Below are positions 1 through 64,000 of a stretch of DNA of 64,000 nt, piece after piece. Source of the DNA: an uncultured Methanosarcinales archaeon (lineage in GTDB: Archaea; Nanobdellota; Nanobdellia; Woesearchaeales; JAHJBD01); contig CAZHRT010000002.1 in the NCBI GenBank assembly GCA_964534665.1, forward strand, positions 42,231 to 106,230, in the 5' to 3' direction. Within the stretch, counting starts at the first letter, position 1. Every line of letters starts with the position of its first letter. The notes beneath the pieces are model-generated. The model was not told the origin of the DNA, ran no database searches, and worked only from the letters and a program-made list of their open reading frames with translations. Position numbers and translations under genes: made by a program.

Positions 1-1576
1 TGATATAACTATCGCCATTAAAATTGGTATTACCGTGTGTTCCAGCATACATTACAAAAACATCATTTCCATCAACTTTTCTTGCCATATCTTCTAATGT
101 TTTAGTAACATTAGCACGAGTTGCATCGTGATTATAACTTCCATCATCTAAAGCAGCTCTAAACTGATTATATCCAGCAGTAGCTTTAAAATATGATGTA
201 TCACGCGGAGCTTCATCTGGTGACAGAACCCTAATATTTTCAGGTTTAAATCCCATTTCAAGTAAATCAGTATATGCTTTACAAGTTTCATTCATAAACC
301 ATTGTGGGTTTGGTCTACTAGACGTTCCAAATATTCCACATTTTTCATCCCAATCAAATCCAGCAACAACAACTGCATATCTTTCTTCTGGGTTAATTCC
401 AACTAGTTCGCCAACATCTGTTGCAACTTTCATTCCAAAATTACCAGCAATAGCTGCTAAATCTTTTAACGGCTCAACACTTGTTACATAATCATATCCC
501 TCTTTAACATCCCCTTCTAATCCACCTTTGAATGTGTATTTGTAACTATTAACAACATCATCTTTAAGATCTCCACAAAAAACATATTTAGCAGAGTCTA
601 ATCCTTTATTAGCAACATTTTTTGCAAAATCTAAAACCCCATTTCCAACAAAAGTTGCTGCTCTACTAGCATCTTTTAGATAATTATGACTTGCAAAATA
701 ATTTTTAACATCTTCAACCATTTCACCATCTTTAACATATTTTACAGCTCCAACAGCCTCATCATTATACTCGCCCTTACAAGCTGCAACAACATCTCCT
801 TGTACATTTTGGACACCTTGTTTAAACACTAATGCAGACAATACATCTCCGAAGAAATTACTAACTATTCCAAGGCCTGCTCCAACAATTCCTGCTGTAT
901 ATTTAATTGGGTTCCATTTGGTATTAGCTTCAATTTCTTCAGCTAATTTTCCACCAATCTTTGCACCATATTTAGCTCCAACTATTGTTCCATAACCTTT
1001 CATACCAATTGCAGCATCTAATGCTATAGGGAAAACTTTTTCTTTGAAATATTGATCATCTTTTAATTTTCTCAAGAATTTATCCGTTTTATCTTTACTA
1101 AGTGCATTTCTTGTAGTTTGATAAGGTACACCAATCATGCTGCCAGCAGCTGCAGGAACAACACTCAACATATCAACCAGACCAGCAACTTTTCCTCTAG
1201 TTGCATCATGACTAACAGCTTCTTTTCCAAGATATGCTCCACCACCAATAGCCGCCCTTGTAACTAATAAAGGAACATACATACCAGTTGCAACTATACC
1301 TGTGTTAAACATTAAAGTTGCGAGATTGCCTTCACCTAGAAATTTACCTTCTTTTAAGTTTGCTTTATACTTTTCCCAAGTTGGTTTATTATTCCATATA
1401 TTCTTAGCAGCAGTGTAAGTGTTTTTTATATCTTTAATAGGATTAGCAGCAGATATTGCATGTTTAGTAGTTTCAATTACTGTTTCTAGAGTAGCTCTAG
1501 CAGCTTTCCCAACTTTCTTTTTAGTTATAGGTGCTGTTAATCTTCTATAAGATCTACCCACAATTCCATCTAACAT
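1..1576 (-). CDS. partial CDS (C-terminus runs past window start): Gly/Ala-rich N-terminal region plus caspase-fold (clan CD, legumain C13 / clostripain-like) peptidase-like domain
   Basis: My own minus-strand translation from ATG at 1576 (MLDGIVGRSYRRL...) stays open to position 1; absent from ORF track because no stop in window. C-terminal blocks RYAVVVAGFDWDE, ETCKAYTDLLEMGFKPENIRVL and DVFVMYAGTHGN resemble the legumain/caspase His-Gly region. Confidence 0.45.
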   Translation of the reverse strand, partial: MLDGIVGRSYRRLTAPITKKKVGKAARATLETVIETTKHAISAANPIKDIKNTYTAAKNIWNNKPTWEKYKANLKEGKFLGEGNLATLMFNTGIVATGMYVPLLVTRAAIGGGAYLGKEAVSHDATRGKVAGLVDMLSVVPAAAGSMIGVPYQTTRNALSKDKTDKFLRKLKDDQYFKEKVFPIALDAAIGMKGYGTIVGAKYGAKIGGKLAEEIEANTKWNPIKYTAGIVGAGLGIVSNFFGDVLSALVFKQGVQNVQGDVVAACKGEYNDEAVGAVKYVKDGEMVEDVKNYFASHNYLKDASRAATFVGNGVLDFAKNVANKGLDSAKYVFCGDLKDDVVNSYKYTFKGGLEGDVKEGYDYVTSVEPLKDLAAIAGNFGMKVATDVGELVGINPEERYAVVVAGFDWDEKCGIFGTSSRPNPQWFMNETCKAYTDLLEMGFKPENIRVLSPDEAPRDTSYFKATAGYNQFRAALDDGSYNHDATRANVTKTLEDMARKVDGNDVFVMYAGTHGNTNFNGDSYI

Positions 1577-1651
1577 ATCAGTTAATTAGTAGGCACTAAT
1601 ATATAAACCTTGCCTTTTTGTAACTACTGTCTGGTGAATTAAATTGTGTTC

Positions 1652-2191
1652 CTAAACAGAAATAAGCATTCCTGGTAAAATAAAATATAATAATAAGAAC
1701 CCAGCCAACCCAATCAAATATATCCAAAGGTCTTTAATTTCACCTTTATTTTTCTTAAAGATTGTAATTACAAAAAACAAATTATAAAAAACAATAATCA
1801 ATAATCCAGTTATTAATCCGTTAGGAACATTCTTGAACAATGGTGCAAATCCCGCGTCCAAAGAAATTGATGCAATCATATTAATTATTCTTAGATATAC
1901 TCCAATCAATATAGCTGCCAAACCTGATACAATCGTACCAGCAATAACTATAGCTTTCTTGTCTTCAGTTATATTCTTGATAAAATGTATTGTTAAACCG
2001 CCTAAAATAGCTGATAATATACTAACCATAACATATGTCGACAAGAAAGACTGTTTAGGTAAGAACATTGTGGCTAAGGCAGCTGAACCAACAAACGCTA
2101 AAATAGCAATTAACGAGACAATAATTGCTACAACATACCAAGTTTTCTTTTTCCTTATACTTTGATGTAACTTCTTAAAGCCTGTGTGCAT
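1652..2191 (-). CDS. multi-pass membrane protein, hypothetical
   Basis: 179 aa, 5-6 hydrophobic helices; the + strand ORF 1833..2165 is its shadow. Confidence 0.5.
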   Translation of the reverse strand: MHTGFKKLHQSIRKKKTWYVVAIIVSLIAILAFVGSAALATMFLPKQSFLSTYVMVSILSAILGGLTIHFIKNITEDKKAIVIAGTIVSGLAAILIGVYLRIINMIASISLDAGFAPLFKNVPNGLITGLLIIVFYNLFFVITIFKKNKGEIKDLWIYLIGLAGFLLLYFILPGMLISV

Positions 2192-2361
2192 ATACTTATT
2201 TTTATCATTTTAATATATAAATGTTGCTAAAAAATACATAATAGATAAGCGAAACCTTTATAAATGCAAACACATTCAAAATAGTTAGAAAAAGAGCTAA
2301 ATCCTCGACGGTAAAACGTAATTTTTTATATATCTAAAAAAACAAAGAAAATAGTGGGTAG

Positions 2362-4251
<1,890 letters not shown>

Positions 4252-4330
4252 TAACAAATTTATATTATCTAGACAGTAATATTTATAAACGGTCGCTAAT
4301 TCACAAAGTAAAACATAAAATATCGTTAAA

Positions 4331-5095
4331 ATGGCAGAAGGAAGAAGTAGCAAAATTAAAAAGAAGAAATGGCTTGATTTAATAGCACCAAAATCATTTG
4401 GTAGCAGAGTTATCGGTCAGACTTATGTTTATGAGTCAGGTACTATGAAAAATAAGTCTATGCAAGTTAATTTAATGAGTCTTACTAATGATCCTAAAAA
4501 GCAAAATACTAAAGTTGGCCTTGTGGTTGATGAAATTAAAGAAGATAAGGCATATACTAGAGTTGTTAGCTATAAATTAGTACCAGCATCAATAAAAAGA
4601 TTAGCAAGACGTGGTAGAAACAAAATTGATAGTTCTTTTGTATGTAAGACAAAAGATAACAAAATCATAAGAATTAAGCCTTTAATCATAACTCGTGCTA
4701 AAACAAAAGGTTCATCTTTAAGAGGCCTCTCAAACCAAGCTGAAATCAGTTTAAGAAGTTTAGTTAAGAAAACTAATTATGAAGGAGTTATTGATGCTTT
4801 AATTTATAAAAAATTCCAAAAAGAACTTAAGAATAAACTTAAGAACACTTATCCTTTAAGAGTTTGTGATATTCGAGAAATGTCTCTTGTTGTTGGAAAA
4901 AAAGCTGATAAAGCTGAGAAAATGTTAGCAGGCATAAAAATTGTTGAAGAACCTGAAGAGCCTAAAAAAGCTAAAGAAGAAAAAAAGCTAATTAAAGAAA
5001 AGATAGAAGTACCAAAAGTACCAGCAAAAGACGAACCAGTTAACAAAGAAATTCCAAAAGCACCTGAAAGTCCTGACGATAGTGAAGATTTTTAA
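4331..5095 (+). CDS. rps3ae: 30S ribosomal protein S3Ae (eS1) with Lys/Glu-rich C-terminal tail
   Basis: N-terminus MAEGRSSKIKKKKWLDLIAPKSFG matches archaeal S3Ae start (KKWY..APEMFG pattern); archaeal/eukaryal-specific protein. Confidence 0.7.
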   Translation: MAEGRSSKIKKKKWLDLIAPKSFGSRVIGQTYVYESGTMKNKSMQVNLMSLTNDPKKQNTKVGLVVDEIKEDKAYTRVVSYKLVPASIKRLARRGRNKIDSSFVCKTKDNKIIRIKPLIITRAKTKGSSLRGLSNQAEISLRSLVKKTNYEGVIDALIYKKFQKELKNKLKNTYPLRVCDIREMSLVVGKKADKAEKMLAGIKIVEEPEEPKKAKEEKKLIKEKIEVPKVPAKDEPVNKEIPKAPESPDDSEDF

Positions 5096-5103
5096 TTTCT
5101 AAA

Positions 5104-5183
5104 TATTTTTGATTTCTAAAATTTGTTATAACCTTACTCAAATTTTATGACCAAAAATTCTTTTGTATTTTTGATTTCTAAAA
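5104..5183. repeat. two identical 18-nt direct repeats TATTTTTGATTTCTAAAA (5104-5121, 5166-5183) upstream of ParA-like gene
   Basis: exact repeat read directly in sequence, 62 nt apart, ~75 nt upstream of 5260 start. Confidence 0.6.
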
Positions 5184-5259
5184 CCTATATATTTTACTAC
5201 CCGATGAATTTATAAATCATTTCTTAACCCATTATTAGTAATAAAGGAGGTTTTTTATT

Positions 5260-6030
5260 ATGGAAGAGGAAAGTAAACTAATAAGATCTATATGTGTTAT
5301 CAATCAAAAAGGCGGTGTTGGCAAAACTACAACCGCAATTAACCTTGCAGCAGGATTATCAAGAAAAGACAAAAATGTACTACTTGTCGACTTAGACCCT
5401 CAGGGAAATATCGACACAGCACTAAAACTTCAATCAGAATATGATATTTATGATGCAATGACTGGGAGACAGGATATCCTAAGTTGCATTTCAAATGTTG
5501 CTAAAAATTTTGATGTTATTGCTTCTAAAGAAAACTTAGCAAAAATAGAATATTATCTTTCAAGACAAGATGATTCTATTCAATTATTAAAGGATATTTT
5601 TGCCAAATTAAAATCTTATGACTTTATTATTTTTGATTGTCCACCATCATTAGGACTATTAAATCAAAACGCTTTAGCATTTTGTAAAGAAGCTTTTATT
5701 CCAGTATCAACAGATTATTTAGCATTTGACGGCCTCAAAAGAATGGAAGAGTTTATTACACATATTAGGAAGAACTACGAACATGATATTAAGATTACTA
5801 AGATCATTCCTACACTTTTTGATAAACGTAATAAGATTTGTTGTGAAACACTTACAGACATGCAAAATGAATATACTCAACTGTTATCTTACCCTATAAG
5901 AATAAATTCTAAACTAAAAGAAGCACCAAAATATGGGAAATCAATATTTTCTTATGCTAAATCCAGTTCAGGTGCAATAGACTATGGTAAGCTAGTTGAA
6001 GATGTTTTAGTTATGGATATTGCTGCATAA
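5260..6030 (+). CDS. ParA/MinD-family P-loop ATPase
   Basis: deviant Walker A NQKGGVGKTTTAINLAAGL, LVDLDPQGN, ParA/Soj-like length; SD AAGGAGG upstream. Confidence 0.8.
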   Translation: MEEESKLIRSICVINQKGGVGKTTTAINLAAGLSRKDKNVLLVDLDPQGNIDTALKLQSEYDIYDAMTGRQDILSCISNVAKNFDVIASKENLAKIEYYLSRQDDSIQLLKDIFAKLKSYDFIIFDCPPSLGLLNQNALAFCKEAFIPVSTDYLAFDGLKRMEEFITHIRKNYEHDIKITKIIPTLFDKRNKICCETLTDMQNEYTQLLSYPIRINSKLKEAPKYGKSIFSYAKSSSGAIDYGKLVEDVLVMDIAA

Positions 6031-6068
6031 CCCAATATTTAAATATCAGCAAACTAATTTAAATTTGT

Positions 6069-6464
6069 ATGAAACAATTTATTTTTTTATCTTTAATTTT
6101 AATTATTGGCTGTACTTCTAACTATGTTATTCTTGATGACCATAAAATCTCTGTTGAGATTGCAGACTCTCCATTAGAAAGAAGTAAAGGGTTAATGTAT
6201 AGAGAAAGCTTATGTGACGATTGTGGTATGCTATTTATCTTTGAGAGCGAATCTAAACATAGTTTCTGGATGAAGAATACATTAATACCTTTAGATATGG
6301 TATTTATTGATTCAGAAATGAATGTTGTTGATGTATTGCATGCACAACCGTGTAAAACTGAGAAATGTCCTTCATATATCCCAAAATCAACATCACTTTA
6401 TGTTCTTGAAACTAACATAGACATATTTGATAATAAGACAATTGGAAAAAAATTAAAAAAATAA
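6069..6464 (+). CDS. DUF192 (COG1430) family lipoprotein
   Basis: lipobox LILIIGC; GLMYRESL...GMLFIFESE...FWMKNTLIPLDMVFID typical of DUF192. Confidence 0.6.
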   Translation: MKQFIFLSLILIIGCTSNYVILDDHKISVEIADSPLERSKGLMYRESLCDDCGMLFIFESESKHSFWMKNTLIPLDMVFIDSEMNVVDVLHAQPCKTEKCPSYIPKSTSLYVLETNIDIFDNKTIGKKLKK

Positions 6465-6502
6465 ATAAAGAATTATATTAACTAAATTTTAAAGCTATAT
6501 GA

Positions 6503-6724
6503 TTATTCTGCTGCTTCTGAATTATCTGCTTCAGTATCTTTAGTAACATTAACTGCTTTTGGGCCTCTGTCGCCATCTTCAACATCGAAGCTTACTGCGT
6601 CATTTTCGTTTAGAGTTAGACCTTCTGTTAATCCACTTTGGTGAACAAAATACTCAGTTCCGTCATCTCCTTTTAAAAACCCAAATCCTTTACTTTCGTT
6701 AAAAAATTTTACTGTTCCTTTCAT
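6503..6724 (-). CDS. cold-shock protein (CspA family) with acidic C-terminal extension
   Basis: MKGTVKFFNESKGFGFL RNP motifs; start moved to internal Met with GAGGAAAT SD 8 nt upstream (ORF track starts at 6769). Confidence 0.8.
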   Translation of the reverse strand: MKGTVKFFNESKGFGFLKGDDGTEYFVHQSGLTEGLTLNENDAVSFDVEDGDRGPKAVNVTKDTEADNSEAAE

Positions 6725-6825
6725 TTTTGATTTCCTCGTTGTTAGTCTTACAAAACTAACTATTAACAAAGGATAAACAAGTTTCCTTTTTAAATGCTTC
6801 TATTATTTTGTGTTAAATTACAACT

Positions 6826-7563
6826 TTAAATCATAATAACCATTATTCCAATTCCAATAATAATTCCAATAAATTGCAATAATGACCTAGAAGGTTTACT
6901 TTCTTTATGTAATTCAGGTATAAGATCAGAACCAGCAATATAAATAAATCCTCCAGCTGTAAAAGGGACAATAAATACAACAAAGAAATCTAAAGCACTT
7001 CCTAACCAAAGTCCAAGAATTGCTCCTAATATAGCAGTAGTTGCTGTTAGAAAATTAAAAAATAAAGCTTTTGTTTTCTTAAAACCACCATGTATTAATA
7101 CTCCAAAATCACCAATCTCTTGTGGTATCTCATGAAAAAGAACAGCTAAAGAAGTTGTAATACCTAAAGGTATACTAACTAAGTATGTTGTTCCAATAAT
7201 TAACCCATCAATTAAATTATGAAGGGCATCACCTACTAAGTTCATATAAGCAAAAGGGTGTGGATGAGATTTGGATGTAGGAACATGACAATGTCTCCAA
7301 TGTATAAATTTCTCTAAAACAAAGAAAGTTAATATTCCTGTTAACAAGTAAATTCCTACTTCTATGCCTAGTCCTAGTTTTTCAAAAGCTTCAGGTAACA
7401 AATGTAAAAACGCTCCACCAAACAATGTACCTGTTGATAAGCTAACTAAGAATAATAATAGTTTACTCATGTGCTTTTTTGTTAAGTAAATAGTAAATAT
7501 ACCTAATATAGAAACTAAAGATATTATTACTACACTTATTATTGCATAAATCCATGCTGACAT
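6826..7563 (-). CDS. ZIP-family divalent metal transporter (ZupT-like)
   Basis: HEIPQEIGDFGVLIHGG ZIP signature, 8 TM-like segments, His-rich loop HWRHCHVPTSKSHPHP. Confidence 0.8.
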   Translation of the reverse strand: MSAWIYAIISVVIISLVSILGIFTIYLTKKHMSKLLLFLVSLSTGTLFGGAFLHLLPEAFEKLGLGIEVGIYLLTGILTFFVLEKFIHWRHCHVPTSKSHPHPFAYMNLVGDALHNLIDGLIIGTTYLVSIPLGITTSLAVLFHEIPQEIGDFGVLIHGGFKKTKALFFNFLTATTAILGAILGLWLGSALDFFVVFIVPFTAGGFIYIAGSDLIPELHKESKPSRSLLQFIGIIIGIGIMVIMI

Positions 7564-7619
7564 AAGTAAAAAATTAAATTAGTAGTTTAAATGTTTTACT
7601 AAAAATTAGAATTTATATT

Positions 7620-7985
7620 TTAAAATGTGGGATCTCTTTTATTTATTTCGCCACTCATTCCAAGTTCAAGATCATCTAAATTCTCTATATATACAACATA
7701 ACCACCAGTTTCTCTTAACTGTCTTCTTCTTGCTTCAGTTATAACATGATTAGTACTTTTATCAGCATCAACCAAATCGCATAAATGATTAACAGTCTCT
7801 CCAGAAACATAAGCTGCACGTGCAAGGACTTTTTCTTGCCCATCTTTTCTTTTAACACCAGTAATATTAACTAGCTTTGATTCTACTCCATTTGATTCTA
7901 CACCTTTGCCAACTTCAGACCAATGTTCTGTTAAAACATATATTGAACCGCTATCTGTGGTATATGAATATTGTTGTTTTGGCAT
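7620..7985 (-). CDS. hypothetical protein (last gene of AAA+/vWA operon)
   Basis: 121 aa ORF, no recognisable motif; co-directional, 36 nt after upstream gene. Confidence 0.4.
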   Translation of the reverse strand: MPKQQYSYTTDSGSIYVLTEHWSEVGKGVESNGVESKLVNITGVKRKDGQEKVLARAAYVSGETVNHLCDLVDADKSTNHVITEARRRQLRETGGYVVYIENLDDLELGMSGEINKRDPTF

Positions 7986-8021
7986 ATTAAACCTAGAATA
8001 ACTTATTTTATTTAAAGATAG

Positions 8022-8615
8022 TTATAATTCAATAAATTTACCATAAGGTCCGGGATTAATTATCAAAGTCTTCCCAATTTTATGTTCAACACCAGAATTT
8101 TCATGTAAATGTCCGCAAATTACTAAATCTGGCTTTGCTTTTATTACAAATTTTTTAATTGATTTATTACCTGCATGTTCCCCATAAACTAAATCAAGTT
8201 TTGTATTGTAAGGTGGTGCGTGAGTTATTAAAATTAACTTTTCAGGTTTAATTTTTTTAATTTTCTTTAACCATTTTTCAGCTTGTTTTTCAAACTCTTT
8301 TTCTATTCTTGAAAAACCGCCTCCACCCCAACCAAGAAATAAATAATTATCAATAATATGCTCCTTTTTATGTATGAATTCAATACTTTCAAACAATTCT
8401 GCTTGTACACAATCTTCTTCCATCTCATGATTTCCATGTATCAACAATAAAGGTTTCTTTAACTTACTCATCTTTTCAAAAAACTCATCCATTTTCTGTT
8501 CAAAAATAGAGAAATCCCCTGCATTTATGATTAAATCTGCTTTAGGAGATTTATTTTTAAGTTCTTTAAAAGCTTTAGAAGAACCATGCATATCTGTTAT
8601 TGCTAATATTTTCAT
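8022..8615 (-). CDS. calcineurin-like metallophosphoesterase
   Basis: ITDMHG, NAGDFS, GNHE, GHLH metal-binding motifs in canonical order. Confidence 0.8.
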   Translation of the reverse strand: MKILAITDMHGSSKAFKELKNKSPKADLIINAGDFSIFEQKMDEFFEKMSKLKKPLLLIHGNHEMEEDCVQAELFESIEFIHKKEHIIDNYLFLGWGGGGFSRIEKEFEKQAEKWLKKIKKIKPEKLILITHAPPYNTKLDLVYGEHAGNKSIKKFVIKAKPDLVICGHLHENSGVEHKIGKTLIINPGPYGKFIEL

Positions 8616-8650
8616 ATTACAAAAAACCCATAGGTTATATTTAAAATTAA

Positions 8651-9274
8651 TTAAAAACTACTAGCAAAGAAAATAATTCTTTGATTTCCAATAATATTTG
8701 CAAGACTCCTCATATTCTTTTCATCAGTAACCCTTTTTCCATGAACTTTTCTTCCATAAACTATAACCTGTTCTACAGTTCCAAAGTTTTCTAAAACACT
8801 TGACAAATCAGGATATGAATGTTGAATTAACTCAGCAATTTTATTAGCCCTCTTTTGTAAAACAGCCAATCGCTTTACTTCTGTTTCTGTAAGTCCAAGA
8901 TCTCCTGCATGCTCTATTCCATAAGTTGCAAGTTGGGCAATTGTACAATAATCAGGATGTTGAGCCATTACAGTATTGTCAGCTCTTTCTTCTAATCGTC
9001 TTTCTGTAAGTTCACATAATGTATCACGCGCCATAACAATCAGCCCTTCATCATTAAGAATTTTCCTCCATCCTTGATGATCATCTATAGAATTTCCATA
9101 CACTCTATAGAAGCTTTCATCATCTCCCACTCGAAAAGCTAAACTAATATCATTATACTTACGTTCACCTAATCCTCTAAAACCTTTAGCTACTTCAAGT
9201 GCATAATTAGTTCCAACTTTTTGAACAAGTAAAGGTTCTGTATTTGTTGATTCAGTAATATTATATTCTGGCAT
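8651..9274 (-). CDS. hypothetical protein
   Basis: 207 aa, Arg/Glu/Leu-rich composition unlike neighbours, no motif recognised. Confidence 0.4.
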   Translation of the reverse strand: MPEYNITESTNTEPLLVQKVGTNYALEVAKGFRGLGERKYNDISLAFRVGDDESFYRVYGNSIDDHQGWRKILNDEGLIVMARDTLCELTERRLEERADNTVMAQHPDYCTIAQLATYGIEHAGDLGLTETEVKRLAVLQKRANKIAELIQHSYPDLSSVLENFGTVEQVIVYGRKVHGKRVTDEKNMRSLANIIGNQRIIFFASSF

Positions 9275-9317
9275 ATTATAATCTAATTAAAAATCAATTT
9301 AAAAAGATTTAGTTATT

Positions 9318-10526
9318 TTATCTAACACTATAATAATCTTCTAGAACAATCTGGTCAACATCTTTAAGAGTTTTAGTTAAATAAAGTTTACCTTCACCTA
9401 ACTCAGTAATCTTTTCAGCTAACTTCTTACCTTCATTATCTAAACCAATACCAATCAAAGAAACAGTTATATCATGACTTCTTACTTGGCTTACAGCTTC
9501 TAAAGTCTCTTTTTCAGGTTCCTTTCCTACAGTCGGCACAGCATCTGTTATTAATATTAAATGTTTAGTAACATCTTTGTTTGGAAATAATTGAATAGAT
9601 TGTTTAATTGTTTTGGCAATATCTGTTTCTTTTGATGCAGTAATCCTTGTTATTTTATCCAATAATAAATTAAAATCTAATGTTGGCTTAACTTCTTCTT
9701 TTATGTCAGCACCAAAAACAAGTAATCCAACTTTATCCTTTTCTTCTATTGCTTTAAAAGCAAGAGCCACACCAGCTTTCTTTGATGTATCCAATTTATC
9801 ACCTTTCATTGAACCTGACGCGTCTAATGCATATACAAGATAAATTTGACCTTTACTTTGCCTTTCAAAAGTTTTTAAATTTGATTTATCTAAAGAAGTG
9901 CCTCGTCTTAAGGCCAATTTTATAGATTTTTTAATGGCAAGGTCTCTATACCTATCACCTTTTTTATAATCTTTAACATCCTGCTTATCACCATACATAA
10001 AAGTTTTTTTATGAATTTTATCTCCAGTTATACCTTTTGCAACTAATTTATCAAGTTCTTGTGTGTACAAAACCATTGAAGCAAGTTTAATACCTGTATC
10101 AGTTATTTCTCCACCTTTTCCTAATAACTTATTTTCTTTAAGCGAATCAATATTACTTGCAATATTACTCTTCAACTCTTTTTGAAACTCAGGAATTCTA
10201 ATATTCTTTTCACAATAGGATGAATCATAACTTGTTAATTGTCTAATTATAGTTGGTCCAAATATCTTTTTAGCAACAGAATAATTATTAACTAATTGTT
10301 CAAACATCAAGTCTGGTGTAAAACTACCAAGCCCCTTATTTATTGCATCTTTGATAAGATTACCTTGATCAACTGTTTTCTTATCATTTTCTAGAACAGA
10401 ACTCATTAATTTATCTTCTTCACTTTGTTTTGCTAACTTGCCTGAAAGTTCTTCAATCTCTTCTGTAATTGTTGCATCAACAGGATCGGTGTTACCCGTC
10501 ACCGCCTTTTTCTTCATGCTCATCAA
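9318..10526 (-). CDS. von Willebrand factor A domain protein
   Basis: MIDAS YALDASGSM, ...TDA...; overlaps upstream AAA+ gene by 35 nt. Confidence 0.75.
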   Translation of the reverse strand: MMSMKKKAVTGNTDPVDATITEEIEELSGKLAKQSEEDKLMSSVLENDKKTVDQGNLIKDAINKGLGSFTPDLMFEQLVNNYSVAKKIFGPTIIRQLTSYDSSYCEKNIRIPEFQKELKSNIASNIDSLKENKLLGKGGEITDTGIKLASMVLYTQELDKLVAKGITGDKIHKKTFMYGDKQDVKDYKKGDRYRDLAIKKSIKLALRRGTSLDKSNLKTFERQSKGQIYLVYALDASGSMKGDKLDTSKKAGVALAFKAIEEKDKVGLLVFGADIKEEVKPTLDFNLLLDKITRITASKETDIAKTIKQSIQLFPNKDVTKHLILITDAVPTVGKEPEKETLEAVSQVRSHDITVSLIGIGLDNEGKKLAEKITELGEGKLYLTKTLKDVDQIVLEDYYSVR

Positions 10527-11490
10527 GGTGTTTAGAAAACTCTTTAACTATGAAATTTTTAGGATTTTCTATATATTTAACAGAAGGTTTTAATTTAATT
10601 CTGTGTGATACAACAGAAACAACTGCATCTTTAATATCCTTAAAATTAACTTTTTTTCTACCATCCAGCAAACAATTACTTTGTGCACGTTCATATAAAC
10701 CTAAACTAGCTCTTACAGATGGATGTTTTTCAAGATTATCATTATCTCTTAACTCACGAATAAAAGTAATTGACAAATCAAGTAAATTTTCTGGAAAATC
10801 AACTTCAATTTTTTTACCTTGTTTCTTTACAATTTCTCTTTCAATATCCAATGATTGAGGGTAACCCATGTAAACAAAATCAAACCTGTCAACAAAAACA
10901 TCTGATAACCTTTCAGTTGAGAAATCCTCAGGATTCATTGTTCCGATAAAAATAAAATTAGCAGGAATATCAACATCATAACTTCCAAGTGTTGCCTTAC
11001 CTTCTTGTAATACTTGTAGTAAAGCGTTTTGAAGCTTTTCAGGACATCTATTAACTTCATCAAAGAAAAGTATCCCATTATTAGCTTTAAATATCTTACC
11101 TGGTGTAAACGCTTCTAAGCTCAATGGACCAGATTTTAAAGCTTTAATTGGATCAATATCTCCGAGTAAATCTTCAGCAGTTAAATCAGGTGAACCCTGA
11201 ATTCTAATAAACCTTTCTTCCCCTTTAATCTTAATTTTTTTCAAATCTTTTTTAGATTTACACTCAGGACAAACAGGATTTTTAGGTGAACAATTAAATT
11301 CACATCCCATAACTACTTCAATCTCAGGCAATAATCTAGCAATATTTCTTGCTAAAGTTGTTTTACCAATACCTGGAGGTCCAACAATAATAATATGCCT
11401 GTTCATAATAAGGGCAGATTTTAACTCTTTCTTAACTAGTTCTTGACCTAGAACATCTTCAAAATTCGTTTCTTTTAGGTTATCAATCAT
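10492..11490 (-). CDS. AAA+ ATPase, MoxR/ChlI (Mg-chelatase I-like) family, with Cys4 insertion
   Basis: Walker A VGPPGIGKTTLA, Walker B ILFFDEVNRCPE, sensor GTMNPEDF...VDRFDF; insertion CEFNCSPKNPVCPEC. Confidence 0.8.
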   Translation of the reverse strand: MIDNLKETNFEDVLGQELVKKELKSALIMNRHIIIVGPPGIGKTTLARNIARLLPEIEVVMGCEFNCSPKNPVCPECKSKKDLKKIKIKGEERFIRIQGSPDLTAEDLLGDIDPIKALKSGPLSLEAFTPGKIFKANNGILFFDEVNRCPEKLQNALLQVLQEGKATLGSYDVDIPANFIFIGTMNPEDFSTERLSDVFVDRFDFVYMGYPQSLDIEREIVKKQGKKIEVDFPENLLDLSITFIRELRDNDNLEKHPSVRASLGLYERAQSNCLLDGRKKVNFKDIKDAVVSVVSHRIKLKPSVKYIENPKNFIVKEFSKHLDEHEEKGGDG

Positions 11491-11515
11491 TTTGCAAGTT
11501 AAAAGGAATTATTGT

Positions 11516-12154
11516 TTATAAAGTTTCTCTATGTTGTGATCTTATAGGATCAACTGGATTAGAATTATGTCCATAAAATAAATCTAAATCTTCATTAAAA
11601 ATTAAAAGTTCTCTAAAATCACCACTTTTTTTCACTAATTCTCCTAATGTAACAATCTCTTCATGGTAATTTTTGCTTTGAAATTCTTTTGGCATCTCAC
11701 CAAAATATGGTAAATGGTGATCTAATCTATCTGCCATTAACGCTAAAACATTTGCTTTTCCTTCAAGATACATTTCATGACTTGGTTGTCCATTTTCATC
11801 TTTAACTTCTCTTGCTAGAAGATGCATGTGCTGGTCAAAATCATTGCATAACATTAATTTACCTTTATACATTATAGCAACAGGAACTTCAATACCTTCT
11901 TCTGTTACATTTGAATAATGTGAGAAAACTTGTGTAGGTCCATTAACTAGACTTTTTGTACAATCTTTATTATGTACTTCATATCCTGGAGTAAAGCTTC
12001 TAACAGCATAAAGTAAAGTTGAACCATCTGCAACCTTTATTACAGCACCTTTCATTGCACCATCAACTAATGTAGCTAACTCTGGCTGAGCCATTGTAGG
12101 CATTCTCCAGCCTTCTTCTTCTTCTTTTCCAGTTTCTATAGTTCCAGTTTCCAT
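11516..12154 (-). CDS. hypothetical protein
   Basis: 212 aa, His-rich, atypical composition; no motif recognised. Confidence 0.4.
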   Translation of the reverse strand: METGTIETGKEEEEGWRMPTMAQPELATLVDGAMKGAVIKVADGSTLLYAVRSFTPGYEVHNKDCTKSLVNGPTQVFSHYSNVTEEGIEVPVAIMYKGKLMLCNDFDQHMHLLAREVKDENGQPSHEMYLEGKANVLALMADRLDHHLPYFGEMPKEFQSKNYHEEIVTLGELVKKSGDFRELLIFNEDLDLFYGHNSNPVDPIRSQHRETL

Positions 12155-12172
12155 TTTATAAATTTATAAGAA

Positions 12173-13117
12173 TTATTGTTTATGATAATTACTAGGATGT
12201 AACATTAATGCAGCTTGTAATTTACGTGCATCAAGTACTTGTCTTTCAAATGCTTCTCTTGCTAAAATTCCATGTTCAGACTGCAAAGAACCTAACATAT
12301 TATCAACAAGGTCTTCATTAACATTTTTTAATGCAGTTCCTAATCTGCTTAATGCAGCAGTTGGATTATTAAAATTATAATTTCCTTTATCATACAAAGC
12401 AGCTCTTACTGTATACAATCCATTTAATATTTCACCTGAAGCTCTATGTATACCTCTTTTTAGATTACCATTAGAAATTACACTTCCATCACGACCAGTA
12501 ATCACTTCATCATCAATTTGATTTATAGAATCAACAAGGGCATCTGTTTCAGTTCCATGCCTTTCAATATTTTTCTCAATTATACTTATAATGATATGTT
12601 CAACAGCAGTTTTATATGTTCCTTCTCCCTGCATTGATGCATACCTTCTTTGTAATATCTCAGCAGCTTCCCCAAAAAGACTTGCCTCATATCTTAAACC
12701 ATCTAAAACTCTGTCATTTCCTGCATATTGCGCTTTTATATGTGGACTTTCTGGATTAAAAGCTGAATGATATGCCAAAATCTGGACTAATCCATAAACA
12801 TCTTTATCAATGGTACAATCTGTTGCTATAGCATCATCTGACCTTGTATTAGTGTGAACCCTTAATTCTGGATGATTAAGAGTAGCTTCAAGTTCTGCAA
12901 CCTCTAGATTAATAGTTTCAACATCTGGTAATTGTAGACCAATATTAGCTAATCTTTCTGTTTGAGCATCAATTTTTCCAAGAATCTCATCAACACTATC
13001 CATTTCAGCTGCCATTCTAGTAGCTTCATTATAACTAGCAGTTAAACTAACAAAATCTATTCCAATATCTGGGACAAACCCCAGCACACTAGCAAGTTTT
13101 TTTGTTATCGAATTCAT
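12173..13117 (-). CDS. hypothetical protein (first gene of AAA+/vWA operon)
   Basis: 314 aa, Ala/Glu/Leu-rich, no motif recognised. Confidence 0.4.
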   Translation of the reverse strand: MNSITKKLASVLGFVPDIGIDFVSLTASYNEATRMAAEMDSVDEILGKIDAQTERLANIGLQLPDVETINLEVAELEATLNHPELRVHTNTRSDDAIATDCTIDKDVYGLVQILAYHSAFNPESPHIKAQYAGNDRVLDGLRYEASLFGEAAEILQRRYASMQGEGTYKTAVEHIIISIIEKNIERHGTETDALVDSINQIDDEVITGRDGSVISNGNLKRGIHRASGEILNGLYTVRAALYDKGNYNFNNPTAALSRLGTALKNVNEDLVDNMLGSLQSEHGILAREAFERQVLDARKLQAALMLHPSNYHKQ

Positions 13118-13230
13118 TTTTAAAGATCCCTAGAACAAGAACCTATATCTTACATAATATATGTTCTCTACATTAAAGAATCCTGTATTCATTTATAAAC
13201 CTAACTGTTATATTTTATAATCTATATAAT

Positions 13231-13821
13231 TTATAAGAAAAATCTCAAAACCCAGATTACTACTCCAGAAACTAACGGAACAAGAAGATTATCATCAACT
13301 TTTTTCTCCCATAATTCAATATTTAACCCTTCAACAAACATAGCTAATACAGCAGCTAAGCCAGCTTCAATAGGATTGTTTAGTATAACAAAAGCAGCAA
13401 TAAAAGCAACAACTGCCCCAGCTACAGAACCTTCAACATATTTTTTACTATTAAACGGATGTTTTATACTCCCATACCTACCAACTAAATGACTAACAGA
13501 ATCTCCAAAAGCAAGTATCAAAATAGATGCCAAAGCAATATCTTTAGGAAATAATAAAATTACTAATGTAGCGCCACCAAGAAAAAATAATGCACCCTTA
13601 CCTGGAAACTTTTCAAGATCCTTTTCACGTTCAAAATATCTTAAAAATGAATAAATAACAGGGATCCTATTTTGTTTGCATCTCCAACAAATTAATGAAC
13701 CAATTAAGAATAGAATTGGAGCAGTAATCTTATTTAATATACCTAAGTATAATAATAAACCTAACACAACTCCAGATAACATGTGAATAAATTGCCTACG
13801 TCTTTCTAGTTGACTGATCAT
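13231..13821 (-). CDS. CTP-transferase family membrane protein (CDP-archaeol synthase CarS / dolichol kinase-like)
   Basis: ~190 aa, 5 TM; AFGDSVSHLVGRYGSIKHPF..KKYVEGSVAG resembles cytidylyltransferase-family motif. Confidence 0.4.
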   Translation of the reverse strand: MISQLERRRQFIHMLSGVVLGLLLYLGILNKITAPILFLIGSLICWRCKQNRIPVIYSFLRYFEREKDLEKFPGKGALFFLGGATLVILLFPKDIALASILILAFGDSVSHLVGRYGSIKHPFNSKKYVEGSVAGAVVAFIAAFVILNNPIEAGLAAVLAMFVEGLNIELWEKKVDDNLLVPLVSGVVIWVLRFFL

Positions 13822-14285
13822 TTTATAAAAATATTAAATACCTCAGACCCTGATAACATTACTGTGGTGACAATTATACCTGCAATCAATACTCCAGCAA
13901 TACAAGCAATTGCAAACCTTTTCTTACTCATCCCAATCAAATAAGCAGCTAAAGCTCCTGAATAAACTCCTGATCCTGGTAAAGGTATACCAATAAATAT
14001 TGCAACTGCCCACTCTCCATACTTTTCAACGGTTTTATGAATCTTTTTTTGTGTATATCCAACATACTTTTTATAAAATTTATTAACTGTTTTAATTCTT
14101 GTAAATAATTTTACACAAAAATCAAATACAAAATACAAAACTATGCCTAAAATAATATTAACAACAACAGCAATAACAAAAACAGGAACCCAATTCATTC
14201 CAGTTAATATACCGTATGGTATACTTGCTCTTAATTCTAAAGCCGGTGTTAAAGTTAATAAGATTAAGATTAATAATTGATTCAT
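13818..14285 (-). CDS. small membrane protein, hypothetical
   Basis: 155 aa, 4 hydrophobic helices; 4-nt overlap with downstream gene. Confidence 0.4.
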   Translation of the reverse strand: MNQLLILILLTLTPALELRASIPYGILTGMNWVPVFVIAVVVNIILGIVLYFVFDFCVKLFTRIKTVNKFYKKYVGYTQKKIHKTVEKYGEWAVAIFIGIPLPGSGVYSGALAAYLIGMSKKRFAIACIAGVLIAGIIVTTVMLSGSEVFNIFIK

Positions 14286-15229
14286 TCTACATCCTCTTTA
14301 ATATCTTTATCTTTAATATTTTTTCCAGGCCATATCTTAACACCTGGTTGAATAGTAACGCCTTCAAGTTTACAATCATCAGCTATAATTGCACCTAACT
14401 TACTATCTGATTCTATTTTACCATTAAAAATAACATTATCACCAATAATAGAATTTTTAACAATAGAACCTTTAGCTATTTTAACATTATCCATTATTAT
14501 TGAGTTTTCAACTTCTCCTTCAATTACACAATCTTCACCAATTGCATTTCCTTTAATACCAATCAATTCTTTAAACTTAAACAAATCTTCAGGATAACCA
14601 ATTGATGTCCACTGTTTAGCCTTAACATAATTAATATCTTCTTTTTTTGCTAACTCTTTGATACTATCAGTAATTTCATATTCGCCCCTCTTAGACTTCT
14701 TTAAATTCTCAATTAAAGGAAAAATCTTTTCATCCAAAACATACAAAGCACAATTTGCTAAGTTTGAGAAATATTTCTGAGGCTTTTCAACAATATTCTT
14801 AACTTTTGTTCCTATCAATTCCAAAACTCCAAAATTTTCAGGATTATTAACTTCTTGAGCTAAAACACAATAATCATATTCTAAACATTTTTTAATATCT
14901 TCTTTATAATAAAGGTCATCTCCCATCAAAAGCACAAACCTTTCTTTTATTATATCTTTAACTTGCAATACTGCATTGCCTGTTCCTAAAGCATCTGGTT
15001 GTTCAACATAACTTAATTTCAAATCTTGATATTTTTCACCAAAATACTCTTTAATCATTTCTTTTTTATAATTCACAACAAGAATTACTTCATCAACCAA
15101 CCCGTTTAATTGGTCTAAATTATACTCTAATAATGTTTTACCAGCTACTTTAAGCAAAGGTTTTGGCTTAGTTACTGTCAATGGATATGTCCTGGTAGAT
15201 TTACCAGCAGCGAGTATTACTGCTTTCAT
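14282..15229 (-). CDS. sugar-1-phosphate nucleotidyltransferase with C-terminal left-handed beta-helix (GlmU/RmlA-like)
   Basis: MKAVILAAGKSTRTYPLTVTKPKPLL; hexapeptide repeats IGDNVIFNGKIE... Confidence 0.8.
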   Translation of the reverse strand: MKAVILAAGKSTRTYPLTVTKPKPLLKVAGKTLLEYNLDQLNGLVDEVILVVNYKKEMIKEYFGEKYQDLKLSYVEQPDALGTGNAVLQVKDIIKERFVLLMGDDLYYKEDIKKCLEYDYCVLAQEVNNPENFGVLELIGTKVKNIVEKPQKYFSNLANCALYVLDEKIFPLIENLKKSKRGEYEITDSIKELAKKEDINYVKAKQWTSIGYPEDLFKFKELIGIKGNAIGEDCVIEGEVENSIIMDNVKIAKGSIVKNSIIGDNVIFNGKIESDSKLGAIIADDCKLEGVTIQPGVKIWPGKNIKDKDIKEDVE

Positions 15230-16473
15230 TTTAATTTGACTGATTTAGTACGTTCTTTAACATAAGGATCTTTAATCATTTTCTTGATAAGATCTTTTGC
15301 TGTTTTAAACGCCCTTTTATCTTTAGCATAAATTATTCCAGTTTTTATAAAGGTGTGCTTATGCTTTTTCTTAAAGTGCTTTACAAATTCTTTAGAACTA
15401 ACAGGTGGTCCTTTATGAACAATTGTTAAAGGTTTAACCTCTTTTTTAATTATAAAATAAATTGTTGACTTGTCTTCATTATATAACAATCCTTCATCAA
15501 TTAGATTAAATTCATGTCTTGCTAATTCATTTTTAATTAAAGAAATTATTTTTAATAATTTGCATCCAACAACATCTTCTTTACCTTTAACATTTTCAAT
15601 ATTTAAAGTAATTAATTCATTTTTACCAGCTTTTTTCTTAAGATCAATTTCATGCTTCTTAAAGAATTTTATTGATGGTCTTTTAAGAAATTGTTTTGAT
15701 TTCTTAATAAATAATTCAAAATTATCTTCACTCAATGCAGCTGCAGCATTTCTACCTGCTTGAACAGGATCAATTACAATTAAAGGTGATAATAACTTGC
15801 TTGTGTTAAGTTCCATCAACACATTTTTACCTTTATGATATCTTTCAAAATCAATTACATCTTTATCTTTCCATTTCGCTGCTGCTTTTATTAATTTAAG
15901 AAATGAACCATAATTTATAGTTAATATCTCACATACATATCCTGAAAATCCTTTGATATAAGATTCAGCACCATACAGATTATTTGCTTTACAAAATGCT
16001 TTGGTTAACCTAATTTCATCAACTACTTTCTTATGTTTAGAAACCCATTTAGCATGTAATGGAGATATATCAGTTATATTCCTAGCTTTATCAGCTTTAG
16101 TTATATTTAATATTGGAATTATTTCATATGTGAATCCTTTGATATCAACTTGAAAATAATCTCTTGAACCATGTAATCTTACTGCTTTAGGATAAACTTT
16201 TCTTAATGGTTTTTCTAATAAGTCAGATATTTTATCACTTTTATCTTTATATTTATTATAATCAAACATTACAAAGAAATCTGCATCATGCGCATCTTTA
16301 AGCCATGTGTTTTTAGCAGCTGAACCACCCACTACAACTTTCGCATCTTTAACATTAAATTTAACAAAATCATCCACACATTTCTGTGCTTTTTTCTTGT
16401 CTTCAATTGACGGCTTTACAAGTTCCATTGCTTGCGCTAAAACTTTCTTCATTTTAACTAAAAATGCCCTCAA
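15226..16473 (-). CDS. cca: CCA-adding tRNA nucleotidyltransferase, archaeal class I
   Basis: VVVGGSAAKNTWLKDAHDADFFVMF (GS...DxD polymerase-beta-type motif), ~415 aa. Confidence 0.8.
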   Translation of the reverse strand: MRAFLVKMKKVLAQAMELVKPSIEDKKKAQKCVDDFVKFNVKDAKVVVGGSAAKNTWLKDAHDADFFVMFDYNKYKDKSDKISDLLEKPLRKVYPKAVRLHGSRDYFQVDIKGFTYEIIPILNITKADKARNITDISPLHAKWVSKHKKVVDEIRLTKAFCKANNLYGAESYIKGFSGYVCEILTINYGSFLKLIKAAAKWKDKDVIDFERYHKGKNVLMELNTSKLLSPLIVIDPVQAGRNAAAALSEDNFELFIKKSKQFLKRPSIKFFKKHEIDLKKKAGKNELITLNIENVKGKEDVVGCKLLKIISLIKNELARHEFNLIDEGLLYNEDKSTIYFIIKKEVKPLTIVHKGPPVSSKEFVKHFKKKHKHTFIKTGIIYAKDKRAFKTAKDLIKKMIKDPYVKERTKSVKLK

Positions 16474-16586
16474 TCATTTAAAAAGGTTTCGACAGCAATG
16501 AATTTTAATGTATCAATGTATGAAATAAGAAAAAAAGAATACATCAAGCAAAAGGTTTATATATTACTTACCAGTGACAACAGAAC

Positions 16587-16946
16587 ATGGAAGCTAAAAA
16601 TGTAACTCTAGAACATGTTATGGAGGTACATCAAATATATAGGTCTGTTGGAGGAAATAGATATAGAAGAGATGCTCCACAAAAGCTATATGATAAAATT
16701 TGTAGTGCAAGAGATGGAGATGTGGCCAGTTTACAATCTCTTAGAGAAGGAGCACGTTATGGTTCAAGATATGGATCATCTAAACTCGTATTTGATATTA
16801 GACCAGATGGAACAATTCATGTAAGGTTAAATACAAACCTTGATACTAGCACACCTTGGGGTGAAACAATGGAATCTGAAGCACTCGGTGCTGAGAGTAG
16901 ATTTTTGGAGCTTGTTAATGGTTATTTTGATGAAATAGAATCATAA
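16587..16946 (+). CDS. hypothetical protein
   Basis: 119 aa, Arg/Gly/Ser-rich atypical composition. Confidence 0.35.
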   Translation: MEAKNVTLEHVMEVHQIYRSVGGNRYRRDAPQKLYDKICSARDGDVASLQSLREGARYGSRYGSSKLVFDIRPDGTIHVRLNTNLDTSTPWGETMESEALGAESRFLELVNGYFDEIES

Positions 16947-16958
16947 GGTTGATGTAAT

Positions 16959-17210
16959 ATGAATGAATGCTATGAATGTGATATTGGATACAAAGTAGAG
17001 TACTGTTGTGGGTCTCATCCAGAAACTGGAGAAATGACTGCTCTTGAAATTGAAGGTGGAAGGGTTGTTAGAGCGTGTCCAAATTTAGATGAATTAGGCG
17101 ATTGTAAAGTTTATGACAGTAGACCTGATCCATGTAGTGAATATGAATGTCCTAAATTAGGTGAAATGGATCTTTTTGAACGTCTTCAATCTAATATTGA
17201 TTCTTTCTAA
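16959..17210 (+). CDS. YkgJ/UPF0153-family zinc- or iron-chelating CxxCxxCC-type protein
   Basis: CYECDIGYKVEYCCGS ... CKVYDSRPDPCSEYECP matches the C..Y..RP..C..(Y/F)P block of the family. Confidence 0.45.
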   Translation: MNECYECDIGYKVEYCCGSHPETGEMTALEIEGGRVVRACPNLDELGDCKVYDSRPDPCSEYECPKLGEMDLFERLQSNIDSF

Positions 17211-17349
17211 GTAAAATATTGAGTAATTATTATCAGAAATGGTTAAATCTACTAGATTATCATCTTTCAGATTATTTAAATAAGTAAATCAACATATTGA
17301 GACGACAATAGAAATTCTTTTATACTTTACCTACTTTATAGTTGTTAAG

Positions 17350-17505
17350 ATGTATAATCAATGTGAATCTTGTAAAAAACAAATAAGCGATGCATCAGAT
17401 TGTAGACTATACACCAACGATAATGATGCAATTCATACATTATGTGTAGCTTGTTACGAACAAAGAAAAGCAGTTGAAAAACAAAAACAAGAGTTAGGAC
17501 AATAG
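17350..17505 (+). CDS. small zinc-ribbon protein (51 aa)
   Basis: own translation MYNQCESCKK...LCVACYEQRK; two CxxC pairs; below ORF-track size cutoff. Confidence 0.3.
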   Translation: MYNQCESCKKQISDASDCRLYTNDNDAIHTLCVACYEQRKAVEKQKQELGQ

Positions 17506-17536
17506 TTATTTAAACTACATTAATTCTTCTAATTAT

Positions 17537-19432
17537 ATGGAATATAAAGGTTTAACTTTAGACAAATTTCAAGTAGATTCAATTCATGAAATTGAAAATA
17601 ATAATTCTGTTATTGTTTCTGCTCCAACTGGAACAGGCAAAACTTTGATAGCTGATTATACTATTGAGAAATTTCTTAAAGAAAAGCGAAGAGTAATTTA
17701 CACTGCTCCAATTAAAGCATTATCCAATCAAAAGTATAAGGATTTTATCAGTGATTATGGTGTAGAAAATGTTGGCATAATGACTGGCGACGTTGTTATT
17801 AATCCAGATGCACCGTTACTTGTAATGACAACAGAAATTTACCGAAACATGCTTCTAGCAAATGATGAAATTATTGAACATCTTAGCTATGTTATCTTTG
17901 ACGAAATACATTACCTTTCAGATAGAGAACGAGGTGCTGTCTGGGAAGAATCAATTATATTTTCACCACAAAGGATAAGATTCTTATGTTTATCAGCTAC
18001 AATTCCAAATGCAGAAGAGTTTGCAGAATGGATAGAATCAATTAATAAACACCCTGTTAAAGTTATTAAACATCATGAACGAGCAGTTCCTTTAACCCAC
18101 TTTGTTTTTGAAAAAACATTAGGTATTTCAAAAATAAATGAATTAGATCAAATTAAAGACATTCCTAATTATAGATCTAAAAAAAGATTTCAAGAAAAAC
18201 CTGCACATCATACTGATGTTATTAAGGCTATAGGGGATAAACTACCTTGTATTTATTTTGCTTTTAGCAGAAAATCCTGTGAGAAATATGGACAAGAACT
18301 AAACAAAGATTTTACAACACCTGAACAAAAAGCAGAGATTGTAAGAATTATCAGAGCTCATTTAACACCAGAAGTAAGACAAATGGGTTCGTATCATAAA
18401 TTAAGACAATGTTTAAACAAGGGAATTGCTTATCATCATGCTGGACTTCTACCAAATCTTAAAGATATTGTTGAAAGATTATTTGAAGCAGGTTTAATCT
18501 CAGTTCTTTACGCAACAGAAACTTTTGCAGTTGGAATTAACATGCCAGCAAAAACCGTTTGTTTTGATTCTTTAGAAAAATACGATGGATACAATTTCAG
18601 ATACTTAAATTCAAAAGAATATTTTCAATTAGCAGGAAGAGCAGGTAGAAGGGGCATTGACAAAGAAGGTACGGTAATTGCTTTAGTTGATCGTATAAGG
18701 ACTGATATAAACAAAGTAAAAAAACTTACTTCAAAAGATATTGAACCAATTATCTCTCAGTTCAAGCTATCATTTAATACTGTATTAAATTTAGTTAAGA
18801 ACCATAATAATCAAGAAATTGATGTAATCTTAAAAAGTAATTTTGATTATTTTCAACGTACAAGATCTGATAAACAAGTCAGGATTTTAGCTTCATACAA
18901 AAATAAAATTAAAAAGCTAACACATATGGGTTATATTGGTAGGGATAAACTCTTAACAGTTAAAGGAAAGTTTGCAACCCATATATATTTTGAAGAATTA
19001 TTAATCAGTGAGATTTTTTCTTCTGAAATGTACAAACAGCTATCAGAAACAGAAATTAATTGTTTGGTCGCTGCAATTATTTATGAAGAACGTCGCTCTG
19101 ATAAATTTAAGTCTAAAGGGACTAAAGAACTTTGCATGAGAATCTTATCAGTAATAACCAAAAATAATTATGTTGAAGCACATATTAACAAAAAAGGTTT
19201 AGCTAGGTTAGCTGGTTTAGTTAGAGCATGGTCAGACGGTTCTGATTTTATCGATCTTTTAGATTATACTAATCAATTAGAAGGCGACCTTATTCGTTTA
19301 ATAAGAAGAATGATTGATATTGAAAAACAGATCATTAAAGCAACAAAAGACAGTGATTTACGAGAAAAAATGTTTCGTTGTGTTAAGCGTTTAGATAGAG
19401 ATATTGTACGTGCTGAATTTAGTGGAGATTAA
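17537..19432 (+). CDS. Ski2-like superfamily-2 helicase
   Basis: motif I APTGTGKT, II DEIHYL, III SAT, VI QLAGRAGRRG. Confidence 0.8.
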   Translation: MEYKGLTLDKFQVDSIHEIENNNSVIVSAPTGTGKTLIADYTIEKFLKEKRRVIYTAPIKALSNQKYKDFISDYGVENVGIMTGDVVINPDAPLLVMTTEIYRNMLLANDEIIEHLSYVIFDEIHYLSDRERGAVWEESIIFSPQRIRFLCLSATIPNAEEFAEWIESINKHPVKVIKHHERAVPLTHFVFEKTLGISKINELDQIKDIPNYRSKKRFQEKPAHHTDVIKAIGDKLPCIYFAFSRKSCEKYGQELNKDFTTPEQKAEIVRIIRAHLTPEVRQMGSYHKLRQCLNKGIAYHHAGLLPNLKDIVERLFEAGLISVLYATETFAVGINMPAKTVCFDSLEKYDGYNFRYLNSKEYFQLAGRAGRRGIDKEGTVIALVDRIRTDINKVKKLTSKDIEPIISQFKLSFNTVLNLVKNHNNQEIDVILKSNFDYFQRTRSDKQVRILASYKNKIKKLTHMGYIGRDKLLTVKGKFATHIYFEELLISEIFSSEMYKQLSETEINCLVAAIIYEERRSDKFKSKGTKELCMRILSVITKNNYVEAHINKKGLARLAGLVRAWSDGSDFIDLLDYTNQLEGDLIRLIRRMIDIEKQIIKATKDSDLREKMFRCVKRLDRDIVRAEFSGD

Positions 19433-19487
19433 ACTTATAGATTATAACTATCATCTTTAAATATTCAACACTAATTATATAATTAAA

Positions 19488-19613
19488 ATGGATTATTCAA
19501 GCAGTGTACAACAAGATTACAATTCAGGAGCAGATTATTCTAGTTCTAGTAATGAAAAAAGAGGCATGTGCACAGCTAACTGTTCAAATTGTACTGGTTG
19601 CCGTTTTCAATGA
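19488..19613 (+). CDS. small Cys-rich peptide (41 aa), speculative
   Basis: own translation ...KRGMCTANCSNCTGCRFQ; no clear SD; overlaps zwf stop convergently. Confidence 0.2.
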   Translation: MDYSSSVQQDYNSGADYSSSSNEKRGMCTANCSNCTGCRFQ

Positions 19614-20821
19614 ATCAATCCTTTAGGTTCTTTAGAATAAATAATAGGTTTTTTCTTTAACTTCTCAATCTTATCAGTTATTATCCAGCTCTGTTTTAAC
19701 TCATCAGATGTTGTAAACAATGTTTTATCTCCTTTAATAACATCTGAAAGTAATCTTTGGTACGCTTCAATAGTGTTAGGTCCAAACTTGCAAGTATGAC
19801 AAAATTGCATTTCAACAGGTTCAATTCTTCTTTCATCTGTTAATGTGTTTAAATCAAAAATAATGTCTTGTTTTGGCTGAATATTAATTATTAACTTATT
19901 AGATTTAACAAACGGGTTACAATAAAGCTTACAAAATGTTTTTTTAAATTCTATTTCAACGTAAGCTTGTTTTTTCTTAAGTTTCTTACCTGTTTTTAAC
20001 AAGATTGGAGTACCTTTCCATCTTTTTGCATTACATACCAATTTAACTTCTGCATAAGTTTCAATATTTGATTTAATCTTATAACCCTTATACTGTCCTG
20101 TTATAACTTTTGAAGGTTTTATACATTTTAAAATTTTAACTTTTTCATTGTGTACATCTACCGATTGCAAAGTTTTAGGCGGTTCCATCAAAACTAATGA
20201 AGCAATTTGCAAAAGATGTGATTGTATCATGTCTCTTATTGCACCAGCTTTATCATAATATTCTAAACGTTGTTCAACACCAATATTTTCTTCAGATACA
20301 ATATGTATGTGATTGATAAATTTATTATTCCAAACATTCTCAAATAACGGATTTGAAAATCTTATACCTAAAATATTTTGAACTGTTTGCTTAGCTAAGT
20401 AATGATCAATCCTGTATATGTTCTTATCAGCAAAAACCGATTTAATGGATTTATCTAACTTATTTGAAGAAGCTAGACTATGTCCAAACGGTTTTTCAAA
20501 TACCACTTTAGCATTTTTAAAACGTTTAAGTTGTTTAACAATTATTGGCATAAACTCATAACTTACAGCAAGATAAAATACAGGATTTTTAACTTTTAAA
20601 TTTCTTAAAAAATCTTTATCTTTAAAATCTGCTTTGTAATAAGAAAGATTGTTAAGAAACTTTTTACTAACTTTAGATCCTTTTTCAACAAACTTACGAA
20701 ATTCTTTATTATTAAGATTTTTTCTACCTATTCCAATAACTTTAGTATTTAATTTATCTAAAGCAGTATAAAGTTTTCTCTTTGCTAGGTCGCCTGTTGC
20801 TCCAAATATTACAAATGTCAT
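19607..20821 (-). CDS. zwf: glucose-6-phosphate 1-dehydrogenase
   Basis: FGATGDLAKRKLYTAL NADP site, IYRIDHYLAKQ active-site motif. Confidence 0.8.
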   Translation of the reverse strand: MTFVIFGATGDLAKRKLYTALDKLNTKVIGIGRKNLNNKEFRKFVEKGSKVSKKFLNNLSYYKADFKDKDFLRNLKVKNPVFYLAVSYEFMPIIVKQLKRFKNAKVVFEKPFGHSLASSNKLDKSIKSVFADKNIYRIDHYLAKQTVQNILGIRFSNPLFENVWNNKFINHIHIVSEENIGVEQRLEYYDKAGAIRDMIQSHLLQIASLVLMEPPKTLQSVDVHNEKVKILKCIKPSKVITGQYKGYKIKSNIETYAEVKLVCNAKRWKGTPILLKTGKKLKKKQAYVEIEFKKTFCKLYCNPFVKSNKLIINIQPKQDIIFDLNTLTDERRIEPVEMQFCHTCKFGPNTIEAYQRLLSDVIKGDKTLFTTSDELKQSWIITDKIEKLKKKPIIYSKEPKGLIH

Positions 20822-21510
20822 TTTAAGTTTGTTAATACATAATGATTTTTTATTTTATTAATTAATTTAACAGGACATTGGTTTATTGATAACTTATTAT
20901 TTTGATATCTCTTCAAAGCATCTCTTTTATCTTCATCAATAAATAATACTATTGCAGTATTAGCTTGCAAAAACAATTTTCTTGAACCAGTCATCCTTTC
21001 TGGCGGTGGTTTAGGTGAATCATCCATTGTAATAAACTGTTTAGTTATATTTTTAACAGAATGATGCTCTGGGTAAAGTGCACCTACATGTCCATCTTCA
21101 CCTACACCAAAAATAACTATATCAAATCCTCCAAACTCTTTAAGTTCTTTAGTATAAGTCTTAACACCTTTATCTTTTGCTTTAGTATTAAGATTAAATG
21201 AATGGATATTTGATTTAGATATCTTCTTTTGTTTGATTAATATTGAAATAAAACTATCATTTGCTAACTTATAATTTGAATCTTTACTATTATGTGTAAC
21301 TAATCTGTCATCAACCCAGAAAATATGAATTTTTTCCCATGGCATATTCTTTGCTAATTTAAAATAATGAAATAATTCTTTGACACTTCTTCCACCAGGT
21401 ATTCCTAATACAACTTTATCTTTCTTTTTTAACATTTCTTTTATAGTTCTAATTATAATATATATAGAATGTTTAGCAATAACTTTCTTATCTTGATAAT
21501 ACAGTTTCAT
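20818..21510 (-). CDS. pgl: 6-phosphogluconolactonase
   Basis: LGIPGGRSV, IFGVGEDGHVGALYP. Confidence 0.75.
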   Translation of the reverse strand: MKLYYQDKKVIAKHSIYIIIRTIKEMLKKKDKVVLGIPGGRSVKELFHYFKLAKNMPWEKIHIFWVDDRLVTHNSKDSNYKLANDSFISILIKQKKISKSNIHSFNLNTKAKDKGVKTYTKELKEFGGFDIVIFGVGEDGHVGALYPEHHSVKNITKQFITMDDSPKPPPERMTGSRKLFLQANTAIVLFIDEDKRDALKRYQNNKLSINQCPVKLINKIKNHYVLTNLK

Positions 21511-22400
21511 TTTGGTTGTTTATGTCCTCCAAAACCAAACCTTAGAGATTGTACAACTTTCCCTTGATATCTTTTTGATTTCTTTGACTTAATCCTAGCT
21601 TTAACACTATCTTCAATCACTTGTACAGGAACTTTAAGTTCTTTTGCAGTCTTAATTGTCCATTCACCTTCTCCAGATAAACCAACAACACCATTATAAC
21701 CTTTTAATGCCTTAGAACTCTTGTAAGCATCTCTTGCAAGTTCAATTAACCAAGACCTTATTACAGAACCATTTGCCCAAACATCACACAACTTTTCTTT
21801 ATCTGGATTAAACTTAGATTTTTCAATAACTTCCATTCCTTCACCAATAGCCTGCATCATACCATACTCAATTCCATTATGCACCATCTTAACAAAATGT
21901 CCTGCACCTGGCTTTCCAAAATAACCATAACCTTTCTTTACACTTAAATCATTAAACAACTTTTCAGTTTTATTATAAGCTGTTAAATCACCACCAATCA
22001 TAAAATTAGCACCATTCCTAGCTCCAGAAATTCCACCAGATGTTCCAACATCCAAAAACTTTATTCCTTTTTTGTTTAATAGTGTAGCATGTTTTATACT
22101 ATCTTTATAGAATGAATTTCCACCATCAATTACAATATCTCCTTTTCTAAGATAAGGAATAATTGATTTTAAAGTAGCATCAGTTGCTTTACCAGCAGTA
22201 ACCATCAGCCAAATAACTTTATTTTTGCCTAATTTCTTCATTAATTCTTCAATAGAATACGCAGTGTCAATTTTATACTTTTTAATCTTATCAACTTTTT
22301 CTTTTGAACGATTATAAGCTATAACTTTATGTTTATGATTTTTAGCATTCAAAGCTAGATTAAAACCCATCTTTCCTAAACCAATAATTCCAAATCGCAT
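21507..22400 (-). CDS. gnd: 6-phosphogluconate dehydrogenase, short (~300 aa) decarboxylating form
   Basis: MRFGIIGLGKMGFNLA Rossmann, GAGHFVKMVHNGIEYGMMQAIGEG. Confidence 0.8.
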   Translation of the reverse strand: MRFGIIGLGKMGFNLALNAKNHKHKVIAYNRSKEKVDKIKKYKIDTAYSIEELMKKLGKNKVIWLMVTAGKATDATLKSIIPYLRKGDIVIDGGNSFYKDSIKHATLLNKKGIKFLDVGTSGGISGARNGANFMIGGDLTAYNKTEKLFNDLSVKKGYGYFGKPGAGHFVKMVHNGIEYGMMQAIGEGMEVIEKSKFNPDKEKLCDVWANGSVIRSWLIELARDAYKSSKALKGYNGVVGLSGEGEWTIKTAKELKVPVQVIEDSVKARIKSKKSKRYQGKVVQSLRFGFGGHKQPK

Positions 22401-22455
22401 GCTATCACCAATTTGTTTGTCAGTTAAATACTATATAAACATTTCTTTAAAAAAT

Positions 22456-22782
22456 TTAGAAAGTTGCTAAGAAATCTTCTAGTTTAGCATTATCGCCTTC
22501 TTGAGTCATTTCAGCTCTAAGAAATGCATCAACTCTTTCAAAATCAGGTCTATTTTGTATAGCCCCATATAAACTAAGAAATTGTTCTCCTGATAAATAG
22601 TGGCTAGGCTTAGGATTGGTTGCTCTTTCAACACCAGAAACCATCTTTATAGTTAATACTCTTTCATAAGAATTAATTGGCCTTTTTAATATTCTAGCAC
22701 CTTCAGCATCTAGTCGATATTCTGAAAAATAAAGTGTAGCTCCATCTTCTAATGATTTTTGTTGTTTTACACCTGGTACCAT
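22456..22782 (-). CDS. hypothetical protein
   Basis: 108 aa, atypical Arg/Glu/Leu-rich composition. Confidence 0.35.
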   Translation of the reverse strand: MVPGVKQQKSLEDGATLYFSEYRLDAEGARILKRPINSYERVLTIKMVSGVERATNPKPSHYLSGEQFLSLYGAIQNRPDFERVDAFLRAEMTQEGDNAKLEDFLATF

Positions 22783-22874
22783 ACAATATTAAGAATAATC
22801 TACAATTTAAAAACCTTTAGGACTTTTGTTTAAAAGGAAAACTATTATATATTAGTAAACCAAAACTTGAGAAT

Positions 22875-23108
22875 ATGGTATCAGCAACTCAAGTATTATT
22901 TATTGCAGGTATAACAAACTTAATCTTTCTAGTACTTGTTGCTTTAACATGCAGATGTATAACAGGCTTTAAGTTTGGTATTAAATGGTTGCAAAAATCA
23001 AAATTCAAGAAATTATATGATTGGCATTGTTATTACTGGATTGGTTTTTTTGTTTCAGTTATAATTCATACATTTTTAGCATTTTATTTATTCGGGTGGC
23101 CCTCTTAG
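22875..23108 (+). CDS. small two-TM membrane protein
   Basis: 77 aa, two hydrophobic helices. Confidence 0.35.
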   Translation: MVSATQVLFIAGITNLIFLVLVALTCRCITGFKFGIKWLQKSKFKKLYDWHCYYWIGFFVSVIIHTFLAFYLFGWPS

Positions 23109-23117
23109 GTGATTAAT

Positions 23118-23561
23118 ATGGAAAAGAAATTTTGGAGATGTAATGTTTGCAATGATGTGCATTATGGTAATTTAGGACCAATAATTTGTCCAACATGTGC
23201 AGCTGAAAACGCTTATTGCCAGATTGATGAAAATGAAGCTAATAATATAATTTTCGGCAAAGTAACAAAAGAGAATCAAACTTCTAAAGAACAAATCATG
23301 GAATGGTGGAAAACATTTACTGAAAAAAGCCAATTTAAGTTAAATCCTGATAATAAAATTGTAGAAATGGTAGCAACCGGTGTTTTAAGAAATGAACTTA
23401 AACACGGTCTTAAGATGTGCCCTTGCAGGCTACCAGATGGTACAAGGGAACGAGATCTTACATTAATCTGTCCTTGCAATTTTAAGTTACATGAATCATG
23501 GAAAAAAAGGGGAAGTTGCCATTGCAATCTTTTCCATAAATCAAAACAAATTTTGAGGTGA
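23118..23561 (+). CDS. rubredoxin-domain / ferredoxin-thioredoxin-reductase catalytic-subunit-like fusion (ferredoxin:disulfide reductase-like)
   Basis: N-term WRCNVCN...CPTCAAE rubredoxin knuckles; C-term CPCRLP...ICPCNF...SCHCNLF = FTR CPC..CPC..CHC signature; start moved to ATG 9 nt after AGGTGA (ORF track GTG at 23109 lies inside the SD). Confidence 0.7.
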   Translation: MEKKFWRCNVCNDVHYGNLGPIICPTCAAENAYCQIDENEANNIIFGKVTKENQTSKEQIMEWWKTFTEKSQFKLNPDNKIVEMVATGVLRNELKHGLKMCPCRLPDGTRERDLTLICPCNFKLHESWKKRGSCHCNLFHKSKQILR

Positions 23562-23567
23562 AATAAA

Positions 23568-24077
23568 ATGAAATGGTTAATTAGTTTATTAGTTATTTTT
23601 TTAATTGCATGTTCAACACAACCGGTTGAGGTTAAAGATGTTTCAGCATCAAGTATTGATTGGAGAGATGTTGAATTTAAAGATGTTTTAACAGATCAAA
23701 CTTTTAAGATAAATGATTTAGATAAACCTATTTTAATTGAAACTTTTGCAGTTTGGTGTCCAACTTGTCGAAAACAGCAAGAGGAAATCCAAAAACTTCA
23801 TCTAGATGTAGGGGATTCTGTAACATCTGTTTCACTTGATGTGGACCCATCAGAAGATGAAGCAAAAGTCATTAAGCATGCTAACACTTATGGTTTTGAC
23901 TGGCTTTGGTCAGTGTCACCAGGTGAAGCAACAAAATCTTTGATTGACGAATTTGGGATTCAAGTTGCTAATGCACCTTCTGCACCAATTATATTAGTAT
24001 GTGAAACTAAAACTAAACTTTTAGATTTTGGTGTTAAATCAGTTGAAGAACTAAAACAAGAGGTAGAGGCCTGTTAA
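23568..24077 (+). CDS. thioredoxin-fold lipoprotein (TlpA/ResA-like thiol-disulfide oxidoreductase)
   Basis: lipobox LIACS, FAVWCPTCRKQ CxxC active site; GAGGTGA SD. Confidence 0.7.
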   Translation: MKWLISLLVIFLIACSTQPVEVKDVSASSIDWRDVEFKDVLTDQTFKINDLDKPILIETFAVWCPTCRKQQEEIQKLHLDVGDSVTSVSLDVDPSEDEAKVIKHANTYGFDWLWSVSPGEATKSLIDEFGIQVANAPSAPIILVCETKTKLLDFGVKSVEELKQEVEAC

Positions 24078-24745
24078 TGGTTTTTCTTGTTGAATTACTT
24101 TTATCTTTTGGACTAGGTTTTGCAGCAAACCTAAACCCCTGTGTTTTACCTTTATACCCAGGGTTTCTTTCTTATATTGCTAATAAACCAGAAGTTGCAG
24201 AAAAGAAAAATTTTACAAGAACTGCAGGTTTCTATGTTTTAGCAGGCTTAATGATTTTTATGATTCTAATTGGAGTAATAACAGCTTCTTTAGGATTATC
24301 AATTGGCAATTTTGTAAGCACTGTTTCCCCAATAGCTTTTGGCATCTTAGTAATCCTAGGTGTATTATTGTTATTTAACATTGACCTTACAAAATTACTT
24401 CCACAATGGAAAACACCTGTATTAAAAAATCCTTATACCTCAGCATTAATCTTTGGTTTTTTATATGGTCCAATTGTCATTCCTTGTAATGCTCCTTTAG
24501 TTTTTGCAGTATTTGCTTTCTCAGCTAGCGTTACTGGTTTTCTTAACACATTTGCTTTGTTCATGGCATTTGGTTTAGGTCTTGGAATACCTTTAGTAAT
24601 CATAGGTTTCCTTTCAGCTGCAAAAGGCTCTTGGCTTATCAAGAAGTTTGTTAAATATCACACATTGATAAATCGTATTGCAGGCACATTACTTATAATA
24701 TTAGGATTATATGAATTAATTTTTGTATTTAGAATATTTGGGTGA
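24077..24745 (+). CDS. ccdA: CcdA/DsbD-family transmembrane thiol-disulfide electron transporter
   Basis: NLNPCVLPLYPGF (TM1 Cys) and VIPCNAPLVF (TM4 Cys), 6 TM. Confidence 0.65.
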   Translation: MVFLVELLLSFGLGFAANLNPCVLPLYPGFLSYIANKPEVAEKKNFTRTAGFYVLAGLMIFMILIGVITASLGLSIGNFVSTVSPIAFGILVILGVLLLFNIDLTKLLPQWKTPVLKNPYTSALIFGFLYGPIVIPCNAPLVFAVFAFSASVTGFLNTFALFMAFGLGLGIPLVIIGFLSAAKGSWLIKKFVKYHTLINRIAGTLLIILGLYELIFVFRIFG

Positions 24746-25734
24746 AAAAATTGTACAGTACAAAAGATAGATGCTTGGTTGTACAGATGTTGCTCTTAGA
24801 TCAATGTAATCTTAGATGTAAGCACTGCTATGTAGGCGATCAAAAATTTACACCAAGACAGATGCCTACACTTGACACTGTTAAAGATTGGGTTGATAAA
24901 ATAGAGACATTTTCTAAAGAAAACCAGTTTAAATCAACCAGTCTGCATCTATCTGGTGGAGAGCCTTTTGCACGTCTTGATATCTTTGAGATATTAGATT
25001 ATTGTAAATCTAAAAACATCTCAACATTTATTCTTAGCAACGGAACATTGTTTACAAAAGAAACAGCCGACAAATTAATGTCAAGAGGAATTAAAAATAT
25101 TCAGTTCAGTATTGAAGGCCCAGAAGAAATTAATGATAATATTCGTGGAAAAGGAGTTTATCAAAAAGTTATGAATGCAATAAAGATTGCAAAAGAACAA
25201 GGTATGGGTGTAACTGTTAGTATAACACTAAGCAAAAATAATATTTCAATAATTAAAGATTTTATTAAAGAATTAGATCATCTTAATTTAATGTTTCATA
25301 TTAGAGAATTAATGCCTATTGGTGACGGTGCTCATATGAATATAATTACACCTAATCAAAGAAAGGATTTTTTTGAATTTTCTAGAGATTATTCAGGAAA
25401 ATCAATTGTTAAACCAGAAGATCCAATACAATGTAGTATAAAAGATGGAAAAGTTAGAAAAGGTGGTTGTGTTGCAATGAGAAACCATTTTTGCATAGAT
25501 GTTGATGGTTCTATATTTCCATGCGGATTATTACGTGAAAACATAGGAAATATCAATAATTTACAAAAAGTTTATAATTCTGAAATGTCTAGAAAGCTTA
25601 GAAACCGTGAATTAGAAGGAAAATGCGGTGAATGTGACATGTCAGATAGTTGCGGGGGTTGTCGTGCCTATGCTTTTTATGAAAGCAAAAGCATGTTAGC
25701 AGAAGACAACAGATGTTTGCTAGAAACTATGTGA
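24742..25734 (+). CDS. radical SAM enzyme with C-terminal SPASM/twitch Cys cluster
   Basis: CNLRCKHCY CxxxCxxC; C-term CGECDMSDSCGGCRAY; GTG start overlapping upstream stop (GTGA). Confidence 0.75.
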   Translation: MKKLYSTKDRCLVVQMLLLDQCNLRCKHCYVGDQKFTPRQMPTLDTVKDWVDKIETFSKENQFKSTSLHLSGGEPFARLDIFEILDYCKSKNISTFILSNGTLFTKETADKLMSRGIKNIQFSIEGPEEINDNIRGKGVYQKVMNAIKIAKEQGMGVTVSITLSKNNISIIKDFIKELDHLNLMFHIRELMPIGDGAHMNIITPNQRKDFFEFSRDYSGKSIVKPEDPIQCSIKDGKVRKGGCVAMRNHFCIDVDGSIFPCGLLRENIGNINNLQKVYNSEMSRKLRNRELEGKCGECDMSDSCGGCRAYAFYESKSMLAEDNRCLLETM

Positions 25735-25744
25735 GGTGAAATAA

Positions 25745-25804
25745 ATGGGTGATGAAGGTTCCTGCGGTGGCGGTGGAAGTTGCGGCGGAGACAAAAAAGA
25801 ATAG
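25745..25804 (+). CDS. 19-aa Cys/Gly-rich peptide MGDEGSCGGGGSCGGDKKE (candidate precursor peptide)
   Basis: own translation; GAGGTGA SD 5 nt upstream overlapping rSAM stop; followed by T-tract. Confidence 0.4.
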   Translation: MGDEGSCGGGGSCGGDKKE

Positions 25805-25831
25805 GTGAAAAATTTCATCTAAAATTGATTA

Positions 25832-25851
25832 TTATTTTTTATTTTTTTATT
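25832..25851 (+). terminator. T-tract (archaeal-type) terminator after peptide gene
   Basis: TTATTTTTTATTTTTTTATT immediately before next gene SD. Confidence 0.4.
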
Positions 25852-25862
25852 GAGGTGAAAAC

Positions 25863-26489
25863 ATGAAAAAATATTTATTAATTTTAATTATATTACTAGT
25901 TGGATGTGAAGCTTATGTTAGTTCTCAAGATGTAGTCCCACTTGATTCTGTTGAGATAAGGGAATACAAAGGAAAGGATTTATCCAGTGTTAATGATTTT
26001 AGAGAAAATTCAATTAAGGGTCCACAATATATTGATCTTGATAACTATGAACTTAAAATTAGTGGCTTAGTAGAAGAAGAAAAAACTTACACTTATGAAG
26101 AAGTTCTAGCACACCAATCATATTCAAAAGTTGTAACACTATACTGTGTTGAAGGTTGGGACGCAACTATTCTTTGGGAAGGTGTTTTAGTTAAAGACCT
26201 TATTGGCGATATAAATCCAGAAGCTAACACAATAATCTTCTCAGCATATGATGGTTACACTACTGCTTTACCCTTAGATTACATACTTGATAATGATATT
26301 TTATTAGCTTACAAGATGAATAATATAACAATGCCACCCGAACGCGGATATCCTTTTGAATTAGTTGCAGAAGATAAAGCTGGTTACAAATGGATAAAAT
26401 GGGTAACAGAGATTGAATTAAGTAATGATGAAAACTATCTAGGATACTGGGAAAAACGTGGTTGGGACAATGATGCTAATTTAGAATAA
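25863..26489 (+). CDS. lipoprotein with molybdopterin-oxidoreductase-like (sulfite oxidase/YedY-MsrP family) domain
   Basis: lipobox LLVGC; LYCVEGWDATILWEGVLVKDLI resembles Oxidored_molyb Cys-ligand region; assignment by memory only. Confidence 0.4.
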   Translation: MKKYLLILIILLVGCEAYVSSQDVVPLDSVEIREYKGKDLSSVNDFRENSIKGPQYIDLDNYELKISGLVEEEKTYTYEEVLAHQSYSKVVTLYCVEGWDATILWEGVLVKDLIGDINPEANTIIFSAYDGYTTALPLDYILDNDILLAYKMNNITMPPERGYPFELVAEDKAGYKWIKWVTEIELSNDENYLGYWEKRGWDNDANLE

Positions 26490-26499
26490 AGGTGATAAT

Positions 26500-27513
26500 A
26501 TGAAAAAAATAATAAGTTTAATTGCATTGTTTTTATTGATTGGATGTTCCCCAGTAGTACAAGATACAACAACTCCAGAAAGTGTTGAAGAATTAGACAT
26601 GTCTCAACCACCTTTTGCAGTATTACCAGCAGAAGCAGGTGAATCACCAAAGATCATGATGACTGATGATGGTATAAAATATATTATTGATCCAGATAAA
26701 ATTCGTGGTGGTGGCCCACCTAAAGATGGCATACCATCAATTGATAATCCTAAATACGTTACTGTTTCTAAGGCAGATGAATGGATCGAAGATAATGAAC
26801 TTGTTCTAGCAATAATTTACAATGGTGTTAAAAGAGTTTATCCATTACAAATATTAGTTTGGCATGAGATTGTTAATGATTTTATTGAAAACGATCCAAT
26901 CTTAATCACATATTGTCCTTTATGCGGTTCTGGAATTGCATATGAAAGAAAAATCAATAATCTGGAAGTTGAATTTGGAACCTCTGGTAAATTATACAAC
27001 TCTAATCTTGTTATGTATGATAGAAAAACAGACACTTACTGGAGCCAGATTGATGGATTAGCAATTGTTGGAGAACTTACAGGCTATCAACTTACAGCAA
27101 TATCAATTGATACAGTTGTTTGGAAAGATTGGAAAGCAGCTCATCCTGATTCAGAAGTTCTTAGCCAAGATACAGGACATTCTAGAAATTATGGCAGGGA
27201 TCCTTATGGTAATTATTATGAAGATAGCTTTCTTTTCTTCCCTGTTGAAGCTGAAGACAACCGTATCCATGCAAAAACAGTAATTTTTGGAATTAACGTT
27301 GACGGTGTTTACAAAGCCTACAAAGAAGAAGATTTATTGACAAGCGATATCATAGACCTTGTTAATGATATTAATCTCATAGTTGAACGAGATGATGTAG
27401 GGATTGTTAAGGTAACTAACACAGATAGTGGAGAAGAAATTGTTAAAGAAAGAGATTTTTGGTTTGCATGGTATGCATTCCATCCAGACACTTTGTTATA
27501 TGAGGTGAAATAA
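26500..27513 (+). CDS. lipoprotein, hypothetical
   Basis: lipobox LLIGCS; 337 aa; CPLCGSG motif; no family recognised. Confidence 0.45.
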   Translation: MKKIISLIALFLLIGCSPVVQDTTTPESVEELDMSQPPFAVLPAEAGESPKIMMTDDGIKYIIDPDKIRGGGPPKDGIPSIDNPKYVTVSKADEWIEDNELVLAIIYNGVKRVYPLQILVWHEIVNDFIENDPILITYCPLCGSGIAYERKINNLEVEFGTSGKLYNSNLVMYDRKTDTYWSQIDGLAIVGELTGYQLTAISIDTVVWKDWKAAHPDSEVLSQDTGHSRNYGRDPYGNYYEDSFLFFPVEAEDNRIHAKTVIFGINVDGVYKAYKEEDLLTSDIIDLVNDINLIVERDDVGIVKVTNTDSGEEIVKERDFWFAWYAFHPDTLLYEVK

Positions 27514-27514
27514 A

Positions 27515-27985
27515 ATAAAATATATATTAATTGTAATAACCATATTATTACTTATTGGATGTACAGCTGAACAAGCAGATGTCCAGCCAGATGTAACAGA
27601 TACAATTGCAGATCTGCCGCCTGTTAATCCAACTCAAGAAGAGCCTAATACAGAAGAACCTATTGAAGAACCAGGACCAGAAAGCCTGCCACCTGAAAAA
27701 GGAGTAGCAGAAGATCTAGAACCAGACGCAGTAACAGAATCCACAGTCAATATTATTACAGTTGAAGAACTAGCATTACACGATAATGAAGAAGATTGCT
27801 GGATTGTTTATGAAGGCAGCATTTTTGATTATACAGGTGCTGGATTTCATCCAGCTATGGCAAAAGTATTTTGGAAATATTGTGGCGATGAAACTGGTTT
27901 TGAAGAAGGTGCAAAAGATAGACATTCAAATAGTGGTGTAGAAAGAGTTGAGAATTATGGTGAATATATAGGTGAACTAGAATGA
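27515..27985 (+). CDS. lipoprotein with cytochrome b5-like heme/steroid-binding domain; no canonical start codon
   Basis: own translation of frame after TGA at 27506: ...ILLLIGCTAEQADV...HDNEEDCWIVYEGSIFDYTGAGFHPA; no ATG/GTG/TTG between upstream stop and lipobox (candidate ATA/ATT start or frameshift). Confidence 0.35.
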   Translation: MKYILIVITILLLIGCTAEQADVQPDVTDTIADLPPVNPTQEEPNTEEPIEEPGPESLPPEKGVAEDLEPDAVTESTVNIITVEELALHDNEEDCWIVYEGSIFDYTGAGFHPAMAKVFWKYCGDETGFEEGAKDRHSNSGVERVENYGEYIGELE

Positions 27986-28125
27986 ACATGAAAGAAAATG
28001 ATGATATTACGGAAGAAAAAGAAGATGCAAAACAAAGATGTAAAGTTTGTGGCAAAGACTCTGGTGAAGACGGCCTTCACAAATGTGGGTGTTGTGGTCA
28101 ATGTTGTGAGTGTGGTGAGAAATGA
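27982..28125 (+). CDS. 47-aa Cys-rich peptide (metallothionein-like), ATGA-coupled on both sides
   Basis: own translation MNMKENDDITEEKEDAKQRCKVCGKDSGEDGLHKCGCCGQCCECGEK; AGGTGA 7 nt upstream. Confidence 0.4.
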   Translation: MNMKENDDITEEKEDAKQRCKVCGKDSGEDGLHKCGCCGQCCECGEK

Positions 28126-28928
28126 AAATATTTATTGATAGTGCAGATATTGATGAAATAGAAAAAGCCTATTCTTATGGTGTATTAGATGGTGTAACAA
28201 CAAACCCTAGCTTAATAAAAAAAGCTTCACAAAAACATAAAGTAAAAGATATGAATTCTTACATCAAGAAAATTCTTAAAGTTGCTCGTGGTACACCTGT
28301 AAGTTTAGAAGTTATTGGAAGCACGTATGATTCTATGGTTAAAGAAGGTAAAAAACTTTACAAGATGTTTAACCCGGTTGCAAAGAACGTTTACATAAAA
28401 GTTCCAGTAAATCCAGTTTTTGGTGATAAAATTAACCATTTTGATGGTTTAAAAGCTATTCAAGCATTTTCAAAAGCCAAGATTCCTGTAAACTGCACTT
28501 TAATCTTTACACCTGAACAAGCATTGTTAGCTGCTAAAGCAGGCGCTGCTTTTGTAAGCCCCTTTGCAGGGCGTATTGATGATTATATAAGAAAAGATAA
28601 TGGCAGAAATTTCAACAAAACAGATTATTTTCCAGAAGATGGTATAGAATCAAGAAAAGGCCTTTTGAATGATAACGGAATAGTTTCTGGTGTAGATTTA
28701 ATTGCACAAATAGTAGAAATATTTGATAATTACCAATTAAATACAGAAGTTTTAGCAGCTTCTATTAGAAATTCAAGACAAGCAAGAGAATCAGCTTTAG
28801 CAGGAGCAAACATCGCTACACTTCCTTTATCTGTAATTGAAGAATTACTTATACATCCAAAAACAATTGAAGGTATGGCAAAATTCACAGAAGATATTGT
28901 TCCTGAATATGCTAAATTGTTAAAATAG
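28122..28928 (+). CDS. tal: transaldolase / fructose-6-phosphate aldolase family
   Basis: MKIFIDSADIDEI...GVTTNPSLI signature. Confidence 0.75.
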   Translation: MKIFIDSADIDEIEKAYSYGVLDGVTTNPSLIKKASQKHKVKDMNSYIKKILKVARGTPVSLEVIGSTYDSMVKEGKKLYKMFNPVAKNVYIKVPVNPVFGDKINHFDGLKAIQAFSKAKIPVNCTLIFTPEQALLAAKAGAAFVSPFAGRIDDYIRKDNGRNFNKTDYFPEDGIESRKGLLNDNGIVSGVDLIAQIVEIFDNYQLNTEVLAASIRNSRQARESALAGANIATLPLSVIEELLIHPKTIEGMAKFTEDIVPEYAKLLK

Positions 28929-28930
28929 AA

Positions 28931-29416
28931 TTAACCTAAATAATTACTTGCTTCAGTACGTAAATTATCAATTTTTACTCCAAAACCACTAAGTCTTTCA
29001 ACTACAGCATCAAGTGCAGGAACTAATTGTTTGGCAGCTGATTGAACAGCTTCATATCTTTGATCTCTTGTTTCTAATCTTGCACTTGCAAGTGCTCTTG
29101 CTTCCCTAACAGGTGCATCTAAAGATTCTATTGTAGTATCAACACATTGCTGATAATTTGCTTCAATTTCTGCTCCAGCAGCTGGTTCACACATTGATAA
29201 ATCCATAAGAGGTTGCATATGGCTTTTACTTTGAGCTGCAGTTGCTGCATATTCAGTAGCAGTTTGTTCAGCAGCACGATATTCTGCATCAGCACTTTCA
29301 AATGTATCTCTAGCAGCTTCATATAATATAGTTTTTGAAACAAGAGAATGCAAATCTAGACTTAATCTTTGTATTTCCCCTAATTTAGGCATTCCATTAT
29401 CGTCGTTTTTAGCCAT
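28931..29416 (-). CDS. hypothetical Ala/Glu-rich coiled-coil protein
   Basis: 161 aa, atypical composition. Confidence 0.35.
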   Translation of the reverse strand: MAKNDDNGMPKLGEIQRLSLDLHSLVSKTILYEAARDTFESADAEYRAAEQTATEYAATAAQSKSHMQPLMDLSMCEPAAGAEIEANYQQCVDTTIESLDAPVREARALASARLETRDQRYEAVQSAAKQLVPALDAVVERLSGFGVKIDNLRTEASNYLG

Positions 29417-29508
29417 AATCTTGTTAACAGTTATGACTTTATAAAGCTGATCATTTTGTTACTACCCACAAGAAATAATGAAATAGCTTTGATTAAAATT
29501 TTAAATAT

Positions 29509-29541
29509 TTTTAACATAACCTTAATTTTAACATAACCTTA
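29509..29541. repeat. tandem 16-nt direct repeat TTTTAACATAACCTTA x2 in promoter region
   Basis: read directly; ~28 nt upstream of 29569 ATG; BRE/TATA-like content. Confidence 0.5.
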
Positions 29542-29568
29542 TATACTAACACAATTTCTAATCAATTT

Positions 29569-29952
29569 ATGGCAGAATTCGAACGTTCAAGAGGGAGAGG
29601 AAGAGGTTCTAGAGATAGTTCTTCAAGTAGAGGTAGACGTAGTTTTGATGATGGCCCAAGACGTAGTTTTGATGATGGTCCTAGAAGAAGAGATTCTAGT
29701 AGAGGGTCTGGTGGTTATGGCAGAGGTCGACGTGATGTTGAAATGACCAAAGTAACTTGTTCTTCTTGCGGTGTTGAATGTGAAGTCCCTTTCAAACCAA
29801 CTTCAAGCAAACCTGTTTATTGTAGTGAATGTTTTAGAAAAGATAAACCAGATTCTGGTTCTGATAGATCTTCTAAAGGAATTTCTGATAAAGACATTGA
29901 TCAAATTAACGAGAAACTTAATAAGATCATGAAAGCTTTAAAGATTGAGTAA
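29569..29952 (+). CDS. RG/RGG-rich protein with C-terminal CxxC...CxxC zinc ribbon
   Basis: RGRGRGSRDSSSSRGRR, internal tandem RRSFDDGP x2, CSSCGVEC...YCSECF. Confidence 0.5.
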   Translation: MAEFERSRGRGRGSRDSSSSRGRRSFDDGPRRSFDDGPRRRDSSRGSGGYGRGRRDVEMTKVTCSSCGVECEVPFKPTSSKPVYCSECFRKDKPDSGSDRSSKGISDKDIDQINEKLNKIMKALKIE

Positions 29953-30024
29953 ACTAATCCTATATTTGTAATTTATTAAATCCTATAACAAACATTTAAA
30001 AACATTGTAGATATCAACATTTTT

Positions 30025-32751
30025 ATGAACAAAAATTGGTTTATGAGGATGATTATTTTTGTTATAGTTCTATTATTTATGTCTATATCAGGCCTAACTG
30101 GACTAATTACTGATTTCTTGTGGTTTAATGCATTAGGGTTTGAAGATATTTTCTTAATAACACTTTTCTCTAAGATTAGATTATTTGTAATCTCAGCAGC
30201 AATTTTTTTCACTTTTGCAATTACTAATATTTGGATATCTTCAAAAATAACTAAGAAAGATAAATATCCCTTCAAATTAAAATTATCAATCATAACAGTA
30301 TTATCCATTGTAATTGGTATGGGGGTTTCTTCAGAATGGTTTAAGTTCTTACAATTTATTAATCAAACACCATTTAATATAATTGACCCAATTTTTGCAA
30401 AAGATGTTTCATTCTATATTTTCTCATTACCTTTCTATCAATTTATTTTAGGATTTTTGATGAGCACAATAGTTATAACAACCATACTAGTTGTATTAAA
30501 TTATTTAAGTTCATTTATAGATTTTAATCAAACCTTAACTAAACCAAAAGTCGTTTCTGAAGGAGCAATTCCCATACAATCACCTAAATTATTTGATTTT
30601 AAGACACTATTTACTAAAAGAAAAGCAATAATTCATTCAGGAACCTTAATCTCAATATTCTTTTTATTTTTAGCCGTAAAGCATTATCTTTCAAGATTTT
30701 CAATAATGTATTCACAGCAAGGCATTGTTGTAGGTGCTGGTTATTCAGATGTTGTTGCATATTTACCAATGATCAAAATTATGATGTTTTTAGCTATTGT
30801 TGTCGCAGTATTGCTTTTAGTTTGGGTATTTGTTATTTCAAAACAACCTAAGTTAAGAAAAAGACATATTTTTGTTTATGCACTAGTTCTTTATATCATG
30901 TTTGGGTTTGTAGGACCAACTGTCATTCCAGGTATTGTGCAAACTTTAAAAGTTTCGCCCAATGAAATCAACCTTGAAAAACCTTACATTGAAAACAACA
31001 TAAAATTTACAAGAATGGCTTACGGTTTAGGCGATGTTGAAGAAAAAGATTTCGATGTTAATATGGGATTAACTTCCAATATTTTGGATGAAGCAAAAGA
31101 AACTATTGATAATGTTAGAATCCTAGATTGGAGACCTCTAACAAAAACCTATAAACAAACTCAAGAAATAAGATTGTATTATGATCTTGCAGGTATAGAC
31201 ATTGACAGATATAATATTGATGGAAAATATACACAAGTAATGCTTGCTCCAAGAGAACTAGATCAGAACCAGATTACTGAAAATGCAAAAACATGGGTAA
31301 ATTTGCATATGGTTTATACACATGGTTTTGGAGTTGTAATGAGTCCAGTAAACCAAGTTACAAAACAAGGTTTGCCTGATTATTTTATTAAAGATATTCC
31401 TCCAATTTATACAGTTGATGAAGAAAACTTAAAAATTTCAAAACCTCAAGTATATTATGGGGAAAAAGATAATGGGTTTGTTTTAGTTAATACTAAAACA
31501 AATGAGTTTGATTATCCTAAAGGCAATACTAATGAATATATTAATTATGGCGGTAAAGGCGGCATAGTATTAAATTCTTTTTTAAGAAAAGTATTAATGG
31601 CTATAAGGTTTGGAGACTTTAAGATACTATTATCTTCAGACATATCAGAAGAAAGCAAAATAATGTTTACAAGGCACATTGTAAAAAGAATTTCAAAGAT
31701 AACTCCATTTATAGAATTAGACAATGACCCATACTTAGTTATTGATAATGGTAAGTTATTATGGTTAGTAGATGGATATACTGTCTCTGGAAATTATCCT
31801 TATTCTGAGAAATACGGGCAAATAAATTACATAAGAAATTCTGTAAAAGTTGTTGTTGATGCTTACGATGGGTCTGTTACATATTATGTTATGAATACAA
31901 ATGATCCAATCATAGAAACTTATACAAAGATTTTTCCAAAACAGTTTAAACAATTTGAAGATATGCCTGAAAGTATAAGGGAACATATTAGATATCCAGT
32001 TGACTTGTTTAAGATACAATCTCAAATCTATAGTACTTATCATATGGACGATGTTAAAGTCTTTTACAATAAAGAAGATGCATGGCAGATTCCTAATGAG
32101 GTTTATGGTGTTGGCCAGAAAGTTAAAGTAGAGCCTTATTATATAATAATCAAACTTCCAAATGAAGATAAAGAAGAATTTGTTTTAATGACTTCCTTTA
32201 CACCAATAAAAAAAGATAATATGATAGCATGGATGGCCGCACGTTCAGATGGGGATAATTATGGAAAGCTGATATTATATAAATTCCAAAAAGATAAATT
32301 AATTTATGGTCCTTTACAAATTGAAGCAAAAATTGATCAAGATTCTGAAATTTCACAACAACTTACCCTTTGGAGTCAGCAGGGTTCTAGGGTAACAAGG
32401 GGGAATTTATTGATTATACCTATAAATGATAGCATCCTTTATATCGAGCCATTATATATTCAGGCAGAAACAGGGCAATTGCCTGAACTAAAACGTGTTT
32501 TGGTTTCTGATGGTGAAAGGGTTGTAATGGAAGAAAACCTAGTGTTAGCTTTGGAAGCTTTGTTTGGTCAATCCAAAGTTGTTAAAGAAAAAATTACAAC
32601 AGGGATTGAGAAATCAGAAACTAATCTTGTGAAAGAAGCACAGACATATTATAGCCTTGTAGAAGAATCTATGAGGAAAGGAGATTGGCAAGGTATTGGT
32701 GATAATCTTGATAAGTTAGGTATTGTTATTGAAGCATTGAAGATTGAGTAA
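30025..32751 (+). CDS. large polytopic membrane protein, UPF0182-like
   Basis: 908 aa, ~8 N-terminal TM helices then large soluble region; family call by overall architecture only. Confidence 0.35.
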   Translation: MNKNWFMRMIIFVIVLLFMSISGLTGLITDFLWFNALGFEDIFLITLFSKIRLFVISAAIFFTFAITNIWISSKITKKDKYPFKLKLSIITVLSIVIGMGVSSEWFKFLQFINQTPFNIIDPIFAKDVSFYIFSLPFYQFILGFLMSTIVITTILVVLNYLSSFIDFNQTLTKPKVVSEGAIPIQSPKLFDFKTLFTKRKAIIHSGTLISIFFLFLAVKHYLSRFSIMYSQQGIVVGAGYSDVVAYLPMIKIMMFLAIVVAVLLLVWVFVISKQPKLRKRHIFVYALVLYIMFGFVGPTVIPGIVQTLKVSPNEINLEKPYIENNIKFTRMAYGLGDVEEKDFDVNMGLTSNILDEAKETIDNVRILDWRPLTKTYKQTQEIRLYYDLAGIDIDRYNIDGKYTQVMLAPRELDQNQITENAKTWVNLHMVYTHGFGVVMSPVNQVTKQGLPDYFIKDIPPIYTVDEENLKISKPQVYYGEKDNGFVLVNTKTNEFDYPKGNTNEYINYGGKGGIVLNSFLRKVLMAIRFGDFKILLSSDISEESKIMFTRHIVKRISKITPFIELDNDPYLVIDNGKLLWLVDGYTVSGNYPYSEKYGQINYIRNSVKVVVDAYDGSVTYYVMNTNDPIIETYTKIFPKQFKQFEDMPESIREHIRYPVDLFKIQSQIYSTYHMDDVKVFYNKEDAWQIPNEVYGVGQKVKVEPYYIIIKLPNEDKEEFVLMTSFTPIKKDNMIAWMAARSDGDNYGKLILYKFQKDKLIYGPLQIEAKIDQDSEISQQLTLWSQQGSRVTRGNLLIIPINDSILYIEPLYIQAETGQLPELKRVLVSDGERVVMEENLVLALEALFGQSKVVKEKITTGIEKSETNLVKEAQTYYSLVEESMRKGDWQGIGDNLDKLGIVIEALKIE

Positions 32752-32765
32752 ATATATAACAATTC

Positions 32766-33155
32766 TTATTCTTCTCTAATCATTGGTGGTACAGGATAAT
32801 AAAAATAATTGTAAATAATATCATACATTACATTTATACAAAACTCAAACTGTGTTGCACTTGTTAAATTATTCAACTCTTGAACCATCATGTCAATAAC
32901 TCCAACAGATTCTCTATTTTCAGGGGTAACTTTTTCCCAATCTGGCATATGATCTTCAAATCTTAAAGAAGGATTCCTTGTTTTTTTCATTCTATAATCT
33001 TGTTCTTTAAAATCTAGATAATGTTCTCTCCATGTTTTTATTGGATGTTCTTGTATATATCCTACAACAGCATTAAAGCCGTTTTCATCATACACCCTTC
33101 TAGCCATATAAATAGAATTATAATAATCTTGATTTAGTGGTATTCTTTGTGCCAT
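32766..33155 (-). CDS. hypothetical protein, operon gene 8
   Basis: 129 aa; tight spacing (10 nt) after upstream gene. Confidence 0.4.
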   Translation of the reverse strand: MAQRIPLNQDYYNSIYMARRVYDENGFNAVVGYIQEHPIKTWREHYLDFKEQDYRMKKTRNPSLRFEDHMPDWEKVTPENRESVGVIDMMVQELNNLTSATQFEFCINVMYDIIYNYFYYPVPPMIREE

Positions 33156-33164
33156 ATTTTTATA

Positions 33165-33956
33165 TTACTCTAAAAACAAGTCTCTACCTAACCTTCTTAG
33201 CTTATCTCTGTTCCAGTTAACAACAGCTTGCAAGAAAACTACATTCATTGGATTATCCATGTTTAACAACTCTTCTAAGTCTTCTTGTTTAACTTCAGGA
33301 TCAGATATCCTTTCATGGAATGCTTTGTAACACAATAATTCTCTTAGTTCAGTCATTGTTTGAGCAGCTTCAAGCCTTGCTTCATATCCTGGTAAAACTT
33401 CTTCATCCTCACCAAAGAAAGCTAGATAACAATTTGCAGCATACGCAGGGTCAGCACCTTCAGAAATGTCAGTAAATGCCGGATGTTTTCTAAAAAAATC
33501 AACATATTCATCAGAATTCATATCATTTTTTGGTAACTCTGATTGAACTTCCCCTTCAGGTGTTTTCAATATTGCTTTATACAATTTTGTGCCTGCAACC
33601 ATAACTACTTTATCTAAACTACTTCCTTTATAACACGCACCTAACCTAACTGGTTCTTTCTTTTCTTCCTCTTCTTCATCACCATGATAACCTCTACGTC
33701 GTCTTTTATTTGGTATTAAAATAATTCTCTTTTTAGTATACCTATAACATTCATCAGCCAAAGCTAATTTAGGAACACAATTCTCAGAACCGTCTGCTTT
33801 AGTTGTTAACATTGTAACTTGTGCAGGTAAATGTTCAATCATGTAATGTGCAAGTAAACTATTTCTTACACTTCTTGATGATAAATGTGTATATTGTACA
33901 TATGGTACTTGATGTGCAAATACATTTGTAACATTATCTGCGTGGTCTTGCAACAT
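33165..33956 (-). CDS. hypothetical protein, operon gene 7
   Basis: 263 aa; acidic EEEEEKKE patch; overlaps upstream gene. Confidence 0.4.
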   Translation of the reverse strand: MLQDHADNVTNVFAHQVPYVQYTHLSSRSVRNSLLAHYMIEHLPAQVTMLTTKADGSENCVPKLALADECYRYTKKRIILIPNKRRRRGYHGDEEEEEKKEPVRLGACYKGSSLDKVVMVAGTKLYKAILKTPEGEVQSELPKNDMNSDEYVDFFRKHPAFTDISEGADPAYAANCYLAFFGEDEEVLPGYEARLEAAQTMTELRELLCYKAFHERISDPEVKQEDLEELLNMDNPMNVVFLQAVVNWNRDKLRRLGRDLFLE

Positions 33957-34944
33957 TTTTCATTACCTCACAACATTTTAAGAATTGATCATAATCAATT
34001 TCTGCCATATAAATTTGATGATCAGCTTCATCAGTAAAATTAGGTCCACAAATTGTAAGCAATTGTCTTACAACACCAGATTTACGGAATATTCCTTTTC
34101 TTTCATAATAATCATAAACTGTTTTTCTTATTGTTTCTCTAAATGCATCCGCAGGGGTTTCATTAGGTCCAGGAATCTCATTTTTTCTAACTTCTTTTAT
34201 ACTAACAGTCTCAACACCATAATCATGATATAAACATACCCTCTTTCCTTCTCTTTTTAAAACAAGGTATCTTCCAGAAAAAGTAGCTTCTACATGCCCC
34301 CTTCTTTTTTGAGCACTATTATGCATTACTCTAATATGACTTTTTCCACCTCTATAATTACCTGTTTCAAACTCTTCAGCAAGAATTTCTAATGGGTCTT
34401 CTTCTTCAAAAGGTTCCTCATCAACAATTTCTGCCATATCTGTTCTTTGTCTTAATGCAACATAATCTCCAACTCTTATCTTAGTACCAGGACTTTGTGT
34501 TGGTATTAATCTTTGTAATGATGTTGGATCATAATTTGCTTGTTCTTCACATGTTCTTACTGTAGTTTGTGTTCCATCCCAATGACTCTGTCTTTTTGCT
34601 GTAACAACACCAATACCTGTTCCACGATTATATCCACCATAAAAACTAAATGAACCAAAAGCAGGAATTCCAACAGCAACAACATCGCCCTCATTAATCT
34701 CTCCACCTTTGTCCATTTTTAAATAAGTGTGTTCTAAACCTAAAGCTCTGATAGTATAATCTAAAAAATTTTCATCTGCTTTTGGTCCATCAACAAACAC
34801 TCCAGTATCAGCCATAATATCTTCCCATAATTGAAATTTAAACCTATCATGGAATAAAGTATTAGCAGTATTTCTAAGTCTCTGAACTAGTGTTTCTAGT
34901 TGAGGTGTTTGTGTTTGTGCAAATGCTCTTACTGCTTTAATCAT
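33934..34944 (-). CDS. hypothetical protein, operon gene 6
   Basis: 336 aa; 4-nt overlap with gene 5. Confidence 0.4.
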   Translation of the reverse strand: MIKAVRAFAQTQTPQLETLVQRLRNTANTLFHDRFKFQLWEDIMADTGVFVDGPKADENFLDYTIRALGLEHTYLKMDKGGEINEGDVVAVGIPAFGSFSFYGGYNRGTGIGVVTAKRQSHWDGTQTTVRTCEEQANYDPTSLQRLIPTQSPGTKIRVGDYVALRQRTDMAEIVDEEPFEEEDPLEILAEEFETGNYRGGKSHIRVMHNSAQKRRGHVEATFSGRYLVLKREGKRVCLYHDYGVETVSIKEVRKNEIPGPNETPADAFRETIRKTVYDYYERKGIFRKSGVVRQLLTICGPNFTDEADHQIYMAEIDYDQFLKCCEVMKNVARPRR

Positions 34945-35849
34945 CTTAGCTTCTCCTCGCCTAGTGCTAAAGTATATTGCAATACAGTATGATAAAACAT
35001 AGTTGGGATATCTATTCTTCCCTGTAATAATCTATCAATATTACATTCTATTACTTGATCATCAACAAATTCTTGGTATGTTTTTATTCCTGTTAATAAA
35101 ACAAGATCAAAAGCAGACTTTGCTTTTCTTAATGGTGCTTCAAAACCTTCAATTGAAGGATAAAAAACATTTGCAGCAATAACTGCTCTTGGGTCTAATG
35201 GTACTAGACATTGACCAGGTTTTTCATAAGGTTCAGTTCTTTCTTTTTTGAAAGTTTTAGGTGTCTTTATTGTGCCTGATTCAGGAAGCCCCCAATGCTG
35301 ATAATAAAGGTGCACCAAAGATTTTGTATAAATTCCAAGGGCAATACCTCTTGCTAACTCATCAATTGGTTTTTGAGCAAAAGCATGTCTTTTTTCTTTA
35401 TACTTTTCCTTATCATCTCTATGTACAAATTCTTCTTCATGTTTATGATTAATTAAATAAGTTTGATGAATTCTTATTAAAGAAATTCTTTTAATTGCAT
35501 CATTGATATTGCCTGCTGAAGCAGCAAGTACAACCCCTAAGAAAGGACTAGTAGCAGAACTCATTGATTTAGTTTCAGAACATAAGTACTCAAGTAAGCA
35601 TATTGTTGAAGCATCGTATAATTCAGGTAAATCACCTTCTACTGTAGCATCATGATCATCCCACATCATAGCCCTTCTTCTACTTTGTCCAACCTCAAAC
35701 TTTGCAGTCTTGCTTCTTGCAAGACAACTAGCTATTTTCATGATAGGATCAAAAGGTTGTCCTTCTAATTCAACCATCTCTTCTTCAGGCGCTTGAACTG
35801 TTTGTTGCCTTAATTCTCTTATAATTGATGCAGTAAGATCATCTGACAT
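34941..35849 (-). CDS. hypothetical protein, operon gene 5
   Basis: 302 aa; 11-nt overlap with E1-like gene. Confidence 0.4.
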   Translation of the reverse strand: MSDDLTASIIRELRQQTVQAPEEEMVELEGQPFDPIMKIASCLARSKTAKFEVGQSRRRAMMWDDHDATVEGDLPELYDASTICLLEYLCSETKSMSSATSPFLGVVLAASAGNINDAIKRISLIRIHQTYLINHKHEEEFVHRDDKEKYKEKRHAFAQKPIDELARGIALGIYTKSLVHLYYQHWGLPESGTIKTPKTFKKERTEPYEKPGQCLVPLDPRAVIAANVFYPSIEGFEAPLRKAKSAFDLVLLTGIKTYQEFVDDQVIECNIDRLLQGRIDIPTMFYHTVLQYTLALGEEKLR

Positions 35850-37287
35850 TGTGTTCTAAAGCACCTCCTTTAACATGGTTGCAAACTCCATCCTTATTTT
35901 GTACAAATAATCTTCCAGGTTGTTGTGGATCATAGGTGACCATTCCATTAAATACAGCACCATATTGTTCTGGAAGAAATATGTTAGCTAACATCATTGA
36001 TGATAAAGCACCAACACTTTGATTTATCCAAGTATTTTGTGGAGTAAATTCTCTACCACAACTCTGTCTTCTTTTAGCTTCATCTTTTTCTCCAAGATCA
36101 TTAATACCAAAATTACAATCAAAACATAATGTTGTATTAGGAACATAAACTTCAAGGTCAAAACCATCAGACCGTCCTGATGCACTTACTAAAGGTGTAA
36201 AATCTCCTATTGCTCTATGGCTTACTAACATTCTAGAATATAAATTATCAAACCCATCAAAATATACATCATATCCTCTTGAAGGGTTCCAATCAGGTGT
36301 AAGTTTCTCTATTATTGCATCTGATTTAGTATCTTGATCAGAGATAAAACTAACTTTACCTTGAGCTGCAAAAGCTTTATCAAAACCTACTCTATCATAA
36401 TAAAGAAATGTTCTAATTACATTTGATCTTTCAACATCATCATAATCAAGAAAATCTACTCTGCCAAAACCTAACCTTGCAAGCCAATAACCAACATTAG
36501 CACCTACAGCACCTGCACCATAAACTAAAGCACTTTTTTCTCTAAACATCTCTGGGTCTAATACCATAAGTTCATCATCAATTGTTTTAGGTCTAAACAT
36601 ATCATCATTATCCCCTAATTTAAAATACAAAGGTGCTGTTGTTGTTTCATCTTTTCCTAATACTGCTTTAACTGCTTCATCAGCAGCAATACCAGACATA
36701 AAAGCAGCTACAATTTCTGTTGTAACATCTAAAGCAGCCCTACTAGCATCAACTTTTTGTTCAAGTGTACTCATGCCATTCATAAAAAGGTGTTTAGATG
36801 GATCTTGACCAGGACGCCAAACTGCCATCTTAGCATAACCTGGTATTGTAGAAGTACTGATAAAAGGAATTTGATTTTTTAATGCATAACTAAGTGCAAC
36901 AGCTTTTGACCTTTCATCTGTAGTACAATCAATTATTACCTTTGAATTTTCTAAAAATAGTGCAGGGTTTCCATATCCTAATTGCCCTTCAATTCCAGCA
37001 ACATTTTGCATGGGGGTCATTTGATTAAAAGCAGAATCATAAGCATGAGCTCTTGCTCCAGGAGAAGTTTCAATATCAATAACTTTTTCATCTTCTCCAG
37101 TTTGCGATGCCCCAACAAGTTTTACTGGCATACCAGACATTGCAAAGGGTAAACCAAAATATTTGCCTGCAACACTATCAAATACAACAGTAACAACAGA
37201 TTTCTGAAGTTTTTCAAGGCCATCTCTACCTACTGCTCTTATCAACCTATCAAATCTATCCATATCTAAATTAGGCACGGCTATCAC
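35839..37287 (-). CDS. tandem-domain ThiF/MoeB/E1-like enzyme (degenerate N-terminal E1-like domain + intact C-terminal adenylation domain)
   Basis: C-domain KSALVYGAGAVGANVGYWLARLGFGRVDFLDYDDVERSNVIRT, YDVYFDGFDNLYSRMLV, PLVSASGRSDGFDLEVYV...LCFDC align block-for-block with E. coli MoeB; N-domain RFDRLIRAVGRDGLEKLQKSVVTVVFDSVAG and KVIIDCTTDERSKAV keep the fold signature but lose the GxGxxG loop. Confidence 0.75.
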   Translation of the reverse strand: MIAVPNLDMDRFDRLIRAVGRDGLEKLQKSVVTVVFDSVAGKYFGLPFAMSGMPVKLVGASQTGEDEKVIDIETSPGARAHAYDSAFNQMTPMQNVAGIEGQLGYGNPALFLENSKVIIDCTTDERSKAVALSYALKNQIPFISTSTIPGYAKMAVWRPGQDPSKHLFMNGMSTLEQKVDASRAALDVTTEIVAAFMSGIAADEAVKAVLGKDETTTAPLYFKLGDNDDMFRPKTIDDELMVLDPEMFREKSALVYGAGAVGANVGYWLARLGFGRVDFLDYDDVERSNVIRTFLYYDRVGFDKAFAAQGKVSFISDQDTKSDAIIEKLTPDWNPSRGYDVYFDGFDNLYSRMLVSHRAIGDFTPLVSASGRSDGFDLEVYVPNTTLCFDCNFGINDLGEKDEAKRRQSCGREFTPQNTWINQSVGALSSMMLANIFLPEQYGAVFNGMVTYDPQQPGRLFVQNKDGVCNHVKGGALEHNVR

Positions 37288-38758
37288 CCATACTAATCAA
37301 TAAAGGAATATAATGTTCAATTATACCTGAAAGATATGCTAAATCTGTTCCTTTAAACCGATCAATAAATTCTCTTCCTAATTCATCTGTTTCAGCATCT
37401 GCCCACGATATTATCATAGGTTTGCTAAGTTTATCAACAGGGGGTTTTAACATCATACCTTCTGCATTTACAATATCTTCAAACAAGGGACCAACTCCTT
37501 GAACAGCATCATCTAAATGATATTCTGATTGTTGCCATTGGTTATCTAAGAATTCTGAAAAAAGTGAAAACATATACATTGAATATTTTGCTTGTTCATC
37601 TGTGCAATGTTCTGTATAATATCTTACGGCATCATAAAATTGCTCAGCAGGGGTTGTTTCTTTGCTACCTTTTGCAACCATTGTTACAGATTCAGATGGC
37701 CAATATTTTTTCCATAAATCATAAGCAGCATCGCCAAACAAACCTTCTTTTGCTCTAAGTGCATTTCTTTTATCTGCATGATGAGAACCAGCATAATGGA
37801 CAGATACAGTCTTTTTATTCCAACTAACTTTTCTGTCAACTTCTTCTTCTAAACTATCCCATGTAAAAGGAATTCCTCTTCCAGAATCAATAACATTAAC
37901 ATCAACAAAAAATGATTCTTCATATGTTCCATCAACTGCACCTTGTGCAAGCAATGCAATCTCACCAAATACTTGGGATGCATCTTGATTATATATCAAA
38001 CTTGTTGCAGTACTAACAAACCTATTTTGTTCAGCAGTAATTCTTACTTGTCTTTCAAGATGTCTTGCAATAACTGCTCTTAAACCACCAACAGGTTCAA
38101 GAACTTGCGCATCTAAACCAATATCTCTAAGAAAAGCTCTTTCTTCATCAACACTACCTAACCCATAAATCAATGTAATGTCATTTTGATCAGCACCAAC
38201 TAACCTTAAACTATCTCCATCTAAAGAAGTTCTAAACCCACTAGTGTGATCAAAACAGTCTGGATGTTGGCTAAGAAATTCAGTTGCTCTTGCTTGCCAA
38301 TGTAAATAATCAGACAAATTCCTAACATCTTTACTCAAAGACCTTACTGGCATTCCAGTACAAAAACCATGTCTATGCACAATACCAGTCATTATTAATT
38401 CTTGATCTGTACCTAATCTACCTTCCCCTTGATTTCTTTGATATAATTCATCTAATGCTCTTTTAGCTTCTATTGGATTAAAATCAACATCACCACCAGT
38501 TACAATCTGTTTAACTTGTAATAATGTATCAATTATCAGTGCTGGGTTATCAGCTTCAGATAAATTATAACCATACCATTCATAATGGTTGCCACTAAGT
38601 TCATCTAATATTACACCTACTGCACTATTTTTTTCATGAGCAACAGTATCAATTGTTACTTCTTGAAAAGGTAAAAGATATGATCTATCTTCTTTTGGAG
38701 CTAAAGCTGCTTGTACTGCCATTAATTCTCTTTCATCAGCTGATCTATCTCCTTGCAC
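37271..38758 (-). CDS. hypothetical protein, operon gene 3
   Basis: 495 aa; overlaps neighbours by 17 and 14 nt. Confidence 0.4.
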   Translation of the reverse strand: MQGDRSADERELMAVQAALAPKEDRSYLLPFQEVTIDTVAHEKNSAVGVILDELSGNHYEWYGYNLSEADNPALIIDTLLQVKQIVTGGDVDFNPIEAKRALDELYQRNQGEGRLGTDQELIMTGIVHRHGFCTGMPVRSLSKDVRNLSDYLHWQARATEFLSQHPDCFDHTSGFRTSLDGDSLRLVGADQNDITLIYGLGSVDEERAFLRDIGLDAQVLEPVGGLRAVIARHLERQVRITAEQNRFVSTATSLIYNQDASQVFGEIALLAQGAVDGTYEESFFVDVNVIDSGRGIPFTWDSLEEEVDRKVSWNKKTVSVHYAGSHHADKRNALRAKEGLFGDAAYDLWKKYWPSESVTMVAKGSKETTPAEQFYDAVRYYTEHCTDEQAKYSMYMFSLFSEFLDNQWQQSEYHLDDAVQGVGPLFEDIVNAEGMMLKPPVDKLSKPMIISWADAETDELGREFIDRFKGTDLAYLSGIIEHYIPLLISMGDSRA

Positions 38759-40178
38759 CCTTTTTTACCTCATGTATATTTGTTAACATATAACCTTGGG
38801 CTTGAGCAGAATCTTTTGTTAATAAAAAACCAGAATCAAGTAATTCTGCTTGTTGATCAAGGTTATAATGTCTATCAATAAAATCTTGTCTAAAACTATC
38901 TAAGAAATTTGTAGTTGCATAATTAAGAAATTCTATAAATCCTTCAGCACTCATAGGAAAATTAGGATATCCACCTACATGACATATTGTTCTTAATTTT
39001 CCATATCTTGTTCTCATGACTGGATCAACAATATTTACTTCTGAATAGAATGGTGCATCTTCTTTTATAGACCCACGATAAGTTACTCCACCTTCATTTT
39101 CATGATAACCAAGATATTGAATTTTTCCTTGTCTAAATACTAAGCCAATTCCAAAATCTCCAGCAAAACCATCATCATCACAATCTTTTGGTAAAAATAG
39201 ATTAGCATCATAAGTTGTTTGTCTTGCAAATTTAGGAATTCTCTTAAACACATAATAAATTTCACCATTACGATAAAAACCAATGTCTCTAAACCTAAAT
39301 TCATCACAATCCATTAACGGCATATACTCAACATCTTTCATAACAACCTTTTCCATATTATGTACTGCATCTCTAATCATTTCAAGTGCAGCAATTCTTA
39401 TTGTATGGGAAAACATACTAGAATAATTAGATTTTATTCTTGAAGCACTGAATAATTTAGGATTGTAAGTTCTAGTTTGACCATCAACACATACATGGAG
39501 GTCTTTATCATCTCCTTCTTTATCTAATTGGTATACTTTTCCTCCCAATATTAACATAGGCACATTTCTACTTACTTTTGAAAATATTGATGCTTCTCTT
39601 ACACTAAGTTCTCTTATTGCATGAGTATCATTTGGTAATTCCTCTGAAGCTAATCCAAAATTATCCCTAAAATCTCTATCCAGTTGTTCTTCAAGCCTTG
39701 CAACAGCGTGTGTCCTAACCTCAACAGTCTTTACTTGTCTCTCAATCTGATCACCCATTGCTTCAGCAATAATTTCTGAACCAGTTGGTACTTCTGTTTT
39801 ACCAGAGACTATTGCATCTACTCTATCTTCTAAAGGTGCAGCTATCATCTTAGGAAATATTTCATCAACAATAAACTTTAACAAATTATATCTGTGCGTA
39901 AAATCAAGAACACTTTTCCCATCCCTTTGTAGATGATCTTCAATATAATCAGTTTTTACAGTTTCAATTTCATCTCTGCTTTCTAATCTTGTTGCTCTTT
40001 CAATATCACTTATAGGTGTTCCACAACTTAAAGGGAAAAAAACTTGGCTGTCACCAACTCTTTGAACTAATGTATTTTCTGTTGCATTAGTTGTTGGCAT
40101 TCCAATAGAATATAGTCTATCACCAAAAAGCACCATGCTTTGACGATTATCAATAGCATGATCCAAAAAGGTCTTCAT
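38745..40178 (-). CDS. hypothetical protein, operon gene 2
   Basis: 477 aa. Confidence 0.4.
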   Translation of the reverse strand: MKTFLDHAIDNRQSMVLFGDRLYSIGMPTTNATENTLVQRVGDSQVFFPLSCGTPISDIERATRLESRDEIETVKTDYIEDHLQRDGKSVLDFTHRYNLLKFIVDEIFPKMIAAPLEDRVDAIVSGKTEVPTGSEIIAEAMGDQIERQVKTVEVRTHAVARLEEQLDRDFRDNFGLASEELPNDTHAIRELSVREASIFSKVSRNVPMLILGGKVYQLDKEGDDKDLHVCVDGQTRTYNPKLFSASRIKSNYSSMFSHTIRIAALEMIRDAVHNMEKVVMKDVEYMPLMDCDEFRFRDIGFYRNGEIYYVFKRIPKFARQTTYDANLFLPKDCDDDGFAGDFGIGLVFRQGKIQYLGYHENEGGVTYRGSIKEDAPFYSEVNIVDPVMRTRYGKLRTICHVGGYPNFPMSAEGFIEFLNYATTNFLDSFRQDFIDRHYNLDQQAELLDSGFLLTKDSAQAQGYMLTNIHEVKKGARR

Positions 40179-40180
40179 TT

Positions 40181-40918
40181 TTACTGAACCATATATTCAA
40201 GATTACCTGGGCTACCCTTTCTTGCTACTGTAGCAGGAGCTCTGTAAACAGTCGGCTTTTTAGGTTGAGCAACCTCAGCAGCTGTTGGTTTACCATCTCC
40301 TTCAGCAATTGTAGCTTGGGCTCTATGTTTACCTTTATGAATTCTAAAATATTGCCTAAATTTCCTTGTTGTTCCTTTATTTACAGGTTGTCCATCTAAA
40401 GTCATAATAACTTCTTCTAAAGCATCATCCCCATGAGCCCTTTCATATGTATCATATAATCCTCTTGCAATTCTTCTATCTGTAGAATCAGTAAATACAC
40501 CTTTATCTTGATTTTGTCTGATTAACTGAACTAGAGCATCATAAGCAGGCATGTCTAATACTGTTGGATTACATACAGCAATTGCACAATCATCAGCTCT
40601 GCTTGTTGGACCAATATGTGCTAAATAAACATCTTGTACTGTTGGTGTAGCAGCAGGCCTTGCGGTTTGTGCAGGTCTAGAAGCAGGTGTAGGTTCTTGG
40701 GTTCTACTTTCTCCTGTAGTAGGTGGTTGATAGCTTGCAAAATCAGCTCTACCAGCACCAGGCCTATACCCTGTAATTTCAATTTCTGTTTGGCCTTTAG
40801 GAACACCAGAAACAAAACAAGTTTTACCACTTGGTAAATTTATTCTTGCATCCTCCTGTCTTCCAAAACCTAGAACTCTAAACTTTTGACCTTCAAATGG
40901 ATTTTCATCATTTGCCAT
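40181..40918 (-). CDS. hypothetical protein, operon gene 1 (Pro/Ala/Thr-rich linker between N- and C-terminal regions)
   Basis: 245 aa; 2 nt before gene 2. Confidence 0.4.
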   Translation of the reverse strand: MANDENPFEGQKFRVLGFGRQEDARINLPSGKTCFVSGVPKGQTEIEITGYRPGAGRADFASYQPPTTGESRTQEPTPASRPAQTARPAATPTVQDVYLAHIGPTSRADDCAIAVCNPTVLDMPAYDALVQLIRQNQDKGVFTDSTDRRIARGLYDTYERAHGDDALEEVIMTLDGQPVNKGTTRKFRQYFRIHKGKHRAQATIAEGDGKPTAAEVAQPKKPTVYRAPATVARKGSPGNLEYMVQ

Positions 40919-41029
40919 ATTAATGCCCCCTATATATGATTATATTTATAGAGAAAAAGGATTGAATTTATAAATATTTATATCCTTAGTGGTGGTAAAA
41001 ATGTTATTATAATAACGAATATTTTATCC

Positions 41030-41494
41030 TCAAAGCTTTTTTTCATAATAAATAGAATCAATACCTTTTCCCCTATCATTTTTCACAACTTTAGAAACTT
41101 TAAAACCAATTTTAGGATAGAATCTTGTTGTAATTTCATTTGTTGACCAAGTTCTTAATTTAACCAAACCTATATCCTTAGATTTTAAATCTTTAAGACA
41201 TTTATCAATCAACATTTTGCCTAAACCCTTTCGCCTATGATCCTTAATTATTGAAATTGTATCAATATAAGCTGAATTAAATTTTTCATTGAAATAAAAA
41301 TAAGTAATCATAGCAATTATCTTGCCTTTTTCCTTGATATAGATAATATTTCCTTCTTTGATGACTGGATCAATAAACTCTCTAAGGGAACACCTTTTTG
41401 ATAATTGTGGATAATAATAAGAATCAATAACTTTAAAGAAATCTAAGACTCCATCATACTCTCCAGGTTTATCAGAATATTCAATTGTTTCCAT
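41030..41494 (-). CDS. GNAT-family N-acetyltransferase
   Basis: motif A DHRRKGLGKMLI. Confidence 0.7.
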   Translation of the reverse strand: METIEYSDKPGEYDGVLDFFKVIDSYYYPQLSKRCSLREFIDPVIKEGNIIYIKEKGKIIAMITYFYFNEKFNSAYIDTISIIKDHRRKGLGKMLIDKCLKDLKSKDIGLVKLRTWSTNEITTRFYPKIGFKVSKVVKNDRGKGIDSIYYEKKL

Positions 41495-41607
41495 GATAGA
41501 ATTAAAAGCACTATGATTTATATTCTTTGTGTAAATTCTTCCTCCTTATTCCAATAAGAATATTTACCTCAAGAGTTTATTTAAATAGCAGCGAATCATA
41601 TTAGATT

Positions 41608-42534
41608 ATGCCAATTAAAATAAAAAATGGTTTGCCTGCAATCTCAGAGCTAAAAGTTGAAAATATATTCATTATGCCTGAATCTATAGCTTCGCACCAG
41701 GATATAAGGCCATTAAAAATAGCAATAATTAATTTAATGCCTGATAAAGAAAAAACAGAATTACAATTGCTAAGAAGACTTTCTAACACTCCTATTCAAA
41801 TTGAAGTAGATTTGGTCCATACTGAGACACATCTATCAAAAACAACTCCTAAAGAACACCTTGATGCATTCTATACAACTTTTAGTAAGATTAAATCAAA
41901 CAAATATGATGGATTAATTATTACTGGAGCTCCAGTAGAACAAATGGATTTTAAAGACGTAAACTATTGGGAAGAACTTAAAGAAATAATGGACTGGTCA
42001 AAAGATAATGTTAATTCTGTATTATACCTATGTTGGGCTGCGCAAGCCGGACTTTACCATCATTTTGGTATTAACAAATACTCAGTTAAAAAAAAACATT
42101 CAGGAATATTCAAACATAAGAAAAATGATGAACATTGTTTATTAATACGTGGTTTTGATGATACTTTCTGGGCACCACATTCACGACACACAACTATTAA
42201 AAAAGAAGATATTGAAGCATGTAATGACCTAAAGATAATCTCAGAGTCTGATGAAGCAGGTATTTATATTGTAACTTCAAGCGATAACAAACATGTTTTT
42301 ATCACAGGACATTCAGAATATGATCCCTTAACATTAAAACAAGAATATTTAAGAGATAAAGAGAAAGGTCTTGATGTTGATATCCCTAAAAATTATTTCC
42401 CTGATAATAATCCTATTAATAAACCAATAGTTAAATGGCGTTCACATTCAAGTCTTCTTTTTAGTAATTGGATTAATTATTATGTTTATCAAAAAACACC
42501 TTTTAATATAAATGATATATCTCCTAATAATTAA
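41608..42534 (+). CDS. metA: homoserine O-acyltransferase (MetA type)
   Basis: near-collinear match to E. coli MetA blocks: [72 protein letters not shown]. Confidence 0.85.
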
Positions 42535-42547
42535 TAGTAAAAAATGT

Positions 42548-43114
42548 TTATTGATCATCAAAAGATTTTATACAAGTTTTACATTCCTGTTTACAATTTG
42601 TTTGTTTAGAATTCTCTGGGTCAATGTTTAAAGGCATTATAAAATCCTTTACAGTTGAAATTACAATATTTAATTCAACATCTTTAACTTTAGGGTTTCC
42701 TCTTAGATGATGGTTTACAATTCCCTCTAATTGTTCAAGTCCTGTTGCCATAAAAAATAAACATAGATTATGTTTACCTGAAGTAATTAATGCATTAATA
42801 AAAAAAGGACAATCCTTAAATTCCTCAACTATCGCATTAGTATCCGTTGAAGTAACATCAATTTTTGCTAATGATAAATCAACTGTCTTAAAATTAATAC
42901 CATTTATCGTGTTTATTACACCTTTTTGTTGCAACTTTTTTATCCTTGCACCAACTGAGGGCTGTGAAAGTTTAATTTTTTTAGCAATCTCTTCTTGTGA
43001 TACGTTTGGATTTTTTTGAAGTAGGCTGATTATGATATTGTCTCTATTATCTAAATCTAACTTAGATTCAATACCACAACTATGTTCTTCAATTTTATTA
43101 AAATTCTTAGTCAT
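42548..43114 (-). CDS. HTH (Lrp/AsnC-like) transcriptional regulator with Cys-rich C-terminus
   Basis: N-terminal IISLLQKNPNVSQEEIAKKIKLSQPSVGARIKKLQQKGVI; C-term CKQECKTC. Confidence 0.45.
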   Translation of the reverse strand: MTKNFNKIEEHSCGIESKLDLDNRDNIIISLLQKNPNVSQEEIAKKIKLSQPSVGARIKKLQQKGVINTINGINFKTVDLSLAKIDVTSTDTNAIVEEFKDCPFFINALITSGKHNLCLFFMATGLEQLEGIVNHHLRGNPKVKDVELNIVISTVKDFIMPLNIDPENSKQTNCKQECKTCIKSFDDQ

Positions 43115-43256
43115 TTTCCTCTCAACTAGAGGATAATAACCCCTAATATTTAAATATTTCCTTTTTATTATAATCTTAATAAAGTAAAAACTTATATTCT
43201 ATAGTAATACTATTTATATATCTCTGCGTTACTTAATACTATAATGAGAAAAATTG

Positions 43257-43292
43257 TCCTGCAACTAACACCTTTTAATTGCAGGACGATAA
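43257..43292. promoter_or_regulatory. 9-bp GC-rich perfect hairpin GTCCTGCAA-N14-TTGCAGGAC in divergent intergenic region
   Basis: read directly; the only GC-rich element in an AT-rich spacer. Confidence 0.4.
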
Positions 43293-43311
43293 CATCTCAT
43301 AGGTGGTTAAA

Positions 43312-43425
43312 ATGGAATACAAATGTGATTGCGGAAATGTCTGTAATGTTGAAAAACAAACAGAAGGATTTGGTGATGATAGTATAACCATTAAGTGTAC
43401 TTGTTGTGGTGCAGAATTACAATAG
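43312..43425 (+). CDS. 37-aa Cys-rich peptide MEYKCDCGNVCN...KCTCCGAELQ
   Basis: own translation; AGGTGG SD 5 nt upstream. Confidence 0.35.
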   Translation: MEYKCDCGNVCNVEKQTEGFGDDSITIKCTCCGAELQ

Positions 43426-43487
43426 CAAAGCTATAGGTTTAGGCCCCTTTTCCTTAGCTGCTAAAAAATAGAGTGAGGTGATTACAA

Positions 43488-43511
43488 ATGTGTGGAGATG
43501 GATGTTGTTAA
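43488..43511 (+). CDS. 7-aa micro-ORF MCGDGCC with perfect SD and T-tract terminator
   Basis: GAGGTGA 6 nt upstream of ATG; followed by TTTTTTTATTTTTTTATTTTTT (43531-43551). Confidence 0.3.
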   Translation: MCGDGCC

Positions 43512-43566
43512 AAAATAAGTAAAAACAGATTTTTTTATTTTTTTATTTTTTATCATTCTACATGAG

Positions 43567-44067
43567 GTGATTAAAACATCAATTAACGATATTATTCAGG
43601 AATTAAGACAAGGTAAGATTGATCAGATTGAATTATATTTAGATTATAATGGTCAAGTTAACAAGATTATGATAAATAATGCAATGAAAAAACAAAAAGA
43701 AGTCAGGAAGGTAAGTCTAAAAGGAAATAAATTGCCAAATGTAAATTTTAGTCAAACAAGAATAAAAGGAAATTTCTCAGGACTTACCCTTTCTGGCTCA
43801 AACTTTTCATATTCAACAATTGAGACAGCAGACTTTTCAAGCACTAATCTGTATGGTGCTGATTTTAATAAAGCAAAAATCTCACAAACAAACATGTCAT
43901 CAGCATATAACGCAAATTTGGGAAATGCATATATGACTGGATCAGTTAATTTATATAATGTTAATCCAGAAAATACACATTCATATAATCCAAGAACAAC
44001 AGAAGTAAAAATGCTTGATGATACACAAGATATAAATAGGGTAATCCTATCAAAGAGAAATTATTAA
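43567..44067 (+). CDS. pentapeptide-repeat protein
   Basis: tandem A(D/N)LxG-like pentapeptides NFSQTRIKGNFSGLTLSGSNFSYSTIETADFSSTNLYGADFNKAKI; start uncertain (track GTG lies inside SD; in-frame ATG at 43669). Confidence 0.6.
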   Translation: MIKTSINDIIQELRQGKIDQIELYLDYNGQVNKIMINNAMKKQKEVRKVSLKGNKLPNVNFSQTRIKGNFSGLTLSGSNFSYSTIETADFSSTNLYGADFNKAKISQTNMSSAYNANLGNAYMTGSVNLYNVNPENTHSYNPRTTEVKMLDDTQDINRVILSKRNY

Positions 44068-44077
44068 AGGTGATATT

Positions 44078-44662
44078 ATGAAAATAATTAATAAAAGAAA
44101 AACAAATTATGATGTGAACTCTATTTTTCCAAAGAGGTGGTCTCCTAGAGCCCTTTCAGGAGAAAAGATAACAAAAACACAGTTAATGAAACTATTTGAA
44201 GCTGCACGTTGGTCTCCTTCATCTTATAACAACCAGTCATGGAGATTTATTTATGCAATGAAAGGAACTAAACAATTCCAGACATTGTTTAAAATATTAG
44301 CACCACCAAACCAAGTATGGTGTAAAAATGCTTCAGTTTTAATTGTAATTGTATCAAAGAAAACATTTGATTATAATAAAAAACCATCAATTACACATTC
44401 TTTTGATACAGGCGCAGCTTGGATGAGTTTAGCTTTGCAAGCTTCTATGTCTGGTTTAGTAGCGCATGGTATGCAAGGGTTAGATTATGTTAAAGCACAA
44501 AAACAACTTAACATACCTAAAGATTATCAAGTTGAAGCAATGTGTGCAATTGGAAAAAAAGGCAAAAAATCCTTACTTCCAAAAGAAATGCAAGCAATAG
44601 AAATGCAATCAGACAGGAAACCAATAACCAAGATTGCCTTTGAAGGCAAATTTAAAAGGTGA
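44078..44662 (+). CDS. nitroreductase-family protein
   Basis: RWSPRALSGEKI...AARWSPSSYNNQSWRF. Confidence 0.7.
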   Translation: MKIINKRKTNYDVNSIFPKRWSPRALSGEKITKTQLMKLFEAARWSPSSYNNQSWRFIYAMKGTKQFQTLFKILAPPNQVWCKNASVLIVIVSKKTFDYNKKPSITHSFDTGAAWMSLALQASMSGLVAHGMQGLDYVKAQKQLNIPKDYQVEAMCAIGKKGKKSLLPKEMQAIEMQSDRKPITKIAFEGKFKR

Positions 44663-44666
44663 TAAA

Positions 44667-45230
44667 ATGGTAAATATAAATGATAAAGCACCTGAATTTA
44701 CAGAAGATGCTTTAATAAACAATGAAATTAAAAAAATTAGTCTATCAGATTATAAAGGTAAATGGGTAGTATTATTCTTCTATCCAGCAGATTTCACATT
44801 TGTCTGTCCAACAGAACTTGGATCTTTAGCTGATAACTATGATACTATTAAGTCAATGAATACAGATGTTATTAGTGTAAGCACAGACACAGCTTTTGTA
44901 CATAAAGCCTGGCACGACCATTCAGATACAATCAAAAAAATTAAGTTTCCAATGTTAGCAGATCCTACAAGAAGAGTATGTAAATCATATTGGACATTAA
45001 TTGAGAATGAAGGCCTTTCACTCAGAGCAACTTTCATCATTGATCCAGAAGGAATTGTAAAAGCCTTTGAATTTAATGACTTAAGTATTGGAAGAAGTAG
45101 TGAAGAAATTATCAGAAAACTTCAAGCTGCACAATTTGTGGCAGAACATGGTGATCAAGTGTGTCCAATGAACTGGAAACCCGGTGAAAAAACATTAACA
45201 CCTGGATTAGATTTAATAGGTAAGATATAA
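44667..45230 (+). CDS. peroxiredoxin (AhpC/2-Cys Prx type)
   Basis: FFYPADFTFVCPTEL peroxidatic Cys motif; start at ATG after AGGTGA (track starts 44634). Confidence 0.8.
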   Translation: MVNINDKAPEFTEDALINNEIKKISLSDYKGKWVVLFFYPADFTFVCPTELGSLADNYDTIKSMNTDVISVSTDTAFVHKAWHDHSDTIKKIKFPMLADPTRRVCKSYWTLIENEGLSLRATFIIDPEGIVKAFEFNDLSIGRSSEEIIRKLQAAQFVAEHGDQVCPMNWKPGEKTLTPGLDLIGKI

Positions 45231-45236
45231 TAACAA

Positions 45237-45280
45237 AAACTTTACAATTAAGATTATAAATTATAATTAATGTAAAGTTT
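45237..45280. promoter_or_regulatory. near-perfect 14-bp inverted repeat AAACTTTACAATTAA-N15-TTAATGTAAAGTTT between prx and grx/trxB operon
   Basis: read directly; one bulged A. Confidence 0.45.
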
Positions 45281-45357
45281 GTGGAATTGAAAAATATAAT
45301 GATTTTTCAATAAAATATATAAAGAAAGAGAACAAAAACGACTATGAGGTGTTTATT

Positions 45358-45591
45358 ATGGGAAATATAACTGTATATTCAACACCAACTTGCCCTTGGT
45401 GTAAGAAAGTTAAAGAATGGCTAAAAGAAAAGAAAATTGAGTTTAAAGATATTGATGTATCAGAAAACGAAGATGCTAGAAATGTAATGGTTGAAAAATC
45501 AGGACAAATGGGTGTTCCAGTTATTGATGCAAACGGCACAGTTATAGTTGGCTTTGATGTCGATAAACTAGAAAAAGCAATCAAATCATAA
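45358..45591 (+). CDS. glutaredoxin-like / NrdH-like small redoxin
   Basis: YSTPTCPWCKKVKEWL CPxC; GAGGTG SD. Confidence 0.7.
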   Translation: MGNITVYSTPTCPWCKKVKEWLKEKKIEFKDIDVSENEDARNVMVEKSGQMGVPVIDANGTVIVGFDVDKLEKAIKS

Positions 45592-45592
45592 G

Positions 45593-46531
45593 ATGTATGA
45601 TATAGCAATAATCGGTAGCGGCGTATCAGGCTTAGGTGCTGCACTTTATGCAGGTCGATTTGAACTAAAAACTATTGTAATAGGTGATAAATCAGGGGGT
45701 ACAATCATCTTAACAGATGAAATTGCCAATTATCCTGGTTTTTCTAACATTTCTGGTATTGACCTTGCAGACAAACTAAAAAAACATGTGCAAGATTATG
45801 ATGTAGAATTTCTAGATTCTAAAGTAAAAGATATTAAGAAAGGAAAAACATGTTTTGGTTTATCTACAGTTAATAAGAACATCAGAACAAAAACAATAAT
45901 CTTCGCTACAGGAACTGAATGGAAAAAATTAAAAGTTCCAGGAGAGTCAGAATTCACAGGTAAAGGCGTACATTATTGTGCACTATGCGATGGTGCATTC
46001 TATAAAAATAAAATTGTTGCAGTTGTTGGTGGTTCTGATTCAGCTGCAAAAGAAGCACTTTTATTAACAAAATATGCTAAAAAAGTCTACATCATCTATC
46101 GTGGTGAAAAGATTAAACCTGAACCAATCAATGAAAAGAAAGTTGCAGCAAATAAACAAATAGAAATTATCAATTATACTAATGTTACTAAAATAAAAGG
46201 GGATAAGTTTGTTTCTTCAATTATTTTAGATAAAGAATACAAAGGCAATAAAGAATTGAAGCTTGATGGGTTATTTGTTGATATTGGTCATATTGCATTA
46301 TCAAAAGAAGCTAAAGATCTTGGAGTAAAACTAAATGAAAAAGGCGAGATAATAATCAACTGTGATGGTAATACAAACATTCCCGGAGTTTTTGGTGCAG
46401 GTGATGTTTGCAATACAAAATTCAAGCAAGCAATAACTGGTGTTGCTGAAGGTGTTAGTGCAACTTATTCAGCATATACTTATGTAACAAACACAAAAAT
46501 ATTATGTACAGACGATGAGGTAGAAAAATGA
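45593..46531 (+). CDS. trxB: thioredoxin-disulfide reductase
   Basis: FAD site YDIAIIGSGVSGLGAA, redox CALCDGAFY, NAD site VVGGSDSAAKEAL. Confidence 0.85.
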   Translation: MYDIAIIGSGVSGLGAALYAGRFELKTIVIGDKSGGTIILTDEIANYPGFSNISGIDLADKLKKHVQDYDVEFLDSKVKDIKKGKTCFGLSTVNKNIRTKTIIFATGTEWKKLKVPGESEFTGKGVHYCALCDGAFYKNKIVAVVGGSDSAAKEALLLTKYAKKVYIIYRGEKIKPEPINEKKVAANKQIEIINYTNVTKIKGDKFVSSIILDKEYKGNKELKLDGLFVDIGHIALSKEAKDLGVKLNEKGEIIINCDGNTNIPGVFGAGDVCNTKFKQAITGVAEGVSATYSAYTYVTNTKILCTDDEVEK

Positions 46532-47049
46532 TAAAAAAGAAAATTATAGATGCGATAAATAAACAAATTAATGCTGAGTTTTACTCTTCATTTTTATATT
46601 TGTCAATGGCAGCATATTTTGAAGATCAAAATCTTCCTGGCATGGCAAATTGGGAAAGGGTTCAAGCTAAAGAAGAAACAACACATGCAATGAAATTTTA
46701 TAATTTCTTATCTGAACGTGGTGGACGTATTGTCCTTGATACTATTGCAAAACCTTCATCAGACTGGAAAAGTCCATTAGACGTTTTTCAAACTGGATTA
46801 GCTCACGAACAAAAAGTAACAGCAATGATAAACACTTTAATGGACTTAGCTGTTGCTGAAAAAGATCATGCAACTATCTCAGTACTTCAATGGTTTGTTG
46901 ATGAACAAGTTGAAGAAGAAGCAAACGCAGATGCAATTGTTAAAAAGCTAAAACTTGCAGGAAATATGGCTGGTGCATTATTTATGATTGATAAAGAACT
47001 TGAAGCAAGAGTTTTTGTTGATGAAACTCAAGTTGGGGCAGAAAAATGA
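46528..47049 (+). CDS. ftn: ferritin (non-haem, FtnA-like)
   Basis: INAEFYSSFLYLSMAAYF...EETTHAMKFYNFL aligns with E. coli FtnA ferroxidase-site helices. Confidence 0.75.
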   Translation: MIKKKIIDAINKQINAEFYSSFLYLSMAAYFEDQNLPGMANWERVQAKEETTHAMKFYNFLSERGGRIVLDTIAKPSSDWKSPLDVFQTGLAHEQKVTAMINTLMDLAVAEKDHATISVLQWFVDEQVEEEANADAIVKKLKLAGNMAGALFMIDKELEARVFVDETQVGAEK

Positions 47050-47429
47050 CTAAATTACATGAAATCTATAAATGCAGTGTTTGTGGTAATGTTGTATCAG
47101 TTATGGTTCTTGGTGGCGGTACACTAGTTTGCTGTGGCAAAGAAATGGATTTGCAAGAGGAAAAAACTGGTGAACAAGAAGGTAATGAAAAACACGTGCC
47201 AGTTGTTTCAGTTGAATCTGGTCAAGTTAGTGTTAATGTGGGCTCTGTTGATCATCCAATGGAAGAAGACCATTATATTGTTTTAATACAATTGGTTAAA
47301 GATGGAGAAGTAATTGCTGGCAAACGCTTAAAACCAGGTGATAAACCAAATGCAACTTTCTGTTTAGACAGTATAGAAGGCGTTAAAGCAAGAATCTTTT
47401 GCAACCTGCATGGTGTCTGGGTTAATTAG
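47046..47429 (+). CDS. dfx: desulfoferrodoxin-type superoxide reductase
   Basis: N-term CSVCGN...LVCCGKEM desulforedoxin site; C-term EKHVPV...H...CNLHGVW centre-II ligands. Confidence 0.8.
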   Translation: MTKLHEIYKCSVCGNVVSVMVLGGGTLVCCGKEMDLQEEKTGEQEGNEKHVPVVSVESGQVSVNVGSVDHPMEEDHYIVLIQLVKDGEVIAGKRLKPGDKPNATFCLDSIEGVKARIFCNLHGVWVN

Positions 47430-47881
47430 AGTATTTCTTTATTTTTTATTTTCTTTATATTTATTATATCTGAATTATCAATATTCTTTCCTAATTGTCT
47501 ATTGATAACTGAACTTTTCATAAAATACAGTTTAAAACCTACAACATATACTATATAGACAAATAACAAAATCAATTCTATAAAGAATTCACCAAATCCC
47601 TGCAAAGCCCAAATTAATGATAAGATAAAATCTACAAAAGCAAAAATAACTACTGCATTAAAATATCTATCAATATAATCAATAAATTTAGTAGGCATTT
47701 TAGCAAAGATAAACACAGTTTTTAGCGAAGTAATTACAACAATTATAGCTATTAAGACATTTATGATATAAAAAACACTTAACAATCGTTGAAAAACGTA
47801 AAATCCTGCTACAATTAAGTTAAACATTACTGTAAATATAAAAAAAACTACAATTAGATTAAGATTCTTTAAAACTCCCAT
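47426..47881 (-). CDS. small membrane protein, hypothetical
   Basis: 151 aa, 4 TM. Confidence 0.4.
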   Translation of the reverse strand: MGVLKNLNLIVVFFIFTVMFNLIVAGFYVFQRLLSVFYIINVLIAIIVVITSLKTVFIFAKMPTKFIDYIDRYFNAVVIFAFVDFILSLIWALQGFGEFFIELILLFVYIVYVVGFKLYFMKSSVINRQLGKNIDNSDIINIKKIKNKEIL

Positions 47882-48006
47882 AAAACATCAATAAAAACAC
47901 AAATATAAAAGCTTTTTCTTTCTATTTTGAATGCCTATTTGAACAATAGAAATCTTTATATATATCTAGTCCTAACTAAAAGATAATATTTAAGGAGGGT
48001 TTCAAA

Positions 48007-48450
48007 ATGGGGTTTTTATCAAGATTAAAAGAAAAAGTTTCTGCATCAGACGAGGTTATGGAAGAAGCAACAGATTCAGGATATGTTGAGCTTGATACTA
48101 GCTCTGCTGAAGATCGTGCAAAAATTGTTGTTAAACCATACATTGTTACTGATTTTGAGAATGTAAAAGACATTCTAGATGACCTAAGAGATGGTCATAC
48201 AATTGCTTTAGTTAATATTAAACCATTAAAAGATAAAGATATTGTTGAGTTAAAAAGGGCAATTAATAAGCTAAAAAAGACTTGTGACGCTATTGAAGGA
48301 GACATTGCTGGCTTTGGTGAAGATTGGATTGCAGCTGTTCCATCATTTGCTCATATCCATAGGGTTAAGAAAGAAGCACCTAAAGAACAACCAGAAGCTG
48401 GTGTTGCTGCAGCTGCCTCATTTGGAGAAGTAAGCGAATATAGCGATTAA
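48007..48450 (+). CDS. sepF: cell-division protein SepF-like
   Basis: C-terminal domain IVVKPYIVTDFENVKDILDDLRDGHTIALVNIKPLKDKDIVELKRAINKLKKTCDAIEGDIAGFGEDWIAAVP matches SepF/DUF552 pattern; SD AAGGAGGG. Confidence 0.6.
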   Translation: MGFLSRLKEKVSASDEVMEEATDSGYVELDTSSAEDRAKIVVKPYIVTDFENVKDILDDLRDGHTIALVNIKPLKDKDIVELKRAINKLKKTCDAIEGDIAGFGEDWIAAVPSFAHIHRVKKEAPKEQPEAGVAAAASFGEVSEYSD

Positions 48451-48488
48451 TCAAAACATTTATATATTTTTTTATTTACTATTTCTTT

Positions 48489-49016
48489 ATGTCAAAAATT
48501 GATAAATTAGAAGGTCAACAATGTCCTGCATGTATGAAAAAAACTCTTACTTTAATAGAAGAAGAAACAGAAATACCCTATTTTGGTAAAACCTTTATCT
48601 TTTCAATGAGCTGTAGTAATTGTGATTATCATAAAGCAGATATTGAGGCAGCTGAACATAAAGAACCAGTAAAATTCAGCCTTGATATTACTACAAAAGA
48701 AGATCTTAATGCTAGAATTATAAAAAGCTCAGAAGCAACAATTAAAATTCCTTATATTAGTACAATTGAACCTGGACCAGCATCTGAAGGTTATGTTTCA
48801 AATGTTGAAGGCGTTTTAAATAGAATAAAAGAACAAATTCAGAAAGTTTATGATTCTGAAGAAGATAAAGATAAAAAGAAAACTGCTTATAAATTAATCA
48901 AGAAAGTTAATAAAATTCTTTGGGGTTCTGAAAAAGGCAAGATTATTATCCAGGACCCAACAGGTAATTCAGCAATTATTTCTGAAAAAGCAGTTAAAGC
49001 TAAGTTAAAAAAGTAA
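48489..49016 (+). CDS. ZPR1-type zinc-finger protein
   Basis: CPACMKK...EIPYFGKTFIFSMSCSNCDY (CxxC-x25-CxxC, ZPR1 zf pattern). Confidence 0.55.
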   Translation: MSKIDKLEGQQCPACMKKTLTLIEEETEIPYFGKTFIFSMSCSNCDYHKADIEAAEHKEPVKFSLDITTKEDLNARIIKSSEATIKIPYISTIEPGPASEGYVSNVEGVLNRIKEQIQKVYDSEEDKDKKKTAYKLIKKVNKILWGSEKGKIIIQDPTGNSAIISEKAVKAKLKK

Positions 49017-49079
49017 ATTAATCAAATAATCTTTGTTATTCACAAACCTTTATATATAAGTTAGGTCAACCTAACTATT

Positions 49080-49472
49080 GTGAAACAATCAAAAGAAGAT
49101 TATCTTATAACCATGTATTCATTGCATGAAAAAGGTGAGATTAAATCTGTAGATATAGCTAATATCCTTAGGGTTTCTAAGCCAAGTGTATCAGAAATGA
49201 TAAAGAAGTTAGCTAGTGAACTATTAGTAGATGCAAAACCTTATTCTAAAATTAAATTTACAAAAAAAGGTTTAGATGAAGCAAAACGTATCATGCACAA
49301 CCATCGAGTTATAGAAGTATTTTTAAAAAAAGTTCTCAAATATGATATCAACAAAGTTCATGAAGAAGCACATAGATTAGAACATGCTTTTTCAGAAGAG
49401 TCTATCAAAAGATTAGACGAATTAGTAAAAAATCCAAAAAAATCACCGTTTGGAAAGGATATACCACATTAA
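49080..49472 (+). CDS. DtxR/MntR-family metal-dependent transcriptional repressor
   Basis: EDYLITMYSLHEKGEIKSVDIANILRVSKPSVSEMIKKL HTH; GTG start. Confidence 0.65.
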   Translation: MKQSKEDYLITMYSLHEKGEIKSVDIANILRVSKPSVSEMIKKLASELLVDAKPYSKIKFTKKGLDEAKRIMHNHRVIEVFLKKVLKYDINKVHEEAHRLEHAFSEESIKRLDELVKNPKKSPFGKDIPH

Positions 49473-49689
49473 TATGAAAACATTAGAAGATTTAAAAGCC
49501 AAACAAAAAGGCATTGTAAAAGAAGTTAAAGATAAAGAACTTAGTAATCATTTGATTAGATTTGGTATTGGTAAGGGCTCTAAGATAACGTGTAATGAAA
49601 AAATACCTTTAGGTCCAATAATAATTAAATTTAATTTACAAGAAATAGCTATTGCAAGAAATTTAGCTAAAATGGTAGTATTAAAATGA
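49450..49689 (+). CDS. feoA: FeoA-like protein
   Basis: 79 aa SH3-like; LKAKQKGIVKEV...IRFGIGKGSKI; overlaps feoB start. Confidence 0.6.
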   Translation: MERIYHINMKTLEDLKAKQKGIVKEVKDKELSNHLIRFGIGKGSKITCNEKIPLGPIIIKFNLQEIAIARNLAKMVVLK

Positions 49690-51395
49690 AAAATATTGTT
49701 TTAGCTGGCAACCCAAATGTTGGAAAATCTGTTTTCTTTAATTATTTTGGTGGTGTGTATGCAGATGTCAGTAATTTTCCAGGTACAACAGTTGAAGTAG
49801 CAAAAACACATTACAAAAATCATCAAATTCTTGATACTCCAGGAATTTATAACTTAGGAAAAGAAAATGATGAAGAAAAAGTAGCATTTGATATAATTAA
49901 AAAGGGAGATGCAATCCTAAATATTGTTGATGCAACCCATTTAGAAAGAGATATTTTCTTAACATTACAATTGATCGAATTAGGTAAACCCTTGATTGTT
50001 GCTTTAAATTTTATGGATGATGCTAAAGAAAATGGTGTTGATATAGATACTAAAAAACTAACAAAACTACTTGGTGTTGATATTATTGAAACAGTTGCAA
50101 CAAAAAATAAAGGATTGGATAAAATTAATTTTAAAAATTTTAAAAAAGGGCATTTAGTAAAATTAACAAAAATAGATTCTTGTAAATCAGCATGTAATGG
50201 TTGCGATCTTGATATGTTTCGAAGAAACAAAGTTGATAACATTATCAATAGCACTGTTAAATATAATTCAGGACCAAAGAAAGTTGGTGAAGTATTTGCT
50301 CGCTTATCAACACACCCTTTTGCTGGTGTAATAATTTTACTATTAATTATGTACTTATTATACTTGTTTGTGGGTGTGTTTGTTGCTCAAACAGTTGTTG
50401 GTGTAACAGAAGAGACAATTATGCAAGGTTATTACGAACCATTTATCATAAATACCCTCAGTAATTTAATTCCTCAAGGATCTGCTATTGGTACAATTGT
50501 ATATGGTGAGTTTGGTTTAATTACTATGACTATAACTTACTTACTAGGTTTATTATTACCCTTAGTGCTAGGTTTTTATCTAGTTCTTTCAATATTAGAA
50601 GATAGTGGTTATCTTCCAAGGTTAGCTGCATTAGTTGATAGATTACTAAATTTTATAGGTTTGAATGGCAAAGCAGTAATTCCTTTAATTCTTGGTCTTG
50701 GTTGTGTTACATGTGCAACAATAACAACAAGAATTCTTAAAACAAAGCGAGAAAAAACAATTGCAACTTCTATCTTACAGTTTGTCATACCTTGTTCTGC
50801 ACAAATAGGCGTTATAGCAGCATTACTTGCAATTGCAGGCAAAAAATACTTGATAGGTTATGTTTTAATCATATTCATTATTCTTGTCTTATTAGGCACA
50901 ATATTAAACAAATTCTTGCCAGGAAAATCTTCACAATTATTATTACACTTGCCTAGAATGAGACTACCAAGAATTAACAATGTTTTAAAGAAAACTTATA
51001 CTAAAACTAAATGTTTTATGAAAGAAGCAACTGTATGGTTCTTTATTGGTGCTTTTATTGTTGGTTTTATGCAAGTTACTGGATTATTGATTAGAATTCA
51101 GGAATGGATAAAACCTTTTGTTGTAGGTTTTTTACAACTTCCAAAAGAAGCAGCTGTTGCTTTTATCATGGGGCTAGTAAGACGAGATTTTGGGGCAGCT
51201 GGTTTTTATAACATGTCATTATCTCCACCACAAATACTAGTTGCTATGGTTACCATCACTTTATTTGTACCATGTATTGCTTCTGCAATGATTTTGTTTA
51301 AAGAACGTGGCTGGAAAACAGGATCTTTTATATGGTTAGGTACATGGATATTTGCTTTCTTAATTGGTGGTATAGTTTCCCATTTAATTATCTAA
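49686..51395 (+). CDS. feoB: ferrous iron transporter FeoB
   Basis: G1 IVLAGNPNVGKS, G-domain then ~8 TM with gate motif regions. Confidence 0.85.
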   Translation: MKNIVLAGNPNVGKSVFFNYFGGVYADVSNFPGTTVEVAKTHYKNHQILDTPGIYNLGKENDEEKVAFDIIKKGDAILNIVDATHLERDIFLTLQLIELGKPLIVALNFMDDAKENGVDIDTKKLTKLLGVDIIETVATKNKGLDKINFKNFKKGHLVKLTKIDSCKSACNGCDLDMFRRNKVDNIINSTVKYNSGPKKVGEVFARLSTHPFAGVIILLLIMYLLYLFVGVFVAQTVVGVTEETIMQGYYEPFIINTLSNLIPQGSAIGTIVYGEFGLITMTITYLLGLLLPLVLGFYLVLSILEDSGYLPRLAALVDRLLNFIGLNGKAVIPLILGLGCVTCATITTRILKTKREKTIATSILQFVIPCSAQIGVIAALLAIAGKKYLIGYVLIIFIILVLLGTILNKFLPGKSSQLLLHLPRMRLPRINNVLKKTYTKTKCFMKEATVWFFIGAFIVGFMQVTGLLIRIQEWIKPFVVGFLQLPKEAAVAFIMGLVRRDFGAAGFYNMSLSPPQILVAMVTITLFVPCIASAMILFKERGWKTGSFIWLGTWIFAFLIGGIVSHLII

Positions 51396-52613
51396 CCAAG
51401 GTTCAATAACTCTATCTAAAGCACCTTGAATATAACTTAAGAAAACTCCATAATTAGTATATGGTATACCTAAACTATTAAGGTCTCTTAATCTTGCAGC
51501 AATTTTTTGAGAAGATATCATGCAACCACCACAATGTATAATCAACTTATATTCCATTAATTTATTATTTTCTTGAAACTCTCTCCCAAAATTATGTTGA
51601 ACAACAACACCAGGATATTTCTGAGACATATATTCAGGAATTTGTTTTGTTCCAATATCTTCACCAATCCTTGAATGATTGCACGCTTCTACAATTAATA
51701 TCTTATCACCCACAACTAAACTATCAAGCATCTTAACACCTTCAACAAATTCATTTAAACGCCCTTTTGAAACATAATTTATCATAACTATGGAAAAAGT
51801 AGTTAACATAATATCCTCTGGCACAAGTTTATGCATGATATCCATTGCTTGACTATCTGTTATAATTGCTTTAGGCCTTTTCTTAAAACTTTCAAGATAA
51901 CTATGAAAACGCATAATTTCTGTTTCATCACCTTGCCTTATTTTAACTAAATCCATTCGATAACAACTAGGATATGCCCAATTTCTTGTGATAAACTCAT
52001 CCACCATTGCTTGAGGCCTTAGATATCTTCCAGTAGGTGTTTCAATATCCATTGGAATATTCAATACATAAAATTCATCTTTTTCAATAAATGGCAATAA
52101 CTCAATTTTCTTATTTTTTGATTCAAAGTTTTCTAAAATAAAATTTAGTAACTCTTGCCTATAATTTTCATCATTAGCTTTAATTCTAATCTTTTTATAA
52201 AACTTCAATAATTTGATTTTATCATCAGCATTATTTTCATCCTCAAACAAATTATAAACTATCAATATTTGTTTATTTAATTCTCGAGCATTTTTTAATA
52301 TCTTATCTTCAGTATCAAGATATTCTTTAGATGGATCAATAACTAACAATACAAGGTCACATTCTTTTAGATCAGAAATAATTTTTAATCGCTTTTTTTC
52401 TCCAAGTTGATCTGTTTCATCATAACCAGCAGTATCAAACAGTTTAACAGGTCCTAAACCATGAATCTCTTGTAAAGTAGTCTTTGTATCAGCAGTTGTT
52501 CCAGGTGTTGAATCAACAATTGAAGTTATTTGTTGAGTTAAAAGATTCATAACACTACTTTTTCCCACATTCATCCTTCCAAATATTCCAATATTATCTC
52601 TGTCTATTAGCAT
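51384..52613 (-). CDS. hydF: [FeFe]-hydrogenase maturase GTPase HydF
   Basis: GIFGRMNVGKSS G1; C-term EACNHSRIG (CxH) and IIHCGGCM (HCxxC) cluster motifs. Confidence 0.7.
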   Translation of the reverse strand: MLIDRDNIGIFGRMNVGKSSVMNLLTQQITSIVDSTPGTTADTKTTLQEIHGLGPVKLFDTAGYDETDQLGEKKRLKIISDLKECDLVLLVIDPSKEYLDTEDKILKNARELNKQILIVYNLFEDENNADDKIKLLKFYKKIRIKANDENYRQELLNFILENFESKNKKIELLPFIEKDEFYVLNIPMDIETPTGRYLRPQAMVDEFITRNWAYPSCYRMDLVKIRQGDETEIMRFHSYLESFKKRPKAIITDSQAMDIMHKLVPEDIMLTTFSIVMINYVSKGRLNEFVEGVKMLDSLVVGDKILIVEACNHSRIGEDIGTKQIPEYMSQKYPGVVVQHNFGREFQENNKLMEYKLIIHCGGCMISSQKIAARLRDLNSLGIPYTNYGVFLSYIQGALDRVIEPWLDN

Positions 52614-53607
52614 AGTTTAACGAGTCACCCCATTCTCCAAACGCAGGTGTCAGACCAGTAGATTTAATCCTTTGCGTTATACAACCTAAACATTCTTCAG
52701 AAGTTTCATTGATGCAAGGTTTATCATCATATAATAGATATTGATTACGATACTTTGTTGGTGTAGTTATTGGCATTATAATATTAGCACCCGCTTTTAA
52801 TCCTAACTCTCTTCCAATAGGATTTAACACCTGTAATGCTGTTGTTGATGCAATATTTATGTTAGGCATTAATATTCTTAAGGCAGCAATCATATTTAAT
52901 GATAAATCAAGATCAGCATTAACATCTTTTCTTAGATATGGTCCCATGCCAACCATATCAACATCAATTTCTTTAAAGAATAAAAGGTCTTTAGCAAGAT
53001 TCTCAATTGTTTGGAACGGAGAATTAATCATAACACCTGTTCCAACCTGAAAACCAATATCTTTTAGATCTTTAAGACACTGTTTTCTAGTATCAAAACT
53101 CATATTAGCTGGGTGTAATCTTTCATAATGTTTTTTATCAGAAGTTTCAATCCTTAATAGATATCTGTGAGCACCAGCATCAAAGAACCTTTGAAATATT
53201 TCTTTAGTTTGTTCACCAACACATAAGGTAATCCCAAGCTTTGGAAATTTCTCTTTAATTTGCTTAACAACATCTTCAACAAAGTCAATAAACTTATAAT
53301 CTTGTCTTTCACCTGATTGTAATACAATTGAACCATAATTAACATCATTACAAAATTTAGCACTATCTAAAATCTCTTGTTTAGTCATCTTATATCTTTT
53401 AACATCTTTACTTTTGCTAATACCACAATACCCACAATCATTATCACAGATATTCGAAAACTCAATTAATCCTCTAAAATAAACCTTATTTTTTACAGTT
53501 TTATCTCTAATTTCAGCAGCTTTCTTATGCAAACTCTTTTGCTCTTCTCCTTTAGCATTCAACTGTTCTAATAATTCAGAAATATAAGTCTCGTTCTCCA
53601 TTTTCAA
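52594..53607 (-). CDS. hydE: [FeFe]-hydrogenase maturase radical SAM HydE (biotin-synthase-like)
   Basis: NICDNDCGYCG CxxxCxxC near N-terminus, ~340 aa BioB-like. Confidence 0.65.
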   Translation of the reverse strand: MKMENETYISELLEQLNAKGEEQKSLHKKAAEIRDKTVKNKVYFRGLIEFSNICDNDCGYCGISKSKDVKRYKMTKQEILDSAKFCNDVNYGSIVLQSGERQDYKFIDFVEDVVKQIKEKFPKLGITLCVGEQTKEIFQRFFDAGAHRYLLRIETSDKKHYERLHPANMSFDTRKQCLKDLKDIGFQVGTGVMINSPFQTIENLAKDLLFFKEIDVDMVGMGPYLRKDVNADLDLSLNMIAALRILMPNINIASTTALQVLNPIGRELGLKAGANIIMPITTPTKYRNQYLLYDDKPCINETSEECLGCITQRIKSTGLTPAFGEWGDSLNYANRQR

Positions 53608-54952
53608 TTCTTTTTAGATATTTGTTTGTTAATTCCTTTCTTTCTTCACTTGGAATATTTTCAATTTCTTTTTTTATAATCTCATTACCTGATTGTTTTG
53701 TTTCAATATCAGCATAATCAACTAAATATTCTTTTAATGTTGTTAGAGCATTTGGTAAACAATGTAATTTAATCAATCCAGGTTTTGCTAAATCCATAAA
53801 ATCCTTGCCAACTCTTCCTAACCTATAACATCCAGTACAAAATGAAGGAACATAACCTTGATTTAGAACTGAACTGATAATTTCCCCTGTAGATCTTGTA
53901 TCATTTAAAGAAAACTGTTCTTCATTTTCAGGGTTTACTATAGATTCTTCATATCCACCAGGGTTAGTTTTTGAACCAGCACTAATTTGGCTAACTCCAA
54001 GATCAAAAACTTGTTTACGCATGTCAGCAGATTCTCTTGTTGATAATATTATCCCTGTATAAGGGACAGCACATCTTAGTACAGCAACTATTTTTTTAAA
54101 ATCCTTATCTGATACTGGGTGAGGTATATTATTTGCAGCAGGTGCGTTCTGTGCAGGTTCTAACCTAGGAACAGATATGGTATGTGGTCCAACATTAAAT
54201 TTTTCATCTAAATGTTTAGCATGTTGTATTAATGCTAACACTTCAAACCTGTAATCATACAATCCAAACAATGCACCAATACCAACATCATTTATTCCAT
54301 TACTTAATGCACGATCCATACATTCGATTCTCCAATTATAATCTGCTTTCTTTCCAGTTGGATGCATTTCCTTATATGTGTCATGATGGTATGTTTCCTG
54401 AAAAACAGTATATGTTCCAATTTTTACATTATTTAAAATCTTAAATTGGTCGTCTGTTAAAGGAGCAATTTCAATATTTATTCTTCTGATTGAATTACCT
54501 TTTGAATCTTTAACAGAATACACAGCTTTTATAGATTTAAAGAAATAATCTAGACTACATTCAGAATTCTCCCCCATTAACATTAATATTCTTTTGTGCC
54601 CTTGTTCAAGAATAAATTTTGTTTCTTTTTTAATTTGATCTAATGTAAGGCAAGTTCTTTTCATAGAAGTATTATCAATTCTAAAACCACAATAAAGACA
54701 ATTATTAGAACAATGATTAGAAACATACAAAGGTGCAAACAAAACTAACCTATTACCATAAATCAATTGCTTAATCTTTGAAGCAGTTTTGAATAACTTT
54801 TGTAGGTTTTCATCATCCTTAATATTAATTAATTTTGCAACATCTTCTAAAGACAATCCTTTAAGCTGTAATGCTTTGTCTAATACGAAATCAACATTCT
54901 GGGGATTAATATCTAACAAAGAGTTAATCAGATTTTCATCAATAAAATTCAT
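53576..54952 (-). CDS. hydG: [FeFe]-hydrogenase maturase radical SAM HydG (ThiH-like tyrosine lyase)
   Basis: SNHCSNNCLYCGF; C-terminal CTGC-x22-C auxiliary-cluster motif. Confidence 0.7.
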   Translation of the reverse strand: MNFIDENLINSLLDINPQNVDFVLDKALQLKGLSLEDVAKLINIKDDENLQKLFKTASKIKQLIYGNRLVLFAPLYVSNHCSNNCLYCGFRIDNTSMKRTCLTLDQIKKETKFILEQGHKRILMLMGENSECSLDYFFKSIKAVYSVKDSKGNSIRRINIEIAPLTDDQFKILNNVKIGTYTVFQETYHHDTYKEMHPTGKKADYNWRIECMDRALSNGINDVGIGALFGLYDYRFEVLALIQHAKHLDEKFNVGPHTISVPRLEPAQNAPAANNIPHPVSDKDFKKIVAVLRCAVPYTGIILSTRESADMRKQVFDLGVSQISAGSKTNPGGYEESIVNPENEEQFSLNDTRSTGEIISSVLNQGYVPSFCTGCYRLGRVGKDFMDLAKPGLIKLHCLPNALTTLKEYLVDYADIETKQSGNEIIKKEIENIPSEERKELTNKYLKRIENGERDLYF

Positions 54953-55025
54953 AAATTAAACTAAATTTATGATTATAAAATAGTATCGTTAAATATTTAA
55001 ACTATAAAGTTAAACTAAGTTTAAA

Positions 55026-55460
55026 ATGTTAACTAAGAATGAAAAAAAGGTATTATCCATATTAATCAACAATGCTAGAGTTAGTGATAGTGAAATATCT
55101 AACAAAATAGGTATTACACCTCAAGGTGTTAGAAAGATAAGGAAGAAATTAGAAAACAATTACATAAATCAATACAGAACAATTGTTGATTATGATAAAA
55201 TTGGCATAAAAGTTTTTGCAATTGCACAAATTAAGTTATTAAATACAGAATTATTAAAAAGTAAGAATATAATTGGTGCATTTGAAATAAACGAAGCAAA
55301 CCTTACCCACATCCTAATTCTCGGATTTAATTCTCTTGAAGAAGTTGACGATTATAAAAGATTCATTAAAAAAGATGCTTTAATTCAAAAGATGAATCTT
55401 ATATCAAACAAAGGTATGTTAAAAAATTCCCCAGTAGAATTAATAAGAAATCAGTTATAA
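55026..55460 (+). CDS. HTH transcriptional regulator (Lrp/AsnC-like)
   Basis: NEKKVLSILINNARVSDSEISNKIGITPQGVRKIRKKLE. Confidence 0.45.
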   Translation: MLTKNEKKVLSILINNARVSDSEISNKIGITPQGVRKIRKKLENNYINQYRTIVDYDKIGIKVFAIAQIKLLNTELLKSKNIIGAFEINEANLTHILILGFNSLEEVDDYKRFIKKDALIQKMNLISNKGMLKNSPVELIRNQL

Positions 55461-55673
55461 TAGTAAAGGATCTTTAGATCCCCTTTGTTCTTGATACATT
55501 GAAGAAATTCTTTCATATAATCCAGGTCCAAACTTAGTTCTACGATGGATATGACTTCTTACCTCAGGGAAAGTAAATTCAAATACGTCAGTTTTTATTC
55601 TTGCATTATCTCCAAAACGATCACATAATTGATTAAGAAAATCCATTACTAAATAATTTGGTTTTTCATCCAT
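55455..55673 (-). CDS. small hypothetical protein
   Basis: 72 aa ORF. Confidence 0.3.
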   Translation of the reverse strand: MDEKPNYLVMDFLNQLCDRFGDNARIKTDVFEFTFPEVRSHIHRRTKFGPGLYERISSMYQEQRGSKDPLLL

Positions 55674-55706
55674 AATAAAAGAAAAAATAAGATTGCTTAT
55701 AAAAAT

Positions 55707-56141
55707 CTAAGCAACTTCAATAATTTTAATCTTAAAGTTTAAGTTTTTACCAGCTAAAGGATGGTTTAAATCAATTGTAACTTCTTTATCATTAATTTCA
55801 ACAATTTTAGCAGGCATTTTTTGACCTTCAGGACTTTGTAACATCAAAGCCATACCAACTTTTGGTTCCGGTTCTTTAGGCATTTTATCACGTGGAACTT
55901 TTTGAAGTAATGCAGGATTATTATCTCCATAAGCATTTTTACTTTCAATCTTAAATTCTTTTTCTTCATCTTTTTCCATACCCATTACAGCATCATCAAA
56001 ACCTTTGATCACTTTGCCTTCACCAGCAACAAATTCTAAAGGATGTGAATGATCACCATGTGTTGAGCTGTCAAAAACAGTCCCATCATCTAATTTCCCT
56101 TCATATTCAACTTTAATTTTATCTCCTTTCTTAATTGGCAT
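55707..56141 (-). CDS. FKBP-type peptidyl-prolyl isomerase (SlyD-like, with IF insert)
   Basis: KGDKIKVEYEGKLDDGTVFDSS...LEFVAGEGKVIKGFDDAVMGM. Confidence 0.75.
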   Translation of the reverse strand: MPIKKGDKIKVEYEGKLDDGTVFDSSTHGDHSHPLEFVAGEGKVIKGFDDAVMGMEKDEEKEFKIESKNAYGDNNPALLQKVPRDKMPKEPEPKVGMALMLQSPEGQKMPAKIVEINDKEVTIDLNHPLAGKNLNFKIKIIEVA

Positions 56142-56194
56142 TTTATCAACTCCATATAATTTTAATAAAAGGCAATAAAGTGAATTATATAAGA

Positions 56195-56490
56195 GTTTGG
56201 GTTATGTCAAAAACCACCCATCAATAGATTGGTGGCATGTTTGGCAAAGCCTAGCAAGCAATAGGCTCCTGACGTGGTTTTTGAGCATGTTCAGAATACC
56301 GCCAGTCAACAGACTGATGGTATACTGACATGTGAAAAACACAAAGGTTTATAAATGGAAGAGTACTATTAACCATTGGTACCTCACAGGTTTAATCGGA
56401 GGTGGTAACATGAGAGACTATATATTGGTTGGAAACGACCATATGAGTGATTTCCTCGATAAGTAGGAAATCATACCTTCTAATCATTCT
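56195..56490. ncRNA. candidate structured non-coding RNA (GC-enriched, hairpin-rich island in 430-nt ORF-free spacer); identity unresolved
   Basis: local GC far above surroundings; verified stems: ~16-bp imperfect hairpin CAGAATACCGCCAGTC-AACA-GACTGATGGTATACTG (56292-56327), AGCCT-N10-AGGCT, CCACC-N12-GGTGG, GATTTCCT-N8-AGGAAATC (56449-56472). Confidence 0.3.
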
Positions 56491-56571
56491 TACCAAAACT
56501 TAAATTTTAAGTATTTGGTATATGATTCTAAGGAACCATTCTATTATTTTAAACAATAAAAAAGAAATAAT

Positions 56572-56820
56572 TTATTTTTCAGGCATAATAATCCATGCTA
56601 TAAAATATGCTAATAAACCTACTCCTGATAATCCAAGAATTACCCATATTACCCTAATCAAAACTGGGTCAACATCAAAGTAATCACCAAGTCCCCCACA
56701 TACTCCACCAAATACCTTATTATTTTTTGACCGGTAAAGTCTTTTAACTTTTTTTGTCATAAAACCCATAAAATAATACAGAATTATAAACTTTTCCATT
56801 ACAACAAAATATATAAACAA
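56572..56820 (-). CDS. pspC: PspC-domain membrane protein
   Basis: RLYRSKNNKVFGGVCGGLGDYFDVDPVLIRVIWVIL. Confidence 0.7.
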   Translation of the reverse strand: MFIYFVVMEKFIILYYFMGFMTKKVKRLYRSKNNKVFGGVCGGLGDYFDVDPVLIRVIWVILGLSGVGLLAYFIAWIIMPEK

Positions 56821-56836
56821 GTAATTCTAATTTTTT

Positions 56837-57574
56837 TTGATGTTAAAGAATACTTTTTGTCATATTCCGGGTGTAGGCAAAGAAACAGAAGCAAATATAT
56901 GGAGAAATAATACACTAAATTGGGAAGAATTTCTAACTAAAAATCAGAATCACAATCTTAATAACCATATAGAACAGTCATTAAACGCATACAGAAACAA
57001 AGATTACAAATATTTTATAGATAATATACCAGGGAAAGATCATTGGCGAACTTATCCAGATTTTAAAGAACAATGCTGTTTTCTTGATATTGAAACAACT
57101 GGTTTAGATAAACATAGGGATGACATTACTTTGATTGGTCTGTATAATGGTACTGAAAGTAAAATCTTCACTCAAGGCGAGAATATTAAAGATTTTGCTC
57201 TTGAATTAGACAAATATCCTTTAGTTGTTACATTTAATGGTCGTTGCTTTGATATACCATTTATTAGAAGAAAATATCCTGAAGTTAACTTAAATAAATT
57301 TCATATTGATTTAAGGTTTGCAATGAAAAACTTAGGTTATAGTGGTGGATTAAAGAAAATTGAAAAACAGCTTGGCATAAACAGAGGAGAAGAACTAGAT
57401 GGTGTTGACGGTTTTGAAGCAGTGAGATTATGGTATAGCTATAAGAAAGGTAATGATGATTCACTTACTTTACTCAAGAAATATCTTAAAGCAGATATTG
57501 AAAACTTAAAGACTATAATGGACTTTGCATTTGATAAATTAAAAGAAAAAGAATTCTTATCAGTAATTGACTAA
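56837..57574 (+). CDS. RNase H-like fold 3'-5' exonuclease (DEDD-type, YprB-like)
   Basis: FLDIETTGLD motif I; FNGRCFDIPF. Confidence 0.45.
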   Translation: MMLKNTFCHIPGVGKETEANIWRNNTLNWEEFLTKNQNHNLNNHIEQSLNAYRNKDYKYFIDNIPGKDHWRTYPDFKEQCCFLDIETTGLDKHRDDITLIGLYNGTESKIFTQGENIKDFALELDKYPLVVTFNGRCFDIPFIRRKYPEVNLNKFHIDLRFAMKNLGYSGGLKKIEKQLGINRGEELDGVDGFEAVRLWYSYKKGNDDSLTLLKKYLKADIENLKTIMDFAFDKLKEKEFLSVID

Positions 57575-57607
57575 ACCTTTAAAAAACCATTAAGGTTTTT
57601 CTTAGTT

Positions 57608-58276
57608 ATGGACAACATAATTTTATGGATATTATTTATGATTGTAGATTTAAGCATGGTATTGATAGCTTACAAATTATTTGGTAAGAACGGATTATAT
57701 GCTATGATTGTAATGAGCATCATTGTTGCTAATATCCAAGTTCTAAAAACAGTTAACATGCTTGGCATGGTAGTTACCTTAGGAAATGTTTTGTATGGTT
57801 CAATATTTTTAGCAACAGACCTATTAAATGAATTTTATGGTAAGAAATCAGCTAAAAAAGGAGTTTGGCTAGGTTTTTTTGTTTTAATATTAACAACATT
57901 ATACATGCAAATAGCTTTATTATTTACTCCAGACATCAGCGATTTTGCACACCCTTTACTTGAAGGTTTATTTGGCTTTTTCCCAAGAATAGTTTTTGCT
58001 TCTCTAGTTGCTTATTTACTTAGTCAGATGCATGATGTATGGGCTTTTTCATTTTGGAAAAAATTTACTCATGGTAAACATCTATGGCTAAGAAACAACG
58101 CATCAACTGTTATCAGTCAGTTAATTGATAGTGTTATATTCTCTGTAATTGCATTCTTAGGAGTATTTCCTTTAGATATATTCTGGCAAATATTACTAAC
58201 AACTTATTTGTTTAAGTTATTTGTAGCGGTAATAGATACGCCGTTTATGTACTTTGCAAAGTTGATAAAGAAATAA
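57608..58276 (+). CDS. yhhQ: queuosine-precursor transporter YhhQ (DUF165)
   Basis: ANIQVLKTV...GNVLYGSIFLATDLLNEFYGKKSAKKGV, 6 TM. Confidence 0.6.
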   Translation: MDNIILWILFMIVDLSMVLIAYKLFGKNGLYAMIVMSIIVANIQVLKTVNMLGMVVTLGNVLYGSIFLATDLLNEFYGKKSAKKGVWLGFFVLILTTLYMQIALLFTPDISDFAHPLLEGLFGFFPRIVFASLVAYLLSQMHDVWAFSFWKKFTHGKHLWLRNNASTVISQLIDSVIFSVIAFLGVFPLDIFWQILLTTYLFKLFVAVIDTPFMYFAKLIKK

Positions 58277-58314
58277 GACATAGGTTTAAAAATGCAGATT
58301 TATTTTACTATATT

Positions 58315-59259
58315 ATGAGTCAAGATAATATGCCTCCAGTGTTAGACAATTTTCCAGATTTAGCTTTAAGTATAGATGAATTAGCACGAAGGGAAATTGA
58401 AGATAATAAAGCAAAGAATAGAGTTGCTTTAGTAGTTGGTGCATGTAAAAGAGAAGGTAATCATCCAGGTATTGGGATGGCAACTGCTTATAAACTTGGA
58501 CTTGGAATGGGTTTTCACGTTGCAGGAACTTATAATTCTAGTGCATCTGGTGCTGAAGAATTAGCTGAACATTTCTCAAGATATAGTGATGGAAGAGACT
58601 TCTTAGGTATTCAAGCAAATATGGATGATTATAGAGAAAGTGTACCAGCTATGATGGAACAAATCAAAGAACGGTTTGGAAGATTAGATGTAGTTGTTTA
58701 TAGTGTTTCTCGTACTGTAAGAGCAAAACAATTATTAGCTTTACAAGATGGTGAAGTAGAATTAACAGATGATGATTGGGAAGACATAATTACTGGAAAT
58801 GTTCATGGATTTAGAAAAACTGCAATCTCTGCAGTTGAATTGATGAGAGAAAATGATTATACCCCTGGACCTAATGGATATCGTGGAAAAATAATTAATT
58901 TAGGTTCTAGTTCTGGAGTTTACTTTTGGTCACCGAATAGAGCACCATACGATGCTTCAAAAGTTGCAGAAGATACTATAGTTAAAGATGTAGCTCTTGA
59001 AACAGGTAGAGACGGAATTTTAGTTATGAATTTAATTACTTCTGTTGTAGACAGTGCAACAATAGAACCAGTTCGTGCTAAATATCACGCTTGGGCTGGG
59101 GAAAAAGATGATACAGGAAGATTTAGGCACGCAGCTTTAGGAAGAATCGCTTCTCCTGAAGAGATAACTAATGTTGTTAGTCATTTAGTTTCTCAAGGAA
59201 CTACATTTTCTACTGGTGGTACTTACGAAGCAACAGGTGGAATCCTAACTCGACTTTAG
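58315..59259 (+). CDS. NAD(P)-binding Rossmann oxidoreductase, SDR-like
   Basis: VALVVGACKREGNHPGIGMATA glycine-rich turn, YDASK (YxxxK); atypical composition. Confidence 0.4.
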   Translation: MSQDNMPPVLDNFPDLALSIDELARREIEDNKAKNRVALVVGACKREGNHPGIGMATAYKLGLGMGFHVAGTYNSSASGAEELAEHFSRYSDGRDFLGIQANMDDYRESVPAMMEQIKERFGRLDVVVYSVSRTVRAKQLLALQDGEVELTDDDWEDIITGNVHGFRKTAISAVELMRENDYTPGPNGYRGKIINLGSSSGVYFWSPNRAPYDASKVAEDTIVKDVALETGRDGILVMNLITSVVDSATIEPVRAKYHAWAGEKDDTGRFRHAALGRIASPEEITNVVSHLVSQGTTFSTGGTYEATGGILTRL

Positions 59260-59267
59260 TGATGTAG

Positions 59268-59816
59268 ATGGTATTCATAAAAGGATCCCTAGAAAGTATG
59301 GTCAGAGAAGTAAATGCAGACCTGTCTTCTCCAATTATTGATCAAATTGTAGGTTATGGCGTAGATACTTTTGAAAGAGTACATTCTGATTATATTGAAA
59401 GATTAAGAGAACATATATTTAATAGAAAAGATATTGAAGCGCTAAAGTGCGATTCTGATTTTTCAAATATTGTTCCAGAACTTGATGTGGAAATGTCTGT
59501 TGTGGATATGCTTCTGGAAAATGCCCACTATAGAGGGTATTTAGGTGATTCTTCAAAACAAATTACAATGAAATATTATTTTGGTAAAGAAGGGGTTGTA
59601 ATTCAAGTTATTGATCAAGGAGTTGGTTTTGATGCTCAAAAAGTAATTAATGCTTTTGAACAACAAGCTCAAAATAAAGGAGAACATTACCAAGATAATG
59701 GGTGGGCTATGCGAACATTGCTAAAACCAGAATTTCATGTTAATATTCAGAGTTCAACCGATAAACCAACAGGAACTACAGTAACGCTCATGTATAAATA
59801 TCAACATTTAAAATAA
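59268..59816 (+). CDS. hypothetical protein (weak GHKL/Bergerat-fold ATPase-like motif)
   Basis: VVIQVIDQGVGFD resembles HATPase DxGxG box; weak. Confidence 0.3.
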   Translation: MVFIKGSLESMVREVNADLSSPIIDQIVGYGVDTFERVHSDYIERLREHIFNRKDIEALKCDSDFSNIVPELDVEMSVVDMLLENAHYRGYLGDSSKQITMKYYFGKEGVVIQVIDQGVGFDAQKVINAFEQQAQNKGEHYQDNGWAMRTLLKPEFHVNIQSSTDKPTGTTVTLMYKYQHLK

Positions 59817-59834
59817 TTTTTTAAAAAATCACAA

Positions 59835-60470
59835 TCACTCAAGAACCTTTATAGCAACAGTACTAGCACTTTTTCTGCCAATTATTGGACCATCAATAAC
59901 TTTAAATCCAGCTCCCACCATATTGGCTCTAATCCATTTTGCACAAGAATAAGTTGTTAACCTGCCACCAACTTTAAGCACTCTAAAACATTCTTTGAAT
60001 ATCTCTAAAGACCACATTTCTTTATGTTTACCTGGACTAAATGGATCAAATAATACAGCATTAAAAGAATCACTAGGTAATCTTTTTATTTCTTCTTCAG
60101 CATCACCAACAATAATGTTAATTTTTTCATCATTTGTTTTATTAATAGTATTAAGTACAGCTTTTCGTACCATTTCATTTTGAAGAGCGTATTCAACAGG
60201 CACATCATTTGTTAGTATTTCTTTTAGTATTCCTATATCAAGCTCTATTCCAGTTACTTTAATATTCTCACAGATTTTTAACGCAGCTAAAGTATTATAA
60301 CCAAGTCCAAAACAAAAATCAAGAACTTGATCTCCATCTTTAAGATTAACAGGTTCTGCATACTTAACACGTGCTTCCTCAATAGCCCCAATAAACTTAC
60401 AATGATACCATTCATCATACTTCTCGCTATAGTAAGTAAATGAACCATCCCTTGTTTCAATTTTTTCCAT
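59835..60470 (-). CDS. SAM-dependent methyltransferase, MnmC-C-terminal-domain-like (DUF752)
   Basis: TRDGSFTYYSEKYDEWYH...GAIEEA and motif I VLDFCFGLGYN. Confidence 0.45.
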   Translation of the reverse strand: MEKIETRDGSFTYYSEKYDEWYHCKFIGAIEEARVKYAEPVNLKDGDQVLDFCFGLGYNTLAALKICENIKVTGIELDIGILKEILTNDVPVEYALQNEMVRKAVLNTINKTNDEKINIIVGDAEEEIKRLPSDSFNAVLFDPFSPGKHKEMWSLEIFKECFRVLKVGGRLTTYSCAKWIRANMVGAGFKVIDGPIIGRKSASTVAIKVLE

Positions 60471-60546
60471 AATGAATAAGAAATATCTGGATTTTAAAAG
60501 TGTTTGTTTTAAATATATTTTATTATGATAAGAAAAAAAGAAAAAG

Positions 60547-60864
60547 TTACTTTAATTTAAGTTCTTCTGATAGTATTCTCTCAGTTACGCCCCTCATTAA
60601 TTTTACAAGGTTCCTTGCTTCATCAATCCACCCATCAACTTCTGACTTATGTGCAGCCCATGTTTCATGACTTTGTACATAATCATGAATTTTATCAATC
60701 AAAGTAATGTACTCAGAATTGTATCTAAAAAGAATATTAATATCACTATTAACATTGTGGTCCTCTGCTAAATGTGTTTCTATAGTCTGTTTTCCTTTTT
60801 TCCATTCTTTATCACTATTTAATAATTTTTTTGCATCACCTAATGTTTTATGAAATATTACCAT
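60547..60864 (-). CDS. hypothetical protein
   Basis: 105 aa. Confidence 0.3.
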   Translation of the reverse strand: MVIFHKTLGDAKKLLNSDKEWKKGKQTIETHLAEDHNVNSDINILFRYNSEYITLIDKIHDYVQSHETWAAHKSEVDGWIDEARNLVKLMRGVTERILSEELKLK

Positions 60865-60981
60865 TTTTATTAACCTCCTTAAATAGTTATAAAATAAATT
60901 AACTACTATTTAATTTTTCCTTTTTTCTTAAACTAATTTAAGATAATTAAATATTTAAATAACTATTACTTCTCTATAAAC

Positions 60982-61365
60982 ATGGCAAAAGAAACTAATC
61001 AAAGAACACCTCTAAATAAAGTAATATTCTATTCTGTATCATCAGGAGATGAAAGTACTGCTATTGAATATCACTCTCATGGAATTGATGAAGCAACAGC
61101 TTTGAGACGTCGTCCTACTTCAAAATCAGTAGAAATAATACCCGGGTTTATTGATGATACAGTAGAAGGAGAACCTGTTTTTGAATATGTAATGGAAGGT
61201 GAAAGATTAATAAGGGATAGAATGGGAGCTTTAGGATCTCTCCCTGTAATGGTAACTGATATGTTAGCAAGAGAAGCAGCATTACTTGCAATACGTTTAG
61301 AAGTAGACCCATTAGCAGATATAACACAATACGGATACACTACTCATTATTGGCATCCAGAATAA
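60982..61365 (+). CDS. hypothetical protein
   Basis: 127 aa, atypical composition. Confidence 0.3.
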   Translation: MAKETNQRTPLNKVIFYSVSSGDESTAIEYHSHGIDEATALRRRPTSKSVEIIPGFIDDTVEGEPVFEYVMEGERLIRDRMGALGSLPVMVTDMLAREAALLAIRLEVDPLADITQYGYTTHYWHPE

Positions 61366-61412
61366 TTTTAATAAAAGTTACATAATAATATTATAACTTA
61401 GGAAACAAGATA

Positions 61413-61682
61413 TTACTTTTTCTTTTTTCCAGATTTATTTAATTTTTTATCTAAATGTGACCTAACAAATGAATATTTTTCTAGAAATAAAAGAAATAAT
61501 ACGAATAAAATAATAAATAATGCAATCAGAGTAAAATCTCTATTTTCAGTCTTAAAAATAATATCCATAACATCTCGTGATATAATTATTATTGAAACAA
61601 TTAGTCCACCTATTATAGAAAGATAAAGAGATTTTGCATCTTCTGGATATCTTGGTACCTTCATATTCTTAAATAAATTCAT
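61413..61682 (-). CDS. small membrane protein
   Basis: 89 aa, 2 TM, C-terminal KKKK. Confidence 0.3.
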   Translation of the reverse strand: MNLFKNMKVPRYPEDAKSLYLSIIGGLIVSIIIISRDVMDIIFKTENRDFTLIALFIILFVLFLLFLEKYSFVRSHLDKKLNKSGKKKK

Positions 61683-61808
61683 TCAAATTAATATAATTTT
61701 TGGTTTTATTGTTAATGGGTGTTATTTGACATCTATATTAAACTAAATTAGATATTTCTTAAAATAGGATTTATATGAAGACAGTTTTAAATATGGGTCA
61801 ATTATATA

Positions 61809-62225
61809 ATGCCTATGTTAAATATAAATTCAATATTTCAATGGACACATAAATGTTATATTCAAGCAAAGAAAGATCATACTTCTGTATGTACTAGTCG
61901 GTCTCAACTATTATTTCTTGCATTTAAAAATATTGGATATAAACCAAATTTGTTACGATATAAAGTTAATGATAATATTAATAATGATAATAATTTAAAA
62001 TTAATTTCTGGTGAGAGGTTTATTTCTCATGTAGTAGTTGAATTAAATAAAATCATATATGATTCAAATTTACAAGTAACTTATTTGAAAGAAGAATACG
62101 ATAAAGAAATAAATAAGATTAATTCTAAAGAAGTTATTTCAAAGATATATCCCATTAAAATACATAAAGAAGAATTAAGGGATATTTGTGATAAGTGTGG
62201 TTTGCCTTCTTTCTTTAAACCATAG
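61809..62225 (+). CDS. hypothetical protein
   Basis: 138 aa. Confidence 0.3.
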   Translation: MPMLNINSIFQWTHKCYIQAKKDHTSVCTSRSQLLFLAFKNIGYKPNLLRYKVNDNINNDNNLKLISGERFISHVVVELNKIIYDSNLQVTYLKEEYDKEINKINSKEVISKIYPIKIHKEELRDICDKCGLPSFFKP

Positions 62226-62409
62226 TGAGCAAGATATTCAATCAATCTTTAAGAGATTTGAACTTGAAGTGAAAGATTCAGAAGACCCTTTTCTAAAAGG
62301 TTGTAATCTTCCATACGGAGAACCATAATTTATTTATTGTCAATAAATAGAAAATTTTATATCTACCTTACCTTTACTATATTATAATAATAGTTAAGAT
62401 GGTAAAGGA

Positions 62410-63462
62410 ATGAGTTTCTTAAAAGAATTGAAAACAATATTAATCATTACTTTAATAGGTTATATAGTTTCAAAATTAATTATGGCTGCAGGATTTAAAA
62501 TTCTAGGTGCAATAAGTTATATTGTTGTAGTAGTAATTCTAATGTTATATAGTTCAATAAGTAATATTAGAAAAAATTACCATCTACCTGCACATTATTT
62601 ACGTAATCTTATAACCATTATTTTGATTGTCTTTTTTTATTTTTCACTTGTATTCTACATGATTCCTATAAATGGTAACAATTATATTGAAGTGAATGGT
62701 AATGCTACTAATTTAACTTTTGCTGAAGCAGCATATTTCTCAGCTGTTACTTTAACTACATTAGGTTATGGGGATATGGCACCCCATGGATTTTTTAGGG
62801 CGTTTTCTGCTGTAGAAGCAATTTTGGGTTTGGTATTTTTAGGTTTATTTGTTTCAGGGATTAATTTGTTGTTAAAAAAACAAGGCGGAAATTTTGTAGT
62901 AAAAAATAAAATAATAACTCCTATTGAGGTAAAAAAAGGTTTTTTTGAAAAAAATAAATCCATTATTCAAGGAATTTCTAGTATTATTCAGGCCGTTACC
63001 GTAATAATATTAGTTATTGTAACGATTTTTTATGCAGTTTCTACTAAAAATATGGCAAATGTCATGATTGATGAATTTGAATTGTCCAAAAAACCTTATT
63101 TGAAGATAAATGATATAAACCTAGAAGAAAATTCCAATAATAGCATTCTCAATATCTTACTAGCTAACGTAGGTAACGTTCCAATTTTAATTGATAGGTT
63201 GGAGACTAATATCTTTGGAAGTGATCTTCCGTCTAGGGAATCGCTAGTTATAACAGAATTAGGACCTGGCCAAATAGGGAATTATAAATCAACGTTATTG
63301 TTTTATAAGATGGGTAAAGGACAATTAATTAGAATTAAGGCTTTTTATACAAATGCCCTATATAATGAACAGGAATACTGTCATGAATCAATAGCAGCTT
63401 ATAAATATGGGAAACTAATTCTAATTTCTTCAAAATCATGTGATCTTATTTTACAAGATTAA
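62410..63462 (+). CDS. potassium channel (2-TM pore type) with C-terminal soluble domain
   Basis: selectivity filter TLTTLGYGD between two TM helices. Confidence 0.7.
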   Translation: MSFLKELKTILIITLIGYIVSKLIMAAGFKILGAISYIVVVVILMLYSSISNIRKNYHLPAHYLRNLITIILIVFFYFSLVFYMIPINGNNYIEVNGNATNLTFAEAAYFSAVTLTTLGYGDMAPHGFFRAFSAVEAILGLVFLGLFVSGINLLLKKQGGNFVVKNKIITPIEVKKGFFEKNKSIIQGISSIIQAVTVIILVIVTIFYAVSTKNMANVMIDEFELSKKPYLKINDINLEENSNNSILNILLANVGNVPILIDRLETNIFGSDLPSRESLVITELGPGQIGNYKSTLLFYKMGKGQLIRIKAFYTNALYNEQEYCHESIAAYKYGKLILISSKSCDLILQD

Positions 63463-63594
63463 TATTAATTTAGTATAAATATTTAATATTTATAGTAAAA
63501 TCTTTAGGCTTTAGCTGTTTAATGCCTTATATCAAACAAAGCATCCCAATTAACAAACTAACCCTTAAATACCAACAACACTTTCTAAACTAAA

Positions 63595-64000
63595 ATGAAA
63601 CTACTCTTACACGTGTGCTGTGCACCTTGTTCAACTCACGCAATTGAAACAGTGATGAAAGATTATGAAGTAACTTTACTATTTTCTAATTCAAACATTT
63701 CACCAAAAGAAGAATATGATAAACGTCTAGAACAAGCAAGAAAAATAGCTAAAATATACAAATTAAAATTAATTGAAGATGATTATAACCATGAAGCTTG
63801 GTTAAAATATATCAAAGGGTTTGAACAAGAACCAGAAGGTAAATTAAGGTGTGAAAAATGCTTTGAATTCAACCTTAAACAAACTAATAACTTTGCAAAA
63901 GACTTTGACTACTTCACTACTACATTAACTATCTCACCACATAAAGATTCTACTAAGATTTTTAAAGTGGGCAAAACTACTAGTAATAAGTTCTTAGAAA
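63595..64000 (+). CDS. queH: partial CDS: epoxyqueuosine reductase QueH (DUF208), N-terminal part
   Basis: MKLLLHVCCAPCSTHAIE N-terminal Cys motif; runs off window end. Confidence 0.55.
   Translation, partial: MKLLLHVCCAPCSTHAIETVMKDYEVTLLFSNSNISPKEEYDKRLEQARKIAKIYKLKLIEDDYNHEAWLKYIKGFEQEPEGKLRCEKCFEFNLKQTNNFAKDFDYFTTTLTISPHKDSTKIFKVGKTTSNKFLE

Follow-up and report, generated by a model that had tools for sequence, protein, structure and literature searches.

A radical SAM/SPASM enzyme of 330 amino acids and a 19-residue Cys/Gly peptide, encoded next to each other in the window (the whole 64,000-nucleotide stretch of archaeal DNA analysed here), are probably an undescribed system for making a modified peptide, minimal to an unusual degree, within an operon for thiol-redox stress (Table 1). 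In the reading that we prefer, to which we assign a probability of about 0.5, the leaderless peptide is bound directly by the compact enzyme and modified at cysteine, with small thioether rings as the probable outcome. Pairs of a radical SAM/SPASM enzyme and a short Cys-rich peptide have proved a rich source of new chemistry; the characterized cases known to us are almost all bacterial, have a leader and an RRE, and belong to natural-product clusters, whereas the present pair is archaeal (from a Woesearchaeota-like organism with a reduced genome), lacks both leader and RRE, and resides in a redox stress operon. Literature searches for an FTR-linked SPASM enzyme or the 'ACGX' system brought up nothing pertinent. 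Should the peptide prove to be the substrate, the pair would provide a minimal, easily synthesized test system (a 19-mer and a 330-aa enzyme) for leader-independent SPASM recognition, and would hint that archaea with reduced genomes devote resources to a modified peptide with a redox housekeeping function. The locus also holds lessons for annotation: gene callers fail to see the peptide, the enzyme carries the name of a heme synthase without support, and its called form appears to start too late.

Table 1. Features of the operon in the window, and the micro-ORF of the related locus L001
Feature	Position	Strand	Basis and remarks
77-aa two-helix membrane protein, operon gene 1	22875..23108	+	ORF list; no Pfam/NCBIfam match; not conserved in L001
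Ferredoxin:disulfide reductase-like protein (FDR)	23109..23561	+	Pfam FeThRed_B 2.6e-17, RUBY_RBDX; best PDB match 4tpu
Thioredoxin-fold lipoprotein, lipobox LIAC, active site WCPTC, predicted extracytoplasmic	23568..24077	+	Pfam Thioredoxin/Redoxin
CcdA/DsbD-type membrane thiol-disulfide electron transporter	24077..24745	+	Pfam DsbD_TM 8.5e-16
Radical SAM/SPASM enzyme, 330 aa	24742..25734	+	Pfam, NCBIfam, alignment, AF2 model
Shine-Dalgarno-like GAGGTGA of micro-ORF, overlapping the enzyme's stop codon	25733..25739	+	Sequence; L001 equivalent GGAGGTGA
Micro-ORF, 19 codons, MGDEGSCGGGGSCGGDKKE, candidate substrate peptide	25745..25804	+	Translation, L001 counterpart, reciprocal-best test, GC content
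T-rich tract (T6-A-T7), possible archaeal oligo-T terminator or attenuator	25830..25851	+	Sequence; L001 equivalent
MsrP/YedY-like molybdopterin-oxidoreductase-domain lipoprotein; lipobox signal, no twin-arginine motif	25863..26489	+	Pfam Oxidored_molyb 5e-32
DUF3179 lipoprotein	26500..27513	+	Pfam DUF3179 3.5e-95
Cytochrome-b5-like lipoprotein	27515..27985	+	Frame translation; Pfam Cyt-b5 1.9e-7
47-aa protein with eight Cys	27982..28125	+	ATGA overlaps with both neighbours; no family match
L001 micro-ORF, 21 codons, MPCGDEDDGSCGGEDNTEEEY	L001 2380-2445		11 nt past the radical SAM stop codon; Shine-Dalgarno GGAGGTGA

The enzyme gene and the reading frame behind it

The initial annotation, which recognized a radical SAM enzyme by a CxxxCxxC motif and C-terminal SPASM cysteines, is borne out by motifs and Pfam domains alike. 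In the translated reading frame the cluster motif is C22-x3-C26-x2-C29, and the SPASM pattern is complete with seven cysteines (C243-x12-G-x4-C261 ... C295-x2-C298-x5-C304-x2-C307 ... C325), each invariant or nearly so in 33 homologues. Pfam matches comprise Radical_SAM (PF04055, 3.2e-25), SPASM (PF13186, 5.6e-8) and Fer4_12, and beta-alpha units alternate in the AF2 model (pLDDT 89.9); the protein thereby displays both the CX3CX2C motif and partial TIM barrel of the radical SAM superfamily and the CX9-15GX4C ... CX2CX5CX2-3C ... C arrangement of the SPASM subfamily, which holds two auxiliary 4Fe-4S clusters. About 20 residues precede CX3CX2C, and no N-terminal RRE is present in the enzyme. 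The public gene call begins at ATG 24787 and yields 315 aa; because Q15 and an LVxQ stretch upstream of this codon are kept in all homologues, the alignment indicates that the true start is either GTG 24742, which overlaps the stop codon of the CcdA gene, or TTG 24751, which sits 5 nt past a GGTGA.

The stop codon of the enzyme (TGA, 25732-25734) is embedded in TGAGGTGA; the Shine-Dalgarno sequence GAGGTGA (25733-25739) is followed by a 5-nt spacer and then by the ATG at 25745, exactly as first described; the peptide opened by this ATG is indeed short and of Cys/Gly type, with two GSCGG units, two Cys and charged ends. A GAGGTGA-N4-7-ATG layout also precedes the thioredoxin and Oxidored_molyb genes of the same operon. 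The prediction that gene callers overlook the peptide agrees with the public record, since six assemblies from the same population contain no gene call between the radical SAM gene and the next gene. On account of its Gly and Cys codons, the micro-ORF has a GC content of 53%, compared with 30.6% in the window, where only 0.05% of 60-nt windows reach 53%. The terminator originally assigned to the peptide gene is present as a T-tract alone: a terminator scan found no hairpin after the micro-ORF, as is to be expected because archaeal transcription termination uses oligo-T, and the assignment is plausible in this form for an archaeon.

No curated peptide HMM of NCBIfam (SCIFF, ACGX-repeat, CXXX-repeat and others) matched at E <= 10 when queried with the peptide of the window, to which a C-terminal X was added to reach 20 aa, or with the L001 peptide in its 21-aa form and in a called form of 31 aa. 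A glycyl-radical-type peptide was dropped as a candidate, the RVxG[FYW] motif being absent.

Conservation of the enzyme-peptide pair

A search of 5.8 billion proteins returned the enzyme's own cluster (100%), one relative at 58% identity and then proteins at 45% or less; scans of metagenomes, GTDB genomes and IMG/VR yielded no homologue of the enzyme closer than 42%. The relative at 58%, encoded on another archaeal contig (locus L001), is the sole close homologue found, and the remaining public copies of the locus, six in number, are all 100% identical to the window over the operon. Among enzymes of >50% identity, micro-ORF adjacency is therefore observed in 2/2, these being only two independent loci. 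In L001 the distance from the enzyme's stop codon to the micro-ORF is 11 nt, compared with 10 nt in the window, and the micro-ORF is followed by T7-C-T5 and then by the TATA-like TTTATATT ahead of the next gene; position, Shine-Dalgarno sequence and T-tract are thus matched across two genomes despite only 58% identity of the enzymes.

The two peptides have in common the core D-[DE]-G-S-C-G-G and are reciprocal best matches among small ORFs, with a score of 39 against a next best of 30 among the 1,327 small ORFs of the window and of 24 among the 176 of L001; as a background, 3/19,782 small ORFs in other fetched loci reach 39 (~1.5e-4 per small ORF). Within the core, Ser is encoded by AGT in one genome and TCC in the other, and the Cys codon and one Gly codon also differ, through synonymous and multi-nucleotide changes; the same residues are specified by different codons, and conservation therefore lies at the amino-acid level. 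Beyond the seven-residue core the peptides diverge: each has exactly two Cys, with the second neither at a conserved position nor at a conserved spacing.

These comparisons weigh on the alternative that the micro-ORF encodes no functional peptide and is instead a short ORF for coupling or regulation, or one arisen by chance in the G-rich spacer ahead of the T-tract. Such an origin would suit the extreme shortness of the ORF, the want of a family match, its absence from more distant relatives, the slightly better folding of the region than of shuffled sequence (z = -2.0) and the frequency with which a GGTGA plus ATG, not specific by itself, opens a short ORF in the window (13/22 such sites open ORFs of <60 aa). 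It is difficult to reconcile with conservation of amino acids rather than nucleotides, with the low background of the reciprocal-best test, with a Shine-Dalgarno spacing the same in kind as that of bona fide genes of the operon, and with a DNA alignment devoid of a conserved RNA or DNA element; we consider it very improbable. By its L001 counterpart, its reciprocal-best match, its different codons and its outlying GC content, the micro-ORF looks real.

Two further candidates were rejected: a conserved RNA element, in view of the poor DNA alignment between the window and L001 and a folding z of only -2.0 (the window has no Rfam matches); and a read-through or frameshift tail of the enzyme, since the frame of the micro-ORF relative to the enzyme differs between the two loci, each ORF having its own Shine-Dalgarno sequence, and the two are therefore separate ORFs.

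The idea that a GSCGG-type micro-ORF always adjoins the homologue holds for the closest relative (58%) and fails at greater distance. The downstream micro-ORF is absent in ~10 homologues at 39-45% identity and in >100 at 25-35%, and motif and composition scans of 127-133 loci (~1 Mb) found no similar micro-ORF within 400 nt on either side of the radical SAM gene. Homologues at 39-45% identity adjoin B12-radical SAM genes instead of a peptide; therefore, the clade is not uniformly peptide-linked.

Redox neighbourhood and probable substrate

The FDR protein encoded upstream consists of an N-terminal rubredoxin-like CxxC...CxxC domain and an FTR catalytic domain (CPC...CPC...CHC), displays the combination of CPC-x16-CPC-x-CHC with rubredoxin-like CxxC...CxxC by which such reductases are recognized, and aligns to the Methanosarcina acetivorans FDR (4tpu) over both domains with their order swapped. 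L001 encodes the same two modules as adjacent ORFs directly upstream of the radical SAM gene, in a neighbourhood with rubrerythrin, SOR and nitroreductase and with no CcdA or heme genes. In both genomes, then, the enzyme-peptide pair stands beside a rubredoxin-FTR ferredoxin:disulfide reductase, with oxidative-stress genes around it. Relatives of FDR in other Woesearchaeota and in Nanoarchaeota occur without a radical SAM gene and without any GSCGG ORF; therefore, the peptide follows the enzyme and not FDR. An Oxidored_molyb domain also adjoins the FDR gene in a Woesearchaeota locus (L134) that has no radical SAM gene. Farther downstream, the 47-aa protein with eight Cys may be unrelated or may be an alternative target of the radical SAM enzyme. 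The cytochrome-b5-like frame has no ATG, GTG or TTG start, and an ATA codon lies 6 nt past a GAGGTGA.

The locus was initially likened to those of sactipeptides and ranthipeptides, and shares with them a radical SAM/SPASM enzyme with a short Cys peptide, but it is not a typical locus of these classes. RiPP hallmarks are missing at the locus, where a leader, an RRE (as domain or as gene), a protease and an exporter are all absent; PF05402 (PqqD) matches neither the enzyme nor any operon protein. The leader-bearing precursor and RRE/PqqD-like recognition typical of those classes are not found, the whole peptide being 19 aa long (21 in L001), and the setting is a ferredoxin:disulfide-reductase/CcdA/thioredoxin/MsrP-like redox operon, not a natural-product cluster. 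Sacti- or ranthipeptide chemistry is an analogy for this system and not a demonstrated membership.

When the enzyme is compared with NCBIfam, each family being judged against its own curated cutoff, all of the best 25 of 83 matching families fall short: TIGR04053 scores highest (152 bits; cutoff 395), followed among others by AhbD (TIGR04545, 141 bits; cutoff 500), of which the match is confined to the N-terminal half, the radical SAM core, by SbtM (TIGR04082, 124 bits; cutoff 350), which aligns nearly full-length over the catalytic and SPASM parts, and by MftC (113 bits, full length). NirJ/NirJ2, the ACGX system, PapB, StsB and CcpM are likewise below cutoff, and the relatives of the enzyme (P0002-P0022) also remain under the cutoffs of NCBIfam families. 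The best-scoring curated HMMs mix tetrapyrrole enzymes (AhbD, NirJ2) with peptide maturases, all far under cutoff. By sequence, the top PDB matches are the peptide maturases CteB (best, 1.6e-14), SkfB, PqqE and TigE; a Foldseek search with the AF2 model retrieves SuiB, SkfB and anSME at a TM of ~0.7-0.75. By these PDB matches, its architecture and its complete 7-Cys SPASM pattern, the enzyme resembles a peptide maturase. In JGI the protein is called 'AdoMet-dependent heme synthase'; an identity as AhbD or heme b synthase is rejected on the TIGR04545 score and the gene context, no Ahb pathway genes being seen in the window or in L001, and the public name is probably an over-annotation.

The tetrapyrrole scores and the JGI name nevertheless lend something to an alternative that we regard as unlikely, in which the enzyme acts on a non-peptide or protein substrate and the micro-ORF encodes an independent small thiol- or metal-binding peptide. 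The substrate could then be tetrapyrrole-like or another small molecule, or else FDR, the thioredoxin or the Mo-domain protein, and the peptide could be a dithiol substrate of FDR. The lack of an RRE in the enzyme, the CcdA, ResA-like thioredoxin and cytochrome-b5-like proteins of the operon, and the peptide-free relatives at 39-45% identity, often with disulfide-reductase or thioredoxin neighbours, all fit this alternative, as do, for an independent thiol peptide, the exactly two Cys of each peptide and the FDR gene at both loci. However, all curated scores are 3-4 fold under cutoff, with AhbD matching over the radical SAM core only; L001 has kept enzyme and peptide without CcdA or heme genes; FDR relatives lacking the radical SAM enzyme have no GSCGG ORF; and an unrelated peptide would hardly account for a coupling distance of 10-11 nt to the enzyme gene in each genome.

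The same context can be read in terms of PQQ and mycofactocin, with the peptide giving rise to a low-molecular-weight thiol or small redox cofactor that is cycled by FDR and used by the neighbouring oxidative-stress enzymes. PqqE (a PDB match) and MftC are radical SAM/SPASM enzymes acting on peptides of 20-30 aa, no exporter or protease is present, the redox setting is of a housekeeping kind in both genomes, and the FDR-enzyme-peptide unit is conserved, in L001 apparently as one transcription unit ended by the T-tract. DPANN archaea would, on this account, convert a leaderless Cys/Gly peptide of 19-21 residues by means of an RRE-less radical SAM/SPASM enzyme into a redox-active or metal-binding thiol cofactor, recycled by FDR in defence against oxidative stress, and the result would represent a previously unknown class of cofactor derived from a peptide, with no smaller radical-SAM RiPP system on record. 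We think this quite unlikely: its basis is purely contextual, neither a PqqD/MftB-type chaperone nor further tailoring enzymes (peptidase, oxidase) are encoded, and the system occurs in two lineages only, whereas the redox genes around it are widely found where it is absent.

A sulfatase maturase, raised at the outset as a competing identity, can be set aside by sequence: anSME families are absent from the best 25 of 83 NCBIfam matches, anSME structures 4k36-4k39 give no PDB sequence match at E <= 1e-5, and the enzyme accordingly lies outside the anSME sequence family. That the enzyme is a maturase of anSME type, forming formylglycine from Cys in the peptide or in one of the operon's exported proteins, is extremely improbable. 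It would accord with the best global structural overlay, which is to anSMEcpe (TMq 0.75, TMt 0.69), an RRE-less enzyme that binds short peptides directly, and with a substrate Cys in a flexible, Gly-rich context; but the fold similarity is generic, common to all SPASM enzymes at ~19% identity, the peptide has no C/S-x-P/A-x-R motif, and the operon has no sulfatase gene.

In the preferred reading, a modified peptide, the 19-codon ORF would be a genuine gene that is translated, yielding the substrate of the enzyme encoded 10 nt upstream. Whereas the anatomy of the locus, the pairing in both known members and the enzyme's place outside the curated families are observed, we infer translation, the enzyme-substrate relationship and, with no more than two independent loci to go by, the chemistry and the physiological role. 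As the enzyme lacks a RiPP-recognition domain and the peptide a leader, the peptide would most likely be bound directly in the barrel, as short peptides are by anSME, through the core D-[DE]-G-S-C-G-G-[DE]. The thiolate of the GSCGG Cys may engage auxiliary cluster I while a 5'-deoxyadenosyl radical takes hydrogen from a nearby residue, whereupon a small Cys(i)-to-(i+3) thioether ring would form. Candidate pairs are C13-D16 and C7-G10 in the window and C11-E14 and C3-E6 in L001; such rings would have counterparts in streptosactin, whose rings are unnested, or in ranthipeptides, with their Cys-Asp/Glu links. A second option would be oxidation of Cys itself, as in the thiooxazole reaction of SbtM or in the anSME type. 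FDR probably keeps the two thiols of the peptide reduced or otherwise services the system, and the role of the product is probably in housekeeping redox or metal-related functions, not that of an antibiotic.

Comparison with known systems

Cys/Gly-rich short ORFs beside radical SAM/SPASM genes are known from the pairs of Haft and Basu (reviewed in PMC10114670). The SCIFF/CteB system of Clostridia resembles the present one in combining a radical SAM/SPASM enzyme with one short Cys/Gly-rich peptide, in having no dedicated exporter or protease and a suspected housekeeping role, in supplying the best PDB match, and in its proposed mechanism of a Cys thiolate on auxiliary cluster I with thioether formation. 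Unlike the peptide described here, which has 19-21 aa and two Cys and is encoded downstream of its enzyme, SCIFF has ~45 aa with six Cys, includes a leader and has its gene upstream; CteB carries an RRE-like domain at its N-terminus, whereas the present enzyme begins shortly before its cluster motif; and no HMM of SCIFF or its maturase matched here at cutoff.

Streptosactin (GggA/GggB), a type II sactipeptide, shares a Gly-rich core with Cys. Its two thioether rings are small and unnested, run from Cys(i) to (i+3) and include Cys-x-x-Gly, the sactionine being an i-to-i+3 Cys-Gly/Ser link (PMC8172795), and this spacing is available in the window peptide at both candidate pairs. By contrast, a protease cleaves a leader from GggA; the system belongs to bacteria, is under quorum-sensing control and serves fratricide; and it has no sequence-family relationship to the present enzyme.

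SbtM, the thio(seleno)oxazole maturase, which recognizes a conserved Gly-Cys/Sec motif and abstracts the Cys beta-hydrogen (PMC9204691), is similar in its nearly full-length HMM alignment. It differs in its length of 516 aa with a ~200-aa N-terminal extension, in its longer, selenocysteine-containing substrate, and in its motif, which here is Ser-Cys-Gly-Gly. The anSMEs are likewise compact, RRE-less radical SAM plus SPASM proteins that bind short unstructured peptides directly, but this locus has neither a CxPxR motif nor a sulfatase gene.

PqqA/PqqE and MftA/MftC share with the present pair a very short precursor, in their case of ~23-30 aa, and a radical SAM/SPASM first step, and their products serve redox enzymes, not antibiotics; they require a PqqD/MftB chaperone and further tailoring enzymes that are absent here, their chemistry takes place at Glu/Tyr or Val-Tyr and not at Cys, and their HMM scores are below cutoff. 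AhbD, finally, is comparable in being a radical SAM/SPASM enzyme of ~340 aa with no RRE.

The radical SAM/SPASM enzyme

The gene recognized in the initial annotation encodes a genuine radical SAM/SPASM enzyme, as indicated by its Pfam matches (see table), a C22-x3-C26-x2-C29 radical SAM motif and a complete SPASM pattern of seven cysteines (C243, C261, C295, C298, C304, C307, C325). The public gene call begins at ATG 24787, giving 315 aa and omitting conserved residues at the N terminus; because Q15 and the preceding LVxQ, both upstream of that ATG, are kept in all homologues in the alignment, the true start is more likely to be GTG 24742 (overlapping the stop of CcdA) or TTG 24751 (5 nt after GGTGA).

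The enzyme matches 83 NCBIfam radical SAM/SPASM families, every one far under its cutoff (TIGR04053, 152 versus 395; AhbD, 141 bits versus 500 and over the core only; SbtM, 124 versus 350; NirJ2, the ACGX system and MftC are also among the best matches), and its relatives likewise fall below these cutoffs. The AhbD score leaves the public product name 'AdoMet-dependent heme synthase' unsupported. A sequence search of the PDB retrieves only CteB, SkfB, PqqE and TigE, and an AlphaFold model (pLDDT 89.9) overlays SuiB, SkfB and anSME at TM 0.7-0.75 with ~19% identity. Thus the enzyme represents an uncharacterised SPASM clade. The best length-normalised structural fit is to anSME, which, like the enzyme studied here, lacks a RiPP recognition element (RRE) and which binds short peptides directly; anSME families are absent from the best 25 of the 83 NCBIfam matches, and formylglycine formation of the anSME type is extremely unlikely.

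The adjacent micro-ORF

The TGA of the enzyme (25732-25734, inside TGAGGTGA) overlaps GAGGTGA, and, as originally described, after a 5-nt spacer from this Shine-Dalgarno (SD) site an ATG opens a 19-codon ORF followed by a T-tract. The 64 kb contain GAGGTGA at six sites, always on the + strand; four of the six copies lie within the redox operon, and two of these serve the thioredoxin and Oxidored_molyb genes with similar spacing. A 13-mer, GAGGTGAAATAAA, has three operon copies (23555, 25733 and 27502, +), each spanning or abutting a stop codon and acting as the SD site of the next ORF. The expectation that standard gene callers would miss the peptide is borne out: it is called in none of six public assemblies from the same population, all of them 100% identical to the window in this region. 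The SPASM motif D-S-C-G-G-C-R (25645-25670) resembles G-S-C-G-G-D of the peptide (25760-25790), and the octamer AGTTGCGG is common to the DNA of both, possibly by coincidence.

The micro-ORF has 53% GC versus 30.6% for the window, a content matched by just 0.05% of 60-nt windows. The enzyme has a single close relative in the protein database (P0002, 58% identity); on its contig (L001), after the enzyme stop come GGAGGTGA, a 4-nt gap and an ATG that opens MPCGDEDDGSCGGEDNTEEEY; a T7-C-T5 tract lies beyond it and, before the following gene, a TATA-like TTTATATT. Common to the two peptides are D-[DE]-G-S-C-G-G followed by an acidic residue, two cysteines and charged ends; the core codons differ (Ser AGT versus TCC, Cys TGC versus TGT, Gly GGC versus GGT), and outside them the DNA aligns poorly. 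Because the frame relative to the enzyme gene differs between the two loci, the micro-ORFs are not extensions of the enzyme gene. By Smith-Waterman alignment, the peptides are reciprocal best matches among the small ORFs of the other locus (39 versus next 30 among 1,327 ORFs; 39 versus next 24 among 176), a score reached by 3 of 19,782 small ORFs from other fetched loci. Weighing these matches with a sample of two independent genomes only, we take the micro-ORF to be a conserved coding feature and give little credence to a non-functional or regulatory element.

Homologues at 39-45% identity, from Hydrothermarchaeota, an Asgard MAG, a Halobacteriota MAG and several metagenome contigs, have no comparable ORF within 400 nt either side of the enzyme gene, nor do >100 relatives at 25-35% identity have one near it. 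The absence from relatives that the initial annotation had set against its own interpretation therefore applies to distant homologues but not to the close one. The distant homologues would suit an enzyme with a non-peptide or protein substrate and an independent thiol peptide beside it, the L001 pairing less so, and we consider this unlikely. Directly upstream of several 39-45% homologues lie a B12-binding radical SAM gene and the gene of an unannotated ~370-aa protein; homologue and B12-binding gene constitute a second, uncharacterised two-radical-SAM cassette, in which the ~370-aa protein is often present and thiol-redox genes are close by. Thiol-redox genes adjoin many of the 39-45% homologues.

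Features of the window and of homologue loci (order, position in the redox operon)
Order	Feature	Position	Strand	Evidence
1	77-aa membrane protein		+	
2	Rubredoxin-FTR protein		+	matches M. acetivorans ferredoxin:disulfide reductase 4tpu
3	Thioredoxin lipoprotein		+	
4	CcdA		+	
5	Radical SAM/SPASM enzyme, 330 aa	24742-25734	+	Pfam Radical_SAM 3e-25, SPASM 6e-8, Fer4_12
6	Micro-ORF, peptide MGDEGSCGGGGSCGGDKKE	ATG 25745, end 25804	+	translation
7	T6-A-T7 tract, 3' of micro-ORF	25830-25851	+	sequence
8	MsrP-like Mo-domain lipoprotein		+	
9	DUF3179 lipoprotein		+	
10	Cytochrome-b5-like lipoprotein, 156 aa	27515-27985	+	Pfam Cyt-b5 1.9e-7
11	47-aa eight-Cys protein (…CKVCG…HKCGCCGQCCECGEK)	27982-28125	+	no family match
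12	Transaldolase	28122-28928	+	
	G6PD, 6-phosphogluconolactonase-like, 6PGD-like (oxidative pentose-phosphate)	19607-22400	-	
	HydF (GTPase, HydF dimer and tetramer domains), 337-aa radical SAM (HydE-like), 458-aa radical SAM+BATS (HydG-like), in a row	51384-54952	-	
	Enzyme homologue (39-44%) and B12-binding radical SAM gene; Asgard, Halobacteriota, metagenome contigs	L005 266-2849; L090 36-3709; L091 3382-6954; L003 6001-9391		
	Thioredoxin-reductase-like gene	L002		
	Pyr_redox_2/dimerisation protein	L091		
	Thioredoxin/glutaredoxin-like gene	L090		
	FTR-like and DsbH genes	L003		

The redox operon and its surroundings

All genes of the redox operon lie on one strand. L001 carries rubrerythrin, a rubredoxin-like ORF, an ORF for the catalytic module (FTR) of ferredoxin:disulfide reductase (FDR), the radical SAM gene, the peptide and the T-tract, then nitroreductase, rubrerythrin and superoxide reductase; comparison of the two gene orders identifies FDR, enzyme and peptide as a conserved unit in oxidative-stress neighbourhoods. 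The rubredoxin-like (48 aa, 943-1089) and FTR (92 aa, 1086-1364) modules of L001 are separate overlapping ORFs, through either a genuine split or an assembly frameshift; in the window they are fused in one 150-aa protein. The surroundings of FDR homologues in two other DPANN genomes closely resemble those described here (rubrerythrin, glutaredoxin, TrxR, SOR and Oxidored_molyb in Woesearchaeota L134; TrxR, SOR, the pentose-phosphate genes RpiB, Rpe and transketolase, and transaldolase in Nanoarchaeota L135), with neither a radical SAM gene nor a GSCGG ORF; the peptide tracks the enzyme, not FDR. Atypical thioredoxins and NrdH-like redoxins are known FDR substrates (PMC6262447).

The host is archaeal and probably Woesearchaeota-like: L21e, Rpb4 and SepF are encoded in L001 and a Ski2/DSHCT helicase in the window, and among named FDR homologues the closest belong to Woesearchaeota and Nanoarchaeota. 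The operon is flanked by oxidative pentose-phosphate genes and transaldolase, and in L135 (1297-5001) the FDR gene comes after RpiB, Rpe, transketolase and transaldolase; this recurrence suggests that pentose-phosphate and thiol-redox genes are linked in a conserved way among DPANN archaea. The HydF, HydE-like and HydG-like genes would be an [FeFe]-hydrogenase maturation set in a small-genome archaeon.

The MsrP/YedY-like molybdopterin-domain protein bears a lipoprotein signal of Sec type, MKKYLLILIILLVGC (25863-25915), and lacks a twin-arginine motif, which is odd for an exported cofactor-containing enzyme; it may not bind Moco, or may acquire its cofactor differently. The cytochrome-b5-like frame has no ATG, GTG or TTG until its last 42 codons, the only part publicly annotated; GAGGTGA at 27502 lies 6 nt ahead of an ATA codon from which a typical signal peptide, MKYILIVITILLLIGC, would begin, and the start is either a non-canonical ATA or a decayed codon. 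The 47-aa eight-cysteine protein, joined by ATGA overlaps to the genes on both sides and with no counterpart in L001, could be a metal-binding protein or another radical SAM target.

Putative modification of the peptide

We put the probability that the micro-ORF encodes a real peptide that is a substrate of this enzyme at roughly one half, and any specific chemistry is more tentative. The peptide would be translated from its own SD site and, by way of its GSCGG[DE] core, would bind the RRE-less enzyme directly, placing a Cys thiolate on auxiliary cluster I; hydrogen abstraction by the 5'-deoxyadenosyl radical would then yield a small thioether ring. Every Cys in both peptides is followed by an i-to-i+3 acceptor (G10 and D16 in the window; E6 and E14 in L001). 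The main alternative chemistry, by analogy with SbtM and its action on a Gly-Cys motif (PMC9204691), would be beta-oxidation of Cys. FDR may hold both thiols in the reduced state in an organism at the oxic-anoxic interface, or cycle the product. Because the locus encodes no exporter or protease, the product more probably serves in cytoplasmic housekeeping than as an antibiotic; a peptide-derived cofactor as the product of this locus is improbable.

The sequence observations of the initial annotation thus stand, and its sacti/ranthipeptide-like interpretation is supported in part only. The proposed thioether ring has precedents in streptosactin, with its unnested Cys-x-x-Gly/Ser rings (PMC8172795), and in the SPASM sacti-synthases, with their thioether mechanism (PMC10114670). 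The pair, found in two genomes only, is probably an undescribed, minimal variant of the theme of a radical SAM enzyme with its target peptide, in an unusual host and context.

Follow-up and report, generated by a model that had tools for sequence, protein, structure and literature searches.

A small gene for a cysteine-rich, predicted metal-binding microprotein with a probable link to redox-stress operons of DPANN archaea

A genuine protein-coding gene for a 47-residue cysteine-rich microprotein was found between the genes for a cytochrome-b5-domain lipoprotein and a transaldolase in the window, i.e., the whole stretch of 64,000 nucleotides analysed here (Table 1). By sequence comparison, the microprotein belongs to a family of undescribed 47-55-aa proteins of Woesearchaeota-type DPANN archaea. 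It is very probable that the gene is genuine and that its product binds metal. For the whole reading, in which a real gene encodes a predicted metal-binding microprotein with a link to redox stress, we estimate a probability of about 0.6.

Translation of the plus strand gave MNMKENDDITEEKEDAKQRCKVCGKDSGEDGLHKCGCCGQCCECGEK, which reproduced exactly the 47-aa frame proposed in an earlier reading of this DNA (hereinafter referred to as the sequence-only reading). Eight Cys residues were counted (positions 20, 23, 35, 37, 38, 41, 42, and 44), together with His33, instead of the 10 Cys given in that reading; the CC and CxC pairs that it described were present. At the start (gaATGAac, 27982-27985), the ATG of the microprotein gene overlaps the TGA of the upstream lipoprotein gene, and at the end (aaATGAaa, 28122-28125), its stop TGA and the transaldolase ATG overlap. 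Both overlaps had been predicted, as had the Shine-Dalgarno (SD) motif that was found upstream of the ATG (Table 1). The peptide had a pI of 4.8 and no aromatic residues (0-2 in family members). It was devoid of a signal peptide and of hydrophobic segments, and the microprotein is presumably cytoplasmic.

Table 1. Location of the microprotein gene, its parts, and neighboring genes, counted from the first nucleotide of the window
Feature	Position	Strand	Basis and remarks
Radical SAM/SPASM gene	24742-25734	same strand as microprotein gene	2.2 kb upstream of microprotein gene, three lipoprotein genes between
Cytochrome-b5-domain lipoprotein gene	27515..27985	+	Pfam Cyt-b5 E=2e-07; lipobox LLIGC; probable start ATA at 27515
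AGGTGA, Shine-Dalgarno-like	27970..27975	+	Read in the sequence; 6 nt 5' of ATG
Cys8His microprotein gene, 47 aa	27982..28125, including stop codon	+	Sequence, gene calls, coding log-odds, homologues
N-terminal charged tail, residues 1-18, MNMKENDDITEEKEDAKQ	27982..28035	+	Alignment; K/E/D-rich, length variable in the family
Conserved core (putative metal ligands), residues R19-G45	28036..28116	+	Alignment: R-C-K-V-C-G-x9-H-K-C-G-C-C-G-Q-C-C-E-C-G
Transaldolase/fructose-6-phosphate aldolase gene	28122..28928	+	Pfam TAL_FSA E=8e-56; TIGR00875 E=3e-57

The coding nature of the frame was examined in the window, the G+C content of which was 30.6%. Cys made up 17% of the peptide, the highest value among the 231 six-frame ORFs of at least 40 aa in the window, as against 1.1% in its long ORFs; within residues 20-44, 8 of 25 residues were Cys (~30% Cys in the core). 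Among 200,000 mononucleotide shuffles of the 144 nt, only 1.2% were open at all, and no open frame contained eight or more Cys. Codon-usage log-odds, trained on the 40 longest ORFs of the window, amounted to +20.4 bits in the frame of the gene and to -24 to -48 in the remaining five frames. The gene had been described as absent from the ORF track, but public gene callers do annotate it: among 28 indexed blocks, at least 24 contigs bear it as a "hypothetical protein" of 47 aa. All four peptide-bearing loci that were returned were 100% identical in DNA to the window and therefore give no information on polymorphism and no dN/dS.

A word-indexed homology search with the single peptide returned the identical sequence alone. 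An exhaustive phmmer search of 1.84 billion (1.84e9) representative proteins identified four small homologues of 47-55 aa with 49-58% identity. A profile search gave nine clusters, namely the query (E=8e-16) and eight homologues; P0014, identified by a cluster look-up, is the ninth homologue. The family was small (about 10 clusters), and two members, P0011 and P0014, were annotated as Candidatus Woesearchaeota. The search for homologous Cys patterns suggested in the sequence-only reading was thus productive, and loss of the reading frame in relatives, which it had named as a refutation, was not seen: frame and Cys positions were kept in all nine homologues, at 47-67% identity. SD-like purine-rich motifs (aaggtga, agaggt, aaggag) were also located at comparable spacing in the homologues. 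The metagenomes searched with the family alignment gave 599 pattern matches, none of which was confirmed by tblastn, and tblastn of a phage genome collection with the peptide gave no match.

The core common to the family was R-C-x2-C-G-x7-9-C-x2-C-x-C-C-x2-C-C-x-C, with K-[IVM] after the first Cys. When the third ligand was allowed to vary, as in R-C-x2-C-G-x7-9-(C-x2|H-x)-C-x-C-C-x2-C-C-x-C with a length of 47-55 aa, the query also agreed with the pattern. Invariant alignment columns were R19, C20, C23, G24, E29, C35, C37, C38, C41, C42, and C44. The Cys codons were TGT in the window and mostly TGC in the relatives, and this synonymous variation at conserved Cys indicates that conservation acts at the protein level. 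The first knuckle was CxxCG throughout; the second was C(P)xCG in most relatives and a degenerate HxCG in the query. The third Cys was missing from the protein of the window and from P0012, where a one-residue deletion left H-x-C in place of C-x2-C. P0012 and P0014 were more than 90% identical, yet carried H-I-C and CSRC, respectively, at this site, suggesting that His can occupy the third ligand position.

An untranslated frame that opened by chance in the 136-nt spacer between two real genes would be short and unmatched in family databases, as this one is. The conservation described above, with its synonymous Cys-codon changes, speaks against such an origin, as do the positive coding potential in the frame of the gene alone, the SD motif combined with exact ATGA coupling, and the failure of any shuffle to reproduce the peptide. 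The chance ORF was rejected on conservation and coding statistics, and its probability is negligible. The translationally coupled small gene put forward in the sequence-only reading is thus genuine, as judged by conservation, coding score, SD motif, and ATGA overlaps.

No matching model was found for the query or its relatives in Pfam, NCBIfam, or PHROG. Against Pfam, the query had no match at E<=0.1, and seven relatives had no metallothionein match at E<=10; by the profile, the query was not a member of Pfam Metallothio_Pro (SmtA/BmtA). Two fold searches gave nothing significant of any kind. Profile matches in the PDB were weak (E=0.001-0.6) and covered one knuckle each, in C2H2 fingers and rubredoxins. 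A sub-threshold match of P0013 to Pfam Zn_ribbon_3 (E=4e-4) was also detected. AF2 models based on a nine-sequence alignment had a mean pLDDT of 68 (query) and 72 (P0010), and the core consisted of loops only (pLDDT 76-85). In P0010, a helix was modeled at residues 2-15 with low confidence; the query model was without a helix. In sequence, the first half of the core resembles a knuckle pair of the zinc-ribbon or rubredoxin type.

A Cys motif of similar kind was also observed elsewhere. Scanning metagenome DNA for C-G-C-C-x2-C-C-[EDKN]-C gave at least 120 loci; among the matches listed, 19 had ORFs of 40-53 aa with an acidic tail as well as C-x2-C-G six to eight residues upstream and C-x2-C directly preceding the search motif. 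Profile-profile comparison of these metagenome ORFs with the peptide family gave a probability of 96% (E=1e-9), a figure that is inflated, since the search pattern itself prescribed the C-terminal motif. The 19 ORFs were located on contigs of ~3 kb with a G+C content of ~57%. Terminal direct repeats of 123-139 nt were present on many of these contigs and point to circular elements of about 2.85 kb, which carry genes for an M15 endolysin-like peptidase and for four unknown proteins. In addition, an 83-aa protein with the same Cys motif was encoded on the IMG/VR contig L166.

In the window, the microprotein gene stands at the end of a densely spaced redox gene string on the same strand (22875-28928), in which all gaps but one, of 128 nt, ranged from -4 to +10 nt. 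The string contains genes for a small membrane protein, a rubredoxin-FTR-B fusion, a TlpA-like thioredoxin lipoprotein, CcdA, the radical SAM/SPASM enzyme, a molybdopterin oxidoreductase lipoprotein, DUF3179, and the cytochrome-b5 lipoprotein. The start of the latter gene showed an SD sequence, GAGGTGA, followed by ATA; its homologues included P0003 and P0004, and one homologue came from Woesearchaeota. Scans of the 64-kb window for tRNA genes and Rfam families found nothing.

The direct neighbors of the gene were not retained in relatives. At seven loci of transaldolase relatives (38-69% identity), no Cys-rich ORF was located upstream and unrelated genes occupied that position; downstream of two usable relatives of the cytochrome-b5 lipoprotein (L012, L013), small transmembrane ORFs and no peptide were found. 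The proposed coupling is therefore real in the window, but its lipoprotein and transaldolase partners are not conserved among relatives. The window also contains a Prx-Grx-TrxR-ferritin-SOR cluster (44.6-47.4 kb) and a ZIP gene (6.9-7.6 kb), both without a peptide gene. The absence of the peptide from the former cluster indicates that the gene moved, and in this genome it was evidently relocated, as judged by gene order, to its site between the cytochrome-b5 lipoprotein and transaldolase genes.

The radical SAM/SPASM gene on the same strand and in the same string (Table 1) raises another reading, in which the peptide is a RiPP precursor similar to those of SCIFF/ranthipeptides: an acidic leader would precede a Cys-rich core, and this enzyme would modify the peptide. 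The peptide is similar in size to SCIFF/ranthipeptide precursors ("six cysteines in forty-five residues") and likewise has a charged N-terminal and a Cys-rich C-terminal half. The enzyme also gave sub-threshold matches to ranthipeptide/sactipeptide maturase models (PapB, E=7e-28, 98 bits against a cutoff of 340 bits). Its best matches, however, were TIGR04053 and the heme-b synthase AhbD, and it suits the neighboring heme and molybdenum lipoproteins at least as well. Further, the maturase gene is non-adjacent here, with three lipoprotein genes between, and no SPASM radical SAM neighbor was found at any other family locus. Nine members gave no match to NCBIfam RiPP precursor models, including SCIFF (TIGR03973), at E<=0.1; a single weak, sub-threshold match of one family member was to a bacteriocin family (E=0.017). 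The RiPP precursor was rejected on the ground that the association with a maturase was not conserved, and we consider it highly improbable.

The gene orders around the peptide gene in relatives were remarkably uniform and are listed in Table 2.

Table 2. Gene order at the loci of family members (PEP, peptide gene of the family)
Member (locus)	Gene order
P0010 (L015)	TrxR-like, PEP, ferredoxin, ZIP, EncFtn/rubrerythrin, desulfoferrodoxin
P0011 (L018)	Grx, 55-aa Cys-rich protein, TrxR-like, PEP, FTR-B, ferredoxin, ZIP, rubrerythrin
P0014 (L218)	PfkB, Grx, 53-aa Cys-rich protein, TrxR-like, PEP, phosphatase, ferredoxin, ZIP, EncFtn, rubrerythrin
P0009 (L141)	TrxR-like, PEP, ferredoxin
P0012 (L140)	TrxR-like, PEP, lipoprotein
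P0006 (L019)	TrxR-like, Trx-like, PEP, ferredoxin, ZIP, rubrerythrin, SOR
P0007	rubrerythrin, ferritin, PEP, Grx, TrxR-like, SOR
P0013 (L142)	transketolase C-terminal domain, PEP, FTR-B

A thioredoxin reductase (TrxR)-like gene was located within two genes of the peptide gene in seven of the nine contexts, some of which were on short contigs. It was directly upstream in P0009, P0010, P0011, P0012, and P0014; in P0006 and P0007, a single gene lay in between. The next gene downstream of the peptide gene encoded ferredoxin in P0006, P0009, and P0010; in P0011 and P0014, the ferredoxin gene came second. After ferredoxin, the usual downstream genes were those of a ZIP transporter, EncFtn/rubrerythrin, and superoxide reductase (desulfoferrodoxin). 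Judged by these gene orders, the ancestral position of the peptide gene is between a TrxR-like flavoprotein and a small ferredoxin in an oxidative-stress operon. The window and P0013 had different neighbors (cytochrome b5 and transaldolase vs. transketolase and FTR-B), from which it follows that the link to TrxR is not obligatory. The neighboring TrxR-like proteins retained the CATCD active site and GxGxxA, and the HRRxxxR motif for NADPH was absent. Absence of HRRxxxR is the criterion that separates non-NADPH, probably ferredoxin-dependent TrxBs from NTRs (PMC10880999; see also PMC12796991), and the flavoprotein next to the peptide is probably ferredoxin-dependent. The association as a whole does not discriminate among the roles of a metal buffer, an electron carrier, and a regulator.

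As an electron carrier, the peptide would be a mini rubredoxin- or desulforedoxin-like Fe(Cys)4 protein (CxxCG plus CxxC or CC) that accepts single electrons from ferredoxin or the TrxR-like flavoprotein and hands them on to superoxide reductase and rubrerythrin. In the operons of the relatives, the gene lies between those of a flavoprotein reductase and ferredoxin and close to those for superoxide reductase and rubrerythrin. The first knuckle, CxxCG with rubredoxin-like flanks (EKERCKICGKDxGED), resembles the rubredoxin N-terminus AKWRCKICGYIYDED, and the CC pair is as in desulforedoxin; the CxxCG...CCG spacing also recalls the desulforedoxin-type N-terminal domain, as in the SOR of the window (YKCSVCG...VCCG). 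The PDB matches to rubredoxin (E=0.04-0.6) covered a single knuckle, however, and were not significant; in addition, neither Pfam Rubredoxin nor Desulfoferrod_N was matched even at E<=10, and no fold match was significant. The knuckle loop comprises ~10 residues in the peptide and ~30 in rubredoxin, and the typical aromatic core is missing. Moreover, nine ligands are all conserved, including five extra Cys, whereas Fe(Cys)4 needs four. A rubredoxin-like carrier is thus considered unlikely, and it is equally doubtful that the peptide replaces the rubredoxin found in the oxidative-stress operons of other anaerobes.

As a regulator, the peptide might belong to the archaeal C(P)XCG class of structural zinc-finger microproteins. 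It would then bind a protein or nucleic-acid partner and regulate, for example, the TrxR/ferredoxin system or transcription, instead of carrying out redox or metal chemistry itself. C(P)XCG microproteins (Haloferax volcanii HVO_2753 and HVO_0758; Halobacterium Brz) are, like the peptide family, archaeal one-domain proteins of <70 aa with CxxCG knuckles (PMC11241148, PMC10716476, PMC6562870, PMC2253796). At 47 aa, and 47-55 aa in the family, the peptide is within the size limit of <=70 aa, and two C(P)XCG motifs, the second being CPHCG, CPRCG, or CSRCG, were found in six of the 10 family members. In Haloferax volcanii, proteins of this class are common and have diverse functions, and the regulator Brz also belongs to the class (PMC11241148, PMC6562870, PMC2253796); a second conserved Cys-rich protein of 53-55 aa in the same operons had a weak match to the Brz zinc ribbon (E=0.002). 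In the query, in contrast, the second motif is incomplete, with CKVCG followed by H-K-C-G instead of two full motifs. Past both knuckles, the family has five more invariant Cys (C-C-x2-C-C-x-C), fused to the second knuckle, more than a single structural site for Zn would require. In the query, which is acidic, neither a basic surface nor DNA-binding features were evident, and the family differs from the described members in having no detectable homology to them and its own position in a TrxR-ferredoxin operon. Several predicted C(P)XCG members do not bind zinc (PMC11241148). A structural zinc finger is accordingly regarded as improbable.

Nine conserved ligands within 25 residues, the lack of a hydrophobic core, and the exchange of Cys for His suggest that a small metal-thiolate cluster fits better than a single structural site. 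Given neighbors such as a ferredoxin-type TrxR, Grx/Trx, ferredoxin, ZIP, ferritin/rubrerythrin, and SOR, a redox-linked metal-thiolate protein is preferred here. The metal-binding or redox role proposed in the sequence-only reading is the most reasonable one for the peptide, with function inferred only. Its term "metallothionein-like" stands as a description of composition, since the peptide is, like metallothioneins (SmtA/BmtA, MymT, and the animal 9-Cys beta-domain), small, rich in Cys with CC/CxC/CxxC motifs, and free of aromatics, but this resemblance is not membership: the compositional definition applies, and no metallothionein family or other Pfam/NCBIfam model was matched. The family neighbors, ZIP and ferritin genes, would also suit a metallothionein-like context. 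In contrast to metallothioneins, the first four ligands of the peptide are zinc-ribbon-like, and its cluster is a prediction.

In the preferred reading of a redox-linked metal-thiolate protein, the two CxxC(G) knuckles would form a site of the zinc-ribbon or rubredoxin type, and together with the adjoining CC-x2-CC-x-C they may form a thiolate cluster around two to three Zn or Fe ions. The M3Cys9 beta-domain of metallothionein uses nine ligands, and His can replace a Cys ligand in the metallothionein SmtA. Candidate cluster types for the peptide would be M3L9, as in the beta-domain, or two coupled sites. In the absence of a hydrophobic core, folding would take place only around metal. Oxidants could attack the thiolates so that metal is released, and the Trx/Grx system may then re-reduce the protein. 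Potential partners in such a thiol-redox and oxidative-stress system are encoded in the operons, including glutaredoxin, ZIP, ferritin/rubrerythrin, and superoxide reductase. That the peptide acts specifically as a metallothionein-like buffer or switch is a tentative proposal, for which we judge the chances to be somewhat against.

Cys-rich metal-binding microproteins are known as a kind. In the libraries and literature searched, no description was found of this family, of its Cys9 architecture, or of its conserved location within a TrxR-ferredoxin operon in DPANN archaea, and a literature search for archaeal metallothioneins or small Cys-rich proteins of Woesearchaeota found nothing relevant. 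A further proposal is speculative and probably too broad: the peptide might represent a new archaeal type of metallothionein-like or redox-active metal-thiolate protein and a dedicated partner (substrate, metal donor/acceptor, or electron mediator) of the ferredoxin-dependent thioredoxin-reductase system of DPANN archaea, and its Cys9 mini-domain might be an independent fold that is also present in the ~2.85-kb circular soil elements and in at least one phage-like contig.

Annotation covers small proteins poorly, and the physiology of the uncultivated DPANN archaea is opaque. The length of 47 aa suits chemical synthesis, NMR, and metal titrations, so that experiments would be cheap. If the microprotein binds a metal-thiolate cluster, it would, to our knowledge, be among the first metallothionein-type proteins defined in archaea. 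The family is a candidate for the coupling of thiol redox control, metal handling, and oxygen defence in anaerobes with reduced genomes.

In the window, the Cys-rich peptide gene is preceded by a closely packed, same-strand string of redox genes, whose products are listed in the table below. The pair formed by its Mo-domain protein and cytochrome-b5 lipoprotein resembles a split sulfite oxidase. Genes for the Mo-oxidoreductase, cytochrome b5, small membrane protein, and FTR-B of this string were also present in the Woesearchaeota locus L012.

Features in the window and in related loci
Feature	Location	Strand
6-Phosphogluconolactonase-like gene and 6-phosphogluconate dehydrogenase gene	window 20818-22400	
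Redox gene string, comprising:	window 22875-27985	
77-aa membrane protein	in string	
Rubredoxin-FTR-B fusion	in string	
TlpA-like thioredoxin lipoprotein	in string	
CcdA	in string	
Radical SAM/SPASM enzyme, AhbD/TIGR04053-like	in string	
Molybdopterin-oxidoreductase lipoprotein, sulfite-oxidase/MsrP family	in string	
DUF3179 lipoprotein	in string	
Cytochrome-b5 lipoprotein	in string	
Transaldolase gene	window 28122-28928	
Small Cys-rich ORF	window 43303-43425	+
Oxidative-stress cluster	window 44078-47429	
Lipoprotein gene downstream of peptide	L140 391-498	
Transketolase C-terminal domain gene, then peptide gene	L142 1-372	
Another conserved Cys-rich microprotein, of 53-55 aa with 10 Cys	L218 3271-3432; L018 6916-7083	
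83-aa protein with C-x2-C-G...C-x2-C-G-C-C-x2-C-C-x-C motif	L166 3385-3636 (IMG/VR contig IMGVR_UViG_3300033121_000988)	+

No ATG, GTG, or TTG was found ahead of the lipobox (LLIGC) of the cytochrome-b5 lipoprotein in window 27500-27560, and the first canonical start of the gene lies at 27857, so that only a 42-aa fragment is annotated by public callers. A strong SD (GAGGTGA, 27502-27508) precedes an ATA at 27515 by 6 nt, making this ATA the putative start codon. A public call of 213 aa (P0002) was rejected as an artefact in which TGA was taken as Trp and three frames were fused.

The two closest relatives of the peptide, P0012 (L140, a 500-nt contig) and P0014 (L218), belong to one 90%-identity cluster. 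Downstream of P0012, a gene opens with a lipoprotein signal (LLGCQAPAEQATELQPEV) loosely like the N-terminus of the window's cytochrome-b5 lipoprotein (LIGCTAEQADVQPDV). The order on this short contig (thioredoxin-reductase-like (TrxR-like) gene, peptide, and lipoprotein) hints at a possible intermediate arrangement.

The window's own oxidative-stress cluster, consisting of nitroreductase-like, peroxiredoxin, glutaredoxin, TrxR-like, ferritin, and desulfoferrodoxin genes, is the counterpart of the operon that houses the peptide in relatives, here without the peptide. Its TrxR-like protein has the active site CALCD and lacks GxGxxA and HRRxxxR. A second small Cys-rich ORF (37-40 aa, 6 Cys; MEYKCDCGNVCNVEKQTEGFGDDSITIKCTCCGAELQ) was observed in an intergenic gap of ~450 nt; its public call is a 37-aa hypothetical protein (n = 10 contigs). 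In Woesearchaeota loci, the gene for another Cys-rich microprotein (MV.ASVKCPECG...CPKCKKDICGPDGCCITVCKCPC; one 90%-identity cluster of 11 members) is located directly upstream of the TrxR-like gene, which is thus flanked by two different Cys-rich microproteins. This protein weakly matched the Brz zinc ribbon.

The Cys9 spacing of the peptide family also occurred in metagenome contigs of 2.9-3.05 kb with a G+C content of ~57% (L022, L032, L042, L045, L050, L058, L087, L095, L096, L110, and L138, whole loci among the matches listed). Their terminal direct repeats of 123-139 nt point to circular elements of about 2.85 kb. Each carries the same gene set: a 40-53-aa peptide with the Cys9 spacing and an acidic tail, an M15 endolysin-like peptidase, and four proteins (about 205, 114, 160-170, and 100 aa) without a family match. 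Their products included no recognisable replication protein, and a search of the phage genome collection with the 205-aa protein gave no hit. In the 83-aa protein of L166, the same Cys motif is followed by a second zinc ribbon (CxxC...CxxC).

Pentose-phosphate genes lie on either side of the window's redox cluster, and in the relative L142 a gene for a transketolase C-terminal domain stands immediately before that of the peptide. These placements may be coincidental; alternatively, they may mark a recurring link to the supply of reducing power.

Follow-up and report, generated by a model that had tools for sequence, protein, structure and literature searches.

The closest described systems are the bacterial ISG15-like BilABCD operons (types I and II), whose genes follow the order tag, E2, JAB and E1 (BilA-B-C-D; PMC11601596). 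Their tag is a precursor whose tail is removed to expose a C-terminal glycine, and no RING or HECT E3 is recognised in them (PMC10557695, PMC11601596). Bub (6E/DUF6527) systems use Ser/Tyr oxyesters, encode a DUF6527 serine protease and have a homodimeric E1 that is often fused to JAB or E2. The ubiquitin operons of Caldiarchaeum subterraneum and Asgard archaea encode a recognisable ubiquitin, an E1, a canonical HPN UBC E2, a small RING E3 and an Rpn11-like JAMM protein. In the SAMP/UbaA/HvJAMM1 and ThiS/MoaD pathways, E1-like adenylation of a C-terminal glycine occurs, with a JAMM protease in archaea; UbaA, ThiF and MoeB are single-domain homodimers that operate without an E2.

In a 64,000-nucleotide stretch of DNA (the window) from a Woesearchaeota-type (DPANN) archaeon, we identified an operon that we interpret, with a probability of about 0.68, as a very divergent ubiquitin-like protein-conjugation cassette of Bil-like layout. 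If true, this broadens the spread of eukaryote-like ubiquitination machinery among prokaryotes. The features of the operon are as follows.

40919 to 41029, minus strand: probable leader and promoter of the operon (A/T-rich TATA-like stretch and GGGGG ribosome-binding-like site, read from the sequence)
40181 to 40918, minus strand: g1, candidate modifier (tag) precursor, 245 aa (five-sequence alignment, position in the cassette)
40184 to 40207, minus strand: g1 Gly238 codon (40205-40207) and seven-residue tail NLEYMVQ, proposed cleavage site
38745 to 40178, minus strand: g2, putative E2, 477 aa (AlphaFold2 model, orthologue clusters)
38769 to 39317, minus strand: g2 C-terminal domain (about residues 288-470), putative non-canonical UBC/E2 fold (invariant Asp385-Pro386 and Cys399-His400)
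38982 to 38984, minus strand: g2 Cys399 codon
37271 to 38758, minus strand: g3, JAB/MPN+ (JAMM-type) metallopeptidase, 495 aa, domain at about residues 30-165
38327 to 38377, minus strand: g3 metal-site codons, H128-R-H130 ... S140 ... D144 (alignment)
35839 to 37263, minus strand: g4, E1-like activating enzyme, 474 aa from ATG (482 aa with GTG at 37287; Pfam ThiF)
about 36589 to 37263, minus strand: g4 N-terminal inactive-type domain (second E1 domain)
about 35842 to 36588, minus strand: g4 active adenylation domain (Pfam ThiF)
36058 to 36060, minus strand: g4 Cys402 codon, in a short crossover-loop insert (...RRQSC...), invariant in 9 sequences
34941 to 35849, minus strand: g5, conserved partner, 302 aa (alignment of 5 orthologues)
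33934 to 34944, minus strand: g6, conserved partner, 336 aa (alignment)
33165 to 33956, minus strand: g7, conserved partner, 263 aa (alignment of 4 orthologues)
32766 to 33155, minus strand: g8, 129 aa, co-directional, 9 nt after g7 (no tblastn match in other loci)

The first four genes match the Bil order, and no RING or HECT E3 was recognised here either. At the sequence level the cassette is not a member of Bil, as PADLOC and Pfam detected only a generic ThiF core; it also differs in its archaeal host and in three additional conserved genes (g5-g7). In contrast to Bub, the cassette has cysteines as candidate nucleophiles, an E1 with tandem domains in one chain and separate genes throughout, and DUF6527 was not found (Pfam). 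The cassette shares with the Caldiarchaeum and Asgard operons an archaeal host and operon-encoded E1, E2, JAMM and modifier, but ubiquitin, a canonical UBC E2 and a RING E3 were undetectable by sequence (Pfam, NCBIfam). It is set apart from the UbaA, ThiF and MoeB pathways by an E2-like protein and the tandem E1.

A first-pass annotation had described eight minus-strand reading frames, all of which were confirmed in position and length. They are tightly packed as claimed, although the reported overlap range of 4-17 nt was too narrow: g1 and g2 are 2 nt apart, and overlaps are 14 nt (g2/g3), 11 nt (g4/g5), 4 nt (g5/g6) and 23 nt (g6/g7). g3 and g4 overlap by 17 nt with the GTG start of g4, or lie 7 nt apart with the ATG start taken by public gene callers. 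The only gap of more than 10 nt adjoining the operon on the minus strand is at 40919 to 41029, where the GGGGG site lies 8 nt 5' of the g1 ATG; judging by its sequence, this gap probably contains the promoter and leader.

The C-terminal half of g4 had been assigned to ThiF/E1, and this held (Pfam ThiF, E 1.7e-33, residues 248-412). Every adenylation residue is invariant and the site is intact (G249xG251xxG254, D273, N281, R284, K296, D336xxD339, R344); C380xxC383, C402, C461, H471 and the N-terminal R3 and R6 are invariant too. Cys402 lies between the CxxC and a TPQN motif, at the place of the crossover loop of ThiF/MoeB-type enzymes, and from its conservation is the candidate catalytic cysteine. 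The insert that carries it has about 20 residues and this one Cys, in contrast to the mobile CYS domain of about 80 residues in BilD and the similarly sized one of eukaryotic E1s, a difference that counts against the conjugation reading; the E1 of Bub likewise has no separate CYS domain. The proposed tandem-domain architecture is plausible, though the two halves of g4 itself align weakly (hhalign P 0.022); the N-domain of a relative's E1 keeps a Rossmann glycine loop.

PDB matches of g4 were ThiF, SAE2, UBA5, MccB and also PaaA. In PDB, the E1 family profile matched MccB best (E 5e-12), as would be expected of a peptide or natural-product pathway in which an MccB- or PaaA-like E1 modifies the C-terminus of a ribosomal precursor (g1 or its tail), g3 cleaves off a leader or tail, and tailoring or immunity falls to g2 and g5-g7. 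However, the match was limited to the generic adenylation core (profile positions 252-416), and the N-half of g4 appears to be a second Rossmann-like domain rather than a peptide clamp (RRE-like). By sequence, the named proteins nearest to the adenylation domain were ThiF and MoeB. This would suit a sulfur-carrier pathway, where the g1 glycine is adenylated and converted to a thiocarboxylate whose sulfur passes to a cofactor, a tRNA or a metabolite. Precedents are ThiS/ThiF, MoaD/MoeB, and TtuB/TtuC together with a JAMM protease; g2 and g5-g7 would be scaffolds or unrelated enzymes. Against this, NCBIfam scores for ThiF, MoeB and UbaA all fell far under the equivalog cut-offs (39.8 against 450 for UbaA), g4 has no rhodanese domain (Pfam), and the 10 kb on each side contained no called gene for a rhodanese or desulfurase. 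Moreover, an inactive and an active E1 domain in tandem, as in g4, are typical of conjugation (Bil, eukaryotes), unlike the homodimeric E1s of sulfur transfer (PMC10557695).

g3 is a JAB/MPN+ peptidase. The MPN fold was found, and hhalign paired g3 with a relative that has a canonical HxHx7Sx2D motif and a Prok-JAB match (prob 87%, E 4e-6). For JAB proteins of the family, the best matches in structure and sequence included the Caldiarchaeum Rpn11 homologue. The JAMM motif is loosened (E60...H128xH130-x9-S140-x3-D144), with x9 instead of the canonical x7, which tells against the conjugation reading, and a last spacing of x2 in most orthologues; the motif is invariant across an alignment of 8 sequences and lines up with HSH...S..D of the related locus L031. 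In addition to this loosening, g3 differs from Bil in a conserved C-terminal extension of about 330 residues. Sulfur carriers are also processed by JAB proteins, e.g. CysO/Mec+, which counts for the sulfur-carrier pathway.

g1 did not match Pfam, PDB or NCBIfam entries. Its N-terminal beta-rich domain of about 65 aa is joined by a Pro/Ala/Thr-rich linker to a conserved central domain (about residues 96-200). A second linker follows, and in five aligned sequences the protein ends in an invariant T-x-x-R-[KR]-G-x-P-G. Gly238 and the preceding G-x-P are invariant, while the tail that follows is variable and 4-8 residues long. In one locus (L017) g1 stops exactly at ...RKGRPG and has no tail; this is also the sole locus without g3, making it a six-gene unit. 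The conserved peptide after a disordered linker would suit a peptide product, but a conserved Gly with a variable tail, absent from one orthologue, fits tag maturation rather than a core peptide. Unlike BilA, the candidate tag is 245 aa long and carries its glycine on a long flexible tether, after a low-complexity linker of about 40 residues; in known Ubls the glycine directly follows the folded domain, so this too speaks against the tag reading. g1 occupies the slot that small GG-ended proteins hold in related cassettes, to which it aligned weakly (hhalign E 1.4e-3, prob 17%). Taken together, this is moderate evidence that g1 is a tag precursor; the proposed cleavage after Gly238 would expose a C-terminal glycine.

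In the AlphaFold2 model of g2 (pLDDT 75.6), the N-terminal part comprises long helices and two small beta domains, and the E2-like domain follows; unlike the E2 of Bil, this domain closes a chain of 477 aa that bears long helical arms. The best structural match of the C-terminal domain was the E2 BubB, in which S333, H335 and D299 correspond to C399, H400 and D385 of g2 (nucleophile, neighbouring His and upstream Asp), although residues 399-402 of the active-site loop were modelled with pLDDT <50. The motif VDP...TIC399H reads HPF...IC in the wider family, where YxPFPxxKVAV...HPF...IC resembles the UBC pattern YPFxPPKV...HPN...C. Orthologues formed about 10 clusters, and a profile search reached more distant relatives in no fewer than 134 clusters, a wider archaeal family. 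On this moderate evidence, the C-terminus of g2 is probably a UBC-like domain, a non-canonical E2. Its presence, with the invariant Cys-His, in every locus speaks against sulfur transfer and, together with the JAB assignment, against a peptide product.

Four recovered relative loci (L031, L028, L023, L029) encode small proteins ending in GG plus a tail of 4-5 residues, directly upstream of a g2-like gene; a canonical JAMM protein was present in 2 of the 4 and a tandem E1 in 1. A GG-tailed tag, an E2 and a JAMM, none of which had been recognisable at first, can all be assigned from family alignments and relatives, and the first of the options then offered, E1-dependent conjugation with highly divergent partners, holds. 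A distant version of the cassette (L024-L027) runs in the same direction as a class-V aminotransferase gene and three radical-SAM genes; in L024, whose E1 shares 29% identity with g4 over the full length, it lies between the two. The class-V aminotransferase family is the cysteine-desulfurase family, and this position hints at sulfur or cofactor chemistry; the radical-SAM genes would also suit a peptide pathway. Neither the window nor the L031 type has such neighbours. The sulfur-carrier pathway is unlikely. The cassette has no transporter, immunity or YcaO gene, and the adenylation-driven peptide or metabolite pathway suggested earlier now appears the less likely reading, a peptide product being highly improbable.

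For the conjugation cassette, we infer the following pathway from the domain assignments. g3 would trim the g1 tail after Gly238 to give ...RKGSPG-COOH. g4, a single-chain pseudo-dimer of one inactive and one active adenylation domain, would adenylate the C-terminal glycine (ATP/Mg) and load it as a thioester on Cys402. The tag would be handed to Cys399 of g2, which would place it on a lysine of the target protein; the long N-terminal arm of g2 and the proteins g5-g7 may assist in this step. g3 may also remove the tag.

g5 and g7 did not match Pfam, PDB or NCBIfam entries, g6 did not match Pfam or NCBIfam, and inspection of g5-g7 by eye showed no RING-type Cys/His pattern. Invariant in g5 are F-D-P-x-x-K-I-A close to the N-terminus and A-A-N close to the C-terminus, and in g7 Cys176 (A-A-x-C-Y-L), His214-Glu-Arg and N-W-N-x-D. 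g6 contains short beta-like GDxV modules as well as runs of acidic and of basic residues, with a weak hhalign hint (P 0.007) to a large protein downstream of the L031 E1. It evolves fastest, with orthologue identities of just 17-28% compared to 30-55% for the other cassette proteins.

g1-g7 were found in the same order in about 10 divergent Woesearchaeota-type lineages, even between loci with E1 identity of just 42-54%, and next to unrelated genes (RNA polymerase, SRP54, acetyl-CoA synthetase). The distribution is very patchy (about 10 clusters in 5.8 billion proteins; 2 of 185,579 species genomes), and the cassette is most likely confined to a few tiny DPANN archaea. By analogy with antiphage BilABCD, whose gene order it shares, and from this patchiness and the differing neighbours, a plausible but unsupported function is conflict with viruses or mobile elements. 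Conjugation would then serve defence (cf. Bil, type II CBASS), with g5-g7, and especially the fast-evolving g6, recognising the invader; this refines the conjugation explanation on function and does not contradict it. The E1 split by a 1-bp indel in some population copies is also in line with defence. On the other hand, PADLOC saw only the E1 core, the neighbours are housekeeping genes, none of them a known defence gene or a regulator (CapW, CapH/P), viral contigs carried no relatives, codon usage is fully host-like, and we know of no experimental system for DPANN viruses. A defence function is possible but doubtful.

The amino-acid bias noted against the flanking genes was measurable for g1-g7 (R+A+G+D+Q 0.28-0.41 against 0.19-0.21; K+I+N 0.12-0.16 against 0.24-0.32). 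GC at third codon positions was the same or lower in the operon (0.11-0.19) than in the flanks (0.16-0.21), and the difference therefore sits at the protein level, with no sign of the recent import that a distinct origin had implied. g8 did not share the bias (0.23 and 0.19, resembling the flanks). The unit conserved elsewhere thus comprises seven genes, not eight, and g8 probably lies outside it, as judged from sequence comparison; in L014, a convergent gene comes after g7.

The eight minus-strand ORFs proposed by the first-pass annotation were all found at the coordinates and lengths it had listed. We refer to them in order of transcription as g1-g8:

40181-40918, minus strand: g1, 245 aa, candidate tag
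38745-40178, minus strand: g2, 477 aa, probable E2-like protein
37271-38758, minus strand: g3, 495 aa, JAB peptidase
35839-37287, minus strand: g4, 482 aa, E1-like enzyme (474 aa from the ATG at 37263, the start in public gene calls)
34941-35849, minus strand: g5, 302 aa, conserved partner
33934-34944, minus strand: g6, 336 aa, conserved partner
33165-33956, minus strand: g7, 263 aa, conserved partner
32766-33155, minus strand: g8, 129 aa, last ORF of the run

Neighbouring ORFs either overlap by 4-23 nt or stand 2-9 nt apart, and the 111 nt directly 5' of g1 are an A/T-rich spacer in which a TATA-like run and a GGGGG site occur. The amino-acid bias that had been noticed by eye also held: R+A+G+D+Q make up 0.28-0.41 of g1-g7 versus about 0.20 of the flanking genes. 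The composition of g8 is host-like. GC3 of the operon is 0.11-0.19, equal to or below that of the flanks; the operon therefore uses host codons and has no compositional sign of recent import, and recent horizontal transfer was rejected on this ground. A prophage or virus was also rejected, as there were no PHROG matches and two scans of viral contigs found no relatives of the cassette.

Many assemblies from marine oxygen-minimum zones, JGI 3300022902 among them, contain identical copies of the whole region, on contigs as long as 325 kb. Among 5.8 billion proteins the E1 g4 formed only nine 90%-identity clusters, all of those with a name being 'Candidatus Woesearchaeota archaeon', and g2 formed ten clusters. 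A first metagenome scan for related loci found none, and a scan in which each of 185,579 species was represented by a single genome gave two loci, both already known. We found that the order g1-g2-g3-E1-g5-g6-g7 was conserved in all loci of sufficient length to reveal it, even though the E1s of these loci are only 42-54% identical and the cassettes lie next to different genes (RNA polymerase and NusA in L014, SRP54 in L015, acetyl-CoA synthetase and rotamase in L017). We therefore regard g1-g7 as a conserved cassette. Of the proposed eight-gene operon all eight ORFs are present, but the conserved unit has seven genes: g8 had no homologue in any other locus compared, and in L014 a convergent gene comes after g7. 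On the upstream side, a 154-aa GNAT acetyltransferase (41030-41494, minus strand) lies on the same strand 111 nt from g1, and a 155-aa GNAT precedes the g1 homologue of the P0007 contig (E1 47% identical). Because GNAT is missing at that position in L014, L015 and L017, this adjacency may reflect synteny between close lineages rather than function.

The assignment of g4 as an E1 is strong. Its residues 248-412 matched Pfam ThiF (E 1.7e-33, above the gathering score), and matches in the PDB were ThiF, UBA5, SAE2, MccB, MoeB, Cap2, UBA1/6/7 and BubCD. In a nine-sequence alignment G249xG251xxG254, D273, N281, R284, K296, D336xxD339 and R344 were invariant, so that the glycine loop, Asp, Arg/Lys and DxxDN motif of E1-like (ThiF/MoeB/UBA) adenylating enzymes are all in place. 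Also invariant were C380xxC383, the N-terminal R3/R6 and, close to the C-terminus, C461/H471. This pattern corresponds to that of BilD, the E1 of the bacterial BilABCD ubiquitination system, where the crossover loop and C-terminus form a zinc site and the N-terminal domain supplies an arginine (PMC10557695). A further invariant residue, C402, is the sole Cys of a ~20-residue crossover-loop insert between C383 and the TPQN motif, and resembles the loop cysteine of UBA5/MoeB-type enzymes. This insert stands where canonical E1s and BilD have a CYS domain of ~80 residues; g4 has no such domain.

The ~225 residues that precede the active domain of g4 are conserved too. When the N- and C-terminal halves were compared with hhalign, a weak alignment was obtained (P 0.022), in which 'IIDCTT..SK...SxS' pairs with 'DGFDN..R...SAS'. 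The E1 of a distant cassette, L024, is 29% identical to g4 over the full length; its N-domain keeps a GxGxxG loop and gave weak NAD-binding Pfam matches. Together, these features of the sequence make g4 a likely tandem-domain E1. In NCBIfam the best g4 scores were 72.9 for the ThiF equivalog (cut-off 275), 58.3 for MoeB (266) and 39.8 for UbaA (450). With scores so far below the cut-offs, and in an E2-like/JAB context, a molybdopterin or thiamine housekeeping role was rejected. A MccB-like peptide pathway was suggested by MccB being the top PDB profile match of the E1; however, that match spans the generic core only, and the cassette has no transporter or YcaO gene. In two population copies of the region, L002:7040-8463 and L009:15815-16545 (window 35839-37263), a single 1-bp indel breaks the E1 gene into ORFs of 281 and 130 aa, which could reflect either genuine inactivation or a mistake in assembly. 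All other population copies were 100% identical to the window over 8.4 kb.

Owing to the strong divergence of the cassette's components, standard annotation shows only 'ThiF' in it. For g1-g3 and g5-g8 nothing useful was returned by Pfam, PHROGs, PADLOC or NCBIfam, Pfam searches with all members of the g1, g3 and wider g2 families yielded nothing above noise, and HMM profiles of g1, g2, g3, g5, g7 and the E2-like domain had no meaningful match among PDB sequences. A full HMMER search with the g2 profile across 1.84 billion representatives recovered at least 134 clusters at E<=1e-3, 60 of them at E<=1e-10, whose named members ('archaeon' or Woesearchaeota) are all archaeal. These relatives show that their contigs carry further homologues of the neighbouring genes. 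The C-terminal domain of this wider family carries Y-x-P-F-P-x-x-K-V-A-V ... H-P-F-x(8-11)-I-C, with the H, P and C of the second part in at least 90% of sequences, and resembles the UBC E2 signature YPFxPPKV...HPN...C. The g2 of the window reads VDP...TIC399H, i.e. D385-P386...C399-H400, and C399-H400 is invariant. Compared with canonical E2s the spacing is 4 residues longer and the Asn of HPN is replaced; in BubB, from the DUF6527-containing bacterial ubiquitination-like pathway (Bub), the nucleophile likewise has a His beside it and an Asp upstream. In an AlphaFold model of g2 (pLDDT 75.6), two small beta domains that long helices connect precede an alpha/beta domain at the C-terminus (about residues 288-470). 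Foldseek found no match to the model in the PDB, and hhalign against UBE2D2 aligned only YPFKPPKVAF with IPFPSTKISV (P 0.036). On this moderate evidence the C-terminal domain of g2 is probably E2-like.

For g3, three independent lines agree on an MPN+ domain, and the evidence for a JAB peptidase is strong. E60 (in YEWYGY), H128-R-H130, S140 and D144 are invariant in the family alignment and give E...HxHx9Sx2-3D, which has the JAMM residues at the non-canonical spacing x9 / x2-3. With hhalign, the family aligned to a 908-aa protein in the equivalent position of the related cassette L031 (probability 87%, E 4e-6, 221 columns), all five motif residues pairing with its canonical E-W...HSHx7SPTD; this protein matches Pfam Prok-JAB (E 3.9e-5) and also the Caldiarchaeum Rpn11 homologue. 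The 593-aa protein of L024 aligned with the g3 family at E 2e-5, over 439 columns. AlphaFold modelled g3 poorly (pLDDT 44), but the model was used in the fold search as only the fold class was needed. Its order of elements fits MPN: strand, helix, two strands, helix, a strand leading to HxH, and a helix from S..D. The JAB domain was not seen by Pfam or PDB profile search, and hhalign against human Rpn11 covered the 'VGxxHxH' stretch only (P 0.14).

The case for g1 as the tag of the cassette is moderate. The protein begins with an N-terminal ~65-residue beta-rich domain, which by eye looks like a TRAM/OB-type barrel and has no Pfam match; a P/A/T-rich linker leads from this domain to a conserved central one, which is followed by another linker. 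It ends in an invariant T-x-x-R-[KR]-G-x-P-G, parted from the last conserved domain by a ~40-residue low-complexity stretch and followed by a variable tail of 0-8 residues (NLEYMVQ, HETLDDLI, SRLELLV, IESLL). Predicted cleavage at this Gly would leave, at the sequence level, the C-terminal Gly of ubiquitin-like modifiers. We found no sequence similarity of g1 to ubiquitin, ThiS or MoaD. In L017 the g1 orthologue stops at ...RKGRPG*, with a tail of zero residues, and L017 is the only locus without g3, since its E1 starts 15 nt after g2. This one co-variation fits a role of g3 as a putative tail-removing peptidase. Relatives of the cassette have a small protein directly 5' of the g2-like gene in 4/4 recovered loci, with GG followed by 4-5 residues: ...AVPGG|NCRYI in L031, ...SKQTGG|YSRYA in L028 and L023, and ...SKQTGG|NSMY in L029. 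An hhalign comparison with the g1 family (E 1.4e-3, 46 columns around 'TLDGQPV' / 'IVNGKAV') is no more than suggestive of a relationship.

The order g1-g2-g3-g4 is the tag-E2-JAB-E1 order of BilABCD (PMC11601596), which also has a tandem E1 (PMC10557695), as g4 likely does. None of the cassette proteins belongs to a Bil family by sequence, since PADLOC recognises the generic E1 core only. In contrast to Bil, the E2-like and JAB domains are here parts of proteins of ~480 aa, the tag is a large one on a tether, and three extra conserved genes are present. Bub differs in its oxyester chemistry, fused proteins and DUF6527, and the Caldiarchaeum/Asgard operons in their recognisable ubiquitin, canonical E2 and RING. 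In the literature searched, no paper connects a cassette of this kind with DPANN or Woesearchaeota. A divergent ubiquitin-like conjugation system of archaea is the reading with the best support, and as a mechanism we give it odds of roughly two in three (0.68). Complete E1-E2-DUB-tag pathways outside eukaryotes are few (Caldiarchaeum/Asgard operons, bacterial Bil, Bub, CBASS type II) and are central to the debate on the origin of ubiquitination. The cassette, together with a wider family of at least 134 clusters, would mean that DPANN archaea with reduced genomes possess a tandem-domain E1, an E2-like enzyme of the Cys-His type and a JAMM peptidase, and g1-g4 form a compact gene set suited to reconstitution in E. 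coli. The tethered reactive glycine of the tag, if confirmed, would broaden what counts as a ubiquitin-like modifier.

Two other roles were also weighed. A part in defence is possible given the Bil-like gene order, the patchy distribution, the fast evolution of g6 and the E1 split by a 1-bp indel in some population copies, but neighbours, PADLOC and viral contigs lend it no support. A sulfur-carrier role is suggested by the similarity of g4 to ThiF/MoeB and by class-V aminotransferase and radical-SAM genes that adjoin one distant relative; it leaves the conserved E2-like Cys-His protein and the likely tandem E1 unexplained, and those neighbours are missing at the window cassette. The relative in question (L024:5851-21449, also L025-L027) encodes proteins of 229 aa, 482 aa (g2-like), 593 aa (JAB-like), 485 aa (likely tandem E1) and 822 aa. 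Tightly spaced with it and in the same direction lie, on the upstream side, genes for a class-V aminotransferase and an unknown protein of 647 aa and, downstream, three radical-SAM genes, one with a B12-binding domain, so some family members may be tied to sulfur or radical chemistry.

Returning to conjugation, g5, g6 and g7 are each conserved among the orthologues and have no match in Pfam, PHROG, PADLOC, NCBIfam or the PDB. g6 diverges much faster than the others (orthologues 17-28% identical). In g7, Cys176 (AAxCYL) and His214-Glu-Arg are invariant; a thiol active site built on Cys176/His214 would be speculation. In the relatives a single protein of 822-902 aa comes after the E1, and we considered whether g5-g7 are a split version of it. 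Comparisons by hhalign gave hints that were not significant (best P 0.007, for g6), and the idea was dropped as unproven. The 902-aa protein of L031 (L031:6051-8759) has a weak match to NlpC/P60, a papain-like cysteine peptidase family (E 0.0067, residues 630-698). If that match is real, some cassettes hold a second, thiol-type peptidase or transferase, to which the Cys/His pair of g7 could be analogous. Lacking detectable relatives, g5-g7 are candidates for a new target-selection module.

A bolder reading, which we think rather unlikely when its parts are taken jointly, is an undescribed, self-contained DPANN branch of ubiquitin-type conjugation. Its tag would be a 25-kDa multi-domain protein and not a compact beta-grasp with a GG tail, with an N-terminal beta-barrel of nucleic-acid-binding appearance and a reactive glycine on a long flexible tether, and g5-g7, as new folds, would serve as the target-selection or ligase module. 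If true, both the tag and the 'E3' step would be of new construction, and the cassette could represent, among archaea, a counterpart or ancestor of the tandem-domain E1 in eukaryotes and Bil.

ARAGORN found no tRNA genes in the entire 64-kb window (1-64000). Genes for oxidative stress and iron form a run on the high-coordinate side of the operon (~42548-52000; gene calls of L001:1-7631): pentapeptide-repeat protein, nitroreductase, peroxiredoxin, glutaredoxin, thioredoxin-reductase-like protein, ferritin and desulfoferrodoxin, then SepF, a ZPR1-type zinc ribbon, an iron-dependent repressor and FeoAB. This run fits an oxygen-exposed anaerobe of the oxygen-minimum zone. Beyond the UPF0182 gene on the other side (~20000-30000; gene calls of L008:1-9928) are G6PD, 6-phosphogluconolactonase-like, 6PGD and transaldolase genes of the oxidative pentose-phosphate pathway, adjoined by ferredoxin-thioredoxin-reductase-like, DsbD-like, radical-SAM/SPASM, molybdopterin oxidoreductase domain and DUF3179 genes. 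In archaea it is unusual to find the oxidative pentose-phosphate branch in full.
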